Assembly (NCBI GenBank): GCA_015680685.1
Contig: MNCI01003374.1
Location: 62,001-126,000, forward strand
DNA from: Gnetum montanum
Taxonomy: Eukaryota > Plantae > Gnetophyta
Length of the DNA: 64,000 bases
Reading direction: 5' to 3'
Positions 1 through 64,000 of the stretch are shown here, piece by piece (the stretch's first letter is position 1; every line of letters starts with the position of its first letter). The notes below the pieces were generated by a model. The model was not told the DNA's origin, did no database searches, and worked only from the letters and a program-made list of their open reading frames with translations. Both the position numbers and the translations under genes were made by a program.

Positions 1-228
1 ACTTCATTATTAAATTATAATTTATAGGGTGTTTAAACTCTAAAATAATTGTACTATAGGTATACCCAAATATATATAGTCCAATTAGAACTTTATACCT
101 TAGTATTGTCCATCAAAATTAAATTTATAACTTGGAGTTACAAAATCAAGAGTCCTAGCGCTAGGCTAACTTTCAAAAATCACTAATAAAACTCCAAGCC
201 TTTCAAATGTTCTTTATGATAATAGAAC

Positions 229-524
229 CTAATATAGTTATACCTTTTGGAAAAATTATCCAATTAAAAAATGAGTATTTGTCTGGTAATCATTACCTCT
301 AGGCTTACCCATCTAAATGTGCTTATAAAAAAGAAGTTTCCAAGGCTATCTACCATATAAGCATTTAACCACCCACTTGACACATAAAGAAATACCCTAC
401 TTATAACAATTCATAAATCTTAATCCAACATCCTCTTTGTGAGAAGTGTAAATGTCCCATGCAACATGACAAAATCCTTTTCTATAATGGCTGCTACTCT
501 AAAGAAAGTTTCTCACAAGCTGAT
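229..524 (-). pseudogene. Old L1-type LINE ORF2 fragment (left part), target of LTR element A
   Basis: Minus strand reads QLVRNFL*SSSHYRKGFCHVAWDIYTSHKEDVGLRFMN...KWVVKCLYG..PWK. It joins in frame to ASKFIVCKYIIQPTYVYYFAC*DPSISSYCHID at about 30790-30890 once element A is removed. Confidence 0.75.
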
Positions 525-1465
525 TGATGAAGCATCAAAGAGTCGTGTCAATGGGCCCCCATTGATGTGGCCTCATCGATGGGCCCCAGTCGATGCAGCC
601 CCATCTACGTGATGTTGCCCCATTGATGGGGCCCCATCAATGTAGCATTTGTTACATTTACAAGGTCCTGTCGATGTAGCTCCACAATAAAGTCTATAAA
701 TACATGCTTACCTACCATGTTTATATAGAGGTCTTGTCATAGTTGTAGTGGAGCTCTTGTAGTTTTGTCATTTGAGAGTTAGAATTTTTTCTAAGTGCCC
801 ATAGCAAGAGTAAAAAAGTGTATGGATCTTTATTCAAGCACTGAAGTACTAGAGCATAACAGTGTGAATGGCAATAAAGATGAGCCTTTTGATAAACCTT
901 GTAACAATTGGAAATCGATTAATTATTTATTCACGCATTTAATGTTTTATGCAATTTTCCTTAATGCTTTAAGTAATTAAATATTTAATTAGGCTAAACT
1001 AAGCTAAATTAAGTAGTGATTAATTAAGCACATAAGTACGACCACTTCAAGCATGCACATGATGCTTGGTAAATCCAATAACACTTAATGTTTGGTAAAC
1101 CAGCAATGTTATACGTGTTCAAGATGTGTACGGAAAGTGGGACTAGATGCTTATGTTAGGATTAGTTAAGTGTAGTTAGTTAGATTAAATTTAGCAATTA
1201 AATTACTTCATTACTTTGATCATTTATTTTTAAGCATCCAAAATATAAAACATAAAAACAATGAAAATCATATGCCTCAATTACACTTAACCATACCTTT
1301 TCATATCACAAGTGTAATTGGGAAGACAACAAATGACTGTTGGGACAAGTTCACTTCCTAGAGGCTAGTATACCGAAAGACATAGAATCCATGAAATTTG
1401 ATCAGCTCGTGCGTGAACACTTAGTGATTCATATGGTTAAGCATAGGTGTACTCGCAGCTCATCA
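525..1465 (+). repeat. 5' LTR of element A
   Basis: TGATGA...TCATCA termini, TATA-like ctataaata at about 694, colinear with 29864-30786. Confidence 0.9.
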
Positions 1466-1483
1466 TTGGCTCTGTTGTTGGGA
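1466..1483 (+). promoter_or_regulatory. Primer-binding site (tRNA-Asp type, Athila)
   Basis: ttggctctgttgttggga is a decayed TGGCGCCGTTGCCGGGGA, directly after the LTR end. Confidence 0.8.
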
Positions 1484-1619
1484 ACTCTTTTTGTTTGAAA
1501 TGTGCGCTATCTAGGTATAGTAAATATCAGTAACATTGTTGGACGAACCTAAGGTAAAAAATCATTCTAAAAACAAATATAATAATTTAAGCACACCAAT
1601 AACTTATTTTTATTATAGA

Positions 1620-4600
1620 ATGTATTCTGCTCACAAGTGTGATGATACTAAACTACTAGTGCCTTAAGAATGCAAGCTGGTATATACTCATCTAGATGAA
1701 TATGTGTCTAACTTCACCTTCATCCTGCACTAGGATGAACATTTGTGATGGCGAGATATGAAGGGCATCATTGTAATGCATCCTGATCAATTTGTGCTTG
1801 TGATGCTACTCCAAACTCTTAAGATGTTGGGCATCCAGGATCTTCAAGAAGAGTACATTATGCATGACTCTAACTACTAAAACTACCATCCCACTAAAAC
1901 ACAACACAAGAGAGATAGACACCAAGAGAAGCATCATGAGGTTATGAAGGGGAAATGGTTTACCATGTCCTTGTTCTTGATCAACCAAAATGACAATGAG
2001 GAACCTCTCTCTAGGGGTTCTCAATATTCAAATTCTCCATCCCTTGATATTGGTAATCAGGGCTTGAACTTGAAGCTACCATCCACTAACAATCTAGGTT
2101 TAGGCAAAAGTGGGCATCCATGTAAGGGCTCAGGCAAGCATTAGGATACCAAGAAAGCTAACGAACATGGTTGTGCAAAGCGTAGAGGAGCTGGTAGACA
2201 CCATGGTGATGGCAATCCTCCTTCTTCTTTACCCTCTTTATTTGCATCTTCTTCTTCCTCTTCTGGTTTTGATAGACATCGTCGACAATACAACTATTAT
2301 GAAAGTGACTAATGGGACAATAATGATCACCAAGCTCGCCATGAATGAAGGGGTAATAGAGGACATCATAGGCATAATCAAAATAATGATGATGATTAGA
2401 CTTTGTTGGCAACTTGGGCTATGTTGAATATTATAGAGGCATTGAAGATTCCAACCAGACATGTGAAAGATAGTTGGATTAAGCAAGTTAACATGAATGA
2501 TATCCCTAGATTTGAGGGTGGATATAACTTTGATCTGCAAACACATCTTCAAGCCTTTCATGATGCCTATGCCTTAAAAAATATTGAGAATGATTAGTAG
2601 AAATTAAAGCTATTTCCTAGGACACTCATGAAGGATCCCAAAAGCTGGTATCGGTCCTTGAAGCTAGAATCCATCCGCAAGTGGAGTACAATGCTAGAGC
2701 TATTCAATGATAAATATCAAATGTACTTCCAAGTGTCTAATCTAAGAAGGTAGATCCAAGGTTGAAAGCAAGAAACATAGGAACCTTTGGATGCTACTAT
2801 GGGTAGATACTATTCTATCATACATTGATGCCCTAGCCATGGTTATTCTTAGTGGGAATAACTACACCACATCATTGATGGACTCAAATTAGAAACAAGA
2901 AGAACTCTTTCAATTTATGCCCTAGGAAGACTATTAGAACATAAATACCATTAGATCTAAAGTCCAATAGAGCAGGTAGCAAAATAAAAAGGAGAGCTGA
3001 GGAACAAGAAAGTGTTGATGAATATAATAGGGATCCTTCCATTAGAAAAATGGAGGTTTGATTTTGTAACAATGAGAAGGAGTCACCACTTGATGAGATG
3101 ATGAATAGAAAGACCTTCATGATTCAAAAGTCTATGTTTGAAATTTTTGCCAAGGTAGATAAAATGTAGGATTTTTTGAATGAAAAATTCCAAACTACTC
3201 TAAAGATCATAGAAGAATCAAGAGAGCAAAGTAGTGATCATAACCACAGAAAGTAGAAAGAAGCAAAATGTGCCTATCAAAGGGGTAAGGGTAAAGCTAC
3301 TACAATAGAAGAAGTTGTGGAGACATAATCAAATGATGATGATTGGTGTGACATCTACCAATGTGAACATCCTAAGGGGTTTTTCCCTATCATGTACACT
3401 TGTAGGAGTCTGGGGTATACGTGCTAAATCCTAGATTGGCAATAAGGAAAGCACCTAGAAGATTTCCTTATCCTCAAGATAATCCAAGGTAGTTCTACCA
3501 ACAATAATAAGCTTATTATCCAAGTGGAGCTCCACCATGATCATATGAGCAATACCAGCAATAGCAACATCTACAGTTCTAGGGGCTACCACCACCAAGG
3601 TAGTAGTACTCTTATAGGTAACTAGATTCATATGGGTACTATGTTCGGCAACCAATGTCTTCACATGACTCTTCTAGTCACATTTCTTTTTAACATCACT
3701 ACTACCTTCTAGAGTATCATAGAACACATTCTCCATATACTAGAGGGGAAACCCCATATCCTTATCATCCTTATCATTCTTTTGCACATGCTCCTCCATC
3801 CTCCACCCAAATACCTCTTGCTCCATCTATGTAGGATGAAATTCCATCACAACTGCAACAAGATAATGCTACTAGGGTTGTTAATTTACAGCTGGTTTTC
3901 TAGTCGAATGCTTTGGAACCTAGATCTTAAAAATGATCATTCTTATGACCCAACAATCCTCCAAATTCCTAACTGACTAATTTGGCTGGCCACCATATCT
4001 CTCCATCATCCTCTACATCAAAACCCTTCGAGAGTCCTTCAAACTAAATGCCTCCTAAGATCTGCACTATCATGTTAACCCATATTGTATTTGATTAGAT
4101 CAAGGTTGGCAACCTTCCTAGGAGAAAATTTGACCCTAGAAGTCCTCTCATTTACTTACAAATCCTTAGACATGAGCCATGCAAGGCTCTTCTTGATTTA
4201 GATTCTGGTGTAAGTCTATTTTCCAATGACATGTACAAAGCATGCAACCTAACAACTCTCAAGAAAAGTAATATTCATCTAGAATTAAAAGACTCATTAA
4301 TCATAGTTTCTTTGGGTCTTGTGGAAGACATTGTGATCATTATTTGTGGGTGGTCCTATCCAATCAATTTTCTAGTGATCAAGGTTAATAACTGCAAGGA
4401 AGACTTCCCAATTATTATGGGAAGGACATGGTTGAGCATTGTTGACATGTGAATGAGCATCACAGAGCTCTACTTGAAAATTTCTAAGGAGAATGAATTT
4501 GGAAATATCAAGAAGAAGAGAGTTCCATGGATCACGCACAATGATATCAAGTGGAACTGTGTGCAGAAACTTTGATTTGTCAAGAGCACATCCATCAGAG

Positions 4601-7600
4601 CATGCTAACAATGTGTAGATGAATTTGAACTTCAAAGGTGCTTGTATGCAGTTGCCACAAAATAGGAGGGTACCCAGTGGCTAACAATTGATCTTGAAAT
4701 TAGCACACTTTGCATGGAACCTGCTAAGAGTCTAACATGTGTCTATATTGAAAGCATGGATAAACTAGAGCAAGTTCATCAATAACTCTTTGATAATGTA
4801 AATGATGATACCTATTGGGAAGAGTTGGAAATCCCTAAAGATTTTTTAAAAAACCCCCCTTAGAGTTGAAAAATCTACCTACTAGCATGAAGTATGCATT
4901 CTTGACAAATGGCAAGTTGGTAATAATCAATGCCAATCTTGCTACTAAATAGAAATAGATGTTGTTGAAGGTGGTCAAAAAATGTCCAATAACCTTGCTT
5001 TGTCATATCCTAAATTCACAAGGATTGATCCAAGGATATGCTAGCATTGTATTTACACCAATCTGACCATGAAGCTAAGGAGGCAACTACAATGGTGGTT
5101 GAATCCAAAATTGAAGTAGATCATCAAAATGGAGATTGATCAACTCCTCAAGGTAGGGTTCATCTACCCCATTGCAGATAGTGAGTGGGTTAGCCCACTT
5201 TTGTAAGTGCCAATAAAAGGTGGCAAATCATAGGTTTGTATCAATTTTTGGCTGTTGAATATGACAACATTCAAAGATAACTTTCCATTGCCATTTGTGG
5301 ATCATGTGTTAAACACTATATTTGGGCATTGCTATTACAATTTTTTGGATGGTTATAATGGCTATAACCAAATCTAGATTGCATTAGAAAACCAAGCCAA
5401 AGCAACATTCACAAGTCCTTGAGGAACTTTTGCATATCAAAAGATGCCTTTTAGTCTATGCAATGCTCCTACCACTTTCCAACGCCTGGTCTTAAGCATC
5501 TTTCAGTAGCAAATCAATAGTGGAGTGGAAGTCTTTATGGATGACTTCTCCACTTATGGTACTACATTTGAGCAAACCTTGGACTACCTTGAGTAAGTAT
5601 TCAAAAGATTTGCAGAAATAAACATGTGGCTAAATTAGAAAAAAAGCCATCTCATGGTCCAGAAGGGCATTGTATTGGGGCATAGAGTTTCTTTGTTAGG
5701 GATTAAGATGGATCCTGAAAAGATAAGGGTCATTCAAGGAATAACTCGCCAACCAAAAACCATTAAAGATGTTTGATCATTCCTTAGATACATTGGCTAC
5801 TATTGGTGATTCATAAAGAATTTCCCTAAGATTGCAAAATCATTGGTCAAGCTAACAAAGAAAGATGTTCCATTCATTTGGACCAAGGAATGCAAAAATG
5901 CATTCCAGAGCCTCAAGTAGAAGCTTGTAGAGACTCCAATTCTACAAGCACCTAACTGGTCCAAATTATTTCATATCATGATAAATGCATCAAATTATGC
6001 CTTGAGAACCATGCTTATAGAGTTGGATGACAAGAAACGTTCATACTACATCCACTACGCAAGTTAAAGCATTGTGGGTGCATAGTTGAATTACACCACA
6101 ATAGAGAAAGAACTAATGGTTGTGGTGTATGCTCTAGAGAAGTTCAAGCACTATGTGCTTGGGTATAAAGTGTTTATGTACACTAACCATAGTGCCATCC
6201 ACTTCCTAATGAACAAGCCAATGGTGAGCTCCCATGTCATACAGTGGTTGGTGATCTTGTAGGAATTTCATTGTACAATGGTAGATAGAAAGGAAACTAA
6301 GAATGTGGTCGTTGATCACTTATCTCAGTTGTGTGGGATGACAAAGAGAAAGAGAGCCCACTATCTGACCAATTTCCAAATGCCTCTTTGCTTGCGCAAT
6401 AAATGAACAAATGCTAGCAAAACCACAATGGTATGATGACATTCTCACTTAATTTTTTACTCAAGAGATGCCATAATATTTGGACTATAGAAAGAAACAA
6501 CAGTTTTTTCATCAGGCCAAATGCTTCATGGAAATAAATGGACATCTTTATAAGGTGTGTGATGATGGCCTAGTTCATTGGTGTGTACTTGATGCTGATC
6601 AAGTGTGTGTTCTCTAGGATGCTCATGAGGGTCCTTATGAGGGCCACTATGCTAGGAGATGCATCACCATTAAGATCCTAATGGTAGAGTATTATTGGCC
6701 AATCATCTTCAGGGACACCCACCAATTTGTTCGTTCTTATGAATGCTATCAACGAGATGGTGGGATGACTACAGGAATGGGGGGTCCTCAATAGTGCATT
6801 TAATGACTAGAAATCTTCGACATATGGGGCATCAACTTCATGGGTCCCATCACACCCATGTCAAATGGAAAGGCATATATAATCATGGTTGTTTATTACT
6901 ACACAAAATGGGTAGAAGCAATAGCCGTCATTGACTATACATCATTCACTGCTACTCGATTTGTAGAATAAAATGTTGTGAACAAGTTTGGGGTGCCATG
7001 TGCATTGATTTCTGACAACAAAACTCATTTTATAGGTGCTACTTTTTGCAAGCTTATGCAACGCTTAGGGGTTGAACATAAATTAATAACACCCTATCAT
7101 CCCAAGTCAATGATCAAGTAGAAGTTACCAATAGGAAGATCATGAAGATCCTAATGAGAACCATTAGCAAATATAGAAATGACTAGAGCACAAAATTAAA
7201 TGATGCCCTCTGGGCATACCACTCAACATGGAAACTTCCTATAGGCTACTCTTCCTATGAGTTGGTGTATGGAAAATCTCCAACTCTACTTATTCAATTT
7301 AGGCTCCATACACTTTCAATAGCCTATGACTTGAACCTTGACCTTAGCCTAGCACAAAAAGAAAGATTAATCAACCTAAATGTGCTAGATGAAAATCAAT
7401 TGGTAGCCATATCCTTAAATGAAGTGCACAAGGCATTCAACAAAAAGCATCATGACATTAGAACATAGAAGGAGAAATTTCAAGCAGAAGATAAGGTTCT
7501 CAACTAGAATCACACACACGTACCTTAATGAACTAGGTTCTAGATGTTATGGAAAGGGCCTTACATCATTTATGAAACCTTTCCTTTTAGGTCCATGTTG

Positions 7601-7790
7601 ATCTGCAAACCTTAGAGCCTAAAAAAAAAGCAGCTGATCAACACATAACAACTCAAACCTTTCCATGAACCCAAGCAAGCAAGTGCAACAAATACCTCAA
7701 CAAATGAACAACCACACTCAAATTTCTAAATCTCCTCCATCCAACTCAATTGTGGGGGAGATGGCCATCCATGCTAATCACATATGTGGC
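1620..7790 (+). pseudogene. gag-pol of element A (many stops and frameshifts)
   Basis: Gag LKLFPRTL at about 2605; protease ALLDxDSGV at about 4185; RT DNFPLPFVD, FLDGYNGYNQI and VFMDDF (5531); RNase H NYTTIEKEL (about 6090); integrase GHY...YYWP and WGINFMGP. Start is approximate. Confidence 0.9.
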
Positions 7791-9001
7791 TCCTCAGTTT
7801 TTACACATTTTTTTTTTGCAAATTATTTATTTTACACCCTTTTTAATTTTAAAACTTTTTCCTATTTTACACCATTTTTTGTTTTACGCCATCATTTATA
7901 CAATTAAATGTTTTTAGTATATTTTACACTTTCTTATGTATTTTACTTTACTTTAGTGTAAGTTTATAATTTTTGTTAATAAATGTGCTTTGTGCCAAAG
8001 GGACATAGTGGTGCTCTAGTTGTTGCTAATGGTGGTTTGTGCTTAATGTTTTTTGTTTACTAATGTGTGGTTTCTATTTTTGAATTTTTGTATCAATAGA
8101 TAAGGCATGGTTTCTTTTTTATGAAATAGGCAATGAGTCCATGACATTCACCCATCCACAAAAATCTATGGTTTTCCTTGTTTGGGAAATATGACGTTCC
8201 TTTCATTAAATAAACTTTTAATAAATTTGTGACCTTGGTGGTCTCTAGAATTAGAAAGGATTCAAAGGTTTACAGAGGGAGTGACTTCAAGGGAACTCAA
8301 TACTCTTTGTACTCTTCTACTTATGTGGGTGCATGAGTGTTTTCATGGATTTCTTATTATTTCATGTTGATCATAAACAGGAAGTTAAATAACTCTTTGC
8401 ATGTTGTGGTTTGCATTTGAAGAAAAAAGAGAAAGAAAAGAAACAAAGAAAAATATATATTTAAAATAAAATATAAAATATGAATAAAAACTAGTGGGAA
8501 TTCAAAGCACATCCCTTACACAAATAAACGGGCTATAAGCATTGGTTATGGGACTAGAAAGACATGTTACCCATGCTTAAAGGTCCCCTCTAACTAAGGC
8601 CCTCTCTCACTTCCTGCTTCTCTTTTCTTCTCTTTAAGGAATTGTGGTTGTTTTGTGGAAGCACTCTTGTGTCTCAAGGGGATGGATCAATCTTGGAGTG
8701 GCAATGTGAAGTCACTGAAAGCGATTGGTTTTGGTCTAGACTAAAATGGATCTTCTTAGGTCATTTAATCACAAATCCATAAGGGACTTCTTATGACCTC
8801 AATTTAGAACTCCATTCCACCCTCTCCATCATTCATCCATGCTGCCCATAACTCACCTTATTGTCAATGTCCATGTTCTTATTCGATGTCTTTGTGTGAC
8901 ATACTTAAATTCCTTGGTAGAATCTTCTAGGTTTTGGTCATTAACTTTCATAAACCATTAGTCACCTATGGGGCCAATGTACTCCTTAGGTTGAGGTTAT
9001 G

Positions 9002-9509
9002 TGTAACATCTCATTCTCAAATGTTATAAAAATATGATTGCTTAATTTACCGCATTCATCATTTTCTTAGATAATATAATGAAAACATCATAACTACTGA
9101 ATAAATGAATTAACTGGTAAATAAATAATTGGTACTGCAAAATTAAAAAGAGGAAAATGAAAAAATTTTATTAATAGAAGAGAGTATGGTAACGCCCTTT
9201 GGGTTATCTTCCTATGCCACTTAAGCCTTAGAGGCATTCCAGCACACAACCACGATTAGGTTGTCCTACAAAAGGGGTGATCACTCCCTTCTTGTCCCGC
9301 TTCACCCAACTCCCATCACTTGCCTATCCTGGCTCCATAACTCCATGTTAGCATGACCTCTAAACTTGACCTTAAATGGCATAGGTCAAACCTTTTTCCA
9401 AGGGATACAGGAATATTCATAACTTCTCATAACAAGGTGCCCCTTCATTTGAAGGTTAACTACATTGTTTACAATTATTTCCATCATTAACAATGGACAT
9501 AATGTTATA
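9002..9509 (-). repeat. 3' LTR of element C
   Basis: tgtaacatc...tgttata; colinear with 17560-18067. Confidence 0.9.
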
Positions 9510-9529
9510 ATCTACCTCCCTTAGGCATC

Positions 9530-10355
9530 TAGCACGTCCTCAAGCTCTTCCTCTATATCCAGCTACTCAACTGCTGCTTCATTGTTATGCTCCTTAGCTT
9601 TAGTTCTTTTATTTTCCTCATCATCATCTATACAAATAAAAGATCAAAAATTATAAAACATAATTTATTATATCCATAATAAATACAATTTATCATTCAA
9701 TATCATGATGATCAAAAAATTGGAGGTAAGTATTAAAAATAAACTCCTTGTTTTCCTGAGTCTGCTAATTACAATTTGACCATTGAATGAGTACTTTACT
9801 AATATTTTTATTTTTTAATTTCTTGGTTTGTTGGTTCTTAATTGCAATGGGTCTAACTTTAAAGCTGGCATTAGATAGCAATGGCAAAGTATTCTAATCT
9901 AGCACATATAGTACATCATTTTCATGAGATTTCTTTTGTAAGCTTACATGGAAAACTAGATGAATTTTTAAGGTTGCTATAAGTTTTAACCAATATGCTG
10001 CTTTGCTAATTCTTTCAAAGATTTCAAAAGTTCCATAATATCTAGGTGCCAATTTGGTATATTTCCCAATTTTAAGGAAACTTTTGTTAGATTTTACTCT
10101 CAGTAATGCTTAATCTCCTACTTGGAATTCTTTTTTAAGCCGATGTTAATTTGCATATGCTTTATATTTATCTTGGTCATCTTGTAAATTTCATTTAACT
10201 CTTGTGATAATGTTTTTCATTATTTTCATTTATTCTTCTTTCCATTCTATTCTTAAGGTTGGATTTGCCTAGGTTAGTGGTGTATGATAATTGCATCCAT
10301 ACACTACTTTGAATGGTGTTCAATGTATGGAACCTTGATAATTGTTATTATAGGA
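9530..10355 (-). pseudogene. Element C integrase C-terminus and chromodomain-like remnant
   Basis: YNNNYQGSIH*TPFKVVYG; KLAPRYYGTFEI; KIHLVFHVS; KVLIQWSN. Confidence 0.8.
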
Positions 10356-10357
10356 AA

Positions 10358-10463
10358 ATGAACCCCCACTGGCCACTACGAGCTTAACGCAAATACAGGC
10401 CACTGGCAATTTGAACAGCCTCCTGTATTTGCGTTAAGCTCGTAGTGGCCAGTGGGGGTTCAT
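10358..10463. repeat. Perfect 42-bp inverted repeat with 22-nt spacer
   Basis: Arm 10358-10399 is the exact reverse complement of 10422-10463. Confidence 0.95.
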
Positions 10464-11644
10464 CGTCATCTTGTAAGTTATGCCTTCATGTGTTGGGATA
10501 ACGTTGTTTCCATTCATGTTTATAAGAAACCCCCACTTCGGGTTGCATACTTCAATCTTCATCATTATCTAGTTCGTTCGTTCTCCAATGAACTTCCTCA
10601 CTAAGTGTGGCGTTATTATAATCTTGTAGGAGAGGCATTGTTGTGTGCGAATTTATGTAACTTTTTATAATTACTTCTTTATAAGAAATATATCGTTAAG
10701 TTCTTTACAGCGACCTTGTATGATATAACTAATCTAAATAACTAGCACCATCCCTGGAAATGGTGTCAATGATGAGTGACGAGGTGCCCCTACGCCCAAC
10801 CATACGAATACGAGCGTTCATGCACGATCCAGTTGAACTCCACGGACAGGCTAGTTGTGGTATCTAGATAGTTACACGTTGATCGCAGTTCGCTGTCTTC
10901 CCACCTGGACTAGTATTTGCTTTGTCATGTATGGTTTAGTCCGGGGTGAGGCGTATGATGTGATCCTAAACTAATGCTACTCCTAGAGGCAATGGAAGAT
11001 AATATTAATTAAACTAATGAGCAATAGGAAATGAGTCTAAGCTAGCCTAAGTGCGATGAGTATCCGTTCCTTAATCATCTGTACACATCTTGGACCTCGT
11101 GCATGACTACTACTGGGGTTACCAAGCGTAGATCCTAGGTACGCTGCTAGGTTACCAAGTAATCACACTTAAATGCTCGTGATTAAGTCGTACTCATTCC
11201 GCATTTAACAATAGGAACAGTAAATGACGATAAAGAAATATTAACTAAGAAAGCAATAGATAACAGAAACAATTAACAATTAAATTAAACAATTAAACTA
11301 AGTGAATGCTGCAATGATGAAGTAATCTCAATCTTTATTGTCAATCATGTGCATGTCCAAGTACGTCACACTCAAATAAAGGTTCCGTACAATTACAAGC
11401 ATCACACTGCGGGCATGCACTTGGGAAAATAATCTATCTCTTGCAGCAAGAAACTGCAAGAGCTTCACTACAACTAAATTATGGATGCCTAAATGAGGCA
11501 AAGGGCCCTCATATTTATAGGCTGGGATAGTTGGCTACGTAAACGGGGCCCCACCGATGCAGCGTTGCTACGTTGACGCGGCCCTGTCGACGCGACCGCA
11601 TATGCGCGGCCTAGTTGACGCACCAACTATTAAATGCTTCATCA
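10422..11644 (-). mobile_element. Fragment D: truncated Athila-type element (LTR 10770-11644, PBS, about 350 bp of leader) inside C
   Basis: TGATGA/TCATCA termini; Asp-type PBS at about 10751-10769; LTR similar to those of A and B; no second LTR and no matching TSD. Confidence 0.85.
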
Positions 11645-13220
11645 GTACCTAAAGATCTCTGAGGTTGAGATACTTTGACAACATTGTAGCACCCTTTTTG
11701 ACTAATCTTTTATTTTTCTTAATGGTTATCATATGAATTTGCCTTATTATTCCTACCCTCCTTAGAACCCTGACTTCATCAGTGGTTGGAACTTTTAAAA
11801 TACGAGTTCCAAAGTGGGTATCAAATTTTTGTAGGAAAGACATTCATAAAATTGCATCAACATCACCTAGTTCAAATTCAAAGAATTCATCAATGAAAGG
11901 CATGTTTTGCAAAGTAAAGTTAATTTCTCCATAACTAGTATGCTGGCTCATGCTCATTCCATCTACCAATTCTATCTTAATAATTTTCTTAGAAGGTAAA
12001 CTTAATTTCAATAAATTAATTAACTTTGGAGAAATAAAGTTATTATTGGCACAATAATTAATAAAAATTTAATTTTTTTACCTTTAATTAAACCTTCAAA
12101 AATTAGTAAAGCAAACTAAAATTTACGCAAACCTGATTTAGTTGATGCAAATATCTTCTTCACGGCTATGGTGGTGGTTGGACTTTTTTCTTTATTCATG
12201 TTTGGATTGGGTTTTTGATTTCTAATTTAGTTGATCCTTTGTACTTTTGTTCGTAATTTTGGACAGTTTCATTTGAAATGATCTTTGCCACAAACAAAAC
12301 ATCCTAATCTAGATCAACCTCTTTTGGTTAGTGTTTCCTCTACCATTGCTTGTGGAAAGGTAGTTTGTTGAAGAGTTTCTTATTGAAGGGTAGTGGTATC
12401 TAATTCGATTTCTCATAATCCTTAGCAATTCTATATGCTTCATCAACAATTTGAGGATTATGAGTTTGTGTTTGGGTACATAGTTGAGCATGTAGTCCAC
12501 CAATGAATTTTGAAGCTCATTCTCCCTCATCCTGGTGACTTACATACTGAGAAAGATCATAGAATTCCTTATGATAATCTTCTATGGATTGCCTTCCCAA
12601 TCTTAAGGAATCAAATCTTATTTTGTGCTCTTTGAGGAAAGAATTTGGTACATATTTTTGTTTAAAATCTCAACAAAAATTAAGCCAATTTATAATTAAA
12701 CCTTAAGATCTTAGTTCATTTCACCATGTTATAGCAAGTCTTCTTAAATATAAGGAGATAACTTCTAAATGTTCCCATCTTGACAAATTCAACATATTGA
12801 AGTAGTTTTTCATTGTATCAAGCCAATCCTTTACCTTGGCATTGGATCCAAGGGCTCCATCATAATGATCTAATTTTACTTTCTTGGCAAGAACTTGTAT
12901 CAAAAATTCTCTGGGTGGATTAAACCAGTTCCCATATCCCTTAGCTTTGGTTTCTACTCTATGGCCTATAGGAGGGATTTCGATATCCTATCCACTAGTA
13001 GGTGGGGGTTGTTTTTGGTATGGATCCCTAGGGGAAAGTTGATCTTGATCTTGATTTTGATCCCTAAGTGGAATGTGGGCAAGAATTGAAGGTTGAGTGA
13101 GATGGTCAGTTAATTGCTTGATGGAGTTTGCAAAGGAATTCATCTTTCCTTGGAGGTGTAGCCATTTATCCTCTAAACTCTAGGACAATTTCCTTATTTC
13201 TTCAGACATATTTTGCATCT
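11645..13220 (-). pseudogene. Element C gag and protease remnant
   Basis: VKDWLDTMKNYF...LAITW (retrotransposon gag); zinc knuckle CFVCGKDHFK*NC (about 12262-12300); decayed protease motif ILINYCANNNFIS (about 12035-12070). Confidence 0.8.
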
Positions 13221-14114
13221 CTATCCTAAACCCCTAATTTGACTGACAAAGCTCCTCTTAAACACCCCTTATCGCATTAAGTTGATCTTCAAGGGCATTC
13301 ATTCGATCATTGACTCGAGCCTCCATTTCTCTCTAATTTATTATTTGGGTTCTATACATCGATAAGTTGAAGAAATCAAGTATGTTAATAATCCTTAGCT
13401 TCTGTGGCCCTTTTTATAGGTCTCGAAATAGTTAATTAATTACTAAAGAAGTTGAAATTGTAATGGATTTCTTATCGAGCATCGAATCCTAATTGTTTTT
13501 GAGACTTTAAACAATGGACAAAAGCATGAATTTTCTATAATTCGAAAGCTAAATCTAATAGTTCCATTGAGTCCAGAAGGTTCAAAGTTGTTGGAATCAA
13601 TTTTTGTTTAGTTGAAAAAGAACTCTAAATTCCAAAGTTATAGTTGTTTTAAATTTACAAAACTTGCATGTTTTTCAGGACTTTCCAAGAGGTCATCCAT
13701 CCTAGTTTTACTTTAGAACGAGTATGCATAATGACAAATTTTTTATCCCTATTGTTACCAAGGCACCAATTTAAATTTTTGAAAATAGTTGTGCACATTA
13801 TTAATTTAAATTAACAATTAATGATGAAAAAATTTTAAAATTCTTTTGTCAACTAATGATAATTTTGAAATTACTGTCTGCCAATGAAAATTTTTGCTGC
13901 ATAAACGATAGCCATTCAAGGTTCATGCGGCCCTCCTCTTAGCTAATGCAACCTATCTCAAGATCAGCATCGCCTGTGTCATGGCCTATAGGGCCCATCA
14001 CTAGACTTGCATGGCCCCTTGACTAGGCTTATGCATGTTTGATAGAGAGGCAATTTATAGAGAGGTCTAGAGAGGCATTTTTTAGCAATGTGGAAGGTGG
14101 TTTATGCAATGTGA

Positions 14115-14310
14115 GAGGTAGTTTGTGGTGGTACGAGAGGCAATTTATGATGGTGAAGGAGGCAGTTTGTGGTGGCACGGAAAGTGGTTTGTGATGGCAC
14201 AGGAGGCAATTTATGGTAGCACGGTAGGTAGTTTATGGTGACACAAGAGGTGGTTTGTGGCAGCATGGAAGGCGATTTATGATAGTGCAAGAGGTAGTTT
14301 GTGGTGGTGC
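14115..14310. repeat. Tandem array, about 22-bp unit, about 9 copies
   Basis: Consensus near gaggyagtttrtggtggcacrr, copies adjacent with no spacers. Confidence 0.85.
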
Positions 14311-15115
14311 AGATGTAGGGCAATGCACAATAATAGGCATGCAATAGCGGGCAGTGGGCAGTTAGTGATGGTGGTAATGAGTGATAGCGTGCAAGGGGGG
14401 TGCATGGCCATGAGCAGTAAGCGGCTTGGTGCGGCAAAAGTGGGTGACATGCGATGTAGGGTTGCCCTTGCTATCCAACCATGATGAGCAACAAGCCTAG
14501 TCACAGCTGGGAGCACAGTTAGTCATAGCTAGTAGGAAGATCGGTTGCAGCCCTTCCACCGAGGGTTCAAAATATATTATTATTATTATTATTCTATATA
14601 ATAAAATTTTGGGGTTTAGAATTGAACTTGAGACCTCTAACCACCTTTGTTTAATTTAAAAAGCATTTTTTTAAAATTAAGTTTAAAAATTTTTAAAAAT
14701 ACCTTTTTGAATTTTAAACTGCATGTAACCCGTGAATTACCGTATCTTTCAAACCATAAGTTAGATTTTGATGAAATTAGTACCATTGGAATCATATTGG
14801 TGAGCACTTCTAGATAAGCTGGAGATAATTTCATTTTAGTGAAATTAAAAATCATAAAATCAGAAAAATTTAATGTTAACATTTAAAAACAAAAAGTAAA
14901 CGTTAGCTTTTAAGAAAAAGTGAATATTAGCTTTATCAAATTTTTGATTAACTTAAGTTAAAACTTCCTCTTTACTTGCACTAAGATTTTTATGATTGTA
15001 TTATAAATATGAGAAGAAAAAAGACTTTGCCCATCACAACTCAATATCAAAAGGATTCTATTAGTGGAGAAGCTTGAAGATTTTTTACCATCAAAGGATT
15101 CTAACCATCTTCATC

Positions 15116-17316
15116 ATGGCTCCCAAGTGTCAATCTTCATCTCTACCTGAAACTCCTTCAAGTAGCTTTCAATTAGCCACTATTGTTGTACATCAAAATA
15201 ATGTACTCTTTGCTTTTGATTATGTTCGTAGCTTACTTGGAAAGGAGGGGTTTCAGTACCTTACAACTTTGAGGTTATCTAATTTACTTGTCTTTCCCGT
15301 TTTTAAACTTTCCCATTGCAAAGGCATTCTCATGGAATGGTATGAATACTATAATAGTAAGAAAAGTTCTACTTCACAATTAGTTTTTGGAGCAATAACA
15401 ATCTTTCCTTCTGATATTCGAACAACCTTGGATTTTCAACAAGGAGAGAATCCTTTAATTCCATCAGCTTTCTCCTCAAAATCTAATCATTTTGCAAAAA
15501 GGAATTATTTGATTATGCTATTGATTCTACTCTTGGAAAAAGTTAATTTGTTCATGGAGATTTCATCAATGAGGTTCACTTTGATTTATGTCTACTCATT
15601 TATAGTAAGGTTTTGTGGTATAAACAACAATCCATGTTAATTTTTATTCTATTTACATACTTCATGGTACCATAACTGGTAGAATTTATGATTGGTCATT
15701 GTCCTATTTCTCTACCTAATATAATGGCTACCTAATATAATGCCATGACTAGAATTACTATTGTCCAGTAAAATCTTGCCAAATCTTATACCCTATGTTG
15801 TGTACCCTTGTTCATATGTTTGATCCTAAATTATGATCATTCAAACAAACATTTTATTTGTTATAATTCCCAATTATGCCATGAATTTCTTAAAGATGAG
15901 AGAGTTATAAGGAGTAAGATTGTGGGTGCCAAGAAGGATCAGCTAGCTTTCCAACATGCTTAGAATCAAGAGGAGATCAATGAGGTATTTTTTATGTATT
16001 TATTATTTCCATGTTTTTGATTATGTATTTATTTTATGTATTTGATAGTGTAATCTAGGCTACAGAATGAATCGATTCAGATTGCCCAAGATGGAGCTGC
16101 ATAGGCTGAAGAAGTTTAAGGTACTTTGACATTTGATACAGTTCAACCACAAGAACAAATCACACTTTCTACTCCCAAAGTATATATTTAAATATATATA
16201 TATAATAAATTATTTTAATGTCTTATTTATTTTTCTAATAAATTTCCTTTTGTAGAGGCAACATACTAGGCAAAGTTCTGGTCGTCTAGTAGTTATAAGA
16301 CAATAAGCCCAACAACAGGCTCAACAACAACCCCAACAAACTCAACAAAGTACAAGACAAGATAAAGAAAAGCAACCATAGGTAAGTTTTAATTATTTAA
16401 AGGTTTGAATACTTCCCTTTTTCCTTTGTATGATGTTGATTTTTATGTTGCAGATGTCTATGGAGTGGTAGTACTTTATTCGAGAGAGAGATGATGTAGG
16501 CACCACCTCTAAACAAACTTTCATTCCTTCATTAGATCACCAGGCATTCCTTCTTTTTCTACAATACCTGTAAGAGGTTGCCTTCCATAGGCAGCACCAA
16601 CACCACGTTCTGAGTCTATTTCAATCATTTCTTCTTTCTTTATGTTGGGTTCTTCTTATTCAATGGGACAACTAGTGGTGGCTACTAAAGAAGAACTCGT
16701 GCTTTTTCAGCGTATTAATCAGTGAATTTTTTATAATAAACCCTATTCTATTAGTGAGGGTGTCTACCACTTACGGTAGTCTCAATCATGCAACTTCATG
16801 GCAAACTATGATTTAGTACATGCTGGAGTTTTGTCATCTTTGCATCCAATTCCTAAGGATGCTCCAAATGCTGACAAATATCTAGAGTAACTCTTAGGAA
16901 AATTGGAGAGTGCAACATTCTTCACTTGCCATCTAGAGACTCGTAAATAGTGCCTTCAAATTGACAATAGTTGATTTCAAGTAAATGCTTTTTTTAATTT
17001 ATTTTTTACTCTTTCCTTTTTGTTGATTTGTTCATAACTCATAATTTTAGTCTTGTTTATATAGAGAAAAGAGAAGGAATGGCAAAATGACATGGATGAT
17101 CGATTGATTCAAATAGATATGCTGAAGACCCAACTTAAAAGAAAGGAGGAATCAATAGCTGCAGCAAGATGTGCGATTGAGTATATTAAACAATTGTGTA
17201 ATGGATTGGCTAGATGTAAGGTAGTGCTTAGCAAGAAAGTTGCCATTGATGAAGAAAAGGAAGCACAATTGAAAATAGTCATAGGTCTCCTTGACTCATT
17301 CAATCACAACAAATGA
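15116..17316 (+). pseudogene. Spliced accessory gene inside element C, antisense to gag-pol (PMD/plant-transposon-protein-like N-terminus, Q-rich linker, coiled coil)
   Basis: ATG 15116 (MAPK...). Four short T-rich GT-AG intron candidates: 15985-16058, 16180-16255, 16382-16453, 16981-17065. Last exon is a coiled coil ending at TGA 17316. Several stops. Confidence 0.6.
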
Positions 17317-17559
17317 TTATATTTGTTTTTACATCTTTCCCATTCTTGTGTTTTGCTTTTTTTCCCATTCTTCCTTTTCTGTATTCTGCTTAGATGTACT
17401 TCCTCTTACCCTATTACATAATAAAATAAAATAAAATAATATTTTTTTCATTTTTGCATTTTGCTTAGATATGCTTATTTTTTTACAATAATAATAAAAA
17501 TAAAATAAATCTTTTTCTTCCACTTTGGCTCTTGAATCATGGTTTGCTCTAATACCAAA

Positions 17560-18067
17560 TGTGACATCCCATTCCTGGATGTCATAAAAATCTGATCACT
17601 AAATTTACCGCATTCATTGTTTTCTTAGATAATATAATGAAAAAATCATAACTACTTAATAAATAAATTAACTAGTAAATAAATAATTGGTGTTGTGGAC
17701 TTAAAAAGAGGAAAATAGAAAAATTTTATTAATAGAAGAGTGTACAGTAACGCCCTTTGGGTTATTTTCCTATGCCACTTAAGCCTTAGACGCAATTTGG
17801 CACTACCACCACATTAGGTTGTCCTGCCAAAGGGGTGACAAGTCCCTTCTTGTCTCACTTCCCCCAATTCCCATCACTTGCCTATCCTAGCTCCATAACT
17901 CCATGCTAACACGACCTTTAAACATAGCCTTAAATGGCATAGTTTAAACCCTTTCCCAAGGGATACATGAATAATTGTAACTCCTCATAACGAGGTGCCT
18001 CTTCATTTTCAGGTTAATTACATTATTTACAATTTTTTTCATCCTTAACAAGGGATAGGACGTTACA
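17560..18067 (-). repeat. 5' LTR of element C
   Basis: tgtgacatc...cgttaca; adjacent to the Met PBS. Confidence 0.9.
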
Positions 18068-18975
18068 TTATGCAAGGGCAAACAGGGCATGTGCCTACTA
18101 TGGGGAGGATCCACTTTGCATATCTCTTACTTGGTTTCATTAAGCACCTTATCCTTAGGCATTGTTGCAATCAAAATCTTTTGTGCATCCAACTATGTGC
18201 TCCTTTAAGTATTTTCTTCTATACTCATATTCTCCATCAAATTTTTGAATTTTCAAGCTTTCAAAGATCCTCTTTAATGATTTCATCATATTCTTGACTT
18301 TTCTAAGACTCCATAGGTCCGGATCTCATTCAAAATTTTCTTGTATTTTTTTTAAATATTCAATTTCAAAAAATCTTGTTTATGAACCTTGTAAACAAGC
18401 CCTTGTCAATGAAGCCCATGTGTATACATAGCCCCGTATATGTGGCCTTGTCTACACAACACAAAAATCCTATATATATGTGTGACCGCCTTTAGAAATT
18501 TTCACATTTTCTCTCAAACGCCCAAGGACTTTTTGCAATTTTCAAAGCCCATAACCTTCTAGAACCCATAACTTCCTAACCATTTATCTAAATCACTTTG
18601 TTCTTTGACCATGTAGCTCCCAGAGGTAAGCTTTTAGTCATGGGGGCCACAAACGTGTTCTTTTTTACAGAAAATTTCTCAACATTTTTCTAACTCTAAC
18701 AAAGGTTTAACTAAGGAATCAACATTAAAACACCAAATTACAAGAGTTAAACCATTCCAATGAGCTCTAGTGACACTTACAATGAAAAATTAATTAATAA
18801 AATAATCAATCTATCATGGTCCAACCATAGCCAAGTGTAACTAATTAATAAGATAAGGTATCCAAATATTTTAAATTACACATTAAATCTACTACTCCAT
18901 AGATGTGTTGCGACCATAGATGGCACCAAAAGGGAAACATACACAGGAAGGAGAACCAACTCAACCAAGGGAAAA

Positions 18976-19344
18976 ATGGCCAAGAACAAGCCTAGGAAGA
19001 ACCACTCACAACCCATGCTATGGGACTTCTTAAGAATGAGGCTAAAGTGGAGTCTATTCATCAAATTCTAGAATAAGAGGTGGCAACAGAGCATTTCCAC
19101 TAAGATGAGGTACCAACTCAACAAGAGAATCTTGAGGTGACCTTGATAGAAGCCTGGCTAAACCAAATCAGATCAATGGAGGTCTAGAAGATAGTGCTTT
19201 AAGATTTGAACTTCAGCTCTTTCTTGGAGCAAGCACCTAAAGAGGTATAGGACGAACTGAAGATCTCTTTCATGTGGCCAATTATCACTTCCAGCGGGGA
19301 GTGGTACATGGGAGAGACATTCCTATTTTGAAGCAATAGACAAG
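18976..19344 (+). pseudogene. Element A extra ('env-like') ORF, N-terminal part
   Basis: MAKNKPRK... DLNFSSFLEQAPKEV*DELKISFMWPIITSSGEWYMGETFLF; interrupted by element B. Confidence 0.55.
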
Positions 19345-22300
19345 GGATGCGTGGTGAGGTATCCCTATGCTCAACCATACAAATACAAGTGTCCACGCAT
19401 GATTCGGTAGAAATCCAAGGACTAAGTGCTTATGCGCCTTTGTGGAACAAGAATGGGTTGATCAATCGTTATCTTCCCAAGCTTACTTGTATGTCATGAT
19501 TGTATGATTAAGTAAACTTGAGGCATATGATTTTTATACTTTTTTGTGTTTTTATGTTCTACTGCTAATAAGGGAGGAGAGAGATAACTAAGTAACTAAT
19601 TTAATTTAACTACTTATTAACTAGGCTCTAATTGATCCTAACACTAGTATCTGTTCTCACTTGTCGTATACATCCTAAACCAGTGCAACACTACTAGGAT
19701 TACCAAATGCTAATCGTTGCTAAGTTACCAAGTGTTACACGCATGCTCAAAGTGATCATACTGTATGTGCTTACTTAAGAGAGTTGTAGGGTGAGAGAGA
19801 ATCATTAATTAACTAAGGAAAGCATTAAGTAACATTAATTCACATTAATTAATCTATTCTGAATGCTGCAAGTTTTATCACAAAGTTCACCTTTATTGCC
19901 ATACACAAGATGTGCTCAAGTACACAATGCTTGAATAAAGATCCATTCACTTTATAACTCCTACTACAGGTATGCAGAAATAATTCTAACTTTGAGAGGG
20001 AGAAAAGGCAAGAGTTTGGGTAAGGGACTAAGACTAACTATGCAAACCAAGTGCACCTACCTCTTATTTATAGGCAATGAGGCAGGCCACGATATTGCAT
20101 GGAAGGCCATGATATCGCGTATGTGATATCGTGGATGCGATATCACGGCTCATCATACCCCCATGAATAAATGAAAACTCATCCTCGAGTTCCTTACAAA
20201 ATATTGGGAAGGTATGTGATTATTGACTGAATGAGAACTAATAGTGACAGGAAATAACAAACTCAAAGTGTTCGGTGAACAGATCGATAAACATATTACA
20301 ACATTGGTTTTCATGCCCTTTGTGGTGAACACTGTACATGGATGACATCCAAACCTTCACTTGATAGCTTGAAGAGAAAGAGGGAGAAAAGAAAATGAGG
20401 CATGTTGCTGCCAATGCCGAGATTGCACCCTCTGTTGTTTATCCATGGCCACATGACCAGACTTGTTCCCAACGTAAACGTTCCAGCTCCGGTCCATTCT
20501 AAGTGCTTCCTCCTATTCTAGTCCATAGTTTGTGTATCACCATCTGCACACACAACATAGTCATGAATGAGAAAGGATAAGTAAGCCACAATGCAATTTC
20601 TACCTTGCCTCTATATAAAGCACATTGGCTGGGTTGTGTTTATGGCAGAAATTGGGTTAGAGGTTTATTACTAAGAACTACCCAAGGTGTAGGGATTAGG
20701 CAAGTAGTAGACTGGAGAAATTGAAAAATTTTTGCCAGGTCCCCCATGACTAAGAGCAAACCTCCAGTAGCAATAAGATGGAAAAATATGAGGAATAAGA
20801 AAGATGGGAAAAATAACAATGGCAATGCCAATAAAGTGAATGTCAAAGATGGGGATGAAACGAGAAATGGTTGATTGCAGAGAATGTTTAAGGAAAAGAA
20901 CTTAACAATTGCACCAAAAAGGAATGTCAGTGGATCCTTCCCAAAGTAGGCTCATGCCCTTTATGCCCTGACAAACCCACAAACCAAAGAGTCCATAAGC
21001 TCTAGGAATGTCATTTGGAAGCAAGAGTTAAAAACTTACCCATAAGAATTTACTAAGGAAAAATAATGCATCAACCAGGACATGGACTAATCATAAAACT
21101 GACAATGAGGTGGAAAATGGAAAGAAAGATGGAGAGTAGAAAATGGAATGGAATCCCAAGAGCAAAGTTGTGTAAAGTCCCTTGTGTATGTCATGGTTAA
21201 TGTGATTGAGTAGAACTCATTCCAAATCTAGACTCAAACCAACCACGCGCAATGACCTCGCATCAATACACTTGGCCAATCCACCCTCTTGAAGCAACAA
21301 GAATGCCTCCACAAAGAGTCACCACCATCCCAAGGAGAGCGAGATGGAGAAGCAAGAAGCAAGAAAGGGCCTTAGTTAGAGGGAACCTTTAGGCATGGGT
21401 AACATGTCTTTCTAGTGCCATAAACAGTGCTTGTAGGCCATATTTCCTTATTATGTCTAAGGGATGTGCTTTGATTTCCTCTCTTTTTTTTTGTTTTTTG
21501 CATGAGAAACACACCAAGCAAAGACTTATTTTTATTCACTCAGCTTCCTAATATTTTATTGATGGTAGAATGGTGGAAAACCCAAGAAAAAGCATCCAAG
21601 GACCAAAAAGAATAGCCAACACAAATGCATCGAATTCCCTTGAAGTCACACCCCTTTCAACCATTGAGTCCTTCCTTGGTTTGAAAAATACCAAGCCACC
21701 AATTTATTAATAAGTTTATTTAGAAAAAGGGATAGTCAGTTCCAAAACCAAGGGAGACCATAGAGAGTTGAACTAAGGAATGGACGGTGTGGACTCATTA
21801 CCTGTTTTATCAAAAGAACCATATCTTAATATCAACATCATAATTCAAAGGTAAAAACCAAACATTAGCAATCAATGTTATATAATTCAATCCTCCATCA
21901 TGAGCACTTATTGTATGATGAATGAGAGTAAATCAACTAAACAAAGAAATAGTAAAAATGTGAATGATGATGTAAAACAAAAACAAGAAAGATTAAAGAA
22001 ATGTGTAAAACAAAAATACAAAAAGGATTGAGGCCTTAGAATGGTTGGCATAGGTGGCCATCTCCCCCACAACTAAGTTGGAAGGTGGAGATCTGAAATA
22101 GCGAGTAAGGTTGTCCACAAACAGAGGTAGTATGAGTACTGGCTATCCTAAATCGAGGTCTATCTCTATCCCTATTTGTGAAATCTTATGCCCTAGTATA
22201 ATGCCTTCTTGGACCATCAAATTGATTTTCTACCAATTGAGCCTTAAATTGGTTTCTACACATCATTTTAATACTTTCTCTAACCAGTCCAAGGCTTGAT

Positions 22301-25300
22301 CAAAGTTTGCTCCATAGGTGGAGAAGTCATCCATGAAGACCTCCACATCATTTCCTATCTACTGCTGAAATATGCTTAGAACTAATCATTGAAACGTTGC
22401 AGGTGCATTGCACAAGTCAAACGACATCTGTTTGTATGTAAATGTTCCCCAAGGACTAGTGAACATAGTCTTGGCTTGGTCTTCTAGGGCTATTTGTATT
22501 TGGTTGTACCCACTATACCCATCTAGAAAACTATAGTAGTGATGCCTTGCGATGGTGTCTAAGACTTGGTCGACAAATGGTAATGGAAAGTGATCTTTGA
22601 ATGTTGCCATATTTAGTAGCTTGAAATCTATGCACACCCTCTATTTTCCTTCCTTTTTAGGCACAATAGCTAAGGAACTAACCCATTTTCTATTAGCAAT
22701 GGGGTAGATGAACCTAGCTTTTAGAAGTTGTTCGATTTCTTCTTCAACCACTTACTTCAGCTTTGGGTTCAATCGCCTTTGCGGTTGTCTTCAAGGCTTC
22801 ATGGAGGGCTCGGTGTAAATTCTATGTTGGCATGTCCTAGGATCTATTCCAGTTAATTTGGGATATGACCAAACAAAGGCCTTCAACCACTTATTTATTA
22901 CTTTCAACAGTCTTTCTTTTTGTTGAGGAGCAACCTTCGTGTTAATAATTACCGATTTTCCATTTTTAAGAAACGTGTATTCCATACTGATGGCTAATGG
23001 TTTTACCTTAAGGGGCTCCTACTTAAACTTATTAGGGATTTCCAACTTCCCCCAGTTGATATTTTCAAGGTCAGACTTGGAAGTTGACGATGGACTTACT
23101 CTAATGTGTCTATGCTATCGATGTAAGCGCAACTCAAACCCTCAGTTGGTTCCATGAATATAGTTGAACTGCTCTCTTGATCAGTTGTCAACCACTGGGT
23201 GCCTTCATATCTTGTGGCTGTTACATATAGGCATCTTTGTATATTAGTCACTTGTGCACACCAATTGCATGCAAGTAGTGTTAAACATTATACAAACCAT
23301 GACTTCTGCACGTAATTACACCCCGTGTCGCTATATGCGATGCATGGAATTTTCTTCTTCTCAATATTTCCAAATGTATTTTCCTTTGATATTTTCAAGG
23401 AAAGATTGTGGATTCCTAGGTGCACATCAATTGTTCTTAGCCATGCTCTTCCCATTATGATTGGGAAGTCCCCCTTATTGTTGTTCACTTGAATCACTAA
23501 GAAGTCGGCTGGATACGACCACCCACAAATAGTGGTAACAATGTCCTCCACTAGTTCCAATGGGATGGTGATGGACTAGTCGGCCAACTCTAAACAAATG
23601 TTACTCCTTTTTAGCAAAGTCAAGTTCTAGGCCTTGTACATTTGAGAAATTAAGTTGACACCAGAACCTGAATCCAAAAGAGCTTTGCACGGCTCATTTC
23701 TAGTGATTTGTAGATATATCAAAGGACTCCCAGGATCAGAGAATTTCCTAGGAAGATGGCCAATTTTTATCCAATCAATGACGGCATGAGTTAACATGAC
23801 CGTATGTGTTAAGCGTGGTTTTTTGGTTGAAGGGAGCTTCAAAGTTTCAAGTGATAGTGAGGTGGTTGAAGAATTAGCCGCTTGTGGTTGTAAGGGCTTA
23901 GTTGGATTGTTGGTTCTAAAGAAAGGTCTTGTCTTCATGCGATTGTCAGAACCAACAGTAGGTTGAGGGTTAACAACCCTTGTGGCATTACGTTGCTATG
24001 GCTACGTAGGGATTTCACCTTGCATAGCTGGAGCAGGTGGTAATGGAGTTAACTGTGGAAGAGGTGCAACCAAATCAGAAGGATGGTATGTTTGTGGAAC
24101 ATCACCCCTAGGAGAAGGAGTCCTATAATACTCACAGGCTTGGTAGTAAGGTTCAAGAGTAATGTGACCAATAGAGTCACGTGGAGAGATTGGTTGCTAC
24201 ACATAATATCCATAGGGGTTAGGTACTGTTGCCATGGTGGTGCCATTCCCCATGATTGTGCATATTGCCACTGCTAATATTACTCGATCAATTGTGGTGG
24301 AGTTCCACTTGGATAATACGTTAAGGGTTGGTGGAACTGTCTTAAGTTACCTTGGGGATAAGGTAACCTTTGAGATGTTTGCCTTTTGTTTAATCATGGG
24401 TTGAGTGCATACACCCTAGACTCCTATAGATGTGAGATTATAGGGCAACATCCTTTAGGATGGTCATATTGGCATATCTCGCATCCACTATCATTATCTA
24501 TATTTGATTCCACAACCTCCTTGATGATGGCAACATTTCCCTTACCCTTGTTACATGCATGTTTAATTTCTCTCTTTTTTCTTTTTTCTTGATCACTACC
24601 TTGCTCTCTAAACTCCTCTACTATTTTGAGAATAGTTTGAAATCTATCATCTAAGGAGTCCCACATCTGGTCTACCTTTGTCGATACTTCCAATGCTAAT
24701 TTTTGGATAGGCAAAGTTTTTCTATTCATCATCTCTTTGAGTGGTGACTCTTCTTCATTCTCATAAAATCTTACTCCCCTCTTTCAGATGGAAGGATCTC
24801 TATTATATTCCTCCACACTCTCTCTTTTCCTTAGCTCACCTTCTTCTTTAGCAACTTGCTCCAATAATCTTTGTACTTGATAGGTCCTAAGCTTAGATAG
24901 CCCTCCTTGGGCATACATCCCAAGGGTTCTTCACATTTCATGCCTAAGTCCATTTACGAGATGGCGTAGTTGATCCCTTTGTGAATAACCATGGCCACGA
25001 CAACGATGTAATAGTGCATAATATCAACCCATGATAGCATCCAAGGGTTCATGACCTCCTTGTTTCCATCCTTGGATTTGCTTTTACAAATTGGACACTC
25101 GGGAGTATGTTTGGTAGTTATCGTTGAACAATTCTAACATGGTACTCCACCTACGAATGGATTCTGGTCCTAAGGACCAGTACTAGCTTTCCGCTTCTTT
25201 GACTAGTGTCCATGGGAACAACTTAAGTTTTTGCTATTCACTTTCTATGTTTTGTAAGGCACATGCATCATGAAATTCTTATAGATGATTTTAAACATTA

Positions 25301-27211
25301 GCATTGTACCCCCCCTTCAAATCATGGGATGTTGTTCATGTCTAATCTCTTGATCTTACTATCTTTTTGGTGTCTTGTTAGGATTCTAATAGCCTTAATT
25401 ATGTCTAGCATACTTCAAGTAGCAAGTAGGGGTTCATCATGATCATCCCGTCCATGGAATCTATGATGCCTATGTTGTTCCCTATTCTTTCTTCTTTCAT
25501 GATTTGTCTCTCTAGAGTGCCCTCGTCCCCTTTCTCGACTATTTTGTCTATGATTCCCGTTTTTCCTACCCTTATCCTCATGGTCTTTTTCCTTGTGACT
25601 ACATCCAGATCCTAAAGGAGAGGGTGAAGGAGATGATGAAGGTGAAGAAGAAGGAGGACCATCACCATGTCGATGCTTGCTTCCTTCTCTTCGGTGGTCG
25701 CAGCCTCGATTGTCGTTTAGGGTTTAGGGTTTATGTTCATGTTCCTTTTTCAAACCCTTTGTGTTTGTTGATACCAAAATCTGGGTTATGGATAGTTAAG
25801 TAAAGATTCTGATACACAACCCCTTGACTGAAGTCAACAGGAGGAACATCATTGTGTGGGTGACTACCTGAGGCAGGTTCACCACCTTCATTTTTTCTTA
25901 GGACATGTGAGACATTCTGTGACAACTTTCCCTTCATGGATTCATGACGTCTCTCCTGTTGTAAGTCCCTTTGACATTGTGCCTCCCTGGGTCAATACTC
26001 TCTTGAGTCATGATCATGCACAATGTACTTTGCCTATATGTGTTGCATGCCAATTCATGTGAGATCACGAAGAAGCATGCCCGGGACTAAATGATCAGGA
26101 GGTAACACTATGTTACCTTCTAAATCTCGCCAACGTAGTTGTTCATCCTAGTGGAGGATAAAGATAAAGTTTGGTATATACTCATTGGGATGAACATATA
26201 CCATGCGAAACTGTTGAGGGACTAGCAGATTATCATGTTTACTATGCCTTCAATTGTTCCTTGTATTTGACCTAGGTGGTGAAACACTTTCGTACGAAGA
26301 AGGAGATATGATTGTCTATTCAGTGTGCAATGTATTATTATTTATTATTTTTCATTAACCATTCCAATGATGTGAAAGATTTCCTATGTTCTGGTTAGCA
26401 CACAAACAACAAAGTTCTCAACAATGGCACCAATGATGAGTGGTGAGGTATCTCTACACTCAACCATACAAATACAAGTGTCCACGCATGATTTGGTTGA
26501 ATTCCAAAGACTAAGTGCTTATGAGCCTTTGTGGAACAAGAATGGGTTGATCAATCGTTATCTTCCCAAGCTTACTTGTATGTCATAATTGTATGGTTAA
26601 GTAAACTTGAGGCATATGATTTTTATACTTTTTTTGTGTTTTTATGTTCTACTGATAATAAGGGAGGAGAGAGATAACTAAGTAACTAATTTAATTTAGC
26701 TACTTATTAACTAGGCTCTAACTAATCCTAACACCAATATCTATTCTCACTTGTAGTACACATCTTGAACCAATGCAACACTACTGGGATTACCAAACAC
26801 TAATCGTTGCTAAGTTACCAAGTGTTACACACATGCTCGAAGTGATCGTACTGTATGTGATTACTTAGGAGAGTTGTAGGATGAGAGAGAATCATTAATT
26901 AACTAAGGAAAGCATTAAGTAATAGTAATTCACATTAATTAATATATTCTAAATGCTGCAAGGTTTATCACAAAGTTCACCTTTATTACTGTACACAAGA
27001 TGTGCTCAGGTACACAATGCTCGAATAAAGATCCATTCACTTTATGACCCCTACTACGGGCATGCAAAAATAATTCTAACTTTGAGAGGGAGAAAAGACA
27101 AGAGTTTGGGTAAGGAACTAAGACTAACTATGCAAACCAAGTGCACCCACCTCTTATTTATAGGCAATGAGGTAGGCCACGATATTGCAGACGTGATATC
27201 GCAGCTCATCA
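19345..27211 (-). mobile_element. Element B: internally deleted Athila-type element nested in A
   Basis: LTRs 19345-20155 and 26434-27211; perfect TSD acaag; Asp-type PBS at about 26416-26433; PPT 20156-20165. Confidence 0.92.
22110..26220 (-). pseudogene. Element B gag-protease-RT; RNase H and integrase absent
   Basis: ALLDSGSGVNL (23627-23938 ORF); KDHFPLPFVDQVLD...FLDGYSGYNQI (22386-22637); VFMDDF at about 22330; then jumps to the post-integrase sequence. Confidence 0.9.
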
Positions 27212-27216
27212 ACAAG

Positions 27217-29640
27217 CTAGTTTAATGATCAAGATCAATGACATTTTAGTGTCCTACTCAGTGCAGGCCATTATAGAGCCACTTGGGTTGCCTGAAACTA
27301 GGGTGAATCTCATTAAGATTTTGATGCAAGCAAATTGTAGCATCATAAAGGAATGGGTTCAACAATGTTATGTTGTCAATCGCAAGGAGTATTGTGCACT
27401 CACACTAGCAGAAAGAATCCATTACAAGATTGCAACCTTTCACCTAAATCCCACGGTGAGGCCTAATAAGATCACTACCTTTTCTACTTATGTGTGTGCT
27501 ACTTTGAGTGGAAGATTCCTGGTCAACCTTCCATGACTAATTTATTTGGAGATAGAGAAGTAATTTAAGGAAAATGAATGTGGCAGGAAGGCACTCCCCT
27601 TTCCATGCCTCAACAAAAAACTATGTCGAAGGGAAGGAACAACCTGCTACACTAATGATGCTATCTGATGCATTCCAACCACTAATTTGGCAAAGATGAT
27701 AAAGGAAAACACTCCTTCAACAATGATCAAAGAAGAGGAGTAGCAACCACTACCTCCACCTACCACTTAGAGGATAGTGTTGAACATTGCTGCAACATCC
27801 TTATGGTTTCGTAAGTACCGAGAACGGCTCTTAAGCGAGCAAGAGCAATAGGCAGGCATGAGTGGTGGACACTCATCTATGTACTGGTCCATTATGAGTT
27901 ACCTAAATAAGGTGGCCTGAATAGTTAGCCTGATGGGGGAAGGTGGATCCATTATCTCTGCCCAATGAATGTAGTTATCTCCAAGGTTGAATCTTAGAGC
28001 TAGAGAGGTAACAATATCTCTATCAAAATAGCAACAACTCCTAGAGGTTTCTAGGAATGTCGTGATCATTTTAATGTGCTTGGAGGAGGGTAAGGGGGCA
28101 AAAATATTGGTGATGCAGTACCAAGGATAAGAAATAGAAGTAGAGGTGGTTGCTAATAGAATTTTCAAAACCCTTAATGCACTTGCAACATCTATACCAA
28201 ACATCACTACACTTAAAGATGTGTAGACATGCACAAGAACCATAAGTGGTAGATTAAGCACAACTTAGCATGAATAATTGTTGGACCGACTGGTAGGAAC
28301 TAGGTAATTGCTTTTGGATGTTTTTAACCTTTTGGATAGTATAAGTTCAACCCGATCGAATCTGTTAGAGGCAAGGGACAAGAATGTTATTTTGGAAGGG
28401 TAACTCGAAATAGCCAATGAGCTAAATGAATGCTTGGCTATAGAAGTTGTTGAACTAAGAGCCCAAATTATCGACCTTGCATTTCCCAACCTAGCATTGA
28501 CAAAAGATAAAGCTCTCAAACAGCTTCACATTAGGTTGAAAGGGGTTGAGGATGCAATGGAGATAGTGGTGTTCTATTAATCCTTGGTAGAGGCCACCCA
28601 ACATAAAATTCAAAAGGCCTTAGATCTAGCCTGCTAGGAAAATGTGCAGCTGATCATAGAAAATCATTACTTATGAAAACATTGATGTGCATAAACAACA
28701 ATTGACTGATTTTATCCATCAACAATAGGAGCAACTAGCTAGGGCAAATATAGAGTTAAGGAGATTGGTAGCTGAGAACATAAACCTCTCCATGAAGGAG
28801 GTTTGTGCCCTTCACTAAAAGACTACAATAGAAGTAGCCACCTCAAAATTAGAGGCTCACAAATTTTAGAGGATAAAAAATCGTTACAGGGACCACGTTG
28901 ACCTATAGAAGGAAATAAATAAGAAACGCATTCAAGTGGTGAAGGCAAAGGTGAATGAGACCCTCCAGTAACTCCAACAAGGAAACAAATTATGGCAGCC
29001 CATTGTTGATGGGATTGATCAATACAATAAAGTTGAAATTTTCCTAAAGGAGTTGTAGATAGAGAAGATGATTGAATATATGGAGCTTACCAACCTTTGA
29101 TATGCAAACTTCGCTATGTTGACTGCCACACAGTTGTGATCAAAACTAGAAAAGTAGGTGGCTAGCTTGTACCTATTGTACAAGGTTGAGTTCAAGCACC
29201 ATAGGGACACCAAGCAAAAGATTGTAGTGAAAAATGTTGAACTCGAGGTTCTCATCAGTAAATACACTACTTAGGGATCCATTGCCAAGGGCCTAGCCAA
29301 AAGAATGAATGACTACCATGAGCTGCAAAATGCAATCAGGGTGTTTAATGTCGAGCCCAAATAGTTCACTGCTTAGTTCATCAACATCAAGGAGTTGTTT
29401 CCATTAATGCCCTATTGTCATTCCAACCCACATTAGTGATGTCGTGTGAACTATTAATGATCCTTACAGAAAGGTGGAGAAGATGAAGACATTACTAGAT
29501 GCCTTTCACCTTCCACTGGAGGTAGCAACTACAGTAGGATAGCCATAGCCTCCTCAGCCACCATGTGTGCTCAAAGTTGGCAAAGATCCTTCGAAGCCTT
29601 AGGAACCTCCACCACCTAGGACTATTTAATCTTCTCAATC
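27217..29640 (+). pseudogene. Element A extra ORF, C-terminal part (plant-transposon-protein-like domain and long coiled coil)
   Basis: IKINDILVSYSVQAIIEPLGLP...CATLSGRFLVNLP*LIYLEI, followed by about 1.3 kb of E/K/L/Q-rich heptad-like decayed coding sequence. Confidence 0.65.
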
Positions 29641-29863
29641 ACCTTAACACCATCAGAGGATGTGTTGTCTATTTTGAGTAGTCATATCATGGTGTTTGAT
29701 TTTATGTCATGAACAACACAAATTTTGTAACAATGTCAATATGTACACTTGGGCACTCAATTTTGTTGTCAGTTTTGTTATGTCAAGAGTTAATCAATAA
29801 TCAAATACCTTCCCAATTTTGTAAAAGAACTCAATGATGAGTTTTCATTTAGTCATGGGGGTA

Positions 29864-30786
29864 TTATGAAGTGTTAAAGAGTTGCATCGATGAGCCCCAT
29901 CAACACAACCCCATTTATGTGATGTTGCCTCATTGACGAGGCCATGTCAATGTAGCGTTTACTACATTTATGAGGCCCTGTCAATGTAGCTCTATAATAA
30001 AGTTTATAAATACATGTTCACCTGCCGTGTTTATGTAGAGGTCTTGTCAGAGTCGTAGTGGAGCTCTTGTAGTTTTTTCATTTGAGAGTTAAAATATTTT
30101 TTCTGAGTGCCTGCAATAGGAGTCAAAAAGTGTACAAATCTTTATTTAAACACTGATATACCATAGCATAGCAGTGTGAACGACAATAAAGACAAGCCTT
30201 TTGATAAACCTTGCAACACTTGGAAATAGAGTAATTATTTATTCATGTATTTAATATTTTATGCAATTTCCCTTAATGTTTTAAGTAATTAAATAATTAA
30301 TTAGGCTAAACTAAGCTAACTTAAGCTAGATTAAGTAGCAATTAATTAAGCACATAAGTACAACCACTTTGAGCATGCGCATGACGCTTGGTGATCCCAG
30401 TAATGCTTAACGTTTGGTAAACCAACAATGTTATACGTGTTCAGGATGTGTACAGAAAGTGGGATTGGATGCTTATGTTAGGATTAGTTAGGTGTAGTTA
30501 GTTAGATTAAATTTAGCAATTAAATCACTTCATGCCTTTCGTCCTTTATTTTAAGCACCCAAAACATAAAACATAAAAATAATAGAAATCATATGCCTCA
30601 ATTACACTTAACCATACCTTTGCATATCAAAAGTGTAATTGAGAAGACAATGAATGACTATTAGGGCAAGTTCACTTCCTAGAGGCAAGTGTACTAGAAG
30701 ACATAGAGTCTACAGAATTTTGCCGAATCATGCATGAATGCTTAGTGATTCATATGGTTGAGCATAGGGGTACTCGTCACTCATCA
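29864..30786 (+). repeat. 3' LTR of element A
   Basis: Preceded by the PPT, ends ctcatca, colinear with 525-1465. Confidence 0.9.
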
Positions 30787-30899
30787 CTAATCAATGTGAC
30801 AATATGAAGAAATACTAGGATCCTAACATGCAAAATAATATACATAAGTAGGTTGAATGATATACTTACAAACAATAAACTTACTAGCCATTAAAAGCT

Positions 30900-31990
30900 T
30901 CTTCTTCTTTCACTCGATAAGTATTTGTTCAATTTTCTTCATTGTAACATCCATTAAAGTGATTTTTGAAACTTTAATAATATTACTATTTCTACCTTTA
31001 TGCTTGATAAGATTTCTCTTTGGTGGCTTCACATTAATAATGGACCATGGACTACTAAGCATCATGCCTTTGCATTACATGGTGTAAGCTTGAAATTTCC
31101 TTCTTTTCATCCCTTAGCATGCATAATTATTGGATTACTTGGTTTGAGTCTCAAACTCTCAATGATATTAATGTTTCTAAAAAGTCTATATTTTTTGATC
31201 TTTTGGATAGTTTTAACAAATGTGTAGATATTCAAGATTCTCATAATGATTTTATTGATTTTTCTTGGATTAATGTCATTAGTCTTTTTTCCATATTGGT
31301 TCAAGATTATGTATACTCTTATTATTTCTAGTACTAATATTTGACCAAGATTCAATTATCATTGGAAGGCTAATCATTATGTGTAATTATAGAAGTTGCG
31401 AATTCAATAGATATGAAATGTCACTACTCCTTCAAAAATTAGACGTTTTCTATAATATTTGATTCATTTTAGTGTTTATGACCTAAGATGTCATTTCTGC
31501 AACATGGAAGATACATTTATCCATTGTTTTTTCTCTTGTCCCCTTACTCATAGCCCTTGGACTTGGTGTACTAGGTATTTACATGGTTTTCAACCAAGAT
31601 TATATAAAGTTTTATTTGATGATACTTTTCAACTTCAAGAATTTCTGCTTCATAGTTGGTGTTACTTCTGTTCTCTTCTTCTTATGCCATCTTGAAGTTT
31701 TGATGTAATGTGGGTTTTCACAGAGATTCTCCAACTAATTATCTTCCTTTATTAGTTCAAGATAACATCATTTAATTGCTAATGCTTTAGCTGAATTCCT
31801 AAATATTTCTCTTTGTAGTTTTCTTTTCTATTATCAAGAAGCCTTAGTAGGAAGTGAAAACCCATTTGGATGCTTCTGAACGAGGGCAAGCTTTGATCCT
31901 TTTCATACCCTAGAGGGGAAGTTTCTTAGGATTAGTTATAAAATGAAAACCTAAAAAGGCATATCCAAAACCATTAGTCCTTTCCTTTTT
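30900..31990 (+). mobile_element. Decayed L1-type LINE 3' fragment
   Basis: zf-RVT-like CHFCNMEDTFIHCFFSC (31459-31695). Its about 150-bp 3' segment (31836-31985) recurs at 35513-35665. Confidence 0.65.
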
Positions 31991-32189
31991 GATTTTTTAA
32001 AGTTTCTCATTTACTTTTATGCTTTTGTACTCTGAATATGAATTTTTATTTTTAATATTTTGTTTGGAGTTTGACATCCTTAGCACTAGTCTAACTCATA
32101 ACTTGGGTGGGTGGTGGGGGGTGGGAGGCCCAAGGGATGTCAAAACCCCAAAATAATTGCAATATAGGTACACCCCATGATATTGAGAC

Positions 32190-32270
32190 TTTATAACTTA
32201 GCATTACCTAGCAAAATTGAGCCCATGACTTCAAACTTTTAAATCAAGAGTCTTACTACTAGGCTAACAC
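32190..32270 (-). mobile_element. tRNA-derived SINE-like repeat copy
   Basis: Reverse complement gtgttagcctagtagtaagactcttg...catgggctcaatt contains decayed Pol III A and B boxes. Related copies at about 81-170, 32495-32576, 34590-34640, 36480-36530, 39095-39160 and 39985-40045. Confidence 0.6.
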
Positions 32271-32494
32271 CTAATTATTAGCTAACTCATAACTAGATGA
32301 TTATATGTACCCTATGATATAGCAAATACAAAATTGTCATAAAAATTAAGTATAATTTTTATAGGGGTGTCAAACCCCAAAATGAATATTGATAGCAAGA
32401 TACATCACAAGCTTAACATTAGGGGGTGTTTGAACCTAAAACATTTTTTTAACAGTATTTCACCTCCCTTTCCCAAAGACATAAGGTCAATTGG

Positions 32495-32576
32495 AAATTT
32501 ATAACTCAGTATTACCCTCTAAAACTGAACCCATAACCTAGAGTTGCCAAATCAATAATCTTACCACTAGGCTTAA
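32495..32576 (-). mobile_element. tRNA-derived SINE-like repeat copy
   Basis: Reverse complement aagcctagtggtaag (A box) ... gggttcagttt (B box-like). Confidence 0.6.
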
Positions 32577-32599
32577 TATTGAGTAGAGAATACCAAAAA

Positions 32600-34490
32600 C
32601 TCATTGTAAAATTGGTTAGTTCCCCTCAAAATATCTTGGTATCCCATTATTTTTTGGTAAGATGAAATTATCTACATGGTAGGATTTAATTCATAAGTTC
32701 AAGAAAAGGTTGACTAATTAGAATGAGAAACTTCTCTCTTAGGTAAGTAGACTTCAATTAATTAAATCAATATCACAAGCTACTCATCTTTACCTTCTTT
32801 TATGTTATAAAGCACTGAATCACTTCTTTTGTCATTGGAAAAACCTAAAAGATCCTTTCACTAGTTGATGAGTGGCGAGATACCCCTACACTCAACCATA
32901 CGAATACGAGCGTAGCACGCGCAATTTGGTCAAACTCCATAGACTAAGTGCCTACACGCCTCATGGAACACTTAAGGTTAATTATTCGTTGTCTTCCCAA
33001 ACTTACTTGTAGTTGTCACGGTGTATGGTTAAGCAAGTCTGAGGTATATGATTTTTATGTCTTTTTATGTTTTATCTCCTACGCTGACAAGGTGAAGGGT
33101 TGAAGAAACTAATTACTAACTTTAACTAATGAACTAAGTCTAAATTANNNNNNNNNNNNNNNNNNNNNNNNNNNNNNNNNNNNNNNNNNNNNNNNNNNNN
33201 NNNNNCATACACAAACTTGTGTTCAGGTACAATGTCTGCTTGAATAAAGATCCGTTCACTCTAGAGTTCCTATTGCGGGCACATGGAAAATATTCTATCT
33301 TTGGAGTGATCAATCTGCTAGAGTTTCACTACGGTCTAAGCCTAGGATGAGAAACAAGGGAGTGCCACCTCTTATTTATAGACTTGGCGGTGCACCGCGA
33401 TATCGCGTACGTGATATTGCGGGGAACGACACGATATCGCGTATGCGATATCGCGAGGGATGCGATATCGCGGCCCCTGCGATATCGCGTCTCATCACTA
33501 GTCCTTATTAAGAGCAAATACTTTTCATTCTATTAACTAGTAGACTATGTGTAAGGACGTTAGTGAAGGTGTTTAGCATGTCAGAGTTCTAAAAAATGTG
33601 AACTTGACTCTTCTTTATTTACTTATTTTTCAATTATATATTGTCAAGAAGCCTTGGGTTAGTATTATGAAGACCAAATGTTTATAGGGTGGTCTCTTAA
33701 TCCATAATGCCCCTGTAGTCTCTCATGTTTTAACAATATGGCATAGCTTTTGAATGTGCTTGAACCTTGTTTTACAATTTTATTCAAAATTTTAGTGGTC
33801 AATTCTATTGGGCTAATTAGGATAGCTATAAAGTGTAGCAGGCATATCATACTTTTTTTCATTATCAAAAAGATTGTTTAAAGAGTACATGATGGCATGT
33901 AGTTGTTGTTCCTAAACATCACACTTTCATGAGCAAGTATCTTTATGTAAAACTTCTAGTCAAAACATTTCTCTACTACAAAGGCCTCATTAACAATGAT
34001 TTTTGTGATAGATGCAAATGTGACAAAGAGATTATTGATCATGCTTTATATATCTACATATCGAATAATGATTTTTGGAATTATTTAAAAAAATTTACAA
34101 GCATTAACATCCACATATCAAGCCTTGTTAATGCCTTTAATCAATGTATTCGTTTGGCCTAGCAAAAGAGAAAAATTAAAGGATTTTTTTGTCACTACTT
34201 TACTACGTATGGTTTGCTCAAAATAGTTTCATCTTCTTGAGCAAAACCATTCATATTTCTATGCTTTTTGACCTTGCTCTCTACAATTGGTTCATGAGAG
34301 TGACCAAAGAACTAAACCATTGAGTACTTGTTTATTTGCAGGGATGTATTTTAATATTTACTTTTTACATCATTGGATGATGGATCTTTTGTCTCATGTT
34401 TTGGATCACCTAGTTCTTATTCAAATGTATTTGACTTATGTAGAATTAAGTTTTTCTTTCTCCTCAAAAAAAGGGAAAAAAGAAAAAAAA
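32600..34490 (+). mobile_element. Decayed 5'-truncated L1-type LINE split by a solo LTR
   Basis: KYLGIPLFFGK...KFKKRLTN*NEKLLS (32629-32740); zf-RVT CDRCKCDKEIIDHAL (about 34005); A-rich tail 34466-34490. Confidence 0.75.
32866..33497 (-). mobile_element. Solo LTR of the element-B Athila subfamily (contains an N gap)
   Basis: TGATGA...TCATCA termini with perfect TSD ctagt on both sides; CpG-intact GATATCGC repeats. Confidence 0.92.
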
Positions 34491-36569
34491 GAATACCAAA
34501 AACAACATGAAAAGTAAAAACTTTACATGGGGAGAGTGTTAGAACTTGAAACATTTTTTTAATAATATTTACCCTAGAGACACATGGTACAATTCGAACT
34601 TTATAACTCAAAATTACCCTCCAGAATTGAATCCATAGCTTAGATGTTTCTTCAATGAGTTGATTTTTGTAGCAAATTTAATATTTCTCTAGTGGATATG
34701 ATGTTTCTCCAATTGATCTAATGATTTTTTTAGTGTATTTAATTTATTTCTCTTTGATTTTTTTCTAGAAAATTTAATTTATATATAATTCTCCTATAGG
34801 GAATTTCATATCACTCCAATTTTCTTCTATTAATGTTGAAATTTCTACTTCTTCTATTGATATAGAGATTTCTGTTGATTATCAAAATATTGATTTATAA
34901 GCTTGTGAATAAATATCTCTGATGACCTTCTTTTAGTAATGTTAATGCATCTAAGACACTTGATTTTGTTCTCCTAGATGATATATATGAATCATTGGTT
35001 GCTAATCTTACAACATAATATATATTTATTCAAAATTTGGGATACTTGCATTATAATCAAGGTCTCACTTTGCAGTTAAATGATGTAATGAAAAAGCATA
35101 GCATTCAAGTTCATCGTGCCAAGTACTATTCTCATTTTTTCCCCCTTGTTTAGTTAGGCAATGCTTTGATGGCACAACATGCCCTAACTATAGGATTCAC
35201 TTATACATAAGCATGTAGTGCTAATCATTTGCAAGGGGGCTCTAGATTTTGATGTCCATTCTAAAGAATATTCTAAAGTTTCATGCTTTGTTAAGGTATT
35301 TTATATTCCATTGATTTTTTAAAAAGTTGAACAAGAAATTGTTCTGGTCCCATTAAGCATATGTAATCTATTTCTGCAACATTTAGTTTTCATAGATGCT
35401 TTTTGTTTTGGATGCTCAAGGATTAGAAGATTGCAGCATTTGTTGCTATTTATTGTTTATCTCTGATTGATGTATTCTTTCTTTTTAGAGAGAGTTTTCT
35501 TATTCTCTTTACAAGAAATCCTTCAGTAAGAAGTGAAAACCTGTGAGGGCAATTCTGAATAAGGGCAAGGCCTAATCCTTTTCCTACCCTAGAGGGGAGG
35601 TTTTTTGGGATTGGTTGTAAGGATGAAAACCTAAAAAAGCATCCCCAAAACCATTGGGCTTTTTCTTTAGATTCTCTCTTTTTTAAATATTATTATTCAT
35701 TTTTTGCTTTTATGTCAAAATCAATCTTCTTACTTGTAAAAAGAAATTAGTATCAAAAGTACGTGGGAAGACTTATATTTAGTCAATTACATGTTATAAC
35801 TTTCATAATTTTTGCAACTTTTGTCATCGTGAAGTATATTTCTTTAATGCTTATCATTTTTTGCCAAAAAATGCCAAAGAAAAGAAAATACATGTTGAAG
35901 TTGAAGATAGTAAAAGAAAACAATCTAAAGTTGAAAATATGAAAAGTTAAGTTATTGCTAATAATAAGAATGATCCAATGACAATAAAGAAACTAGAGAA
36001 AGCATAAGCATTTGTGAATATTTTTACTAGTATTACAAAAAGTATTAATAGATTCAACGTATTACTTGTTTGACAAATTTTTCCTTAATTGACATGAATA
36101 TTGTTAAATCAAAGATTAAAACTCATGTTGACATGTGGACTATACCTCACGGTAAAGACTCTTAATGGATAATAAATCATGATGGAAAATTTGTGGCATA
36201 ATTTTCTACTGGATATGTTTTTTTTGCAAAAGTTGGTATTTTACCAAAGCTTTCTATTGTTACCTTGAATTTTTTTGCTATTTTAAGTTCAAGGACAAAT
36301 CTTAATTTTTCAAAGCATTATTTGTAAGGCTGTACACCTGAGTAGAGATCCTTGAAATTGGAAATTTTTTCTTGACTTGTTTTTCATGTTTACTAGTTAG
36401 TGTTAAGCATTTAATATACTTTAATTTTTTTCTTATTATTAATAATATTTTTAGAGTTTGACACCCTCAAGAATCTAGAAACTTCAATTTATAGATTCAA
36501 TTCTAGATAATACTAGGTTACAAAATTCTTATTTAACTATATATCTATTATAATACCTTACTCATAACA

Positions 36570-37186
36570 ATATTGCCGTTCCAAAATTGAAAACTCTCTT
36601 CATTGTTACTTTGAAATGAACCTTAATCTTTCACACGCTTATCATCATCATTCTGGCCCTTTCTCTCTTAACAAAATGATTTCCTTTACGCTACTCACTG
36701 AATATTGCCGAGCCTATTCTAATATGCCAGGGACCGTCAGTATCCGCCAATGTTCCAACGGCCCCAGCATGACGAACTTACTTTGGCGCCCATACGATAT
36801 TTTCCTCTGCTTTTTACTATCACAAAGCATCTCTGTAGCCCTTGCCACCGATGCTTCTTCGAAACCAATAGCGAAGCAGCTGTTTAACGTATGAATCCCA
36901 TTAGGCACATCAAACTGCAGAGCTACCATTTAATCATTGTCGGAGTTTTCACACACCCAGTAAATGATTTGAGTAGTAGTAAGGAGTAGCAAGATATGGA
37001 ATTTTAAATTACTCTGGTTGATGGGTTGTTCCTTTCTCAAGAACCGCCGGAGTAAAGCTGCTTGTTTCAGGCAAACGAGATCGCCTTAGGACGATAAATT
37101 TGTAAGTTTGCCCGTTCTTCGATTTACAGTATCTTCTTATCCGTCAACTGACGTTGGGTAGCAGCGTTTGACAAGAGAAGGCCACG
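36570..37186 (+). promoter_or_regulatory. CpG-retaining promoter/5' UTR region of TBCB
   Basis: Abrupt abundance of CG dinucleotides compared with CG-depleted flanks, immediately upstream of the ATG. Confidence 0.5.
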
Positions 37187-37288
37187 ATGACATCGAAGTT
37201 GCAAAATGTGGGTGACGAAAGTTTCCTTTGCGTGGTCACACACTCGAACCTAAAGAATTTCCGCAGTGAGATGAAGTTTTCTCTGCAG
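37187..37288 (+). CDS. TBCB: Tubulin-folding cofactor B, exon 1
   Basis: MTSKLQNVGDESFLCVVTHSNLKNFRSEMKFSLQ|gtgcgt; matches the plant TFCB ubiquitin-like N-terminus. Confidence 0.92.
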
Positions 37289-38142
37289 GTGCGTCCTATG
37301 CCATATTCTAACTCTCTTAACGAAAACAATCATGATCCACAATTTTAATATCACGAACAAGTAGCTTCGATTAAATTGGGCGTGTTTAAAGCTTAGTTTT
37401 CGATTCATGGTTTACTGTTCCGTTACGGGGAGAGAAGCAACCATTGGTTGGAGTTTTGAGATTTTTTTCTCTAATGTTTCACAAGGTCTCTGCTGACGTT
37501 TTATGTTTTTGCATGCTGTTTCTTCCTGTTCTTCAAGAGAAATGAATTGTCTCATGTCAATTTTAATCGCAGCTAGCCTGCATTGTTGCTAGTTCGAAAG
37601 ATTGATTTCCCCCGTTTTTTCAAGTCTTGAGACGTAGGAGAACTCGAATGAAAATGTTTTTTGTGAGATTTTGATAATAACAGCAATTTAGTCCTCGAAA
37701 TTTTCATTGTGGTGTATAAGATTGAAATTATCCGAACTTGTGAACTAAGTGTGAATAGAAATTATCCTAACGTGTGAACTAAATGTGACTAGTGGAGTAG
37801 GAATATCTGCAAATTATGGAGGAAGATGATAAATCGGCAGAAGGGTTTTACTACTGGACAAGAGACGGTTACGCAGTTATATACCTAGTTAATATTATTA
37901 AATGGTTATTTGAATTTTATTTTGAAGATTTTCGCAAAGGAATGTTCCTTTACCTACACACTCTGAATGATTTATTCTTGTTCATGGAATTTGTGCTAGC
38001 CAATGAAAATGTGTTTGATAATGTTTTCAGAACTTAACAAGAAATTTATTGGTGATAGTGTGATTCAACGTATCAACCGCTGTTTTTTCATTATAGATGT
38101 ATAATAATACCTATCTTTGTTGCAATATTTTTGTTTCCGCAG

Positions 38143-38294
38143 TCTACAGTTGCAGCAATAAAAGAGAGACTTTGGAAAAATTGCGGAACTACAGTTGATT
38201 TCATGGTTCTTCAATTATTTGATGAGAGTAATCAAAAGGTGTGTGACCTGACAGATGATTCAACACAGTTAGGATTTTACTCTCCCCATGATGG
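38143..38294 (+). CDS. TBCB: Tubulin-folding cofactor B, exon 2
   Basis: cag|STVAAIKERLWKNCGTTVDFMVLQLFDESNQKVCDLTDDSTQLGFYSPHDG|gtaagt; phases 0 and 2 fit the neighbouring exons. Confidence 0.95.
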
Positions 38295-38631
38295 GTAAGT
38301 TCCCTTCTTGTATTGACATAAATTTCCTTTTAAATAATCAAAATGTCTGGCTAAAGCTCAAGTTCACCTCAATTATGCAATGTGTCTTTCCGGATCTCAT
38401 GTGTAGAGATGGGGTTTGTGAATGGTAATTGTTATAGTCATAAGATATGTTTTTAGACACCATGTAATATTCTAATTTATTGATATGTGGTGATGTATGG
38501 ATTTTTATTTTGAGCAGTTTCCCAGGTAGCTGCAGTTGTTGTTAGTCTAAAAGAACCTCAGTCATGCTGATTATTTAAACGCTGAAGACATCCTTAAGAC
38601 TGTATCAACACTACGGCCATTCTAGAACCTA

Positions 38632-39077
38632 AACTTCACATTGTTCACTTGTATCAATGAATGTTTTTGATGCTCTAAAATCTAACAGTAATGGTTAAAT
38701 ATATGGTACACAAACAAACAAATATGCCTATGTCCTGTCTCTGTTTGGATACAGATGAAAAGAAGCACAAGATCTTCAGTGTCTTGGATAATGCAATAGG
38801 CTGTGAAATTTGTTCTATCTATTAGATGATATTTGGTCATGAATGGTATCTTAATGAACTTCATCTTGTTCACTTGTATCAACAAATATTTTTGATGCTT
38901 TAAAATCTAACAGTAATGGTTAAATATAGGGTACACAAACAAACATATATGCCTATGTCCTGTCTATGTTTGGATACACATAAAAAGAAGCAACAGATCT
39001 TAAGTGTCTTGGATAATGTAATAGGCTGTGAAGTTTGTTTTATCTATTATATGATATTTGGTCATGAATGGTATCCT
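38632..39077. repeat. Intronic tandem duplication, about 225-bp unit, 2 copies
   Basis: 38632-38856 aligns end to end with 38857-39077 with scattered substitutions. Confidence 0.9.
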
Positions 39078-40123
39078 AAAAATGAAATGGTATGGGTCTT
39101 AGCCTGGTAACGCCAGGTCACAAATTCAATTCTACCAGGTAGCACTAAGTTATAAACTTCTATAAACCTTGGGGTGTCCCTGTGTTTCAATTATTTCGGG
39201 TTCCAACACCCCTAAAATGATTTTCTTTTTTGAATTCTTGTTGGTATCTTCCTCAGTGGTTCCAATTAACCACAACAGCAGCTAGCTCTGTTTGTTCCAG
39301 CATGTCCTTTGTATCATGTTAAGCTTTGCTCTCAATGATTTCCGTGCAAGATCTTTTTTATGATATGGAATTCACTTTACTTCTAACTGCTTTTCAGAAG
39401 TGGATATTGTATGTCTAGCTGTGAGTAATTTCACCTCCAAATTATTCATCCTTAAGCATTTGCTTTTGTGATGTGATGCTTTATCCTTTCATTATTCAAA
39501 CATGCACCAAGAGTGGTAGAGGTGATATTTACCTGAATTAGTTGTAATCATTTAAGTGCTTTCCTCTCTTGGTTCTCATGTTCATGTTCAGTTGAGAACA
39601 GTTGCTTCATTGCATATCCACCAATAGAAATATATGCCTTGTCACCCAATCAAATGCGATCTTCACATAGTTGCAATGAGAGCTTTGGTGATGATAATGA
39701 AATGTTAGGCTCAATAAATTCTATAATCTAATATCATTTAGACTTGTTTAATAAGTACTCATTCCTGAATAAATGTCTGTGTAGATGCTTTGATTGAATA
39801 AAAATTTTAGTTCATTCATTTACTATAGAAGTTCATGACAAAGGATTGGGACCACTTGGATGGTTTTTACAATTTGTTGCATTATTGTTAGATTGGTTGC
39901 TTATGTGATGGACAGTTGATCATGTTTCTTATAAATGTGGAAGATCCCAATAAACGTTTGGTTGCACTCTAATCTAACAATGAGGTGTTAGCTTGGAACC
40001 CCAGGTCATAGGTTTGATTCCACTTGGTAGCATAGAATTATAAATTTCAAAAAAATTCTTTACAAGGAATTCTAAAACTGGTCCAATAGATCCAAAGGGT
40101 CTCAGTGGATGTAAGTTAAAAAT

Positions 40124-40640
40124 GTCAGTTTCAGTTTCATTATTAAAAGAGAAACTCATGTGGACTGAGACCTTGAGAATCTATTGGGTAAAGGAAATGT
40201 TTAAGGCATAAGCTTTAAAAATTTCATCAATAAAGTTACCGAGCATTCTTGGTATAATTTGCAACAAATCAAATAGACATGGGTATAGATGCTTCCTTTC
40301 TTGCTATCCAAATAGACATGCTTCTTTCCTTCAGTGTTCTCCCAAATTTTTGAGGTGTCTTCTGTCTTCTGCTCTATAATTTTTAATGAACTATGTGGGA
40401 TTAAAATTAAAGTTTTGCTTGCAAATATACCATGTTTGAAGGTACGTGATTTCCTGGTGGAACCAGCCTTGATTTTGAGTTTCATGAAGTACCCTTTTTG
40501 AAAGTTTATCAACAATGGCATGAGCAAGTTTGTGGTCATAGGCCACAAACTGACCCATATTTTCTACCTCCAAAGGTAACAACACAACTTCTAAGGGTAG
40601 AATATCATACTGGGTTTGTTATTTCACCTTAAAATTTTCT
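40124..40640 (-). mobile_element. 3' fragment of the RTE/RTEX-like LINE family
   Basis: TQYDILPLEVVLLPLEVENMGQFVAY resembles TQCDIMLFEVENMP*EVKAIC*VIAY at about 51078; ends in a (gaaact)n tail. Confidence 0.55.
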
Positions 40641-41459
40641 AGCAAAAATTGTTTTTGTACTTCTTCAAATTTTTTCCAGGGTTAATCTGTTAACCAAGTG
40701 CCCTACGTGGCACATTCATGAAGGACACTGTGCTGAATTATAGTACGAAAAAGTAGTTGAATTTTCCAAGATAATTGTTTCTTTTTTGCATTTTCTTGTT
40801 GGTACAATTAAATCTTTCATGTGCAATTCGTTGAACAATGCATTTATCCCATTCATAGTTACTGGAACATCCCAGGCCCAAGTATATGTAAGAAGTGACT
40901 ATGTTGACCTGCTCGTTTCCTTTCCAAGAGTAGAATCATAATTGTGTATGGCATACACCATAATTTTGGTTTTCTAATTATCGACTCATTAAAAATTATT
41001 CAAAATATTAAGCATGTGTTGCAATCCGTAATTTGACTTTGAATTTAAAGCTACATCTTCTGCAAAGACTATAAGGTTGATAGAAGAGTTTCCTACTAAA
41101 ATAGAAGAGTTAGAAGAAATTTATGCATTGAGTTTCTAATTCATCAATAAAATTCCAAAAAGTATAGGTTCATGTTGTCAAGCTTTTCATACACAAGCCA
41201 CTCATCCTGCAATGGCATCATATGAGAACTCTTATGACAGGAATCACTACGAATAACTAAGAATCCTCCATGGTTGGATCGCCAAAAGCAGTTGTTCCAG
41301 TTGATGCTTTCAAATTGTTATGAATTACAGTTAACTATAAAAATAAATTTAATTGTTGTATTCTTTATAGCAAGCATGCATTCTAGAATCATAGCCTTAT
41401 ATGGAATATGTTAGTTGTTCATTTAGTTAAAATTTAGTCCCCAACTGTTCATGTTGCAG

Positions 41460-41578
41460 TTATCGCATTCATATTGTAGATATGGACCCATCATCAATGA
41501 CAGCTGGGGGATGGTTGGAAGATACATCATTGGTAGAGAAGTATCGGATTTCAGATGATGCATATGAAAAGCGTGATG
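41460..41578 (+). CDS. TBCB: Tubulin-folding cofactor B, exon 3 (later CAP-Gly exons not found in window)
   Basis: cag|(G)YRIHIVDMDPSSMTAGGWLEDTSLVEKYRISDDAYEKRD|gtaac; contains the diagnostic GGWLEDTSLVEKY. Confidence 0.97.
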
Positions 41579-42206
41579 GTAACTAAACAGCATTTTATCC
41601 TATTATTTGTAGCTATATCCCGGATGAGAATTCATACTTTTCAAGTTGTAGATACATCCGTATGTGCCATAACACATTTTTTATGAAGATGAATATGATT
41701 GTGATTTTTCCGAGAGTCTTGAACAGTACTTTTACCAAAATCAGGTTCTCATTAATGTTGAAATATACAGTGCAAAATTGCATGAACATTACATAACGTA
41801 CGTACTTGAAATATACAGGGAACAATTGCACAGGAAAACATGCAGGTTTTACCAAAATATTACATAAAGGATGTATCTTAAATATGTAATGTATGTCTAA
41901 ACATAAACTGAAGTTAGAGATGTCCCATTAAATTTTCACTGGGATTCCCAATCGAATCTGACATCGCAGAAGACAATGTCTAGCTGAATTCTACAAGACG
42001 CAAGTAACTCTTATTATTACTGAAGAACCATAATGCACACATTTAATAGATTGTTAGATAAGTCTGGAAAGGTAAAATTATTGTTATAATTGAAATTTAA
42101 GAGATATAATGGTAAGCTCTTGGATGACTATGCAATGATAAGAGAGCTTTTGAGTATACTTAGTGGTAGCATGATATATGAAAATAGCGCATAGTAGTAT
42201 CCACAT

Positions 42207-42255
42207 CATCATTATTGTCTTTGTAACCTTATCCCAACTACATGGGGTCGGCTAC
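42207..42255 (-). mobile_element. About 50-bp 3' stub of a plant RTE-type LINE (or its SINE partner)
   Basis: Reverse complement gtagccgaccccatgtagttgggataagg plus a microsatellite tail; 12-bp TSD ta(g/a)tatccacat at 42195-42206 and 42256-42267. Confidence 0.75.
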
Positions 42256-44524
42256 TAATATCCACATAAATAATAATAACATTATTATGATTATGATGGT
42301 TATTATTATTTAGTCATGGATATCAGTAATTTTGTAGGTGTTTAATATTTAGATATCTGACAGTATTCTCATTTGCAATCCATTGTAACCATCACTAGCT
42401 ATTGTACAGGGAATAGGGTTGTAAACTTATTTTATGTACAGAACATTGAATTATGTATGTTATATATTGTCATCTCATTCTTTGTAAAACTTTTTAGTTG
42501 TGCTGTAACTTTGAAAAAGGGGTTGATTTCAATGATGAAAATCATGAAAATGGGGCAGAGGGTGCTGGTAAATCTAGGCTGTTAATCAAGATGGGCCAAA
42601 ATTAACATCTAAGTCATCATCTTTACACACTACCTTTATGGTTCAAGAGGGGGCATGACATGTTTCAAAAAAATATGTACCAGTTTGAAAGCTTTCTGAA
42701 CAATCTGTTATCAATATTGGTGTTGTTCTACGGCTACATTCCATTTTTGGAATGAACCCTCGTTATGTAAGCCCAGGCTTGGGCTTCACGATGTACTTTT
42801 GGACCACATATAAGCGTTGCTAGGTTCATGAACCATTTGGCTGGGGTTTCTGTAAGCTTTTCTAAAGGTAAACATGAGCACATTTGTTTTGTTTACATCT
42901 TGCTGTTTTTCTGTTCCTTTATGTACATCTTCTTTTATATTTTTAAAAAGGTTTGGACTTGAAACCTTTATATGTTGTAATACAACTACTTGCACCGCAC
43001 TTGGGAACTGGACGTTTCATGTTACAAGTCACCATTGTTTCAGACTATATGTTACTTCTATGTGAACTAATCTTCGTCTCATTATTGGAATTGATCTTTT
43101 ACATATAAGCGTTGCTAAGGCCTTGAACCCTTTTGGTTTTTGTTTTCGAAATAAATTTTAAGAAATGGTTGGGATTCTATTAACAAATGAAGAGTACAAG
43201 TGTGCAAAAAATAGGAGTGAGCGCAGAGCTCACACCAGAAGAGAAAACAGGAACAATGATGAAAACTGCCCCACTACATACTGCCAAACCTGAAAACAAA
43301 AATGACAAGAGTTTTATCATGGGGTAGAGAACACCCCATCTGTCTAGGAGCTGATTGAATCAAAAAGTCCTGAGGGACCTCCATATCCCAAGACCTGCTG
43401 ACAAAGTCCTTTTGACAAACTGACAATATCTAAATGACAGCATTCGCGAGAGGTTAAAAAGTATAGGCACAAACTTTCCTAATCTTCATGTAAAGCAAGT
43501 CTTCCATCTCTTGGTCCGCCTTTGACTTTACAAAGGCATGTGGTTCATTTAGCCTCTAGAATTGGTGTTAGAATATATTCGTAAAGTGTAAAATCATTAG
43601 TTTCTGATTAACAGCTTACAAAAAAAGTAGTTAATGAAAAGAAATGATGGTTCGTAAGAGTTATGTTTGTTCACAAGTGATATAATCCTTGGATTCCACC
43701 ATTCCCATGTCATCATCAAGTTGTATCAAGAACAGCTTACACTCATTGGGAAAGAGAAGGAATGTGAGTCAAAGAACCCAAGAAAAACAAGAAGAGTGAT
43801 TACAAAGATGAAGAAGTGAAAGAAGAAGAAACATTGTAAACCAGAAGTTACACGATAAAGATTTGTAAGCTATCTTATGAAGGAGAAAGCAACATGAGTA
43901 AATTTTAACTTGTGACTTGCAACAACAAGATACAAAAACCCACAAACACCATTTGAAGAAATGAAGATGACAATCACAAAGCAAATACATGAAATCATGT
44001 GTAAGTGCAATTTTACTAGGGCTACAAAGAAGATTCTTTGCATGTGGACTGGGGTACATTGAAATTATTGTTGGAATACAAGGAGCTCAAGACGTATCAT
44101 GAAACATAACTTGCATGGTTTTTCATTATGGGCTGAGGTGGTCTAGGTGCTCTAACTGGAAAGGAATGTCTAAATCTTTCAATACGTTCAATGAATTTGC
44201 CCCATCAAATCATGTTCAGGGTCATGGCACAACATTAGATGTGGGAGGATTGTCATTGCACTTGCATGGTGGGTGTCAAAGTGAGAGAGTACTAACAACA
44301 TGAGTTGATAAGTCATGGGGAGCTCCCCTCCTTTATTGCCTATGAGAAGCTGGTTGTAGTGGTTGGGTGCAATATTTCAAAATTTTGCAGCCCTGTCTAG
44401 CACATTAGGAGGCATAGGTTCTTGTGACTTGGATGGATGATAGTTTTCTAGTCAATGGGACCCAAAATCAGGGTTTTCCTTGATGTGGCTGCTGCTGCCA
44501 TTGGTTTCCCACTTTGTGGGGTGC

Positions 44525-44770
44525 CGGTCACTCATGAGCTTTTTCTAGCATTTTTACATTGTTCAACACTCCTTGTGTGGTGACCCTATGCCTTCAAAGT
44601 GTCATGGTACATACTATTGTGATGGATTGTTGCCCATCTAGGCTAAGCTTATGTGCTAGATTATCAAGTACTTCACCTTACACGCGAAAGTTTCCTCTTT
44701 AACTAGTTTTCATTTTATACTCCTTTGCTATTTTCAACCTTGTGAGCCCTTTGATGTCATCAATTTGCTT
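44525..44770 (-). pseudogene. Decayed Myb/SANT-like (trihelix) domain
   Basis: RWATIHHNSMYHDTLKA*GHHTRSVEQCKNA, then after a frameshift KKLMSD. Confidence 0.5.
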
Positions 44771-45536
44771 GATTGGCTTTCCTTGAAACTCTCATCCAAG
44801 CTCTGGGTGGTGGTGCACACATGTATTCCCAAGATTCTCCACTTTTGTCTCTCTGTGTGCCTCATTGATTTTGATCATGGTTTGCTGCTTCCCCTTCTTC
44901 ATCCATCATTGGTACTTCTAACTTTAGCTTTGGCAACCCCTTCTTCTTACTTGGCTCTTGGTGGCCCTAGTCGGTTGCCCTTTGTGGTTTTGGTGGGGAA
45001 TTGAGGCACTTTCCCTCAACAAGCGTCCTCATTGCCCATTGCTAACAAGTTTTTAAAAGAACTCTAGGCGTTGGACTTTGCTTCCACTAACTTGGATGAT
45101 AGCTTAGATGTTGAAGTGATCATCACTCCTGGGGCTGGGAAGTAGTTGTTGGCTTCATAGTTTGCCCCTACACGCTGGTCCAAATGGCTTGTAGGCATCA
45201 CTCCTATCGACCTTACTTGGTTTCCCCTAGCCCCTTTATGGTGGTCACATGGTTGCCCTAATAGTTCCACCTGTTCTTCGATGGCATTGGTTCCCTTAGA
45301 GACTATTCCTAATCTTGGTTTGGTGGTGTTTGTGTGGACTCCACTTTCTTCTTTAGCATTGGAAAGGTCATTGCTTGTGAACTCAACCGTGTTTGGTGGG
45401 TTGCCCTTTGATGCTTGCAGGCTCAGCACTTGGCTTCCCTTTTTTGTTTGGGAAAATTTTCCCATTAAGGCATTGATGGAGGAACTCTATCCTTTGGTTT
45501 GGGAGTAGTTTGCTCAACTAGTGCTCTAGGCCTTTN

Positions 45537-46155
45537 CAGGTCCAACAAGGACATGAATTATGGTAGCCCACCATTGATGGGATTGATCAACACAGTAAAG
45601 CAAAAATTCAACTAAAGGTGTTGTAGATAGAGAAAATGACTAAATATATGGAGTTTTCCAATCTCTGGTATGCAAACCTAGCTATGTTGACTACTGGACG
45701 ACCATGGTCAGAACTAGAAAAGTAAGTGGCCAGCTTGTACTTGTTGTATGAGGTCGAGTTCAAGCACCATCAGTACACCATGAAAAAGCTTGTAGAGGAA
45801 AATGCTAAAATCAAGGTTCTTAAGGGCAAATATACTAATCAGAGATCCATTACCGAGAGCCTAGCCAAAAGAATGAATGACTATTAGGAGTTACAAAATG
45901 CAATCAAGGCGTTTGATGTCAAACACAAACAATTCACTGCCTAGTTTGTCAACATCAAAGAGTTATTCCTAATAATGCCTTGTTTATGGGATATCCCCAT
46001 TCTAGCCCACATTGGTGATGCCACGTTGATGAGCAATCGAGGTACTCCTACACCCAACCATATGATTCATAAAGCATTCATGCAAAATTCGGTCAAATTT
46101 CATGGACTTTATGTCTTCAAGTACACTAGTCTTCTAGGAAGTGAACTTTACCCTA
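45537..46155. mobile_element. Athila extra-ORF and LTR fragments between single-N joins
   Basis: 45560-46020 matches A 28990-29440; 46028-46155 matches the Athila LTR end in reverse. Confidence 0.75.
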
Positions 46156-46881
46156 NCTTGGCCAATTACCAACATAAAATTGAAGGCTAAATAATTGTCA
46201 TGGCAAGAACTATTTGAGATTTACTTTGACTTTTTTCTTTCAACATGAAAATCAAGTCTCAATGAATGAACTCTTGGATTTTATTAATTTGAAAAAGAAA
46301 AAAATTTTCTTGGTAGGATAGAGCAAGCATGGTAGGATAGAATAGTGGAATTAGTGTGTAGGCAAGGCAGGGTTTATTAGAAGGGGCAAGATCTTAGAAG
46401 TAGCACACAATAATTAAATTTGGATTCTAGAAGAAGGCTTCTANACGAATACATGTTCACACTCAAAGTGGTCATACTTATGTGTTTAATCTATTTAGCT
46501 TAATTAATTAACTAATCACTTGAATTTTAATTTAGTTTAATTATGCTCAACTACTCCATTTAGTTTCCATCTATCTAGTCCTTTGGTTTGGGAGTAGTTT
46601 GCTCAACTAGTGCTCTAGGCCTTTGTGTGGGTGTTCCCTTTGTACTCACTAATGCCCACAGCCATGATAGCCACTGCACCCTTTGCTCTACTTGCTGGTG
46701 CTCCAAACCTGGATTTGTGTGTGACACTTAACTTTGATTGCCTTGGTCAAAGTACTAGCAGGATCTTTAGTTTGACTAGCCCACTAACATGCAATGAAGT
46801 TTTCCAACAGTCAAGCAAAAGATCTCCAACAGTAATGCACCTTGCATTTCCTTTAATTTTGGTCAAAAGGCCAACTATTAG

Positions 46882-47155
46882 TTGGCTGGACTTTGTCACG
46901 GAAAATAAATAATTATTATCATAACATTGGGCCAGGAGATGAACTTTTCTATTAGAATTATTATGGTTATGTATTGGTTGGACTTTGTCCTGGAAAATAA
47001 ATAACTATCATTATGACATTGGGCAAAGAGATGAAAACTTTCATGGGAATTATTATGAGTATGTATTATTTGAACTTTGTCATGAATAATTATCATCATA
47101 ATGTTGGGCCAAGAGATGAACTTTTTCACTAGAATTATTATGTATATGTAATGGC
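46882..47155. repeat. Tandem repeat, about 90-bp unit, 3 copies
   Basis: Recurrent gactttgtc...aataa...cattgggcc..gagatgaactttt...gaattattatg. Confidence 0.85.
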
Positions 47156-48199
47156 TTGGCCAATTACCAACATAAAATTGAAGGCTAAATAATTGTCATG
47201 GCAAGAACTATTTGAGATTTACTTTGACTTTTTTCTTTCAACATGAAAATCAAGTCTCAATGAATGAACTCTTGGATTTTATTAATTTGAAAAAGAAAAA
47301 AATTTTCTTGGTAGGATAGAGCAAGCATGGTAGGATAGAATAGTGGAATTAGTGTGTAGGCAAGGCAGGGTTTATTAGAAGGGGCAAGATCTTAGAAGTA
47401 GCACACAATAATTAAATTTGGATTCTAGAAGAAGGCTTCTAGTCATCAAATCTATGCAAGAATGCAAACAACTACTTCAATTTCAAGACTTTGAAATGGG
47501 ATTTGGACAACAAAACCCTGAAATGATATAAGTTTTGAAAGCGAAATATGAAAGGAAAGTATTGAAGGCTACGATGTATGAGGAAATGATGGAAAAAATG
47601 AAGATTTGCCATTGAGTGTGGGGGAGATGTGTCAGAAGATCATTGCTTTGTAAACCAAGTTTGCTTCTCGGAAAGTTGGGACCAAAGTAAATTAAAATGA
47701 TGATCAGCTAAAAAAAATTATTGAAGAAAAAAATTGCATGAAAACAAAAATTGCTACATTGGAGACTATTATTGAAGTGGACCTAACAACGAACTGGCTT
47801 GATGCTTGTTGTACATGTTTAGCTCATTTGAGCTCAGTTCTATATTGTATGAACTCTAATGTGGTAGTCACATCGAACTTAGATTTCTGTGCTATGCACA
47901 TGGAGAATTCACATGATCTTGCTTTAGTTAACTTGCTGTGACATGGAATGTTTCAGACCACAAAATTTCAACAATTCAATGAAGTCAAAGAAAAATAGTT
48001 TATATGGTTAAGAGCACTAGTGGCGAGTAAATGCACCCCCATGAGCTATTGGGTGAACTTTGAAAATCTGTATGGCAAACTCATCATACTAGCTCATGTG
48101 GTAATTGAGAGCAAGTGAACTCTTCATGTGCGGGGGACATGAGAAAATTGGTGAAGAAGCTCACATGGATTTGGTGATATGCGGACTTTTTAATGAAGA

Positions 48200-51100
48200 A
48201 AAAGACAGAAATGAAAAAGCTTGTAACCTTTGTTTTGTTGGGATAGAAGAAAAAGAAAATGAAAACCTACTTTAAGAAATGATAACTGTGATAAATGATA
48301 TTATGCATATTGAGCTGCCTAAAATAAAGGATGCACTTTATTTTGGGCCTAACAATGATAAACTTAGGCACATTGTTGTGAAATTTCATGATACAGATGA
48401 TAGATCCAAAGTTTGGAAACATCATAGTTAGTTAAAGGATTATAAAATTTGGATTAATGCAGATCTCACCAAAAGGGAACTATGGAGAAAGTGAAAGAAG
48501 CAAGAGTAGAAGGTTTTGTAGCATTTTTAGACGTAAGAGGTAATGCAATAATTACCAAAATTAAATAGTCAAAAAACTCTACAAAGAAGATATAAAATAT
48601 CTTCATTGTGGATTTTTAAACATTGATGAATCAATAATGGATAAAGTGAAGGTGTTATATAATATACTGTTCTTTAATAAATTTAACATTATTGGTATCT
48701 TTGAAACATAGGAAATTGAAGACTCTCTAGAAATTCTTGTTCCAAATTTTTATATTTTATCTTTTCTTTACAAAAGAAATGTAGATCATGGAAGACCTTT
48801 TGGAGGTTTGGCTATTTTAATTTGAAATTCTCTTCATAAGCAAGCCCAAATAGAAAATGCAGATAAATATATTCAGTATGTTTGGCTAAAATATGACAAC
48901 AAAAATCTTTTTTCTTTTTAGCTTTTTGCTACTTTGCACATAGAAAAGCTACTATCTATGAACAAGAATGCTTATCACGGAATTTTCCCTTTCAATCCCT
49001 TAGCATGGATATTACTGCTTTTGCTCAAAGAGGAAAAATTTACATATGTAGTGACTTTAATGCTAGAATTAGTTCTGAGTAGATCCTTATTAATTACTAG
49101 AATCCTCAAGGCTTTTTAAAATATGAAAACAGGGTAGAATAGAATCAATGCTCTGAAGATAAACACTTTAATTGGAAGAGAACATGTGTTAAAATGGGGA
49201 CAATGGCTATATCTATTGATTCTAAATGACATCAATAAATATTCAAAATCACGTGGCTTTACTTTTGCAGGGCCACAAGGTAGCTCCAGTATTGATTTTG
49301 TTCTTTCTAGCCTTGACAATGTTATCAACATCAAATGTTTTGAAGTAAATTAAAAAATAATTGAATCTTACGATCACCCTTTATACTTTATGTTATTAAT
49401 AGATATGCAACATATTAGATGTTTAGGAGGCAAAAGCATTTCAGAATAATTGCAAAAATGAGGAGGATTTCCAAAATAAAATCTAAAAGATTTGGAATCC
49501 AAGTGTGAGTCTTATAAAAACTCTAATTATAGCTATCCTAAATATTTATAAAGGTCAAAATATAAACAATCAACAATGGTTTGATGAAAAATGGAAGACA
49601 ACTAGAATTTTATTGAAGACCTATAAGTCACTAGAGACTACAAGTCATATAAAAATTCGATTTAAACTAAGAAGAGGGAATTTGTTGGATAGAGACATAA
49701 TATTTTATTAGAAATGATAAAGAAAGATCCTAACTATTTTTGTCATTTATTTTAAAGCAAACGAAGAACAAACTATGCTATCTTGCTCAAAGATATTGAA
49801 ATTTTTTATCAAGCTTTGTTTCATAGCAATGATAAAATAGAAGATTTTCAGAACAATGGTAATTGTTCATTTCTTTTGATGACATAATGCAGGGTATAAA
49901 AAAATTGATACCAAGAACAATTGCTAATATAAATAATTTAGATGAAGAAATGCTTAAATGGGCAAAGCTACTAGTATGGAATACTATCTGGAAGAAGTTA
50001 AATTTGCTTGTGCAAGTAGGGTTAGAAAAGGAATGGTGCATCAATGAAGCAGTTATGTTTTTTGAAAGGAGACAAAAAGATTTAAATATTTATAGCTTGA
50101 TTGTAATTAACAATATCTTTGCTAAGCTTTTGGGTACTATTCTAGAATCTATGCTTGGAAGATGGCCTGAAGAAAATCAAACGCATGCAATTTCCTGGCC
50201 AGGATTTAGGCAACATCATTCTACTATAAATTATCTTACCACTTGAAAATATCTTATGATAGATCAAAAGGTCCACACAAGAAAACTTTTATCTGCTTTG
50301 TAGATTTTTCTAAGGCCTATGATTCTATCATTTGAAGCAAGTTATGGAGGTGCTTGAAAAATTTAGAAGTTGCCAACATTGTTATCAGCTATCCAAAAAC
50401 TTTACAAAGAGGAATGCATTCAGTTTACAAATGGGTAAGAAAGAGTTTTATTTAATAGTTTTGTTGGTGTTAAACAGGATGTCCTCTTTCTCCTACTGAT
50501 TTGAGCTTTTTATTGAAAAATTTGAAGAGTGGACACATAAAATGCTAACTCCTTTTGCAATTTCAATTGGAAGCGGTCTTGTCACATTCTTTCTCTATGC
50601 TAATAGTGTTGCCTTAATTTCAAGTTCAATGAAAGGACTGCAACAAATGCCTAATCCTCTTAATGACTTTTGCTGACATTTAGGAATGAAAGTTAATGTC
50701 TAAAAAATAGAAATTGTGGTTTGTGGTATTCAAAATAAGCTGTACAATTTTACTATAGGACATGAATACGTGAACAAAAATTTTTCTTACAAATATCTTG
50801 GCCTAGAATGCTCTTGCAATCACAAATGGGATTAGTCCGTTATTCAAAGAGTTAGAAGTGGTACAGAATCCTTATTTTCTTTAAAAAGCAAATATAAGAA
50901 GGAATCTATTTCAGCTTGGGATATCCGAAAATAACTTTATCATGCCATTGGGTAACCTACTATTCTCTGTGGATGTGTTGTATTGTATGGGGTCCTACTA
51001 TATCAAATAAGTATTGGAAACAAATAGAACAAATATAAAACCTTTTATTACTCAATGAATTTAAAGTGAAAATATAGACACAATGCGATATTATGCTTTT

Positions 51101-51840
51101 TGAAGTAGAGAACATGCCATGAGAGGTTAAAGCTATTTGTTAGGTTATAGCCTACACATAATCTTTTTGCATCTTAATTGAACAGATATCCCAAAAAAGT
51201 GATGACAGAAGCCCATGATAAAAAATGGCTTCATGAGGGAGTTTTGTAGCTTAATAGATGGAATATTTAAGAGTACATTCTTTATTTTGATCCTAACCAA
51301 GTTCACAACTTGGTTAAAAAAGTAGTATATCAAAAACTTTGGGAAAATTTAGAAGGCAAAAAATAGTTCTATTTAAATAATATCAAGGGAGGCCTTAATT
51401 CAAGGGTAAACTATGTATCTTCTATTATTTCTCGTCAATTATGATGCACAATTAGTAGAGCATGAATGGGATCTCATCATCGGAGAGTTGAAACAAGTAG
51501 ATGACACAAAATTCCTTGTGAAGAATGAATATACCGATTGTGCATTATAAATAGCATTGATGATGAATACCAAATTTTTCTGCCATGCATGCCAATTGTG
51601 CATTACAAATAACATTGAAGATGAATACCATATTTTCTTGCAATGTTATGCATTGGAGCACATTAGACATATATGGAATATTATAGTTGCAAATTTGGAT
51701 GACTTGTTCCAAATGTTACAAAGAATACTTGGTAATTTTCTTAATGATGTTTTCAAAACTCATAGCATGTATATTTCTATTGTTCAATATATTTAGAGGC
51801 TCTATGGATGTAATAAAATCTTAGTTTCAATTTCATTTTT
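48200..51840 (+). mobile_element. Decayed near-full-length RTE/RTEX-like LINE (ORF1 remnant, APE endonuclease, RT, C-terminal Cys/His motif)
   Basis: ORF1-like HIVVKFHD...KIWINADLT; EN GIFET*, GRPFGGLAIL, SDFNAR, SSIDFVL; RT GFRQHHST, VDFSKAYDS, GVKQGCPLSP, LYANSVAL; C-terminal SHHRRVETSR...CQLCITNNIEDEYHIFLQC. Clade assignment is tentative. Confidence 0.8.
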
Positions 51841-52416
51841 AATTTAATGCTAAGCTAGTAACAACCATTTACTCAGGTTTAATAATGTTTGTGTAGGGGT
51901 CCTTAGGAGTTGTGGCTTCTATGTGTATGTTTTGTATAGTCACTGCCTTGTTTTGTTTTGTGTTTGTTTTGGAGGCCTTCATGGCTCCCTAGTATATGGG
52001 TTCGTCTTTGTTTGGCATAGAATTGTTTCCGTATGGGTTAATGTTGGTGTTTGCTCCATTACTTAGGCATTTTTTCTCTTGGTAGCATGATGTACTATGT
52101 TGTGCTCTGTTGAATATTTCTAGTTTCTTAATTTTTTTTTCGAGAAAGAGGTTGGGATTATATTAAAGGAGCAAAAGTATGTTACAAAGATTACATGCGA
52201 TTACAAGCGGTGGGCCTCATGGAGAGGTCCAACCGAGAGGGGAGGGCCCCCGAACCACAGAAACCGCGAGCGAGANNNNNNNNNNNNNNNNNNNNNNNNN
52301 NNNNNNNNNNNNNNNNNNNNNNNNNNNNNNNNNNNNNNNNNNNNNNNNNNNNNNNNNNNNNNNNNNNNNNNNNNNNNNNNNNNNNNNNNNNNNNNNNNNN
52401 NNNNNNNNNNNNNNNN

Positions 52417-52950
52417 TTCCTGCGAAAACCCGGCATCAGGGTGGTACCGCGCAGAGGTCCGGTGGATGTGCCGCCTGAGCTCTGCCCAGGAGCTCTCGCA
52501 GCTAATGCCCAGAACAAAGTATGGGCATCGCCCCTCCCGTAGCCATTGCCGGGCATTATGCCCGTGGGTGCGGTCAAGCTGTTTCTGCTGCTGGGCCTCC
52601 TCCGCCTGGAGCCGCTCCTGCTCCGCCCGTTCCTCCAGCTCGTGCTGTCTCTGGGCCTTCACCTCTTGCGTTAGTTCCTCCCGAACCTGGGCCCTGATTT
52701 CGTCGATGAGGCGGGCCCGGGCAGCCTCAGCAAGGAGCTCCTGTTGCCTGACCCGCTCCTGCTCGCGCTCGGTGACTTGGGCCTCAAAGTTGGCCCGGGC
52801 CTGCGCGATGGCCTCGTTCCACTTGGCCTCCCACTCTTCCCGCACCTCGTCCGCCGCTCATTGCGTAGCCTGCTGACGCTCCTCCTCCCAGTTCCTCCGG
52901 TCAGATGTCTCCGGCGGGGGGAAAACGAGCGCTCGGGGGAGCGCCGTGTC
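52417..52950 (-). CDS. LINE-J1 extension: E/Q/R-rich coiled coil followed by a DnaJ-type J-domain (HPD at 52435-52443)
   Basis: CPYFVLGISCESSWAELRRHIHRTSARYHPD aligns without gaps to J-domain helices I-II and HPD. The remainder falls in the N gap 52276-52416. One in-frame TGA at about 52860. Confidence 0.75.
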
Positions 52951-53099
52951 CATGTGGTCTTCTGCCCCCACGGAACCTGGGAACCCCAGCTGGGCCAATT
53001 ACTCCCCAATCCAGGCACCGCCTCAGCCAGCGGCCTAGCCAAGGGGGAGCACCACGAGCTGCCCCCCCACAGGGGGGGGGGGGGGGGGGGGGCAGCCCC

Positions 53100-53700
53100 C
53101 CACCCCCCGCCAGAGCGCCAAAATCAGACCAGAGTGCCGGTCGCGCCGTTTGAGCCTGAGCGTCTCTTTAAAGAAGCGGGGGAGGTTGACGGGGGTACCC
53201 AACCTGAGGCAACGCAGGAAGGCAAAGTGAAGGCCCTGCAGCTTGGAAGCGTTGCCAGACTGGACGAAGTAGCGCTCAATCAAATCAGTTCCCCTGGCCC
53301 ATAAGCACGGCAAAGAGGACTTGGGGACTTGCCGACTCTGGGTCTGAGGGACGGGCCCATCAAAAAACAGCTCTGCGTCCTCTAGCCCTCGGGTAGAGGG
53401 CAAGAGGATTTCCCCAGCGATTGGGGCCCCCAGACAGCTGGCAATCAAGGATTCGGCGACCCAAATTTCGCGCCCAGGAAAAAGGGTACGGTCGTTGACC
53501 CAGTTGGAGAAAAACGCATCATCTGCCAGATCAGGGTCCCCCACCAGCCGCTGTAGCGGCTCTGACCAGCCGCACTGGGTCACCAATCGCCAAAGCACCT
53601 CGTCAACCTGGAACGCGGCGCAGTCCGGTTCAAAAGTGGGCGCCTTTCCCATGGTAACCTCGATTTCTTTCCACGCTGCGACAGCCTGGGAGACCAAACG
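53100..53700 (-). CDS. LINE-J1 extension: plant-transposon-protein/PMD-like helical domain, in frame with the ORF2 WxxWKxxN motif
   Basis: CGWSEPLQ...AFFSNW...GREIWVAESLIASCLGAP...FLRCLRLGTPVNLPRFF within ORF 53035-53973. Confidence 0.6.
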
Positions 53701-56700
53701 CGGCAGAGGGGGGCACTGCTGCTGTTGAAAAACGGCGTTGTTTGGTGCCTTCCACACTACCCATAAAAGTAGCATGGCTAGGGAGTCGCCCGTGAGGCGT
53801 CTCGGGGGGGCATAGTCGCCGCGTGCCACGTGGCGCGCATGCAGGGGCACTCCGCCGCGAAGTGCTGCGTTGTTTCCTCCTCGGCGCCGCATGTAGGACA
53901 CGTCGCGGAACTTAGGATCCCACGCCGATGCAGTAGGGCCCGTATTGGCAACGCATCGTTTTTCAGGAGCCACAGGAAAAATTTAATTTTTTCGGGCAGG
54001 CATCCCTGCCATATCTGCCGCCAGCCGTCCATCCGAGGGTACTTGNCAAGGTCTGCATTGTGTGAGCATGCCGGTAGAGCCCCTGCCATGGCCTCGAATC
54101 TTGCGCACCCGAAACCCAAGGCAGATATTTGGTCTTCATGATTCGGATCCAAGGGATCGGTTCTACCTGGGGGCGCGAAAATCGGAGTAGTAACCGTTGT
54201 TGCCCGATCATCAGCTCGTCTTCGAAGGAGGTAACACCCAAGCCCCCAGCACTGCGGGGGCGCATGACCTGTTCCCAGCAGACTAGATGAATTCTGCGCC
54301 CCCCCCTTGCCCCCCTTCCAAATGAAGGTACGGACGAGAGAATTAACCGCAGAAATGATCGCATTCGGAGGCGTGGCCATGGTCGCCACAAACCTCGCGA
54401 TTGCCGTGAGGATTCCAGTGGCCACCAACAAGCGCCCTTTGCGACTGAGGAATCTAGTCGCCCAATGGCTCATTCTTCTCTCGATTTTTCCGAGCAGCGG
54501 GCCCCACACCGTAGTCCGTCCCCATCTGAAAAGGGGGATACCTAGATATGTGTCGTTGTACGTGCCTGGCAGGATATTCAGGATGTGTATCGCCCGGTTC
54601 TTAACCTCAGCATCCGCATTGAAGAAGTGGGCGGAGGATTTGGTTCGATTGATTTCCAGTCCCACCTCGGCCGCGAGACGAGACAAGGCAACGTTAATGC
54701 ACCGTGCCTGTGGGACCGTTGCTCTACTAAGCAACATCGTGTCGTCCGCATAGTGTTCGGTTCGGCATGCCACTCCGGCAATGTCTAGATCGTCCACCCC
54801 CGAGGTGCTGCAGTATTGCTGCATTAAGTCCATGGCGATGATGAAAAGGAGGGGTGAGAGCAGGTCCCCTTGCCTCAACCCCCGCCCAGGGGAGGAGAGG
54901 CCCCATAAACGCCCCCCCACATCAAAGGAGAAACCTGCTGAGGACTGCATGTGGATGCATAAGCGGATGAACTGCAAATCAAACCCTTTCTGTAACATGA
55001 TGGACTGCAAGGCCTCCCAGCTGAGTGTGTCATAAGCCTTGGTGATGTCAAGTTTGAGGCAAAGCCCAGGAAAGCTCGTATTCCGAAGCGAATGAAACAC
55101 CTCCTGCATGAGGAGGATTGGGTCCTGAATTGCCCGTCCTTGCATGAACCCCGCCTGGTTGGTCCCCACCAGCTTGGGCATGACCGGCATAAGCCGATTC
55201 ACTAGCAGCTTGGAGAAGATCCTGATAAGGACATTGCAGACCCCAATGGGGCGGAAATGCTCCGGGCGGTGTGCGTCCGATTGCTTTGGGATGCAGACAA
55301 TGCGGGAGCAGTTGAGTTCCCTTCGAACTTGTCTCCTGGCCAACATAAGATTGAACGCATCTAGAATATTGGGCCCCACAATATCTATGAAAGTTTTAAA
55401 AAACTCAAGGCTCCAACCGTCAGGACCTGGCGCTTTGCCACCAGGCATGCTAGTGATCGTGGCTGTGAGCTCCGACCATGAGAAGGGGGCCAACAGTCGG
55501 ACGTTGTCGTGCTCGCTCAGCACATGCTGCACGGGAACCAAGATGGGCATGGTGGGGCGCCTGGCCCAAATCCCGCGCCAGTATTGCATCAGCTCGTGCG
55601 CAATCTGTTGTGGATCATCAGTAGTTTCGCCGGCCTAATTGCGGAGGCAACGGGGTTGATAGTCCCCCCGGGTTTTGGCCATAGCGAAGAAGAATCTGGT
55701 CTGTCGGTCCCCCTCCCTAATCCACCGGACTCGGGAACGTTGTCACCAGTACGTCTCCTCTTCGAGGTCAAGGGATTGGAGTTGCCGCAACGTGTGCAGC
55801 TCCTCCACGTGTAAATCCTCACCTGCTTCCTGTCGGGCCTGGATCTGGCCAAGCTGGGCACGGAGCTTCCGTATGCCAGTTCGGAAGGAGAACTTTACCT
55901 CCACAGGGAGGGCCCTGATGGCCCACTTCATCCGAAGCAAGGCACCTTTGAGGAAATCCCGTGGGTCCCCCCGGCCGGGTCGGTAGTTAGCCCAAATCTC
56001 CTCCACCATCGGCCTCAGCCATAGCTTGGCTAACCAGGCAACCTCGAAGCGGAAGGGATGAGGGGCCCTAGGCTTATCCGGCCCAATTAGGCAGGTCAGC
56101 GAACGATGATCGGAAGCCACCCTTTCCTGGCCCACCACACGGATGGAGGAGTGGAGCAGGAGATCAGCGCTAACCCAAACCCGATCAATCCGGGTGAGAA
56201 CCCGGTCCGGTCCCTTCCTCCGATTACTTCACGTGAAGCGGCAGTTCTCAATAGGCAAGTCCACGAGGGAGAAGGTGGCCAGGAAAGCCTGGAATTCCGC
56301 AGCCCCCTGCGGCGGGCGGGCACCCCCTCGGACTTCTCCCAAGGGTGAAGGCGCTGGTTGAAGTCCCCAACCACCAGCCACGACCGATGGTCGGGGACCA
56401 GCGTCGTCACCCGGTTCAGTTCGCGCAGCCGCTCCCCCCACTGCTAGGCGCCATAGAAATTAGTCAACCAGATCCCGTGCACAGGGACCTGAACAGTGAT
56501 GGCCCACTGCGATGCATCAAGGAGGTGCATGACACAGCGGGCAAGAATGGCGAGTCCGCCGGCCCGACCCCAGCAGGGGTGCGTGTAGGTAGTCCAGCCC
56601 TCCCACTGGAGGAAGTGCGACTCCGTGGGCTGTAGTTTGGTTTCCTGGAGACAAACAATGTCACAGTCTTCATCTCGGATAATTCTGCGCAGGGTGTTTC

Positions 56701-56748
56701 TTTTGTAGGGGGTACCCTGTCCCCTGCAGTTCCAGCTGAACACCTTCA
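53700..56748 (-). pseudogene. LINE-J1 ORF2 core: APE endonuclease, RT, zf-RVT (a few frameshifts and stops)
   Basis: MKVFSWNCRG, CLQETK, GDFN, SDH; KAPGPDG, FRPIGVCN, KLDITKAYD, GLRQGDLLSP, HYADD, YLGIPL; CPTCGAEEETTQHFAAEC; WVVWKAPNNAVF. Confidence 0.95.
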
Positions 56749-57199
56749 TGTATGACCAGAGGTGCGGCGTTGGTAGACCTCCCGCAAGGTCTGTTGCTGC
56801 CCCAAGTCGATATCGCGCTGGGTTTGTTTGTTTCTGGTACTGGTCTCGGTTGGTCGGCCCGGGCGGTTTTCGCCGGCTCGCACCACTGGGCTGCACCCTG
56901 GTTAATTTAATTGACCAGTCTTTCCCTTAAAAAAATACATAAAATCATGTTCACAAAACATCAAAGATGTGCAAACATGAATTTTTATTAGTGTATGTAC
57001 ACCGCAAGATCATCATAAACCAAAAGGTTGAAGATGATGTTACGAGTATCCTTTGCCAAAGAAATGAAGGTACGAGTTGGTGTAGAAAAAAGTTAGGATA
57101 CTGGTTCCTAAAAAGGAAGAGAAGAAAAATACATGAAATCATGTGCATGACAAAATTTAAAATGTAGTCGTAAGCAAATACTTATGAAACTGAAGAGAA

Positions 57200-60100
57200 G
57201 TAAGAGGTCATGGGCTTAGAATGGTGGGAGAAGATGATGAGCATGGTAGCAGCAGAGATGGGAGTGGAGATGTAGATGTTCTCTACAATGGTGGACCTTG
57301 GATTTACTAGAAAATGAGAGGCAGAGGAGGTAACAAGAGTTGTGTTGGTGCTGCTAAGCATGCCATCTTGGGGGCTACTAGCTGGGTTGGCCTTGATGAG
57401 GGTTTTGGATTGTTGACATTGATGAGTGCAGGATTCGTTGGTTAGGGCCTACAAGGTACAAGTGCTTGGCACCTTAGGATGGACAACATCAAAGAGGTTA
57501 GCAGGTCCTAGGGAGTGATGTGCCTTAAGTTGCATGCTCTCGCTTTGGAGGGTTTGCACATGTTTGAATGCAGCCTCTTCAGCAAGTTTGTTTTAGCTGG
57601 TGTGTAGTTGTGATTGGAACTTGTTTGGTGTTGGGTGATCTCCTCATGGGGAGTTGCAGATCTAGAGCTTTGTTCACTGATAGGGGAGCTTATGCTTGTC
57701 GTGTTTCCGAAGTTGGGGGCTAGAGATTAGGTCCTATTGGGGGACCCCTAGTTCTTTGGCACCAAGGGCTTGGCCTTGATGCCTTGGAGGCTAGGTGCCC
57801 ATCATGCATTGGTGTGGGTTAGGATGTTAGGAGTCCCTTGGTATTTATGAACCACAAACTTCTTGCACACGATCATGGGGTTTTTCGGTGAGTTCATCTT
57901 GTTTGACAAATTCAAAAAAACAAAAGAGTGCATGGATATGTTAGATTTTGTGTTTGGCGGTCCCTCTTCGCAGATGACCTCCTCAAAGAGGTCACTCTGG
58001 GTCTGCCAACAGGGGAAGAAATTCTTGCGATCAAGTACGAGAACATCCATTTGTTGGCATCAATGCCCTCAGGCTTTGTGATACATGGCCTATGGGTTTT
58101 GCGGCAAAGGAAATCATACCATGGAAGAATGCTACCTATGTCACAGAGGAACACATTGACATCAGAAGGAGTTTGGTGACCTCTCCCTCTCCTTGCACCT
58201 TTTTTTTAGGGCGGGGGTGGGGGGCGTGGGAATAGGTCTAGAGATGAGGCTGAAGAAAACCCAACAAAAAACTGACTTAGGGACCTGGATGATCCTAAAA
58301 GGGGTATACAAGAAAAGGGCTACCAGTAGGCCATGAATATCATCTCATGGAACTGCAGGGAACAAGGTACCCTCTACAAAAGAGGTACCTTGAAGGAATT
58401 GATGCGAGTTGGTAACTCTGACGTTGTGTGCCTATAGGAGACCAAGCTCCAAGTCACACAATGTCAGGTTTTAGAATAGCAAGGATGGAATGCCATTTTT
58501 GTGGTATCTTGTGGGAAGCCGGGGGGTGGGGGGTGTTTGGTGACTATTTCTAAGATCCTAATGCACCTGTTTGAATAATCCTAGTTGAGCATCACCACCT
58601 TCATGCCTTTGTAGAGACTTTAGCTAACAAACTTCTACAGGCCACATGATCTAGAAGCTAGACTAAAGGAGCTACACAAGATTGTGGGACAAATCCCTAA
58701 TAGCTTGGATCATGATTGGTGATTTCAATCAACGGTCATTCTTGTGGGAAAAGATTGGGGGAGTCTCAACCCCACCCCCAAGTAGCCAAGAATCCTTGTT
58801 CTACCTCCAAAACTTTGAACTGGTTGATGTGGAGGTTAAAGGATGTTGTTACACCTGGCACAATAGATGGAATGTCAAAGATTGACAAAGTTTGGGTCAG
58901 TTTGACATTGTTTCTTACAAATGAAATTCATGTCATTGAACTTGAAAGAAGGGCCTTTGGTCATAGAGTGCTTCTTTGCTCCATTCATACACCTGAAAAG
59001 TTGGGGCCAAGACTTTTCAGACTGGAAAGGTCATGGTTAAACAAACCTTGGCTTGCCCACCTCGTTTCAGATATCTAGAAGAGATACTTGTCTCAGACGG
59101 ATCCTAGAGATTTCCTCAAAAAGGGACTTATTGCCCTCAAAAAGAGGATACATGAACAACAAAAGGGAGATAAATATGCTTTCAAAAAGCATTGTGCTTG
59201 CTTGAAAGAAAGATTGTTGGAGATCTGAGCTAGCTAGGAGCTAGGGCAATCCTCAGATGAGGAAGAGCATGATCTCCTCTTCCAACTACATCTCTCGAAG
59301 GAAGAAGAGTAGTACTGGAAGAAACGAGCACAAATGAGATGGCTACATGATGGAGATAGGAATGCTAAGTTGTTCTTTGTTGCAGCTAAAACGAACAAGG
59401 AAGGTAAAAGAATCCATAGCATCACGCAAGGGGAAAGCACTGTGCATGATGAGCAAGTCATTGCCCATGCTATGCAACAATACTGGTCTGGCATTTGGTT
59501 TGGGGGAGATCCCTCTCCTAGTTCCATCCACATCTAGAGGGTCATTCAAGTGCAAGAAAATGAAAGGTTGATTGCACCTATCACTAAGCAAGAGCTTTCT
59601 GAGGTCTTTAGATCTATGAGAGCTAATAGGGCCCCAGGTTCAGAGAGATGGGTGGAAGTTTTTAGACACTTCTTCAACATTCTTGGCAACAACATTGTTG
59701 ATGCTTTCAATCTCATGCTTAGATGGGGACATGTTAGACATGAAATAAATTTCTTTAGAATTGTGTTGATACCAAAAATTACCCACCCCATTGAACCAGC
59801 TCACTTTAGGCCAATAGGGGTTTGTAATACGTTGCTTAGGTTGTTTACAAAGATTCGTATTGCTAGACTACAACCACTCATGCCCTCCATAGTGGGCTTT
59901 TGGCAAATTGGATTTATCAAGGACATGTACATTCAGGACCAAATTCTATTATTGCAAGAGATCATGCACTCTATGCAGAAAGCAAAATTCCTAGGTATGT
60001 GCATCAAGCTTGATATTGCTAAGGGCTAAGATAAGGTCTACTAAGGTCCACTTAACGACATTATGCTATGAAAAGGGCTCCACCCAAAATTTGTTGATCT

Positions 60101-62040
60101 ATGCATTAACCTTTAGGCTTTAGGGGCCTACTCTTTTGATATTAATGGACGTCTTTGGGGATTTTCTTCCCTCTGTAGGGGTTTATGCCAAGGAGACCCC
60201 CTTTGACTATATCTCTTTATCATCACCATGGACACTATGAATACATATTGTAAGGCTGAAGGCATTTGCCATTTGAGCATTGAGGGGGTCACGTGTATTG
60301 TTGAACACTATGCAGATGATAGGATTTTAGTCATGTGGTCGATGGCTCCATAGGTGGAAGTAGTGTCTAGAGCCCTCCAGAAAATGTCCAAAGAGATTAG
60401 ACTTACTATGAATTGGGGAAAATCCATGGCTCATTTCTTTTGCACGGACACAATGGTGAAATGAAGGATATGTAGGATGTTGGGGATCCAACAAGGGTCT
60501 TTGTAGGACTCATATTTAGAAGTGCCCATGTTTGCATGAAATTGCAAGGCCCCTTGGACAGTGCTGATATAGAGAATCCAAACTAGAGTGCAACACTAGG
60601 CTTCCAGAATCTTGACCTAGAAGGGCAGAATACTGTTGGCTTCTTCTATCCTATTAGAAATGGGAAAATTCATAGCTTTGGTTGATTATCTTGGTATCCC
60701 GACTATGGGGGAGACAGTGTTGCCCTTAGGGCAAGGGCTTCAAGATGCTGAGAGCTTCTTCCTTGGATTGGTCCCAAAAATCAAGAGCAGCTAAGTCCCC
60801 AAGTTGGCCTTACCTTTGCTTTGGTAGGATGCTATGGAGCTTGTGGAACTTTTCTTCTTCTAGTTGGGTAACATGTGAAAGCTCTAGGGAGTGCACTTTA
60901 CCTTCCTCTGTTGCATGCAGCTAGGCAAGCCACCTAATCTTCCAAAATTTTTCTTGGTTGCCCTTCATTGGAGAAGAAGGGGACACCACTTTGGCTTGAG
61001 CTTGGCCTTATGGAAAGTAGTGCGGCTTGTGGAGGCACCATTGGCTAAGCCCACTTTTGTCACCATGCCATATACTAAATGTAGGCTATCATAGGAGGGA
61101 GAGTCCTCCTCCTCTATGCAAGCCATCTTGGAAGGAGGAGCTGATGGTGGTAGGGGAAGGTTTGGATTGGTATGTCGCTACCACATATTGACCCTTCTCC
61201 TTGTAGGAGTAGGTCTAGACCCTCGAGGATCATATTCGTAGAGAGTTGCAACGAAAGTTTGAAGTTGACCTCCATAGGGACACTATTGAGGTTGACGCCA
61301 AAGTCAGGGTAGAGGAACAAGCATGATGGGAAGTTGAGCTACAAAGATGGGAAGAGGAGGCCAAGGCTAAGTGATGGGAGGAAGAACAATAGCTTAGAGA
61401 GGTGGCTGCGAATGAGCAGCATCAAAAGGAGCTACAAGACGTTGCATTTAGAAGTGAGATGGAGGACCAGCTCTGGGAGCAAATTAGGGAGTACTTGCAC
61501 TAGGAGGAGTTGGAGTGGCTGTGAAGAGAGGAAGAGGAGGAAGAGCAGCGTGTCAGGGCCCTTTTGGAGGAACAACAAATTAAAAGGAACCATGATGCTA
61601 CACACAAAGCCAATGCCCAATGATGGTTTTGCATGGGAAGATGCCCATGTATGGTCATGAGAATAAGTCACAATGTCTTGTGGGCTAGGCTGAGGAGATG
61701 TATTAGGACTACTTCCGCTAAGTTTCACTTTGAGGCCACCATTGAATCTGCCAAAAACAACATGAAGAGTAGTGTAAGGAATTTCAGGAGGCTGCAATGT
61801 TTGTTGCCTTGAAACACTATAGGGCAGTCCTGGATGCGGTACACGCCCAGGAACAGGCACGGTGCCCCTGTACTAGGCTGCCAAGGTCCATCGGATGCCA
61901 TCATTCACAAGGACCAAGAAGGGTTGCCCGATGTGGGTGTGGATAGCCTAGTGATGGGGCAATTTTTGTTTTTTGTCAAGCACCCCTTGTTTGCTGTCCT
62001 GTTCGTTTTTGTTTGCTGACTGCTGGAATTAAAGTTAATC
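57200..62040 (+). mobile_element. LINE-J2: older decayed relative of LINE-J1, with ORF1, ORF2 and the same C-terminal module
   Basis: ORF1 DUF4283-like VWVRMLGVPWYL...GYVRFCV (about 57810-58050); ORF2 ATG 58333 MNIISWNCR; RT FRPIGVCN, KLDIAK, HYADD; extension 60680-61025; coiled coil 61280-61600; J-like 61642-61835. Both ends approximate. Confidence 0.88.
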
Positions 62041-62096
62041 CGATGTGCACATAACATTGCTTGCCATTCTCTAGCAAGAGGCCAGCATTTGACTTA

Positions 62097-62365
62097 GCCC
62101 ATTGGCTGGCATTTTGTAACCTTTCTATTGGTAAACATGTGCAAATTTGTTTTTTTTTTTTTACATCTTGCTGTTTTTCTGTTCCTCTATATACTTATTC
62201 TTTTATTTTTTTAAAAAAGGTTTTGGCTTTGAAACCTTATGCATTGTAATGCAACTACTTGCACAGCACTTGGGAACTGGACATTTCATGATAAAAGTGA
62301 TCATTGTTTCAGCAGATACGTTACGTGTAGGTGAATTGATCTTTGTCTCATTATCGGAATTGATA
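62097..62365 (+). repeat. Diverged second copy of intronic sequence 42830-43096
   Basis: Shared ggtaaacatg, ttacatcttgctgtttttctgttcct, caactacttgcac.gcacttgggaactggac and gtctcattat.ggaattgat. Confidence 0.9.
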
Positions 62366-63309
62366 CTGGTTTTGTGTAGGCACATATTGTGCATGTTAGG
62401 CCAACACTCTTGTTCTCAGTTAAGTATTTCATATAATGGTGATTTCATGCTTTGTGTGATGTTTTTAAAATGAATTTCTGTACCATCATGTGTTTCAGCA
62501 CTGCAACAATGACTTTTTTGGTCATGTTCAAAACTGCTAGATAGCTTTCATCATCATAGTGCTTTTATCTCATCAACATAGGCTAACTCATTACCTAATG
62601 CTCGTGGACGTTTATTTTTGTTATACGTCCTCGAGGTGGGATGTATCTCAACATAACTCTGGAAATTGAACTTATGACTTGCAAACCACAAGACACCTAC
62701 TGTAACCAATGGATCTAGGTTTCTAGATAGCTTTGATATTATTAAATAGTTATAAGAACATACCTAGGATTTTTTAGATTGGTTGCATGTATTATGGATC
62801 CTTGATCATATTTTGTAGTTGATGTCTTAGATATCAGGGAATCACTTTGGAGCATTGGATACTGATTTTGTTTCATTGGCTAAGTTGCTAAGAACATGGT
62901 AAGGTTCACTCTAAATCCAAATTTTAGAATCAAAATTATTTTCTTTATTTGTTAAAATAAATGTTTTAAAAGTTGGGAAATTGCTTTTAATGGAAACAAG
63001 AGAGTTGGGAAAAGTCGGCAAGTTAAATGAGGTGGTAAAGAAAGTCAAATGAATCAGATTGAAAAACATGGATTTTGTATGAAAAATACTGAGAAGAAAA
63101 AGTTGGCCCAACCACTTGGGCTGGCTTGCATTTTAGTGTGGTGACTAATCATTAGATTGACAATCAGTTGCTAGTTTGGAACACTGGTTAAAATATTCTT
63201 AACTTCAAATTTTAATTATTAAAGATGTAGACCATCTATTTGTTTTGGTTGAAGACTTATGTAGTTTTATATGTTTTTTTTTTCTGACAAGGACATCACC
63301 CATCCCTTA

Positions 63310-64000
63310 TGTAAACCTCAAGACATTGTTGTGTGTGCTTCTTGCTTATGTGTGTTGCCTTTTGTGTCTTGAGGAGTTCAGGATACATTCAGGATGTTCT
63401 GGGACTTTTGGGAGCTTGTTGGAGGCGTTTGGGACTTCAACTGGGACATCTTATTGTGTTGGACCCTGCCTGGAAAGATGTCTTCTCCTGGCAAAAGACA
63501 TCTTCCCAGTTTGAAAGATGTGTTCTGTGACAGCTTGGCTCTTGGGAAAGATGTCTTCCTTGATGTCTTCTTTGCATCCTTGCTACATTTGGGAAAGATG
63601 TCTCCTCCTTGGCAAAGATGTCTTCTTTGGCAGGGAGATGTTCTATTGTACAGATTCCAACAGACACCAAATTGTAATTTTGATTACTAGGGGAGACGAA
63701 GTATCACTCAAGAAAGTATAAATAAGTGTCAAAGGCCTGACATTGGGCAAGAGTGTAAGAGAGTGGCAGAAGTTGGAAGGGAGAAGAGTGCAGGTGAGGG
63801 AGAGCTTGTGTTAGGACAATTGTGTCCAATTGAGTGAGAGGCAAGAGTGAGGCACTTGAGAGAGGATGAGAAATCTGTCTTGAGCTTTGTGCTCTAAGTA
63901 TGAGCAATTGAGGGATTGAGAGGGGACATGTGTGGCCTCTAATATCCTTGGGAGGTTTGAGTTAAGCTTGGCCCCTCATCTTTGAAGTATTTTTCCATTT
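63310..64000 (+). repeat. Probable start of another LTR (U3-like repeats, TATA, GA-rich R-like region)
   Basis: Clustered aagatgtctt/aagacatctt motifs 63475-63645; tataaata at about 63717. No partner LTR in the window. Confidence 0.4.

Follow-up and report, generated by a model that had tools for sequence, protein, structure and literature searches.

Plant LINEs of the L1 clade encode an ORF2 protein in which an endonuclease (EN), a reverse transcriptase (RT) and a zinc-binding domain (zf-RVT) follow one another, often with an archaeal-type RNase H (Pfam RVT_3) in addition. The ORF2 proteins of LINEs are scarce, of large size and difficult to fold, and L1 particles contain host chaperones; we know of no LINE that encodes a chaperone-recruiting domain of its own. 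J-domains have a fold of four helices, bind Hsp70 where its nucleotide-binding domain meets the linker and stimulate its ATPase. Among mobile genetic parasites, the closest precedent for such a domain is found in the polyomavirus T antigens, which carry a J-domain with an HPD motif to use the Hsp70 of the host. In cellular proteins, the type III (class C) J-proteins combine the series Y..LG, basic helix and HPD with a long neighbouring helical region.

Here, we analysed a window of 64,000 nt from Gnetum montanum (GCA_015680685.1 MNCI01003374.1:62001-126000), and all coordinates given below are positions in this window. A first-pass annotation had proposed that an L1-type LINE in this window encodes a J-domain downstream of its EN, RT and zinc finger. 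We followed up this proposal with profile, structure and read-based searches, and with the help of a second, diverged element in the same window.

Results

The element, referred to as copy 1, is a 5'-truncated, GC-rich L1-type LINE on the minus strand, which runs from about 56896 to 52132. Its GC content is 59% as compared to 38% across the window, and the GC profile falls at about 56900. The 5' end and the apurinic-type endonuclease domain of ORF2 occupy 55990-56896 (Pfam Exo_endo_phos, E 1.6e-10), and a Pinus L1 protein could be aligned to this region at 56749-55989. The reverse transcriptase domain RVT_1 is located at 54600-55292 (E 8.6e-27) within a 603-aa ORF (53778-55589), followed at 53826-54035 by zf-RVT (E 2.1e-16, profile positions 16-85 of 85), which usually forms the end region of ORF2 in plant L1s. 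All three domains lie on the minus strand in this order, which is the hallmark of the L1 clade and agrees with the classification of the element in the first-pass annotation. Plant L1 ORF2 proteins are colinear with copy 1 down to about 53665, just beyond a W..WK..N..F motif at 53728-53763 (minus strand), and the RNase H parts of these proteins gave no alignment in copy 1 past this point. The best database relatives of the RT are plant L1s from Cannabis, Linum, Fagus and Pinus taeda with an identity of only about 31%, and none of the best plant L1 relatives contains PF00226, the Pfam DnaJ family.

Copy 1 starts about 50 codons ahead of the endonuclease and lacks ORF1; it is therefore truncated at the 5' end, which is a trait of this copy and not of the family. 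At the other end, a 3' UTR of 60 nt (52141-52200) and a 9-nt poly(A) (52132-52140) form the 3' end of the family (52132-52200, minus strand), as the k-mer depth drops there from about 4,300 to 44 at around 52133. A comparison of 56900 with 52131 revealed no clear target-site duplication. Raw RNA reads of run X23, which are 90-95% alike and hence stem from other copies, pile up on the 3' UTR at 52132-52200 and carry untemplated T runs before 52132, corresponding to A tails longer than that of copy 1. These reads derive either from polyadenylated sense-strand RNA of the family or from copies in which the genomic A tail is longer. Adjoining the poly(A) of copy 1, the AT-rich plus-strand sequence 49860-51800 looks by eye like the end of an older LINE with a zinc-finger-like Cys/His pattern; Pfam gave no match to it at E 0.01 or below, and Rfam gave no match anywhere in the window. 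Apart from the assembly gap discussed below, the window contains a 58-N gap at 33148-33205 and single N at 45536, 46156, 46444 and 54046, the last of which lies inside ORF2.

Coding-like sequence continues for about 1.3 kb past the point where the alignment with plant L1 ORF2 proteins ends and reaches up to the assembly gap, beyond which the 3' UTR and the poly(A) follow. The extension announced by the first-pass annotation is hence present, and it is slightly shorter than the 1.5 kb given there. From the zinc finger onwards, it consists of a helical domain, a poly-Pro run, a linker, a helix rich in E, A, Q and R and a 31-residue stretch with an HPD motif (52432-52524). The first part, which we refer to as the accessory domain (53093-53727, minus strand, about 210 aa), begins after the W..WK..N..F motif, at the position where other plant L1s have RNase H. 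Pfam found no family at E up to 10 in the region 53035-53973, which includes the accessory domain, and a single-sequence AlphaFold2 (AF2) model of 230 aa was useless (pLDDT 38). In the ESM Atlas, its nearest neighbours are clusters of ATHILA ORF-1 and Transposase_32 (score 0.89, 140-142 shared features). Domains of these two types occur in additional ORFs of Athila LTR elements (PMC11728184). The profiles PF20167 and PF03078 gave no match to the accessory domain at E up to 10, and a kinship to ATHILA or Transposase_32 is a lead only.

The accessory domain is followed by a 21-nt G/C homopolymer (53072-53092), which reads as seven Pro and whose length is uncertain, and by a linker (52916-53071, minus strand) that is open in a frame one base off. 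Next comes the helical stretch (52549-52857, minus strand; E 21%, A 17%, Q 15%, R 14%). At about 100 aa, it is somewhat shorter than the 120-aa coiled coil described previously, and it could be either a coiled coil or a single charged helix. The J-domain-like stretch at 52432-52524 (minus strand) covers the positions of helix I and helix II as well as the HPD loop, with the HPD tripeptide at 52435-52443.

The reading frame of copy 1 is broken at four sites, namely by frameshifts at 53804-53810, 53072-53092 and 52915 and by a TGA at 52858-52860 (minus strand). The earlier list of two homopolymer indels, one TGA and the gap was correct as far as it went, and lacked the frameshift at 52915. At the first site, a run of seven G, the frame of zf-RVT shifts to that of the extension. 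Loose contig ends from runs X5 and X8 fit 53804-53810 only with one additional G, which would bring the two frames into phase. The TGA is specific to copy 1, as CGA (Arg) replaces it in 90% (X1) and 95% (X5) of the read depth. About half of the depth, or a larger share of it (110/205, 137/174 and 30/53), has an additional G behind 52915, and with this G the linker rejoins the frame of the helix downstream. Among the best-supported 33 differences between copy 1 and the reads, which were described site by site without building a consensus, G>A and C>T changes in copy 1 predominate, as is usual for the decay of methylated DNA. Because the majority of the reads has CGA and the two extra G, a single ORF from the endonuclease to the J-like end is plausible for younger copies of the family. 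The first-pass annotation had left undecided whether the extension is an ORF2 fusion or a separate ORF3; the reads, in their majority, would agree with a single fusion to ORF2, with the homopolymer at 53072-53092 left unread and read coverage interrupted around it at 53059-53108.

At several Trp and Cys codons of copy 1 (52952, 52970, 53715 and others), most reads have CGG or CGC, which encode Arg. The apparent amino-acid make-up of copy 1 has thus been altered by CpG decay, and peptide features taken from single copies of the family can therefore mislead.

A second element with the same module, copy 2, is located on the plus strand at 58348-61943. It is an older, decayed and diverged LINE with an RT at 59478-60677, the core of the accessory domain at 60678-61022 and the helix together with the J-like part at 61423-61743. 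Its RT is 44% identical to that of copy 1 over 401 aa and the modules follow in the same order. In tblastn searches, the accessory domain is 50% identical between the two copies across 115 aa (E 2e-28; the core kept in copy 2 corresponds to 53101-53445 of copy 1), and the charged helix and J-like part are 39% identical over 107 aa (E 7e-14). The linker at 52916-53071 has no similarity to copy 2. With regard to its state of preservation, copy 2 has suffered an internal deletion of about 1.1 kb, at which RT residue 402 jumps to residue 177 of the ORF behind the zinc finger, with the loss of the C-terminal end of the RT, of zf-RVT and of the beginning of the accessory domain. It contains many stops, and its GC content of 44% as compared to 59% in copy 1 is in line with long C-to-T decay.

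Translated in the sense frame, the module matches copy 2 with 60 and 107 bits, as compared to at most 27 and 61 bits for the other five frames, and there is almost no DNA similarity between the modules of the two copies. The module has therefore diverged in the manner of a protein, and roughly as fast as the RT. It is also represented throughout the family. The k-mer depth is 3,658 in the bin with the J-like stretch and 4,698 in the bin with the end of ORF2, and in the runs of three organisms the module and the end of ORF2 are covered to a similar depth. The extension thus belongs to a very high-copy LINE family, with members in the thousands. The module codes for protein, is a family trait in several organisms and was kept in two LINE lineages whose RTs are only 44% identical. 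Weak matches to the module behind the zinc finger at 44.6-46.2 kb (E 0.6-9) were not significant and were rejected.

These observations also bear on the origin of the module in copy 1. The assembly gap could join contigs of different copies in a family of thousands of members without a bridging contig, and the module might then stem from another locus, or it could represent flanking host DNA taken up in a one-off 3' transduction. Absence of the module from other copies was the outcome that, in the first-pass annotation, would have pointed to such a transduction. The module is instead found in copy 2 in the same order, and three organisms show family-level depth across both the module and the 3' UTR, for which reasons the one-off transduction was rejected. 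In addition, ORF2 and the module share one contig and are both to the same side of the gap. No more than the 135 bases on the left of the gap could derive from another copy of the family. We consider a transduction or an assembly chimera to be very improbable.

The 31-residue start of a J-domain reported previously is present in copy 1 as the exact peptide. A 44-aa piece containing it matched Pfam DnaJ (PF00226) without gaps at profile positions 2-32 of 63 (E 8.4e-4, 19.8 bits), so that the profile check suggested by the first-pass annotation returned the expected family, in register, for the first half of the domain. The gathering cut-off of the family, 27.8 bits over a domain of about 63 positions, was not reached, and the match stops at the gap. 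As a domain of half length cannot reach this cut-off, the failure weighs less than that of a full-length domain would. In BLASTP, the stretch aligns without gaps to residues 7-35 of E. coli DnaJ with 38% identity and 62% positives, and the HPD, which follows the basic helix II in a loop, is aligned to the HPD of that protein. Around 30 solved J-domains match the piece in register in a PDB search (E 0.04-2), and 22 of its 30 ESM feature matches are DnaJ clusters.

The agreement with J-domains could also be due to chance or convergence, in which case the tail of a transposon accessory protein would look like the beginning of a J-domain without any relation to Hsp70. The match is below threshold and spans 31 residues only, kringle and CD1d chains score as high as J-domains in the PDB search, and the stretch had been singled out by eye among about 128,000 residues of translation. 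A search with a two-sequence profile against the PDB was uninformative and returned one DnaJ match only (E 1.7). The structure prediction called for in the first-pass annotation gave little help to its proposal, as the single-sequence AF2 model of the 44-aa piece is a hairpin with a helix, which is not J-like and of low confidence (pLDDT 70). To address the concern that the match was picked by eye, a J-domain HMM made from four E. coli J-domains was used to scan the 1,491 stop-free pieces of the six-frame translation of the window. The J-like piece ranked first with 11.6 bits, 5 bits ahead of the next one (6.4 bits), which answers this concern. Against chance also speak that the match keeps the register from profile position 2 onwards and has the HPD correctly placed, that the stretch belongs to a conserved coding module and is in its sense frame, that the ESM features indicate DnaJ and that the read majority moves the stretch nearer to the J-domain consensus: at 52463, most reads have R in place of H, as do copy 2 and the consensus. 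Taking both sides together, we regard a chance or convergent likeness as unlikely.

With regard to the HPD itself, no variant of its codons was found among the read variants listed; copy 2, on the other hand, has HFE at this position (61726-61734), no longer has the Y and the G that belong to helix I, and has no DnaJ signal in either frame, before or beyond the HFE. For this last reason, copy 2 was rejected as a source of the missing half of the J-domain. An attempt to read the gap as 101 nt of copy 2 was dropped, as the underlying match was non-significant.

What follows the HPD in the assembly is a gap of 141 N (52276-52416) with an estimated length, which starts six codons after the motif. 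The 214-aa ORF at 52201-52845, which the first-pass annotation had treated as translatable, is an artefact of N being read as X across this gap. Family-level sequence is present on both of its sides, with a depth of about 960 on the right and about 1,080 on the left, and no contig spans the gap among those listed from four runs. Behind the gap, a tail of 24 codons with a stop at 52201-52203 (52201-52275, minus strand) belongs to the family (depth of about 1,080), and its phase to the J-like part is not fixed by a gap of estimated length. The tail has no significant similarity to copy 2, where it did not score above shuffles, or to J-domains, and no J-like second half with helices III and IV could be recognised in any of the six frames of the window. 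The estimated length of the gap, 47 codons, leaves room for the at least 26 residues that the J-domain still needs, which is compatibility and not evidence.

Loose contig ends enter the gap by 16-25 nt from the right side, and they differ between runs. In seven contigs of run X1, the frame is kept for three codons into the gap and a TAG follows as the fourth, while three contigs of run X5 have TCG, a sense codon, at the position of this TAG. The two gap-edge sequences may differ by a 10-nt indel, which would fit poorly with a constrained domain and thus argues against a complete J-domain. In line with this, the J-like part might be a truncated relic, which derives from the captured 5' part of a host J-protein mRNA or has lost the remainder since, and with which the ORF ends about ten codons past the HPD. 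Helices I and II and the HPD would then be kept without forming a working J-domain, and the functional parts would be the accessory domain and the charged helix. The TAG in the X1 contigs, the sequence difference between runs right behind the HPD loop and the lack of a second half in the window all agree with such a relic, as does copy 2, which has a TAG 12 codons after the HFE in a frame consistent with that of copy 1. This TAG is perhaps there by chance, given six decay stops in the 110 codons upstream, and the sense codon of run X5 speaks against a general stop at this site. Moreover, the J-like segment, with 19 of 43 columns invariant, is the best-conserved part of the tail between the two lineages, which would be odd for a useless relic. 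A relic of this kind is, in our estimation, improbable.

Discussion

On the basis of the sequence evidence, we propose that the ORF2 of this LINE family is probably fused to a J-domain, an assignment that we judge to be somewhat better supported than not. The first-pass annotation had claimed an encoded J-domain outright; the match to the first half of the domain supports this in part, and the second half would fall into the gap. A further-reaching reading, namely that an L1 lineage exchanged its RNase H end for a module with a complete and working J-domain and kept it through a deep divergence of lineages, is one we put forward tentatively and would rate at somewhat less than even.

Copy 1 shares EN, RVT_1, zf-RVT and the W..WK..N..F motif with plant L1-clade LINEs, and has the poly(A) tail and 5' truncation in common with them as well. 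It differs in that its RT is at best about 31% identical to any annotated one and in that it lacks the RNase H, in whose place about 415 codons or more of additional sequence hold the accessory domain without a Pfam match, the charged helix and the J-like end. The likeness to polyomavirus T antigens would be that of a mobile genetic parasite with an HPD J-domain of its own. The polyomavirus J-domain is N-terminal, part of a DNA-virus protein and functionally tested, whereas the putative one of the LINE is C-terminal, has been read for half of its length and is known from sequence only. To the cellular type III J-proteins, the element is similar in the order of Y..LG, basic helix and HPD beside a long helical region; no cellular relative of its coiled coil and J segment was found. 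As for the additional ORF of Athila elements and Transposase_32 (PF03078, PF20167), these are the nearest protein-language-model neighbours of the accessory domain, and neither Pfam nor sequence searches matched the two.

Searches for relatives of the module were negative throughout. Neither the coiled coil with the J piece nor the 312-aa ORF of the extension had a match in protein searches, and an exhaustive search of 1.84 billion representative proteins returned 0 matches to the module. Metagenome contigs, searched with module peptides and with a degenerate DNA pattern of the J-like stretch, gave nothing, and the same was true for viral contigs and prokaryote genomes. A literature search found no description of a LINE with a J-domain, in agreement with the statement of the first-pass annotation that this architecture had not been described. 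To our knowledge, a complete J-domain at this site would be the first encoded by a cellular transposable element.

We propose the following explanation. Copy 1 would be a dead, 5'-truncated member of a very high-copy family of plant L1-type LINEs, the ORF2 of which would run past the zinc finger into a C-terminal module with the J-domain as its last part, followed by a short 3' UTR and poly(A). The sequence hidden in the gap would complete the J-domain. From the J-like stretch we infer that the family may recruit Hsp70: the J-domain would dock on the Hsp70 of the host through its HPD and trigger the ATPase activity of the chaperone. Hsp70 would then likely work on the large ORF2 protein of the element itself or on its RNP, during folding, assembly or release. 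An action on silencing complexes of the host could be an alternative effect, which we regard as less likely. A single acquisition, by read-through or a template switch onto a host mRNA, is the probable source of the module, which would then have become fixed in the lineage.

Plant J-proteins act together with DNA-methylation readers, in silencing as well as in anti-silencing, and a J-domain borne by a transposon could therefore bear on the escape from silencing in plants. If the likeness of the accessory domain to the Athila proteins is real, LINE and LTR elements share an accessory domain. Even without a J-domain, a conserved stretch of about 415 codons or more at the place of the RNase H, in a family of thousands of members, is an undescribed L1 architecture. 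If the J-domain is complete, it would mean that the Hsp70 switch can be captured by retrotransposons as well as by polyomaviruses, and the family would provide a natural handle on the question of which step of retrotransposition needs Hsp70.

Follow-up and report, generated by a model that had tools for sequence, protein, structure and literature searches.

J2, an old LINE copy lying in the DNA stretch analysed here (64,000 nucleotides, called the window below), is very probably an ancient, dead plant LINE of the L1 type, whose ORF2 ended in a tail where a complete J-domain came after an accessory domain and a coiled coil. This tail would be ancestral to J2 and to a second LINE copy of the window, J1, and would have diverged under constraint in both. 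J2 serves as the evolutionary control that is out of reach with one copy alone: the tail is found in a second lineage, where its J-domain appears complete and its divergence is protein-like. Since this second lineage has the tail, shares no nucleotide similarity with the first over it, and has diverged from it as proteins do, a chance capture is very unlikely.

J2 is a CpG-depleted copy on the + strand, extending from position 58,304 to about 61,950, and past ~62,000 the GC content drops to the background level. Its parts, and those of J1, are listed in Table 1. J1 reads in the order endonuclease (EN), reverse transcriptase (RT), zinc finger (zf-RVT), accessory module, coiled coil, N-terminal half of a J-domain with its HPD motif, a gap of 141 N, 3′ UTR and A9. 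A sequence-only reading had quoted peptide strings from both copies; all of them are present in the sequence, and the coordinates were confirmed. In J2, the module strings YLGIPTMGETVLPLGQGLQDAESFF, HFTFLCCMQLGKPPNLPKFF and HFGLSLALW lie at 60,687-61,016 in the frame starting at 60,600, and the coiled coil and NAQ*WFCMGRCPCMVMRISHNVLWARLRRCIRTTSAKFHFE are read in the frame starting at 60,601.

Table 1. Positions of the features of the two LINE copies in the window.
Copy	Feature	Position	Strand	Remarks
J1	Younger, GC-rich LINE copy	52132..56900	-	GC 0.595, CpG o/e 0.74
J1	Endonuclease	56,444-56,896	-	PF03372, E 1.6e-10
J1	RT	within 52132..56900	-	PF00078, E 8.6e-27
J1	zf-RVT	within 54,384-53,433	-	PF13966, E 2.1e-16
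J1	Accessory module	53,652-53,101	-	Counterpart of the J2 module part: 53,433-53,101
J1	Coiled coil and J N-half	52,746-52,417	-	Counterpart of the J2 coiled coil and J N-half
J1	HPD	52,443-52,435	-	141-N gap begins six codons on
J1	141-N gap	52,416-52,276	-	Conceals the J-domain C-half
J1	Poly-A end, A9	52,140-52,132	-	
J2	Decayed apurinic-type endonuclease region	58304..59090	+	tblastx to J1 56,778-55,983, 33-48% aa identity
J2	Reverse transcriptase	59439..60677	+	12 stops in 342 aligned codons
J2	Internal-deletion junction (probable)	60670..60690	+	~951 nt gone compared to J1 54,384-53,433
J2	Accessory module, C-terminal two thirds (YLGIP...HFGLSLALW)	60680..61022	+	5 stops; 51% aa identity to J1
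J2	Poorly conserved linker	61023..61215	+	Frameshifts about 61,150 and 61,216 (frameshift-aware alignment to J1 protein)
J2	Charged coiled-coil-like stretch, E/K/R/Q rich, several stops	61216..61635	+	Aligned to J1 52,845-52,540
J2	J-domain helices I-II, ending HFE	61636..61734	+	18/34 identical to J1 GRCPYFVLGIS...RYHPDA
J2	Post-HFE loop with frameshift	61735..61763	+	Net 2 nt beyond whole codons (three-frame translation)
J2	J-domain helices III-IV remnant, EE*CKEFQEAAMFVALKHYRAVLD	61764..61835	+	Back in the 60,600 frame
J2	Last open frame to stop (tag 61,944-61,946)	61836..61946	+	ORF list and translation

The likeness to plant L1-clade LINEs lies in the PF03372 endonuclease, the PF00078 RT, the PF13966 zinc finger and the poly-A end of J1. 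The difference is what follows the zinc finger, namely an accessory domain of ~190 aa, a coiled coil and a J-domain. The RNase H of some plant L1 elements is a precedent for a domain added at the C-terminus of ORF2. Here, the C-terminal extension behind the RT (behind the zinc finger in intact relatives) would comprise the coiled coil and the J-domain, preceded by a 'putative plant transposon protein' type of domain. The sole nucleotide-level match between J1 and J2 (blastn) falls in the endonuclease region, at 58,348-58,451, with 75% identity; the J2 piece 58,682-58,885 on its own had zero Pfam matches. The open piece of the J2 RT, 59,550-60,029, matches PF00078 with an E-value of 7.1e-7 and 29.6 bits, exactly at the cut-off. 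No similarity was found between the 3′ UTR of J1 and that of J2, nor a clear poly-A or element end for J2.

J2 is heavily decayed. Its CpG o/e ratio of 0.19 is close to that of the flanks (about 0.2) and far below the 0.74 of J1, as would be expected if cytosine deamination after insertion had brought the copy down to the background CpG level. The tail is interrupted by no fewer than 13 stops and 3 frameshifts, and about 950 nt have been lost internally. Between adjacent tblastx segments, J1 skips from 54,384 to 53,433 while J2 advances only from 60,677 to 60,690, and the J1 interval missing from J2 takes in the C-terminal end of the RT, the zf-RVT and the beginning of the module. The absence from J2 of the zf-RVT, a hallmark of plant L1 elements that is present in J1 and in L002 (a contig of a third lineage, see below), is thus due to the deletion of this interval: J2 is a deleted member of the L1 type, and not another kind of element. 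Across the junction, the reading frame does not change.

The jump of ~951 nt in the homology to J1, at 60,677/60,690, could also arise without any internal deletion, if J2 consisted of two insertions, a 5′-truncated, tail-only LINE copy placed against a 3′-truncated one. Truncation at the 5′ end is indeed common among LINEs. We nevertheless consider such a composite unlikely, because its two halves agree in orientation, order and reading frame, and are alike in GC content, in CpG decay (0.19 vs 0.22) and in divergence from J1 (46% vs 51% and 40%), while the junction shows neither a poly-A nor a target duplication. Even if J2 were composite, a diverged LINE tail would remain, since the tail is joined to RT and zf-RVT in J1 and L002.

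The module had been proposed to be conserved in protein between two copies diverged in nucleotides, and to be for this reason an old, selected part of the family rather than a chance capture. Both propositions were borne out by a codon-aware comparison of the kind suggested with them, in which the domains turned out to have diverged alike. By tblastx, the identity between J1 and J2 is 51% for the module (111 aa, ungapped, 127 bits), 40% for the coiled coil and J N-half (105 aa, 79 bits) and 46% for the RT (342 aa, 349 bits). With blastn (word size 9, E 1e-5), no nucleotide match between J1 and J2 was detected in the tail. A frameshift-aware alignment of the two runs unbroken from the module to HFE.

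Identities were then counted per codon position in the ungapped alignments of 111 and 105 codons, and compared by a Fisher test. In the module, identity at codon positions 1, 2 and 3 was.65,.67 and.33 respectively, that is 146/222 for positions 1+2 versus 37/111 for position 3, a ~2 fold excess (p 2.8e-8). For the coiled coil and J N-half, the counts were 113/210 versus 41/105 (p 0.017). The RT shows the same excess at positions 1+2 (p 5e-19), and position 3 is saturated in RT and tail alike (0.33-0.39). An excess similar to that of the RT means that the tail diverged under protein constraint, by purifying selection and not by neutral decay. Being homologous and having diverged in this way, the two tails would descend from one already present in the common ancestor of J1 and J2, and retained while both lineages were active. 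This supports the view that the J-domain tail is, as far as the sequences tell, an old and selected part of the LINE lineage, and not a one-off capture. The description of J1 and J2 as two diverged 'subfamilies' needed a correction: diverged they are, but with an RT identity of 46% they are separate lineages by sequence.

A tail present in both lineages could also have been exchanged among LINEs by template switching or recombination, instead of being inherited from a common ancestor. Modular domain exchange is part of LINE evolution, as exemplified by RNase H in plant L1, and conservation is a little higher in the module (51%) than in the RT (46%). Nevertheless, tail and RT divergences are of the same order, with position 3 equally saturated, and L002 stands at about the same distance in RT as in module, so that we find an exchange decidedly unlikely. 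As tail (51% and 40% aa identity) and RT (46%) have diverged to a similar extent, nothing points to a recent transfer. Inheritance from the common ancestor is the reading that we retain. The third lineage, itself decayed, was found on the metagenome contigs L001/L002, which carry an RT, a zf-RVT (PF13966, E 1.7e-10 in L002), then the whole module in frame. The J2 module is 33% identical to that of L002 over 63 aa. A weak remnant of the J N-half is found in L002 (tblastn, E 0.2), with no signal for helices III-IV (best 1.6 bits).

The J-domain, a module by which Hsp70 chaperones are activated, is best seen in J1, the N-half of which matches PF00226 with an E-value of 0.0082, covering positions 2-32 of 63. 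It is 38% identical to residues 7-35 of E. coli DnaJ (BLASTP, E 1e-7) and matches about 35 solved J-domains, all in one register. Its score is below the Pfam gathering score (16.7 vs 27.8 bits) because the N gap truncates the domain. A homologous-protein search with the J1 tail, either whole or restricted to residues 98-141, gave no match.

For J2, we took enterobacterial DnaJ as the only source of a J model, hence one from outside the window, and scored it ungapped at ~128,000 six-frame positions of the window. The N-half (29 codons, 61,648-61,734, against model columns 7-35) scored 6.6 bits, and only 6 of 127,828 window positions match this score or better. The sequence-only reading had aligned EE*CKEFQEAAMFVALKHYRAVLD to helices III-IV. 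In our test, 21 codons of this stretch (61,773-61,835) scored 11.0 bits, rank 3 of 127,876, and the full 24 codons scored 11.9 bits, rank 2 of 127,858. Seven of the 21 residues are identical to E. coli DnaJ 47-67 in an ungapped alignment, and likewise 7/21 to CbpA, a comparison that required its own register. DjlA was rejected as a comparator, as it has a long loop and misses the helix IV motif. The two J halves of J2 adjoin each other in the correct order. From the E codon of HFE to the C of CKEF (61,773), 38 nt are counted, i.e. 12 codons plus 2 nt, a loop that exceeds those of E. coli DnaJ and CbpA by one to two residues. Helices III-IV, looked for ~8-14 residues after HPD (F-x-x-I-x-x-A-Y-x-x-L ... 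R-x-x-Y-D), were found in J2 at 61,764-61,835 in an ungapped positional test, where the pattern reads K-E-x-x-E-A ... R-A-x-x-D. Reading on past HFE in frame, without the frameshift, was ruled out as a source of J signal (-1.8 bits). Finally, in 20,000 dinucleotide shuffles, the probability of such a match at any of 31 placements, set beforehand at 27-57 nt past the E codon, was 5e-5.

By ordinary measures this part of J2 is silent. The J2 pieces alone yielded nothing J-like against Pfam (no PF00226 match at E<=1), in PDB phmmer or in BLASTP to E. coli DnaJ, and the window's 1,495 stop-to-stop pieces, all scanned with hmmsearch --max, gave J1 as the sole J match. The piece 61,773-61,946 was blank in the same searches, with a local HMM score of 0.0 bits, and its reading as helices III-IV requires a frameshift and crosses a stop. 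All this would fit a chance match, in which case the homology of J1 and J2, after module and coiled coil, would stop at the first J half. We hold chance to be very unlikely, given the rank of 2-3 among ~128,000 positions against an outside model, the shuffle probability over preset placements, and a second J-domain, CbpA, again giving 7/21 identities. Moreover, the stretch stands right behind the equivalent of HPD, with a loop length inside the known J-domain range. We conclude that the helix III-IV alignment, made with J-domains from outside the family as the gap hides the C-half of J1, and read from a single copy of the J2 lineage, is nonetheless real at the sequence level, weak by ordinary measures and strong in the position-restricted test.

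When the J1 N-half was joined to the J2 C piece, with an X at the joint, the score rose from 15.1 to 17.5 bits. This chimera had been proposed for scoring against PF00226, and was scored here with our own DnaJ model. The idea that J2 supplies the half hidden in J1 stands in part: the J-domain of the lineage would have had a second half, but the actual residues of J1 are not supplied. The tripeptide that follows the recognisable helices I-II in J2 is HFE (cac ttt gag, 61,726-61,734), and not HPD, of which it is the positional equivalent. Its proposed origin by C>T decay of HP(D/E) would account for the change from P to F, by two C>T transitions. The change from D to E would need in addition a T>G transversion, unless E was ancestral, and the route is read from one copy.

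LINEs transduce 3′ flanks, and the J-like stretch might be a host DnaJ fragment taken up in this way by one element, without any role for the LINE. This is extremely unlikely: two lineages carry the stretch, with its order and frame context preserved, and in J1 the 3′ UTR and poly-A come after it. Its divergence under coding constraint, seen in the J1-J2 comparison, contradicts this origin as well.

In J1, the LINE tail has helices I-II and HPD in common with the DnaJ-Hsp40 co-chaperones (PF00226), aligned in the register of DnaJ; in J2, what is left of helices I-II and III-IV is correctly ordered and spaced. The tail differs from these co-chaperones in that the J-domain would sit at the C-terminus of a retrotransposon polyprotein and not in a cellular co-chaperone, in the HFE of J2 in place of HPD, and in that both copies stay below the Pfam cut-off. 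The G/F and zinc-finger regions of type I/II DnaJ are also lacking from the LINE tail. LINEs depend on host chaperones, and to our knowledge none encodes a chaperone recruiter; no LINE with a J-domain was found in the open-access literature searched. The closest functional analogy is the polyomavirus T-antigen, a parasite-encoded protein whose N-terminal J-domain recruits host Hsc70, since the LINE would likewise be a selfish element harnessing host Hsp70 with a J-domain of its own. Element type and host are unrelated, and homology is claimed only at the level of the J fold.

The retention of the tail suggests that it mattered for retrotransposition. In the active element, HPD would let the J-domain dock on host Hsp70 and stimulate the ATPase of this chaperone. 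Chaperone activity would thereby reach the freshly made ORF2 protein, or its RNP, in cis, and would serve in folding, assembly or remodelling. Multimers of the protein would form through the coiled coil, and binding to nucleic acid or chromatin would fall to the accessory domain. Testable domains follow: the J-domain can be assayed for stimulation of the Hsp70 ATPase, and the accessory domain for binding to nucleic acid or chromatin.

By sequence, the relatives of the accessory module are uncharacterised proteins of Ginkgo and Taxus. Another relative, P0006, from an ENA assembly, has a weak match to PF20167 (E 0.037, 14.3 bits vs a cut-off of 45), and the J1 module itself had no Pfam family at E<=1. 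An AF2 model of the module, made from 9 sequences, had a pLDDT of 71.7. Compared to VANC21 (9lnk_A) with VIA-align, it gave a Z of 6.0, with 182 residues aligned and an rmsd of 4.3, the next best being at Z 2.9; a Z of 6.0 is below the level that settles a shared fold. Foldseek against the PDB and a PDB profile search with the module alignment found no matches, nor did scans of viral contigs and genome contigs with this alignment. VANC has been described as structurally homologous to MAIN (PMC13547354).

We propose tentatively, as a reading somewhat short of probable, that an old L1 lineage of gymnosperm-like genomes extended its ORF2 with a selected Hsp70 co-chaperone of its own, the J-domain, together with a coiled coil and a VANC/MAIN-like domain. 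The RNP would have gained a chaperone recruiter and possibly a chromatin or anti-silencing module. An Atlas feature search with the module led to ATHILA and Transposase_32 clusters, at 0.89-0.90. These clusters, the match of P0006 and the model match to VANC21 make up the likeness to Transposase_32 (PF20167), ATHILA ORF-1 (PF03078) and VANC21-MAIN proteins, from which the present module differs in being fused to a LINE ORF2.

The two L1-type LINE copies compared here, J1 (GC-rich, minus strand) and J2 (old and decayed, plus strand), lie head to head with ∼1.4 kb between them (window 56,900-58,304), in AT-rich eukaryotic DNA (window GC 0.38, several short N runs). The sequence-only reading had proposed that J2 shares the ORF2 tail of J1, namely an accessory domain (the module) followed by a coiled coil and a J-domain, and all the strings it quoted were found at their positions in the window. 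Stops in J2 number 12 over the 342 RT codons and 13 or more over the tail, and J1 looks like a much younger insertion. Flanking DNA has 32-38% GC and a CpG o/e of ∼0.2, against 59.5% and 0.74 in J1.

Features of the two LINE copies and of the related metagenome contigs
Feature	Position	Strand	Details
J1 LINE	∼56,900-52,132	-	GC 0.595, CpG o/e 0.74
J1 endonuclease (Exo_endo_phos)		-	PF03372, E 1.6e-10
J1 RVT_1		-	Pfam E 8.6e-27
J1 zf-RVT		-	Pfam E 2.1e-16
J1 open stretch of ∼310 aa containing the module	module 53,652-53,101	-
J1 coiled coil, then ...GRCPYFVLGISCESSWAELRRHIHRTSARYHPDAGFSQE		-	ends at 141-N gap
J1 3′ UTR		-	∼135 nt past the gap, then A9 run
J2 LINE	58,304 to ∼61,950	+	GC 0.44, CpG o/e 0.19 (flank level)
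L001 (Ga0115844_100297)	1-13,513
L002 (Ga0068627_1000112)	1-13,874

The tails of J1 and J2 gave no nucleotide match (blastn, word size 9), the sole match between the copies being 104 nt in the endonuclease region. At the protein level, a frameshift-aware comparison of J1 protein with J2 DNA yielded an unbroken alignment from IASCLGAPIAGE / LVDYLGIPTMGE through the coiled coil to RYHPDA / KFHFEA. In the distal tail, the N-half of the J-domain (helices I-II up to HPD) is best conserved, with 18 of 34 residues identical. A segment of ∼951 nt of J1 (54,384-53,433: RT C-end, zinc finger and first third of the module) is without counterpart in J2, where the reading frame is identical on either side of the junction (60,677/60,690).

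Protein and codon-position identity between J1 and J2
Region	aa identity (tblastx)	Length	Bits	Position 1	Position 2	Position 3	Fisher p
RT	46%	342 aa	349	.55	.71	.34	5e-19
Module	51%	111 aa, ungapped	127	.65	.67	.33	2.8e-8
Coiled coil + J N-half	40%	105 aa	79	.50	.57	.39	0.017

Codon-position identity was computed on ungapped J1-J2 alignments, positions 1+2 being compared with position 3 by a Fisher test. In all three regions position 3 is near saturation while positions 1+2 are kept, as when a protein has diverged for a long time under purifying selection. The similarity of the module, as the sequence-only reading had it, therefore goes beyond neutral nucleotide decay. Divergence of the tail is close to that of the RT, and there is no sign of a recent transfer.

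In J1, the N-half matches positions 2-32 of the 63 of PF00226 (E 0.0082, 16.7 bits), under the cut-off of 27.8 since the gap truncates the domain. It is 38% identical to E. coli DnaJ residues 7-35 (BLASTP, single comparison, E 1e-7), and aligns with ∼35 solved J-domains in a single shared register, each match being weak (E 0.07-2). The J-domain of J2 is invisible to ordinary searches: its pieces alone gave no match in Pfam, PDB or BLASTP, and a standard HMM scan, run at maximum sensitivity over every one of the window's 1,495 stop-to-stop pieces, found that of J1 only.

For this reason, J2 was tested with an outside yardstick, a model combining E. coli DnaJ with 66 distinct J-domains of enterobacterial DnaJ. 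Scoring was ungapped against fixed model columns, with every six-frame window position as the null. The J2 stretch CKEFQEAAMFVALKHYRAVLD (61,773-61,835) scored 11.0 bits against the helix III-IV columns 47-67 (rank 3 of 127,876), and 11.9 bits against columns 44-67 when the preceding EE and stop were included (rank 2 of 127,858). With BLOSUM62, 5 window positions score as well against E. coli DnaJ 47-67, and 11 against CbpA; to each of these proteins the stretch has 7 identities in 21 (K, E, E, A + R, A, D). Among 20,000 dinucleotide shuffles of the J2 3′ region, counting all 31 placements 27-57 nt past the E codon in any frame, one scored equally high (P = 5e-5). The 29 codons ending in HFE, the J2 tripeptide at the HPD position, scored 6.6 bits against columns 7-35, a value reached by 6 of 127,828 positions, J1's included. 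When the J2 C piece was added to the J1 N-half, with an X at the joint, the local score against the model rose from 15.1 to 17.5 bits. In J2, a loop of 38 nt (12 codons + 2 nt) separates HFE from helix III, where DnaJ has 11 residues and CbpA 10, meaning one frameshift and a loop longer by one or two residues. We conclude that remnants of a whole J-domain persist in J2, its helices III-IV lying past the frameshift as in the sequence-only reading, and thus that the J-domain of the family, which the gap interrupts in J1, once had its second half. Two other 21-mers, FRSCQHCYQLSKNFTKRNAFS at 50,362 (+) and FKNIKEDVHKGTEKQQDVNKT at 42,947 (-), score above the J2 stretch; neither has a J N-half upstream, and they were taken as the tail of the chance distribution.

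HFE (cac ttt gag, 61,726-61,734) had been read as compatible with C>T decay of HP(D/E). This is plausible for P to F, by two C>T changes, since J2 CpG has decayed to background, HFE being read in one copy; for D to E, on the other hand, either a T>G change or an ancestral E is required.

The module itself has no Pfam match. Exhaustive profile searching turned up no more than seven relatives, all weak (E 5e-7 to 5e-4): uncharacterised proteins of Ginkgo (3) and Taxus (1), two from ENA assemblies, and an ORF of the metagenome contig L002. A single relative touches PF20167 (Transposase_32, E 0.037), and an Atlas feature search returned ATHILA and Transposase_32 clusters (0.89-0.90), as a lead only. 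Several standalone relatives start with MGGxP..EP, where MGKAPTFEP of the module aligns, which suggests that the LINE captured a once-separate gene. In standalone Ginkgo proteins and in other relatives, the J1 module start aligns to the extreme N-terminus (MGGEP.TTEP). The end of ORF2 reads in frame into the module in both J1 and L002, which makes the module a fusion rather than a separate ORF3.

An AF2 model of the module (53,038-53,700, -; pLDDT 71.7, from 9 sequences) had no Foldseek match, and a module profile search of PDB sequences found nothing. Its sole standout structural match was VANC21 (9lnk_A, 182 residues aligned, next match at Z 2.9), with a Z of 6.0 that is not proof of a shared fold. 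The anti-silencing protein of VANDAL21, VANC21 is sequence-specific and is reported to be MAIN-like (PMC13547354). As a lead from this model, the LINE may carry a domain of chromatin or anti-silencing type.

We regard the structural and evolutionary reading of J2 and its tail as very probable. With a bearing on mechanism, the domain order and homology, the coding constraint on the tail and the intact HPD of J1 are shown. By analogy with J-domains in general, the J tail would dock on host Hsp70 via HPD and stimulate ATP hydrolysis, the recruited chaperone acting in cis, either on the large ORF2 protein or on its RNP. Multimerisation of the ORF2 protein would be the role of the coiled coil, and binding to chromatin or nucleic acid is a possible role for the accessory domain. 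For Hsp70 recruitment by the tail, we put the chances at roughly even. Full-text literature searches found nothing relevant on a J or DnaJ domain in LINEs or non-LTR elements; J2 adds a corroborating data point, from an independent lineage, for a J-domain-tailed LINE.

In J1, frameshifts are seen in the endonuclease region and within zf-RVT near 53,780-53,970 (-), and three in-frame stops in the linker (53,037-52,860, -). A long C homopolymer run directly past the module (53,070-53,095, -), read as GGCPPPPPPPV, could have arisen as a slip in sequencing or assembly, and may account for some of the frame disruption there. The spacer between the copies has a J2-like GC (0.45), and by eye its 57,928-58,179 part resembles a decayed LINE ORF1 zinc-knuckle region, without Pfam support.

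A search with the module alignment also led to two near-identical metagenome contigs, L001 and L002, carrying a third, AT-rich and decayed LINE (RT 35-40% identical to J1, zf-RVT E 1.7e-10) with the whole module in the same frame as zf-RVT. This supports the module being an old part of the LINE lineage. Some 340 nt further downstream is a weak J N-half look-alike, GKCR, stop, IAILHSCSSSWG, stop, AIRGINSITPSRYF (tblastn E 0.2), and the model test gave no helix III-IV signal in L002, so that a J-domain in this lineage is only hinted at. The LINE also has an ORF1-like zinc-knuckle ORF. Filed as metagenome, both contigs are AT-rich and plant-like in sequence, and are probably host plant DNA within an environmental sample.
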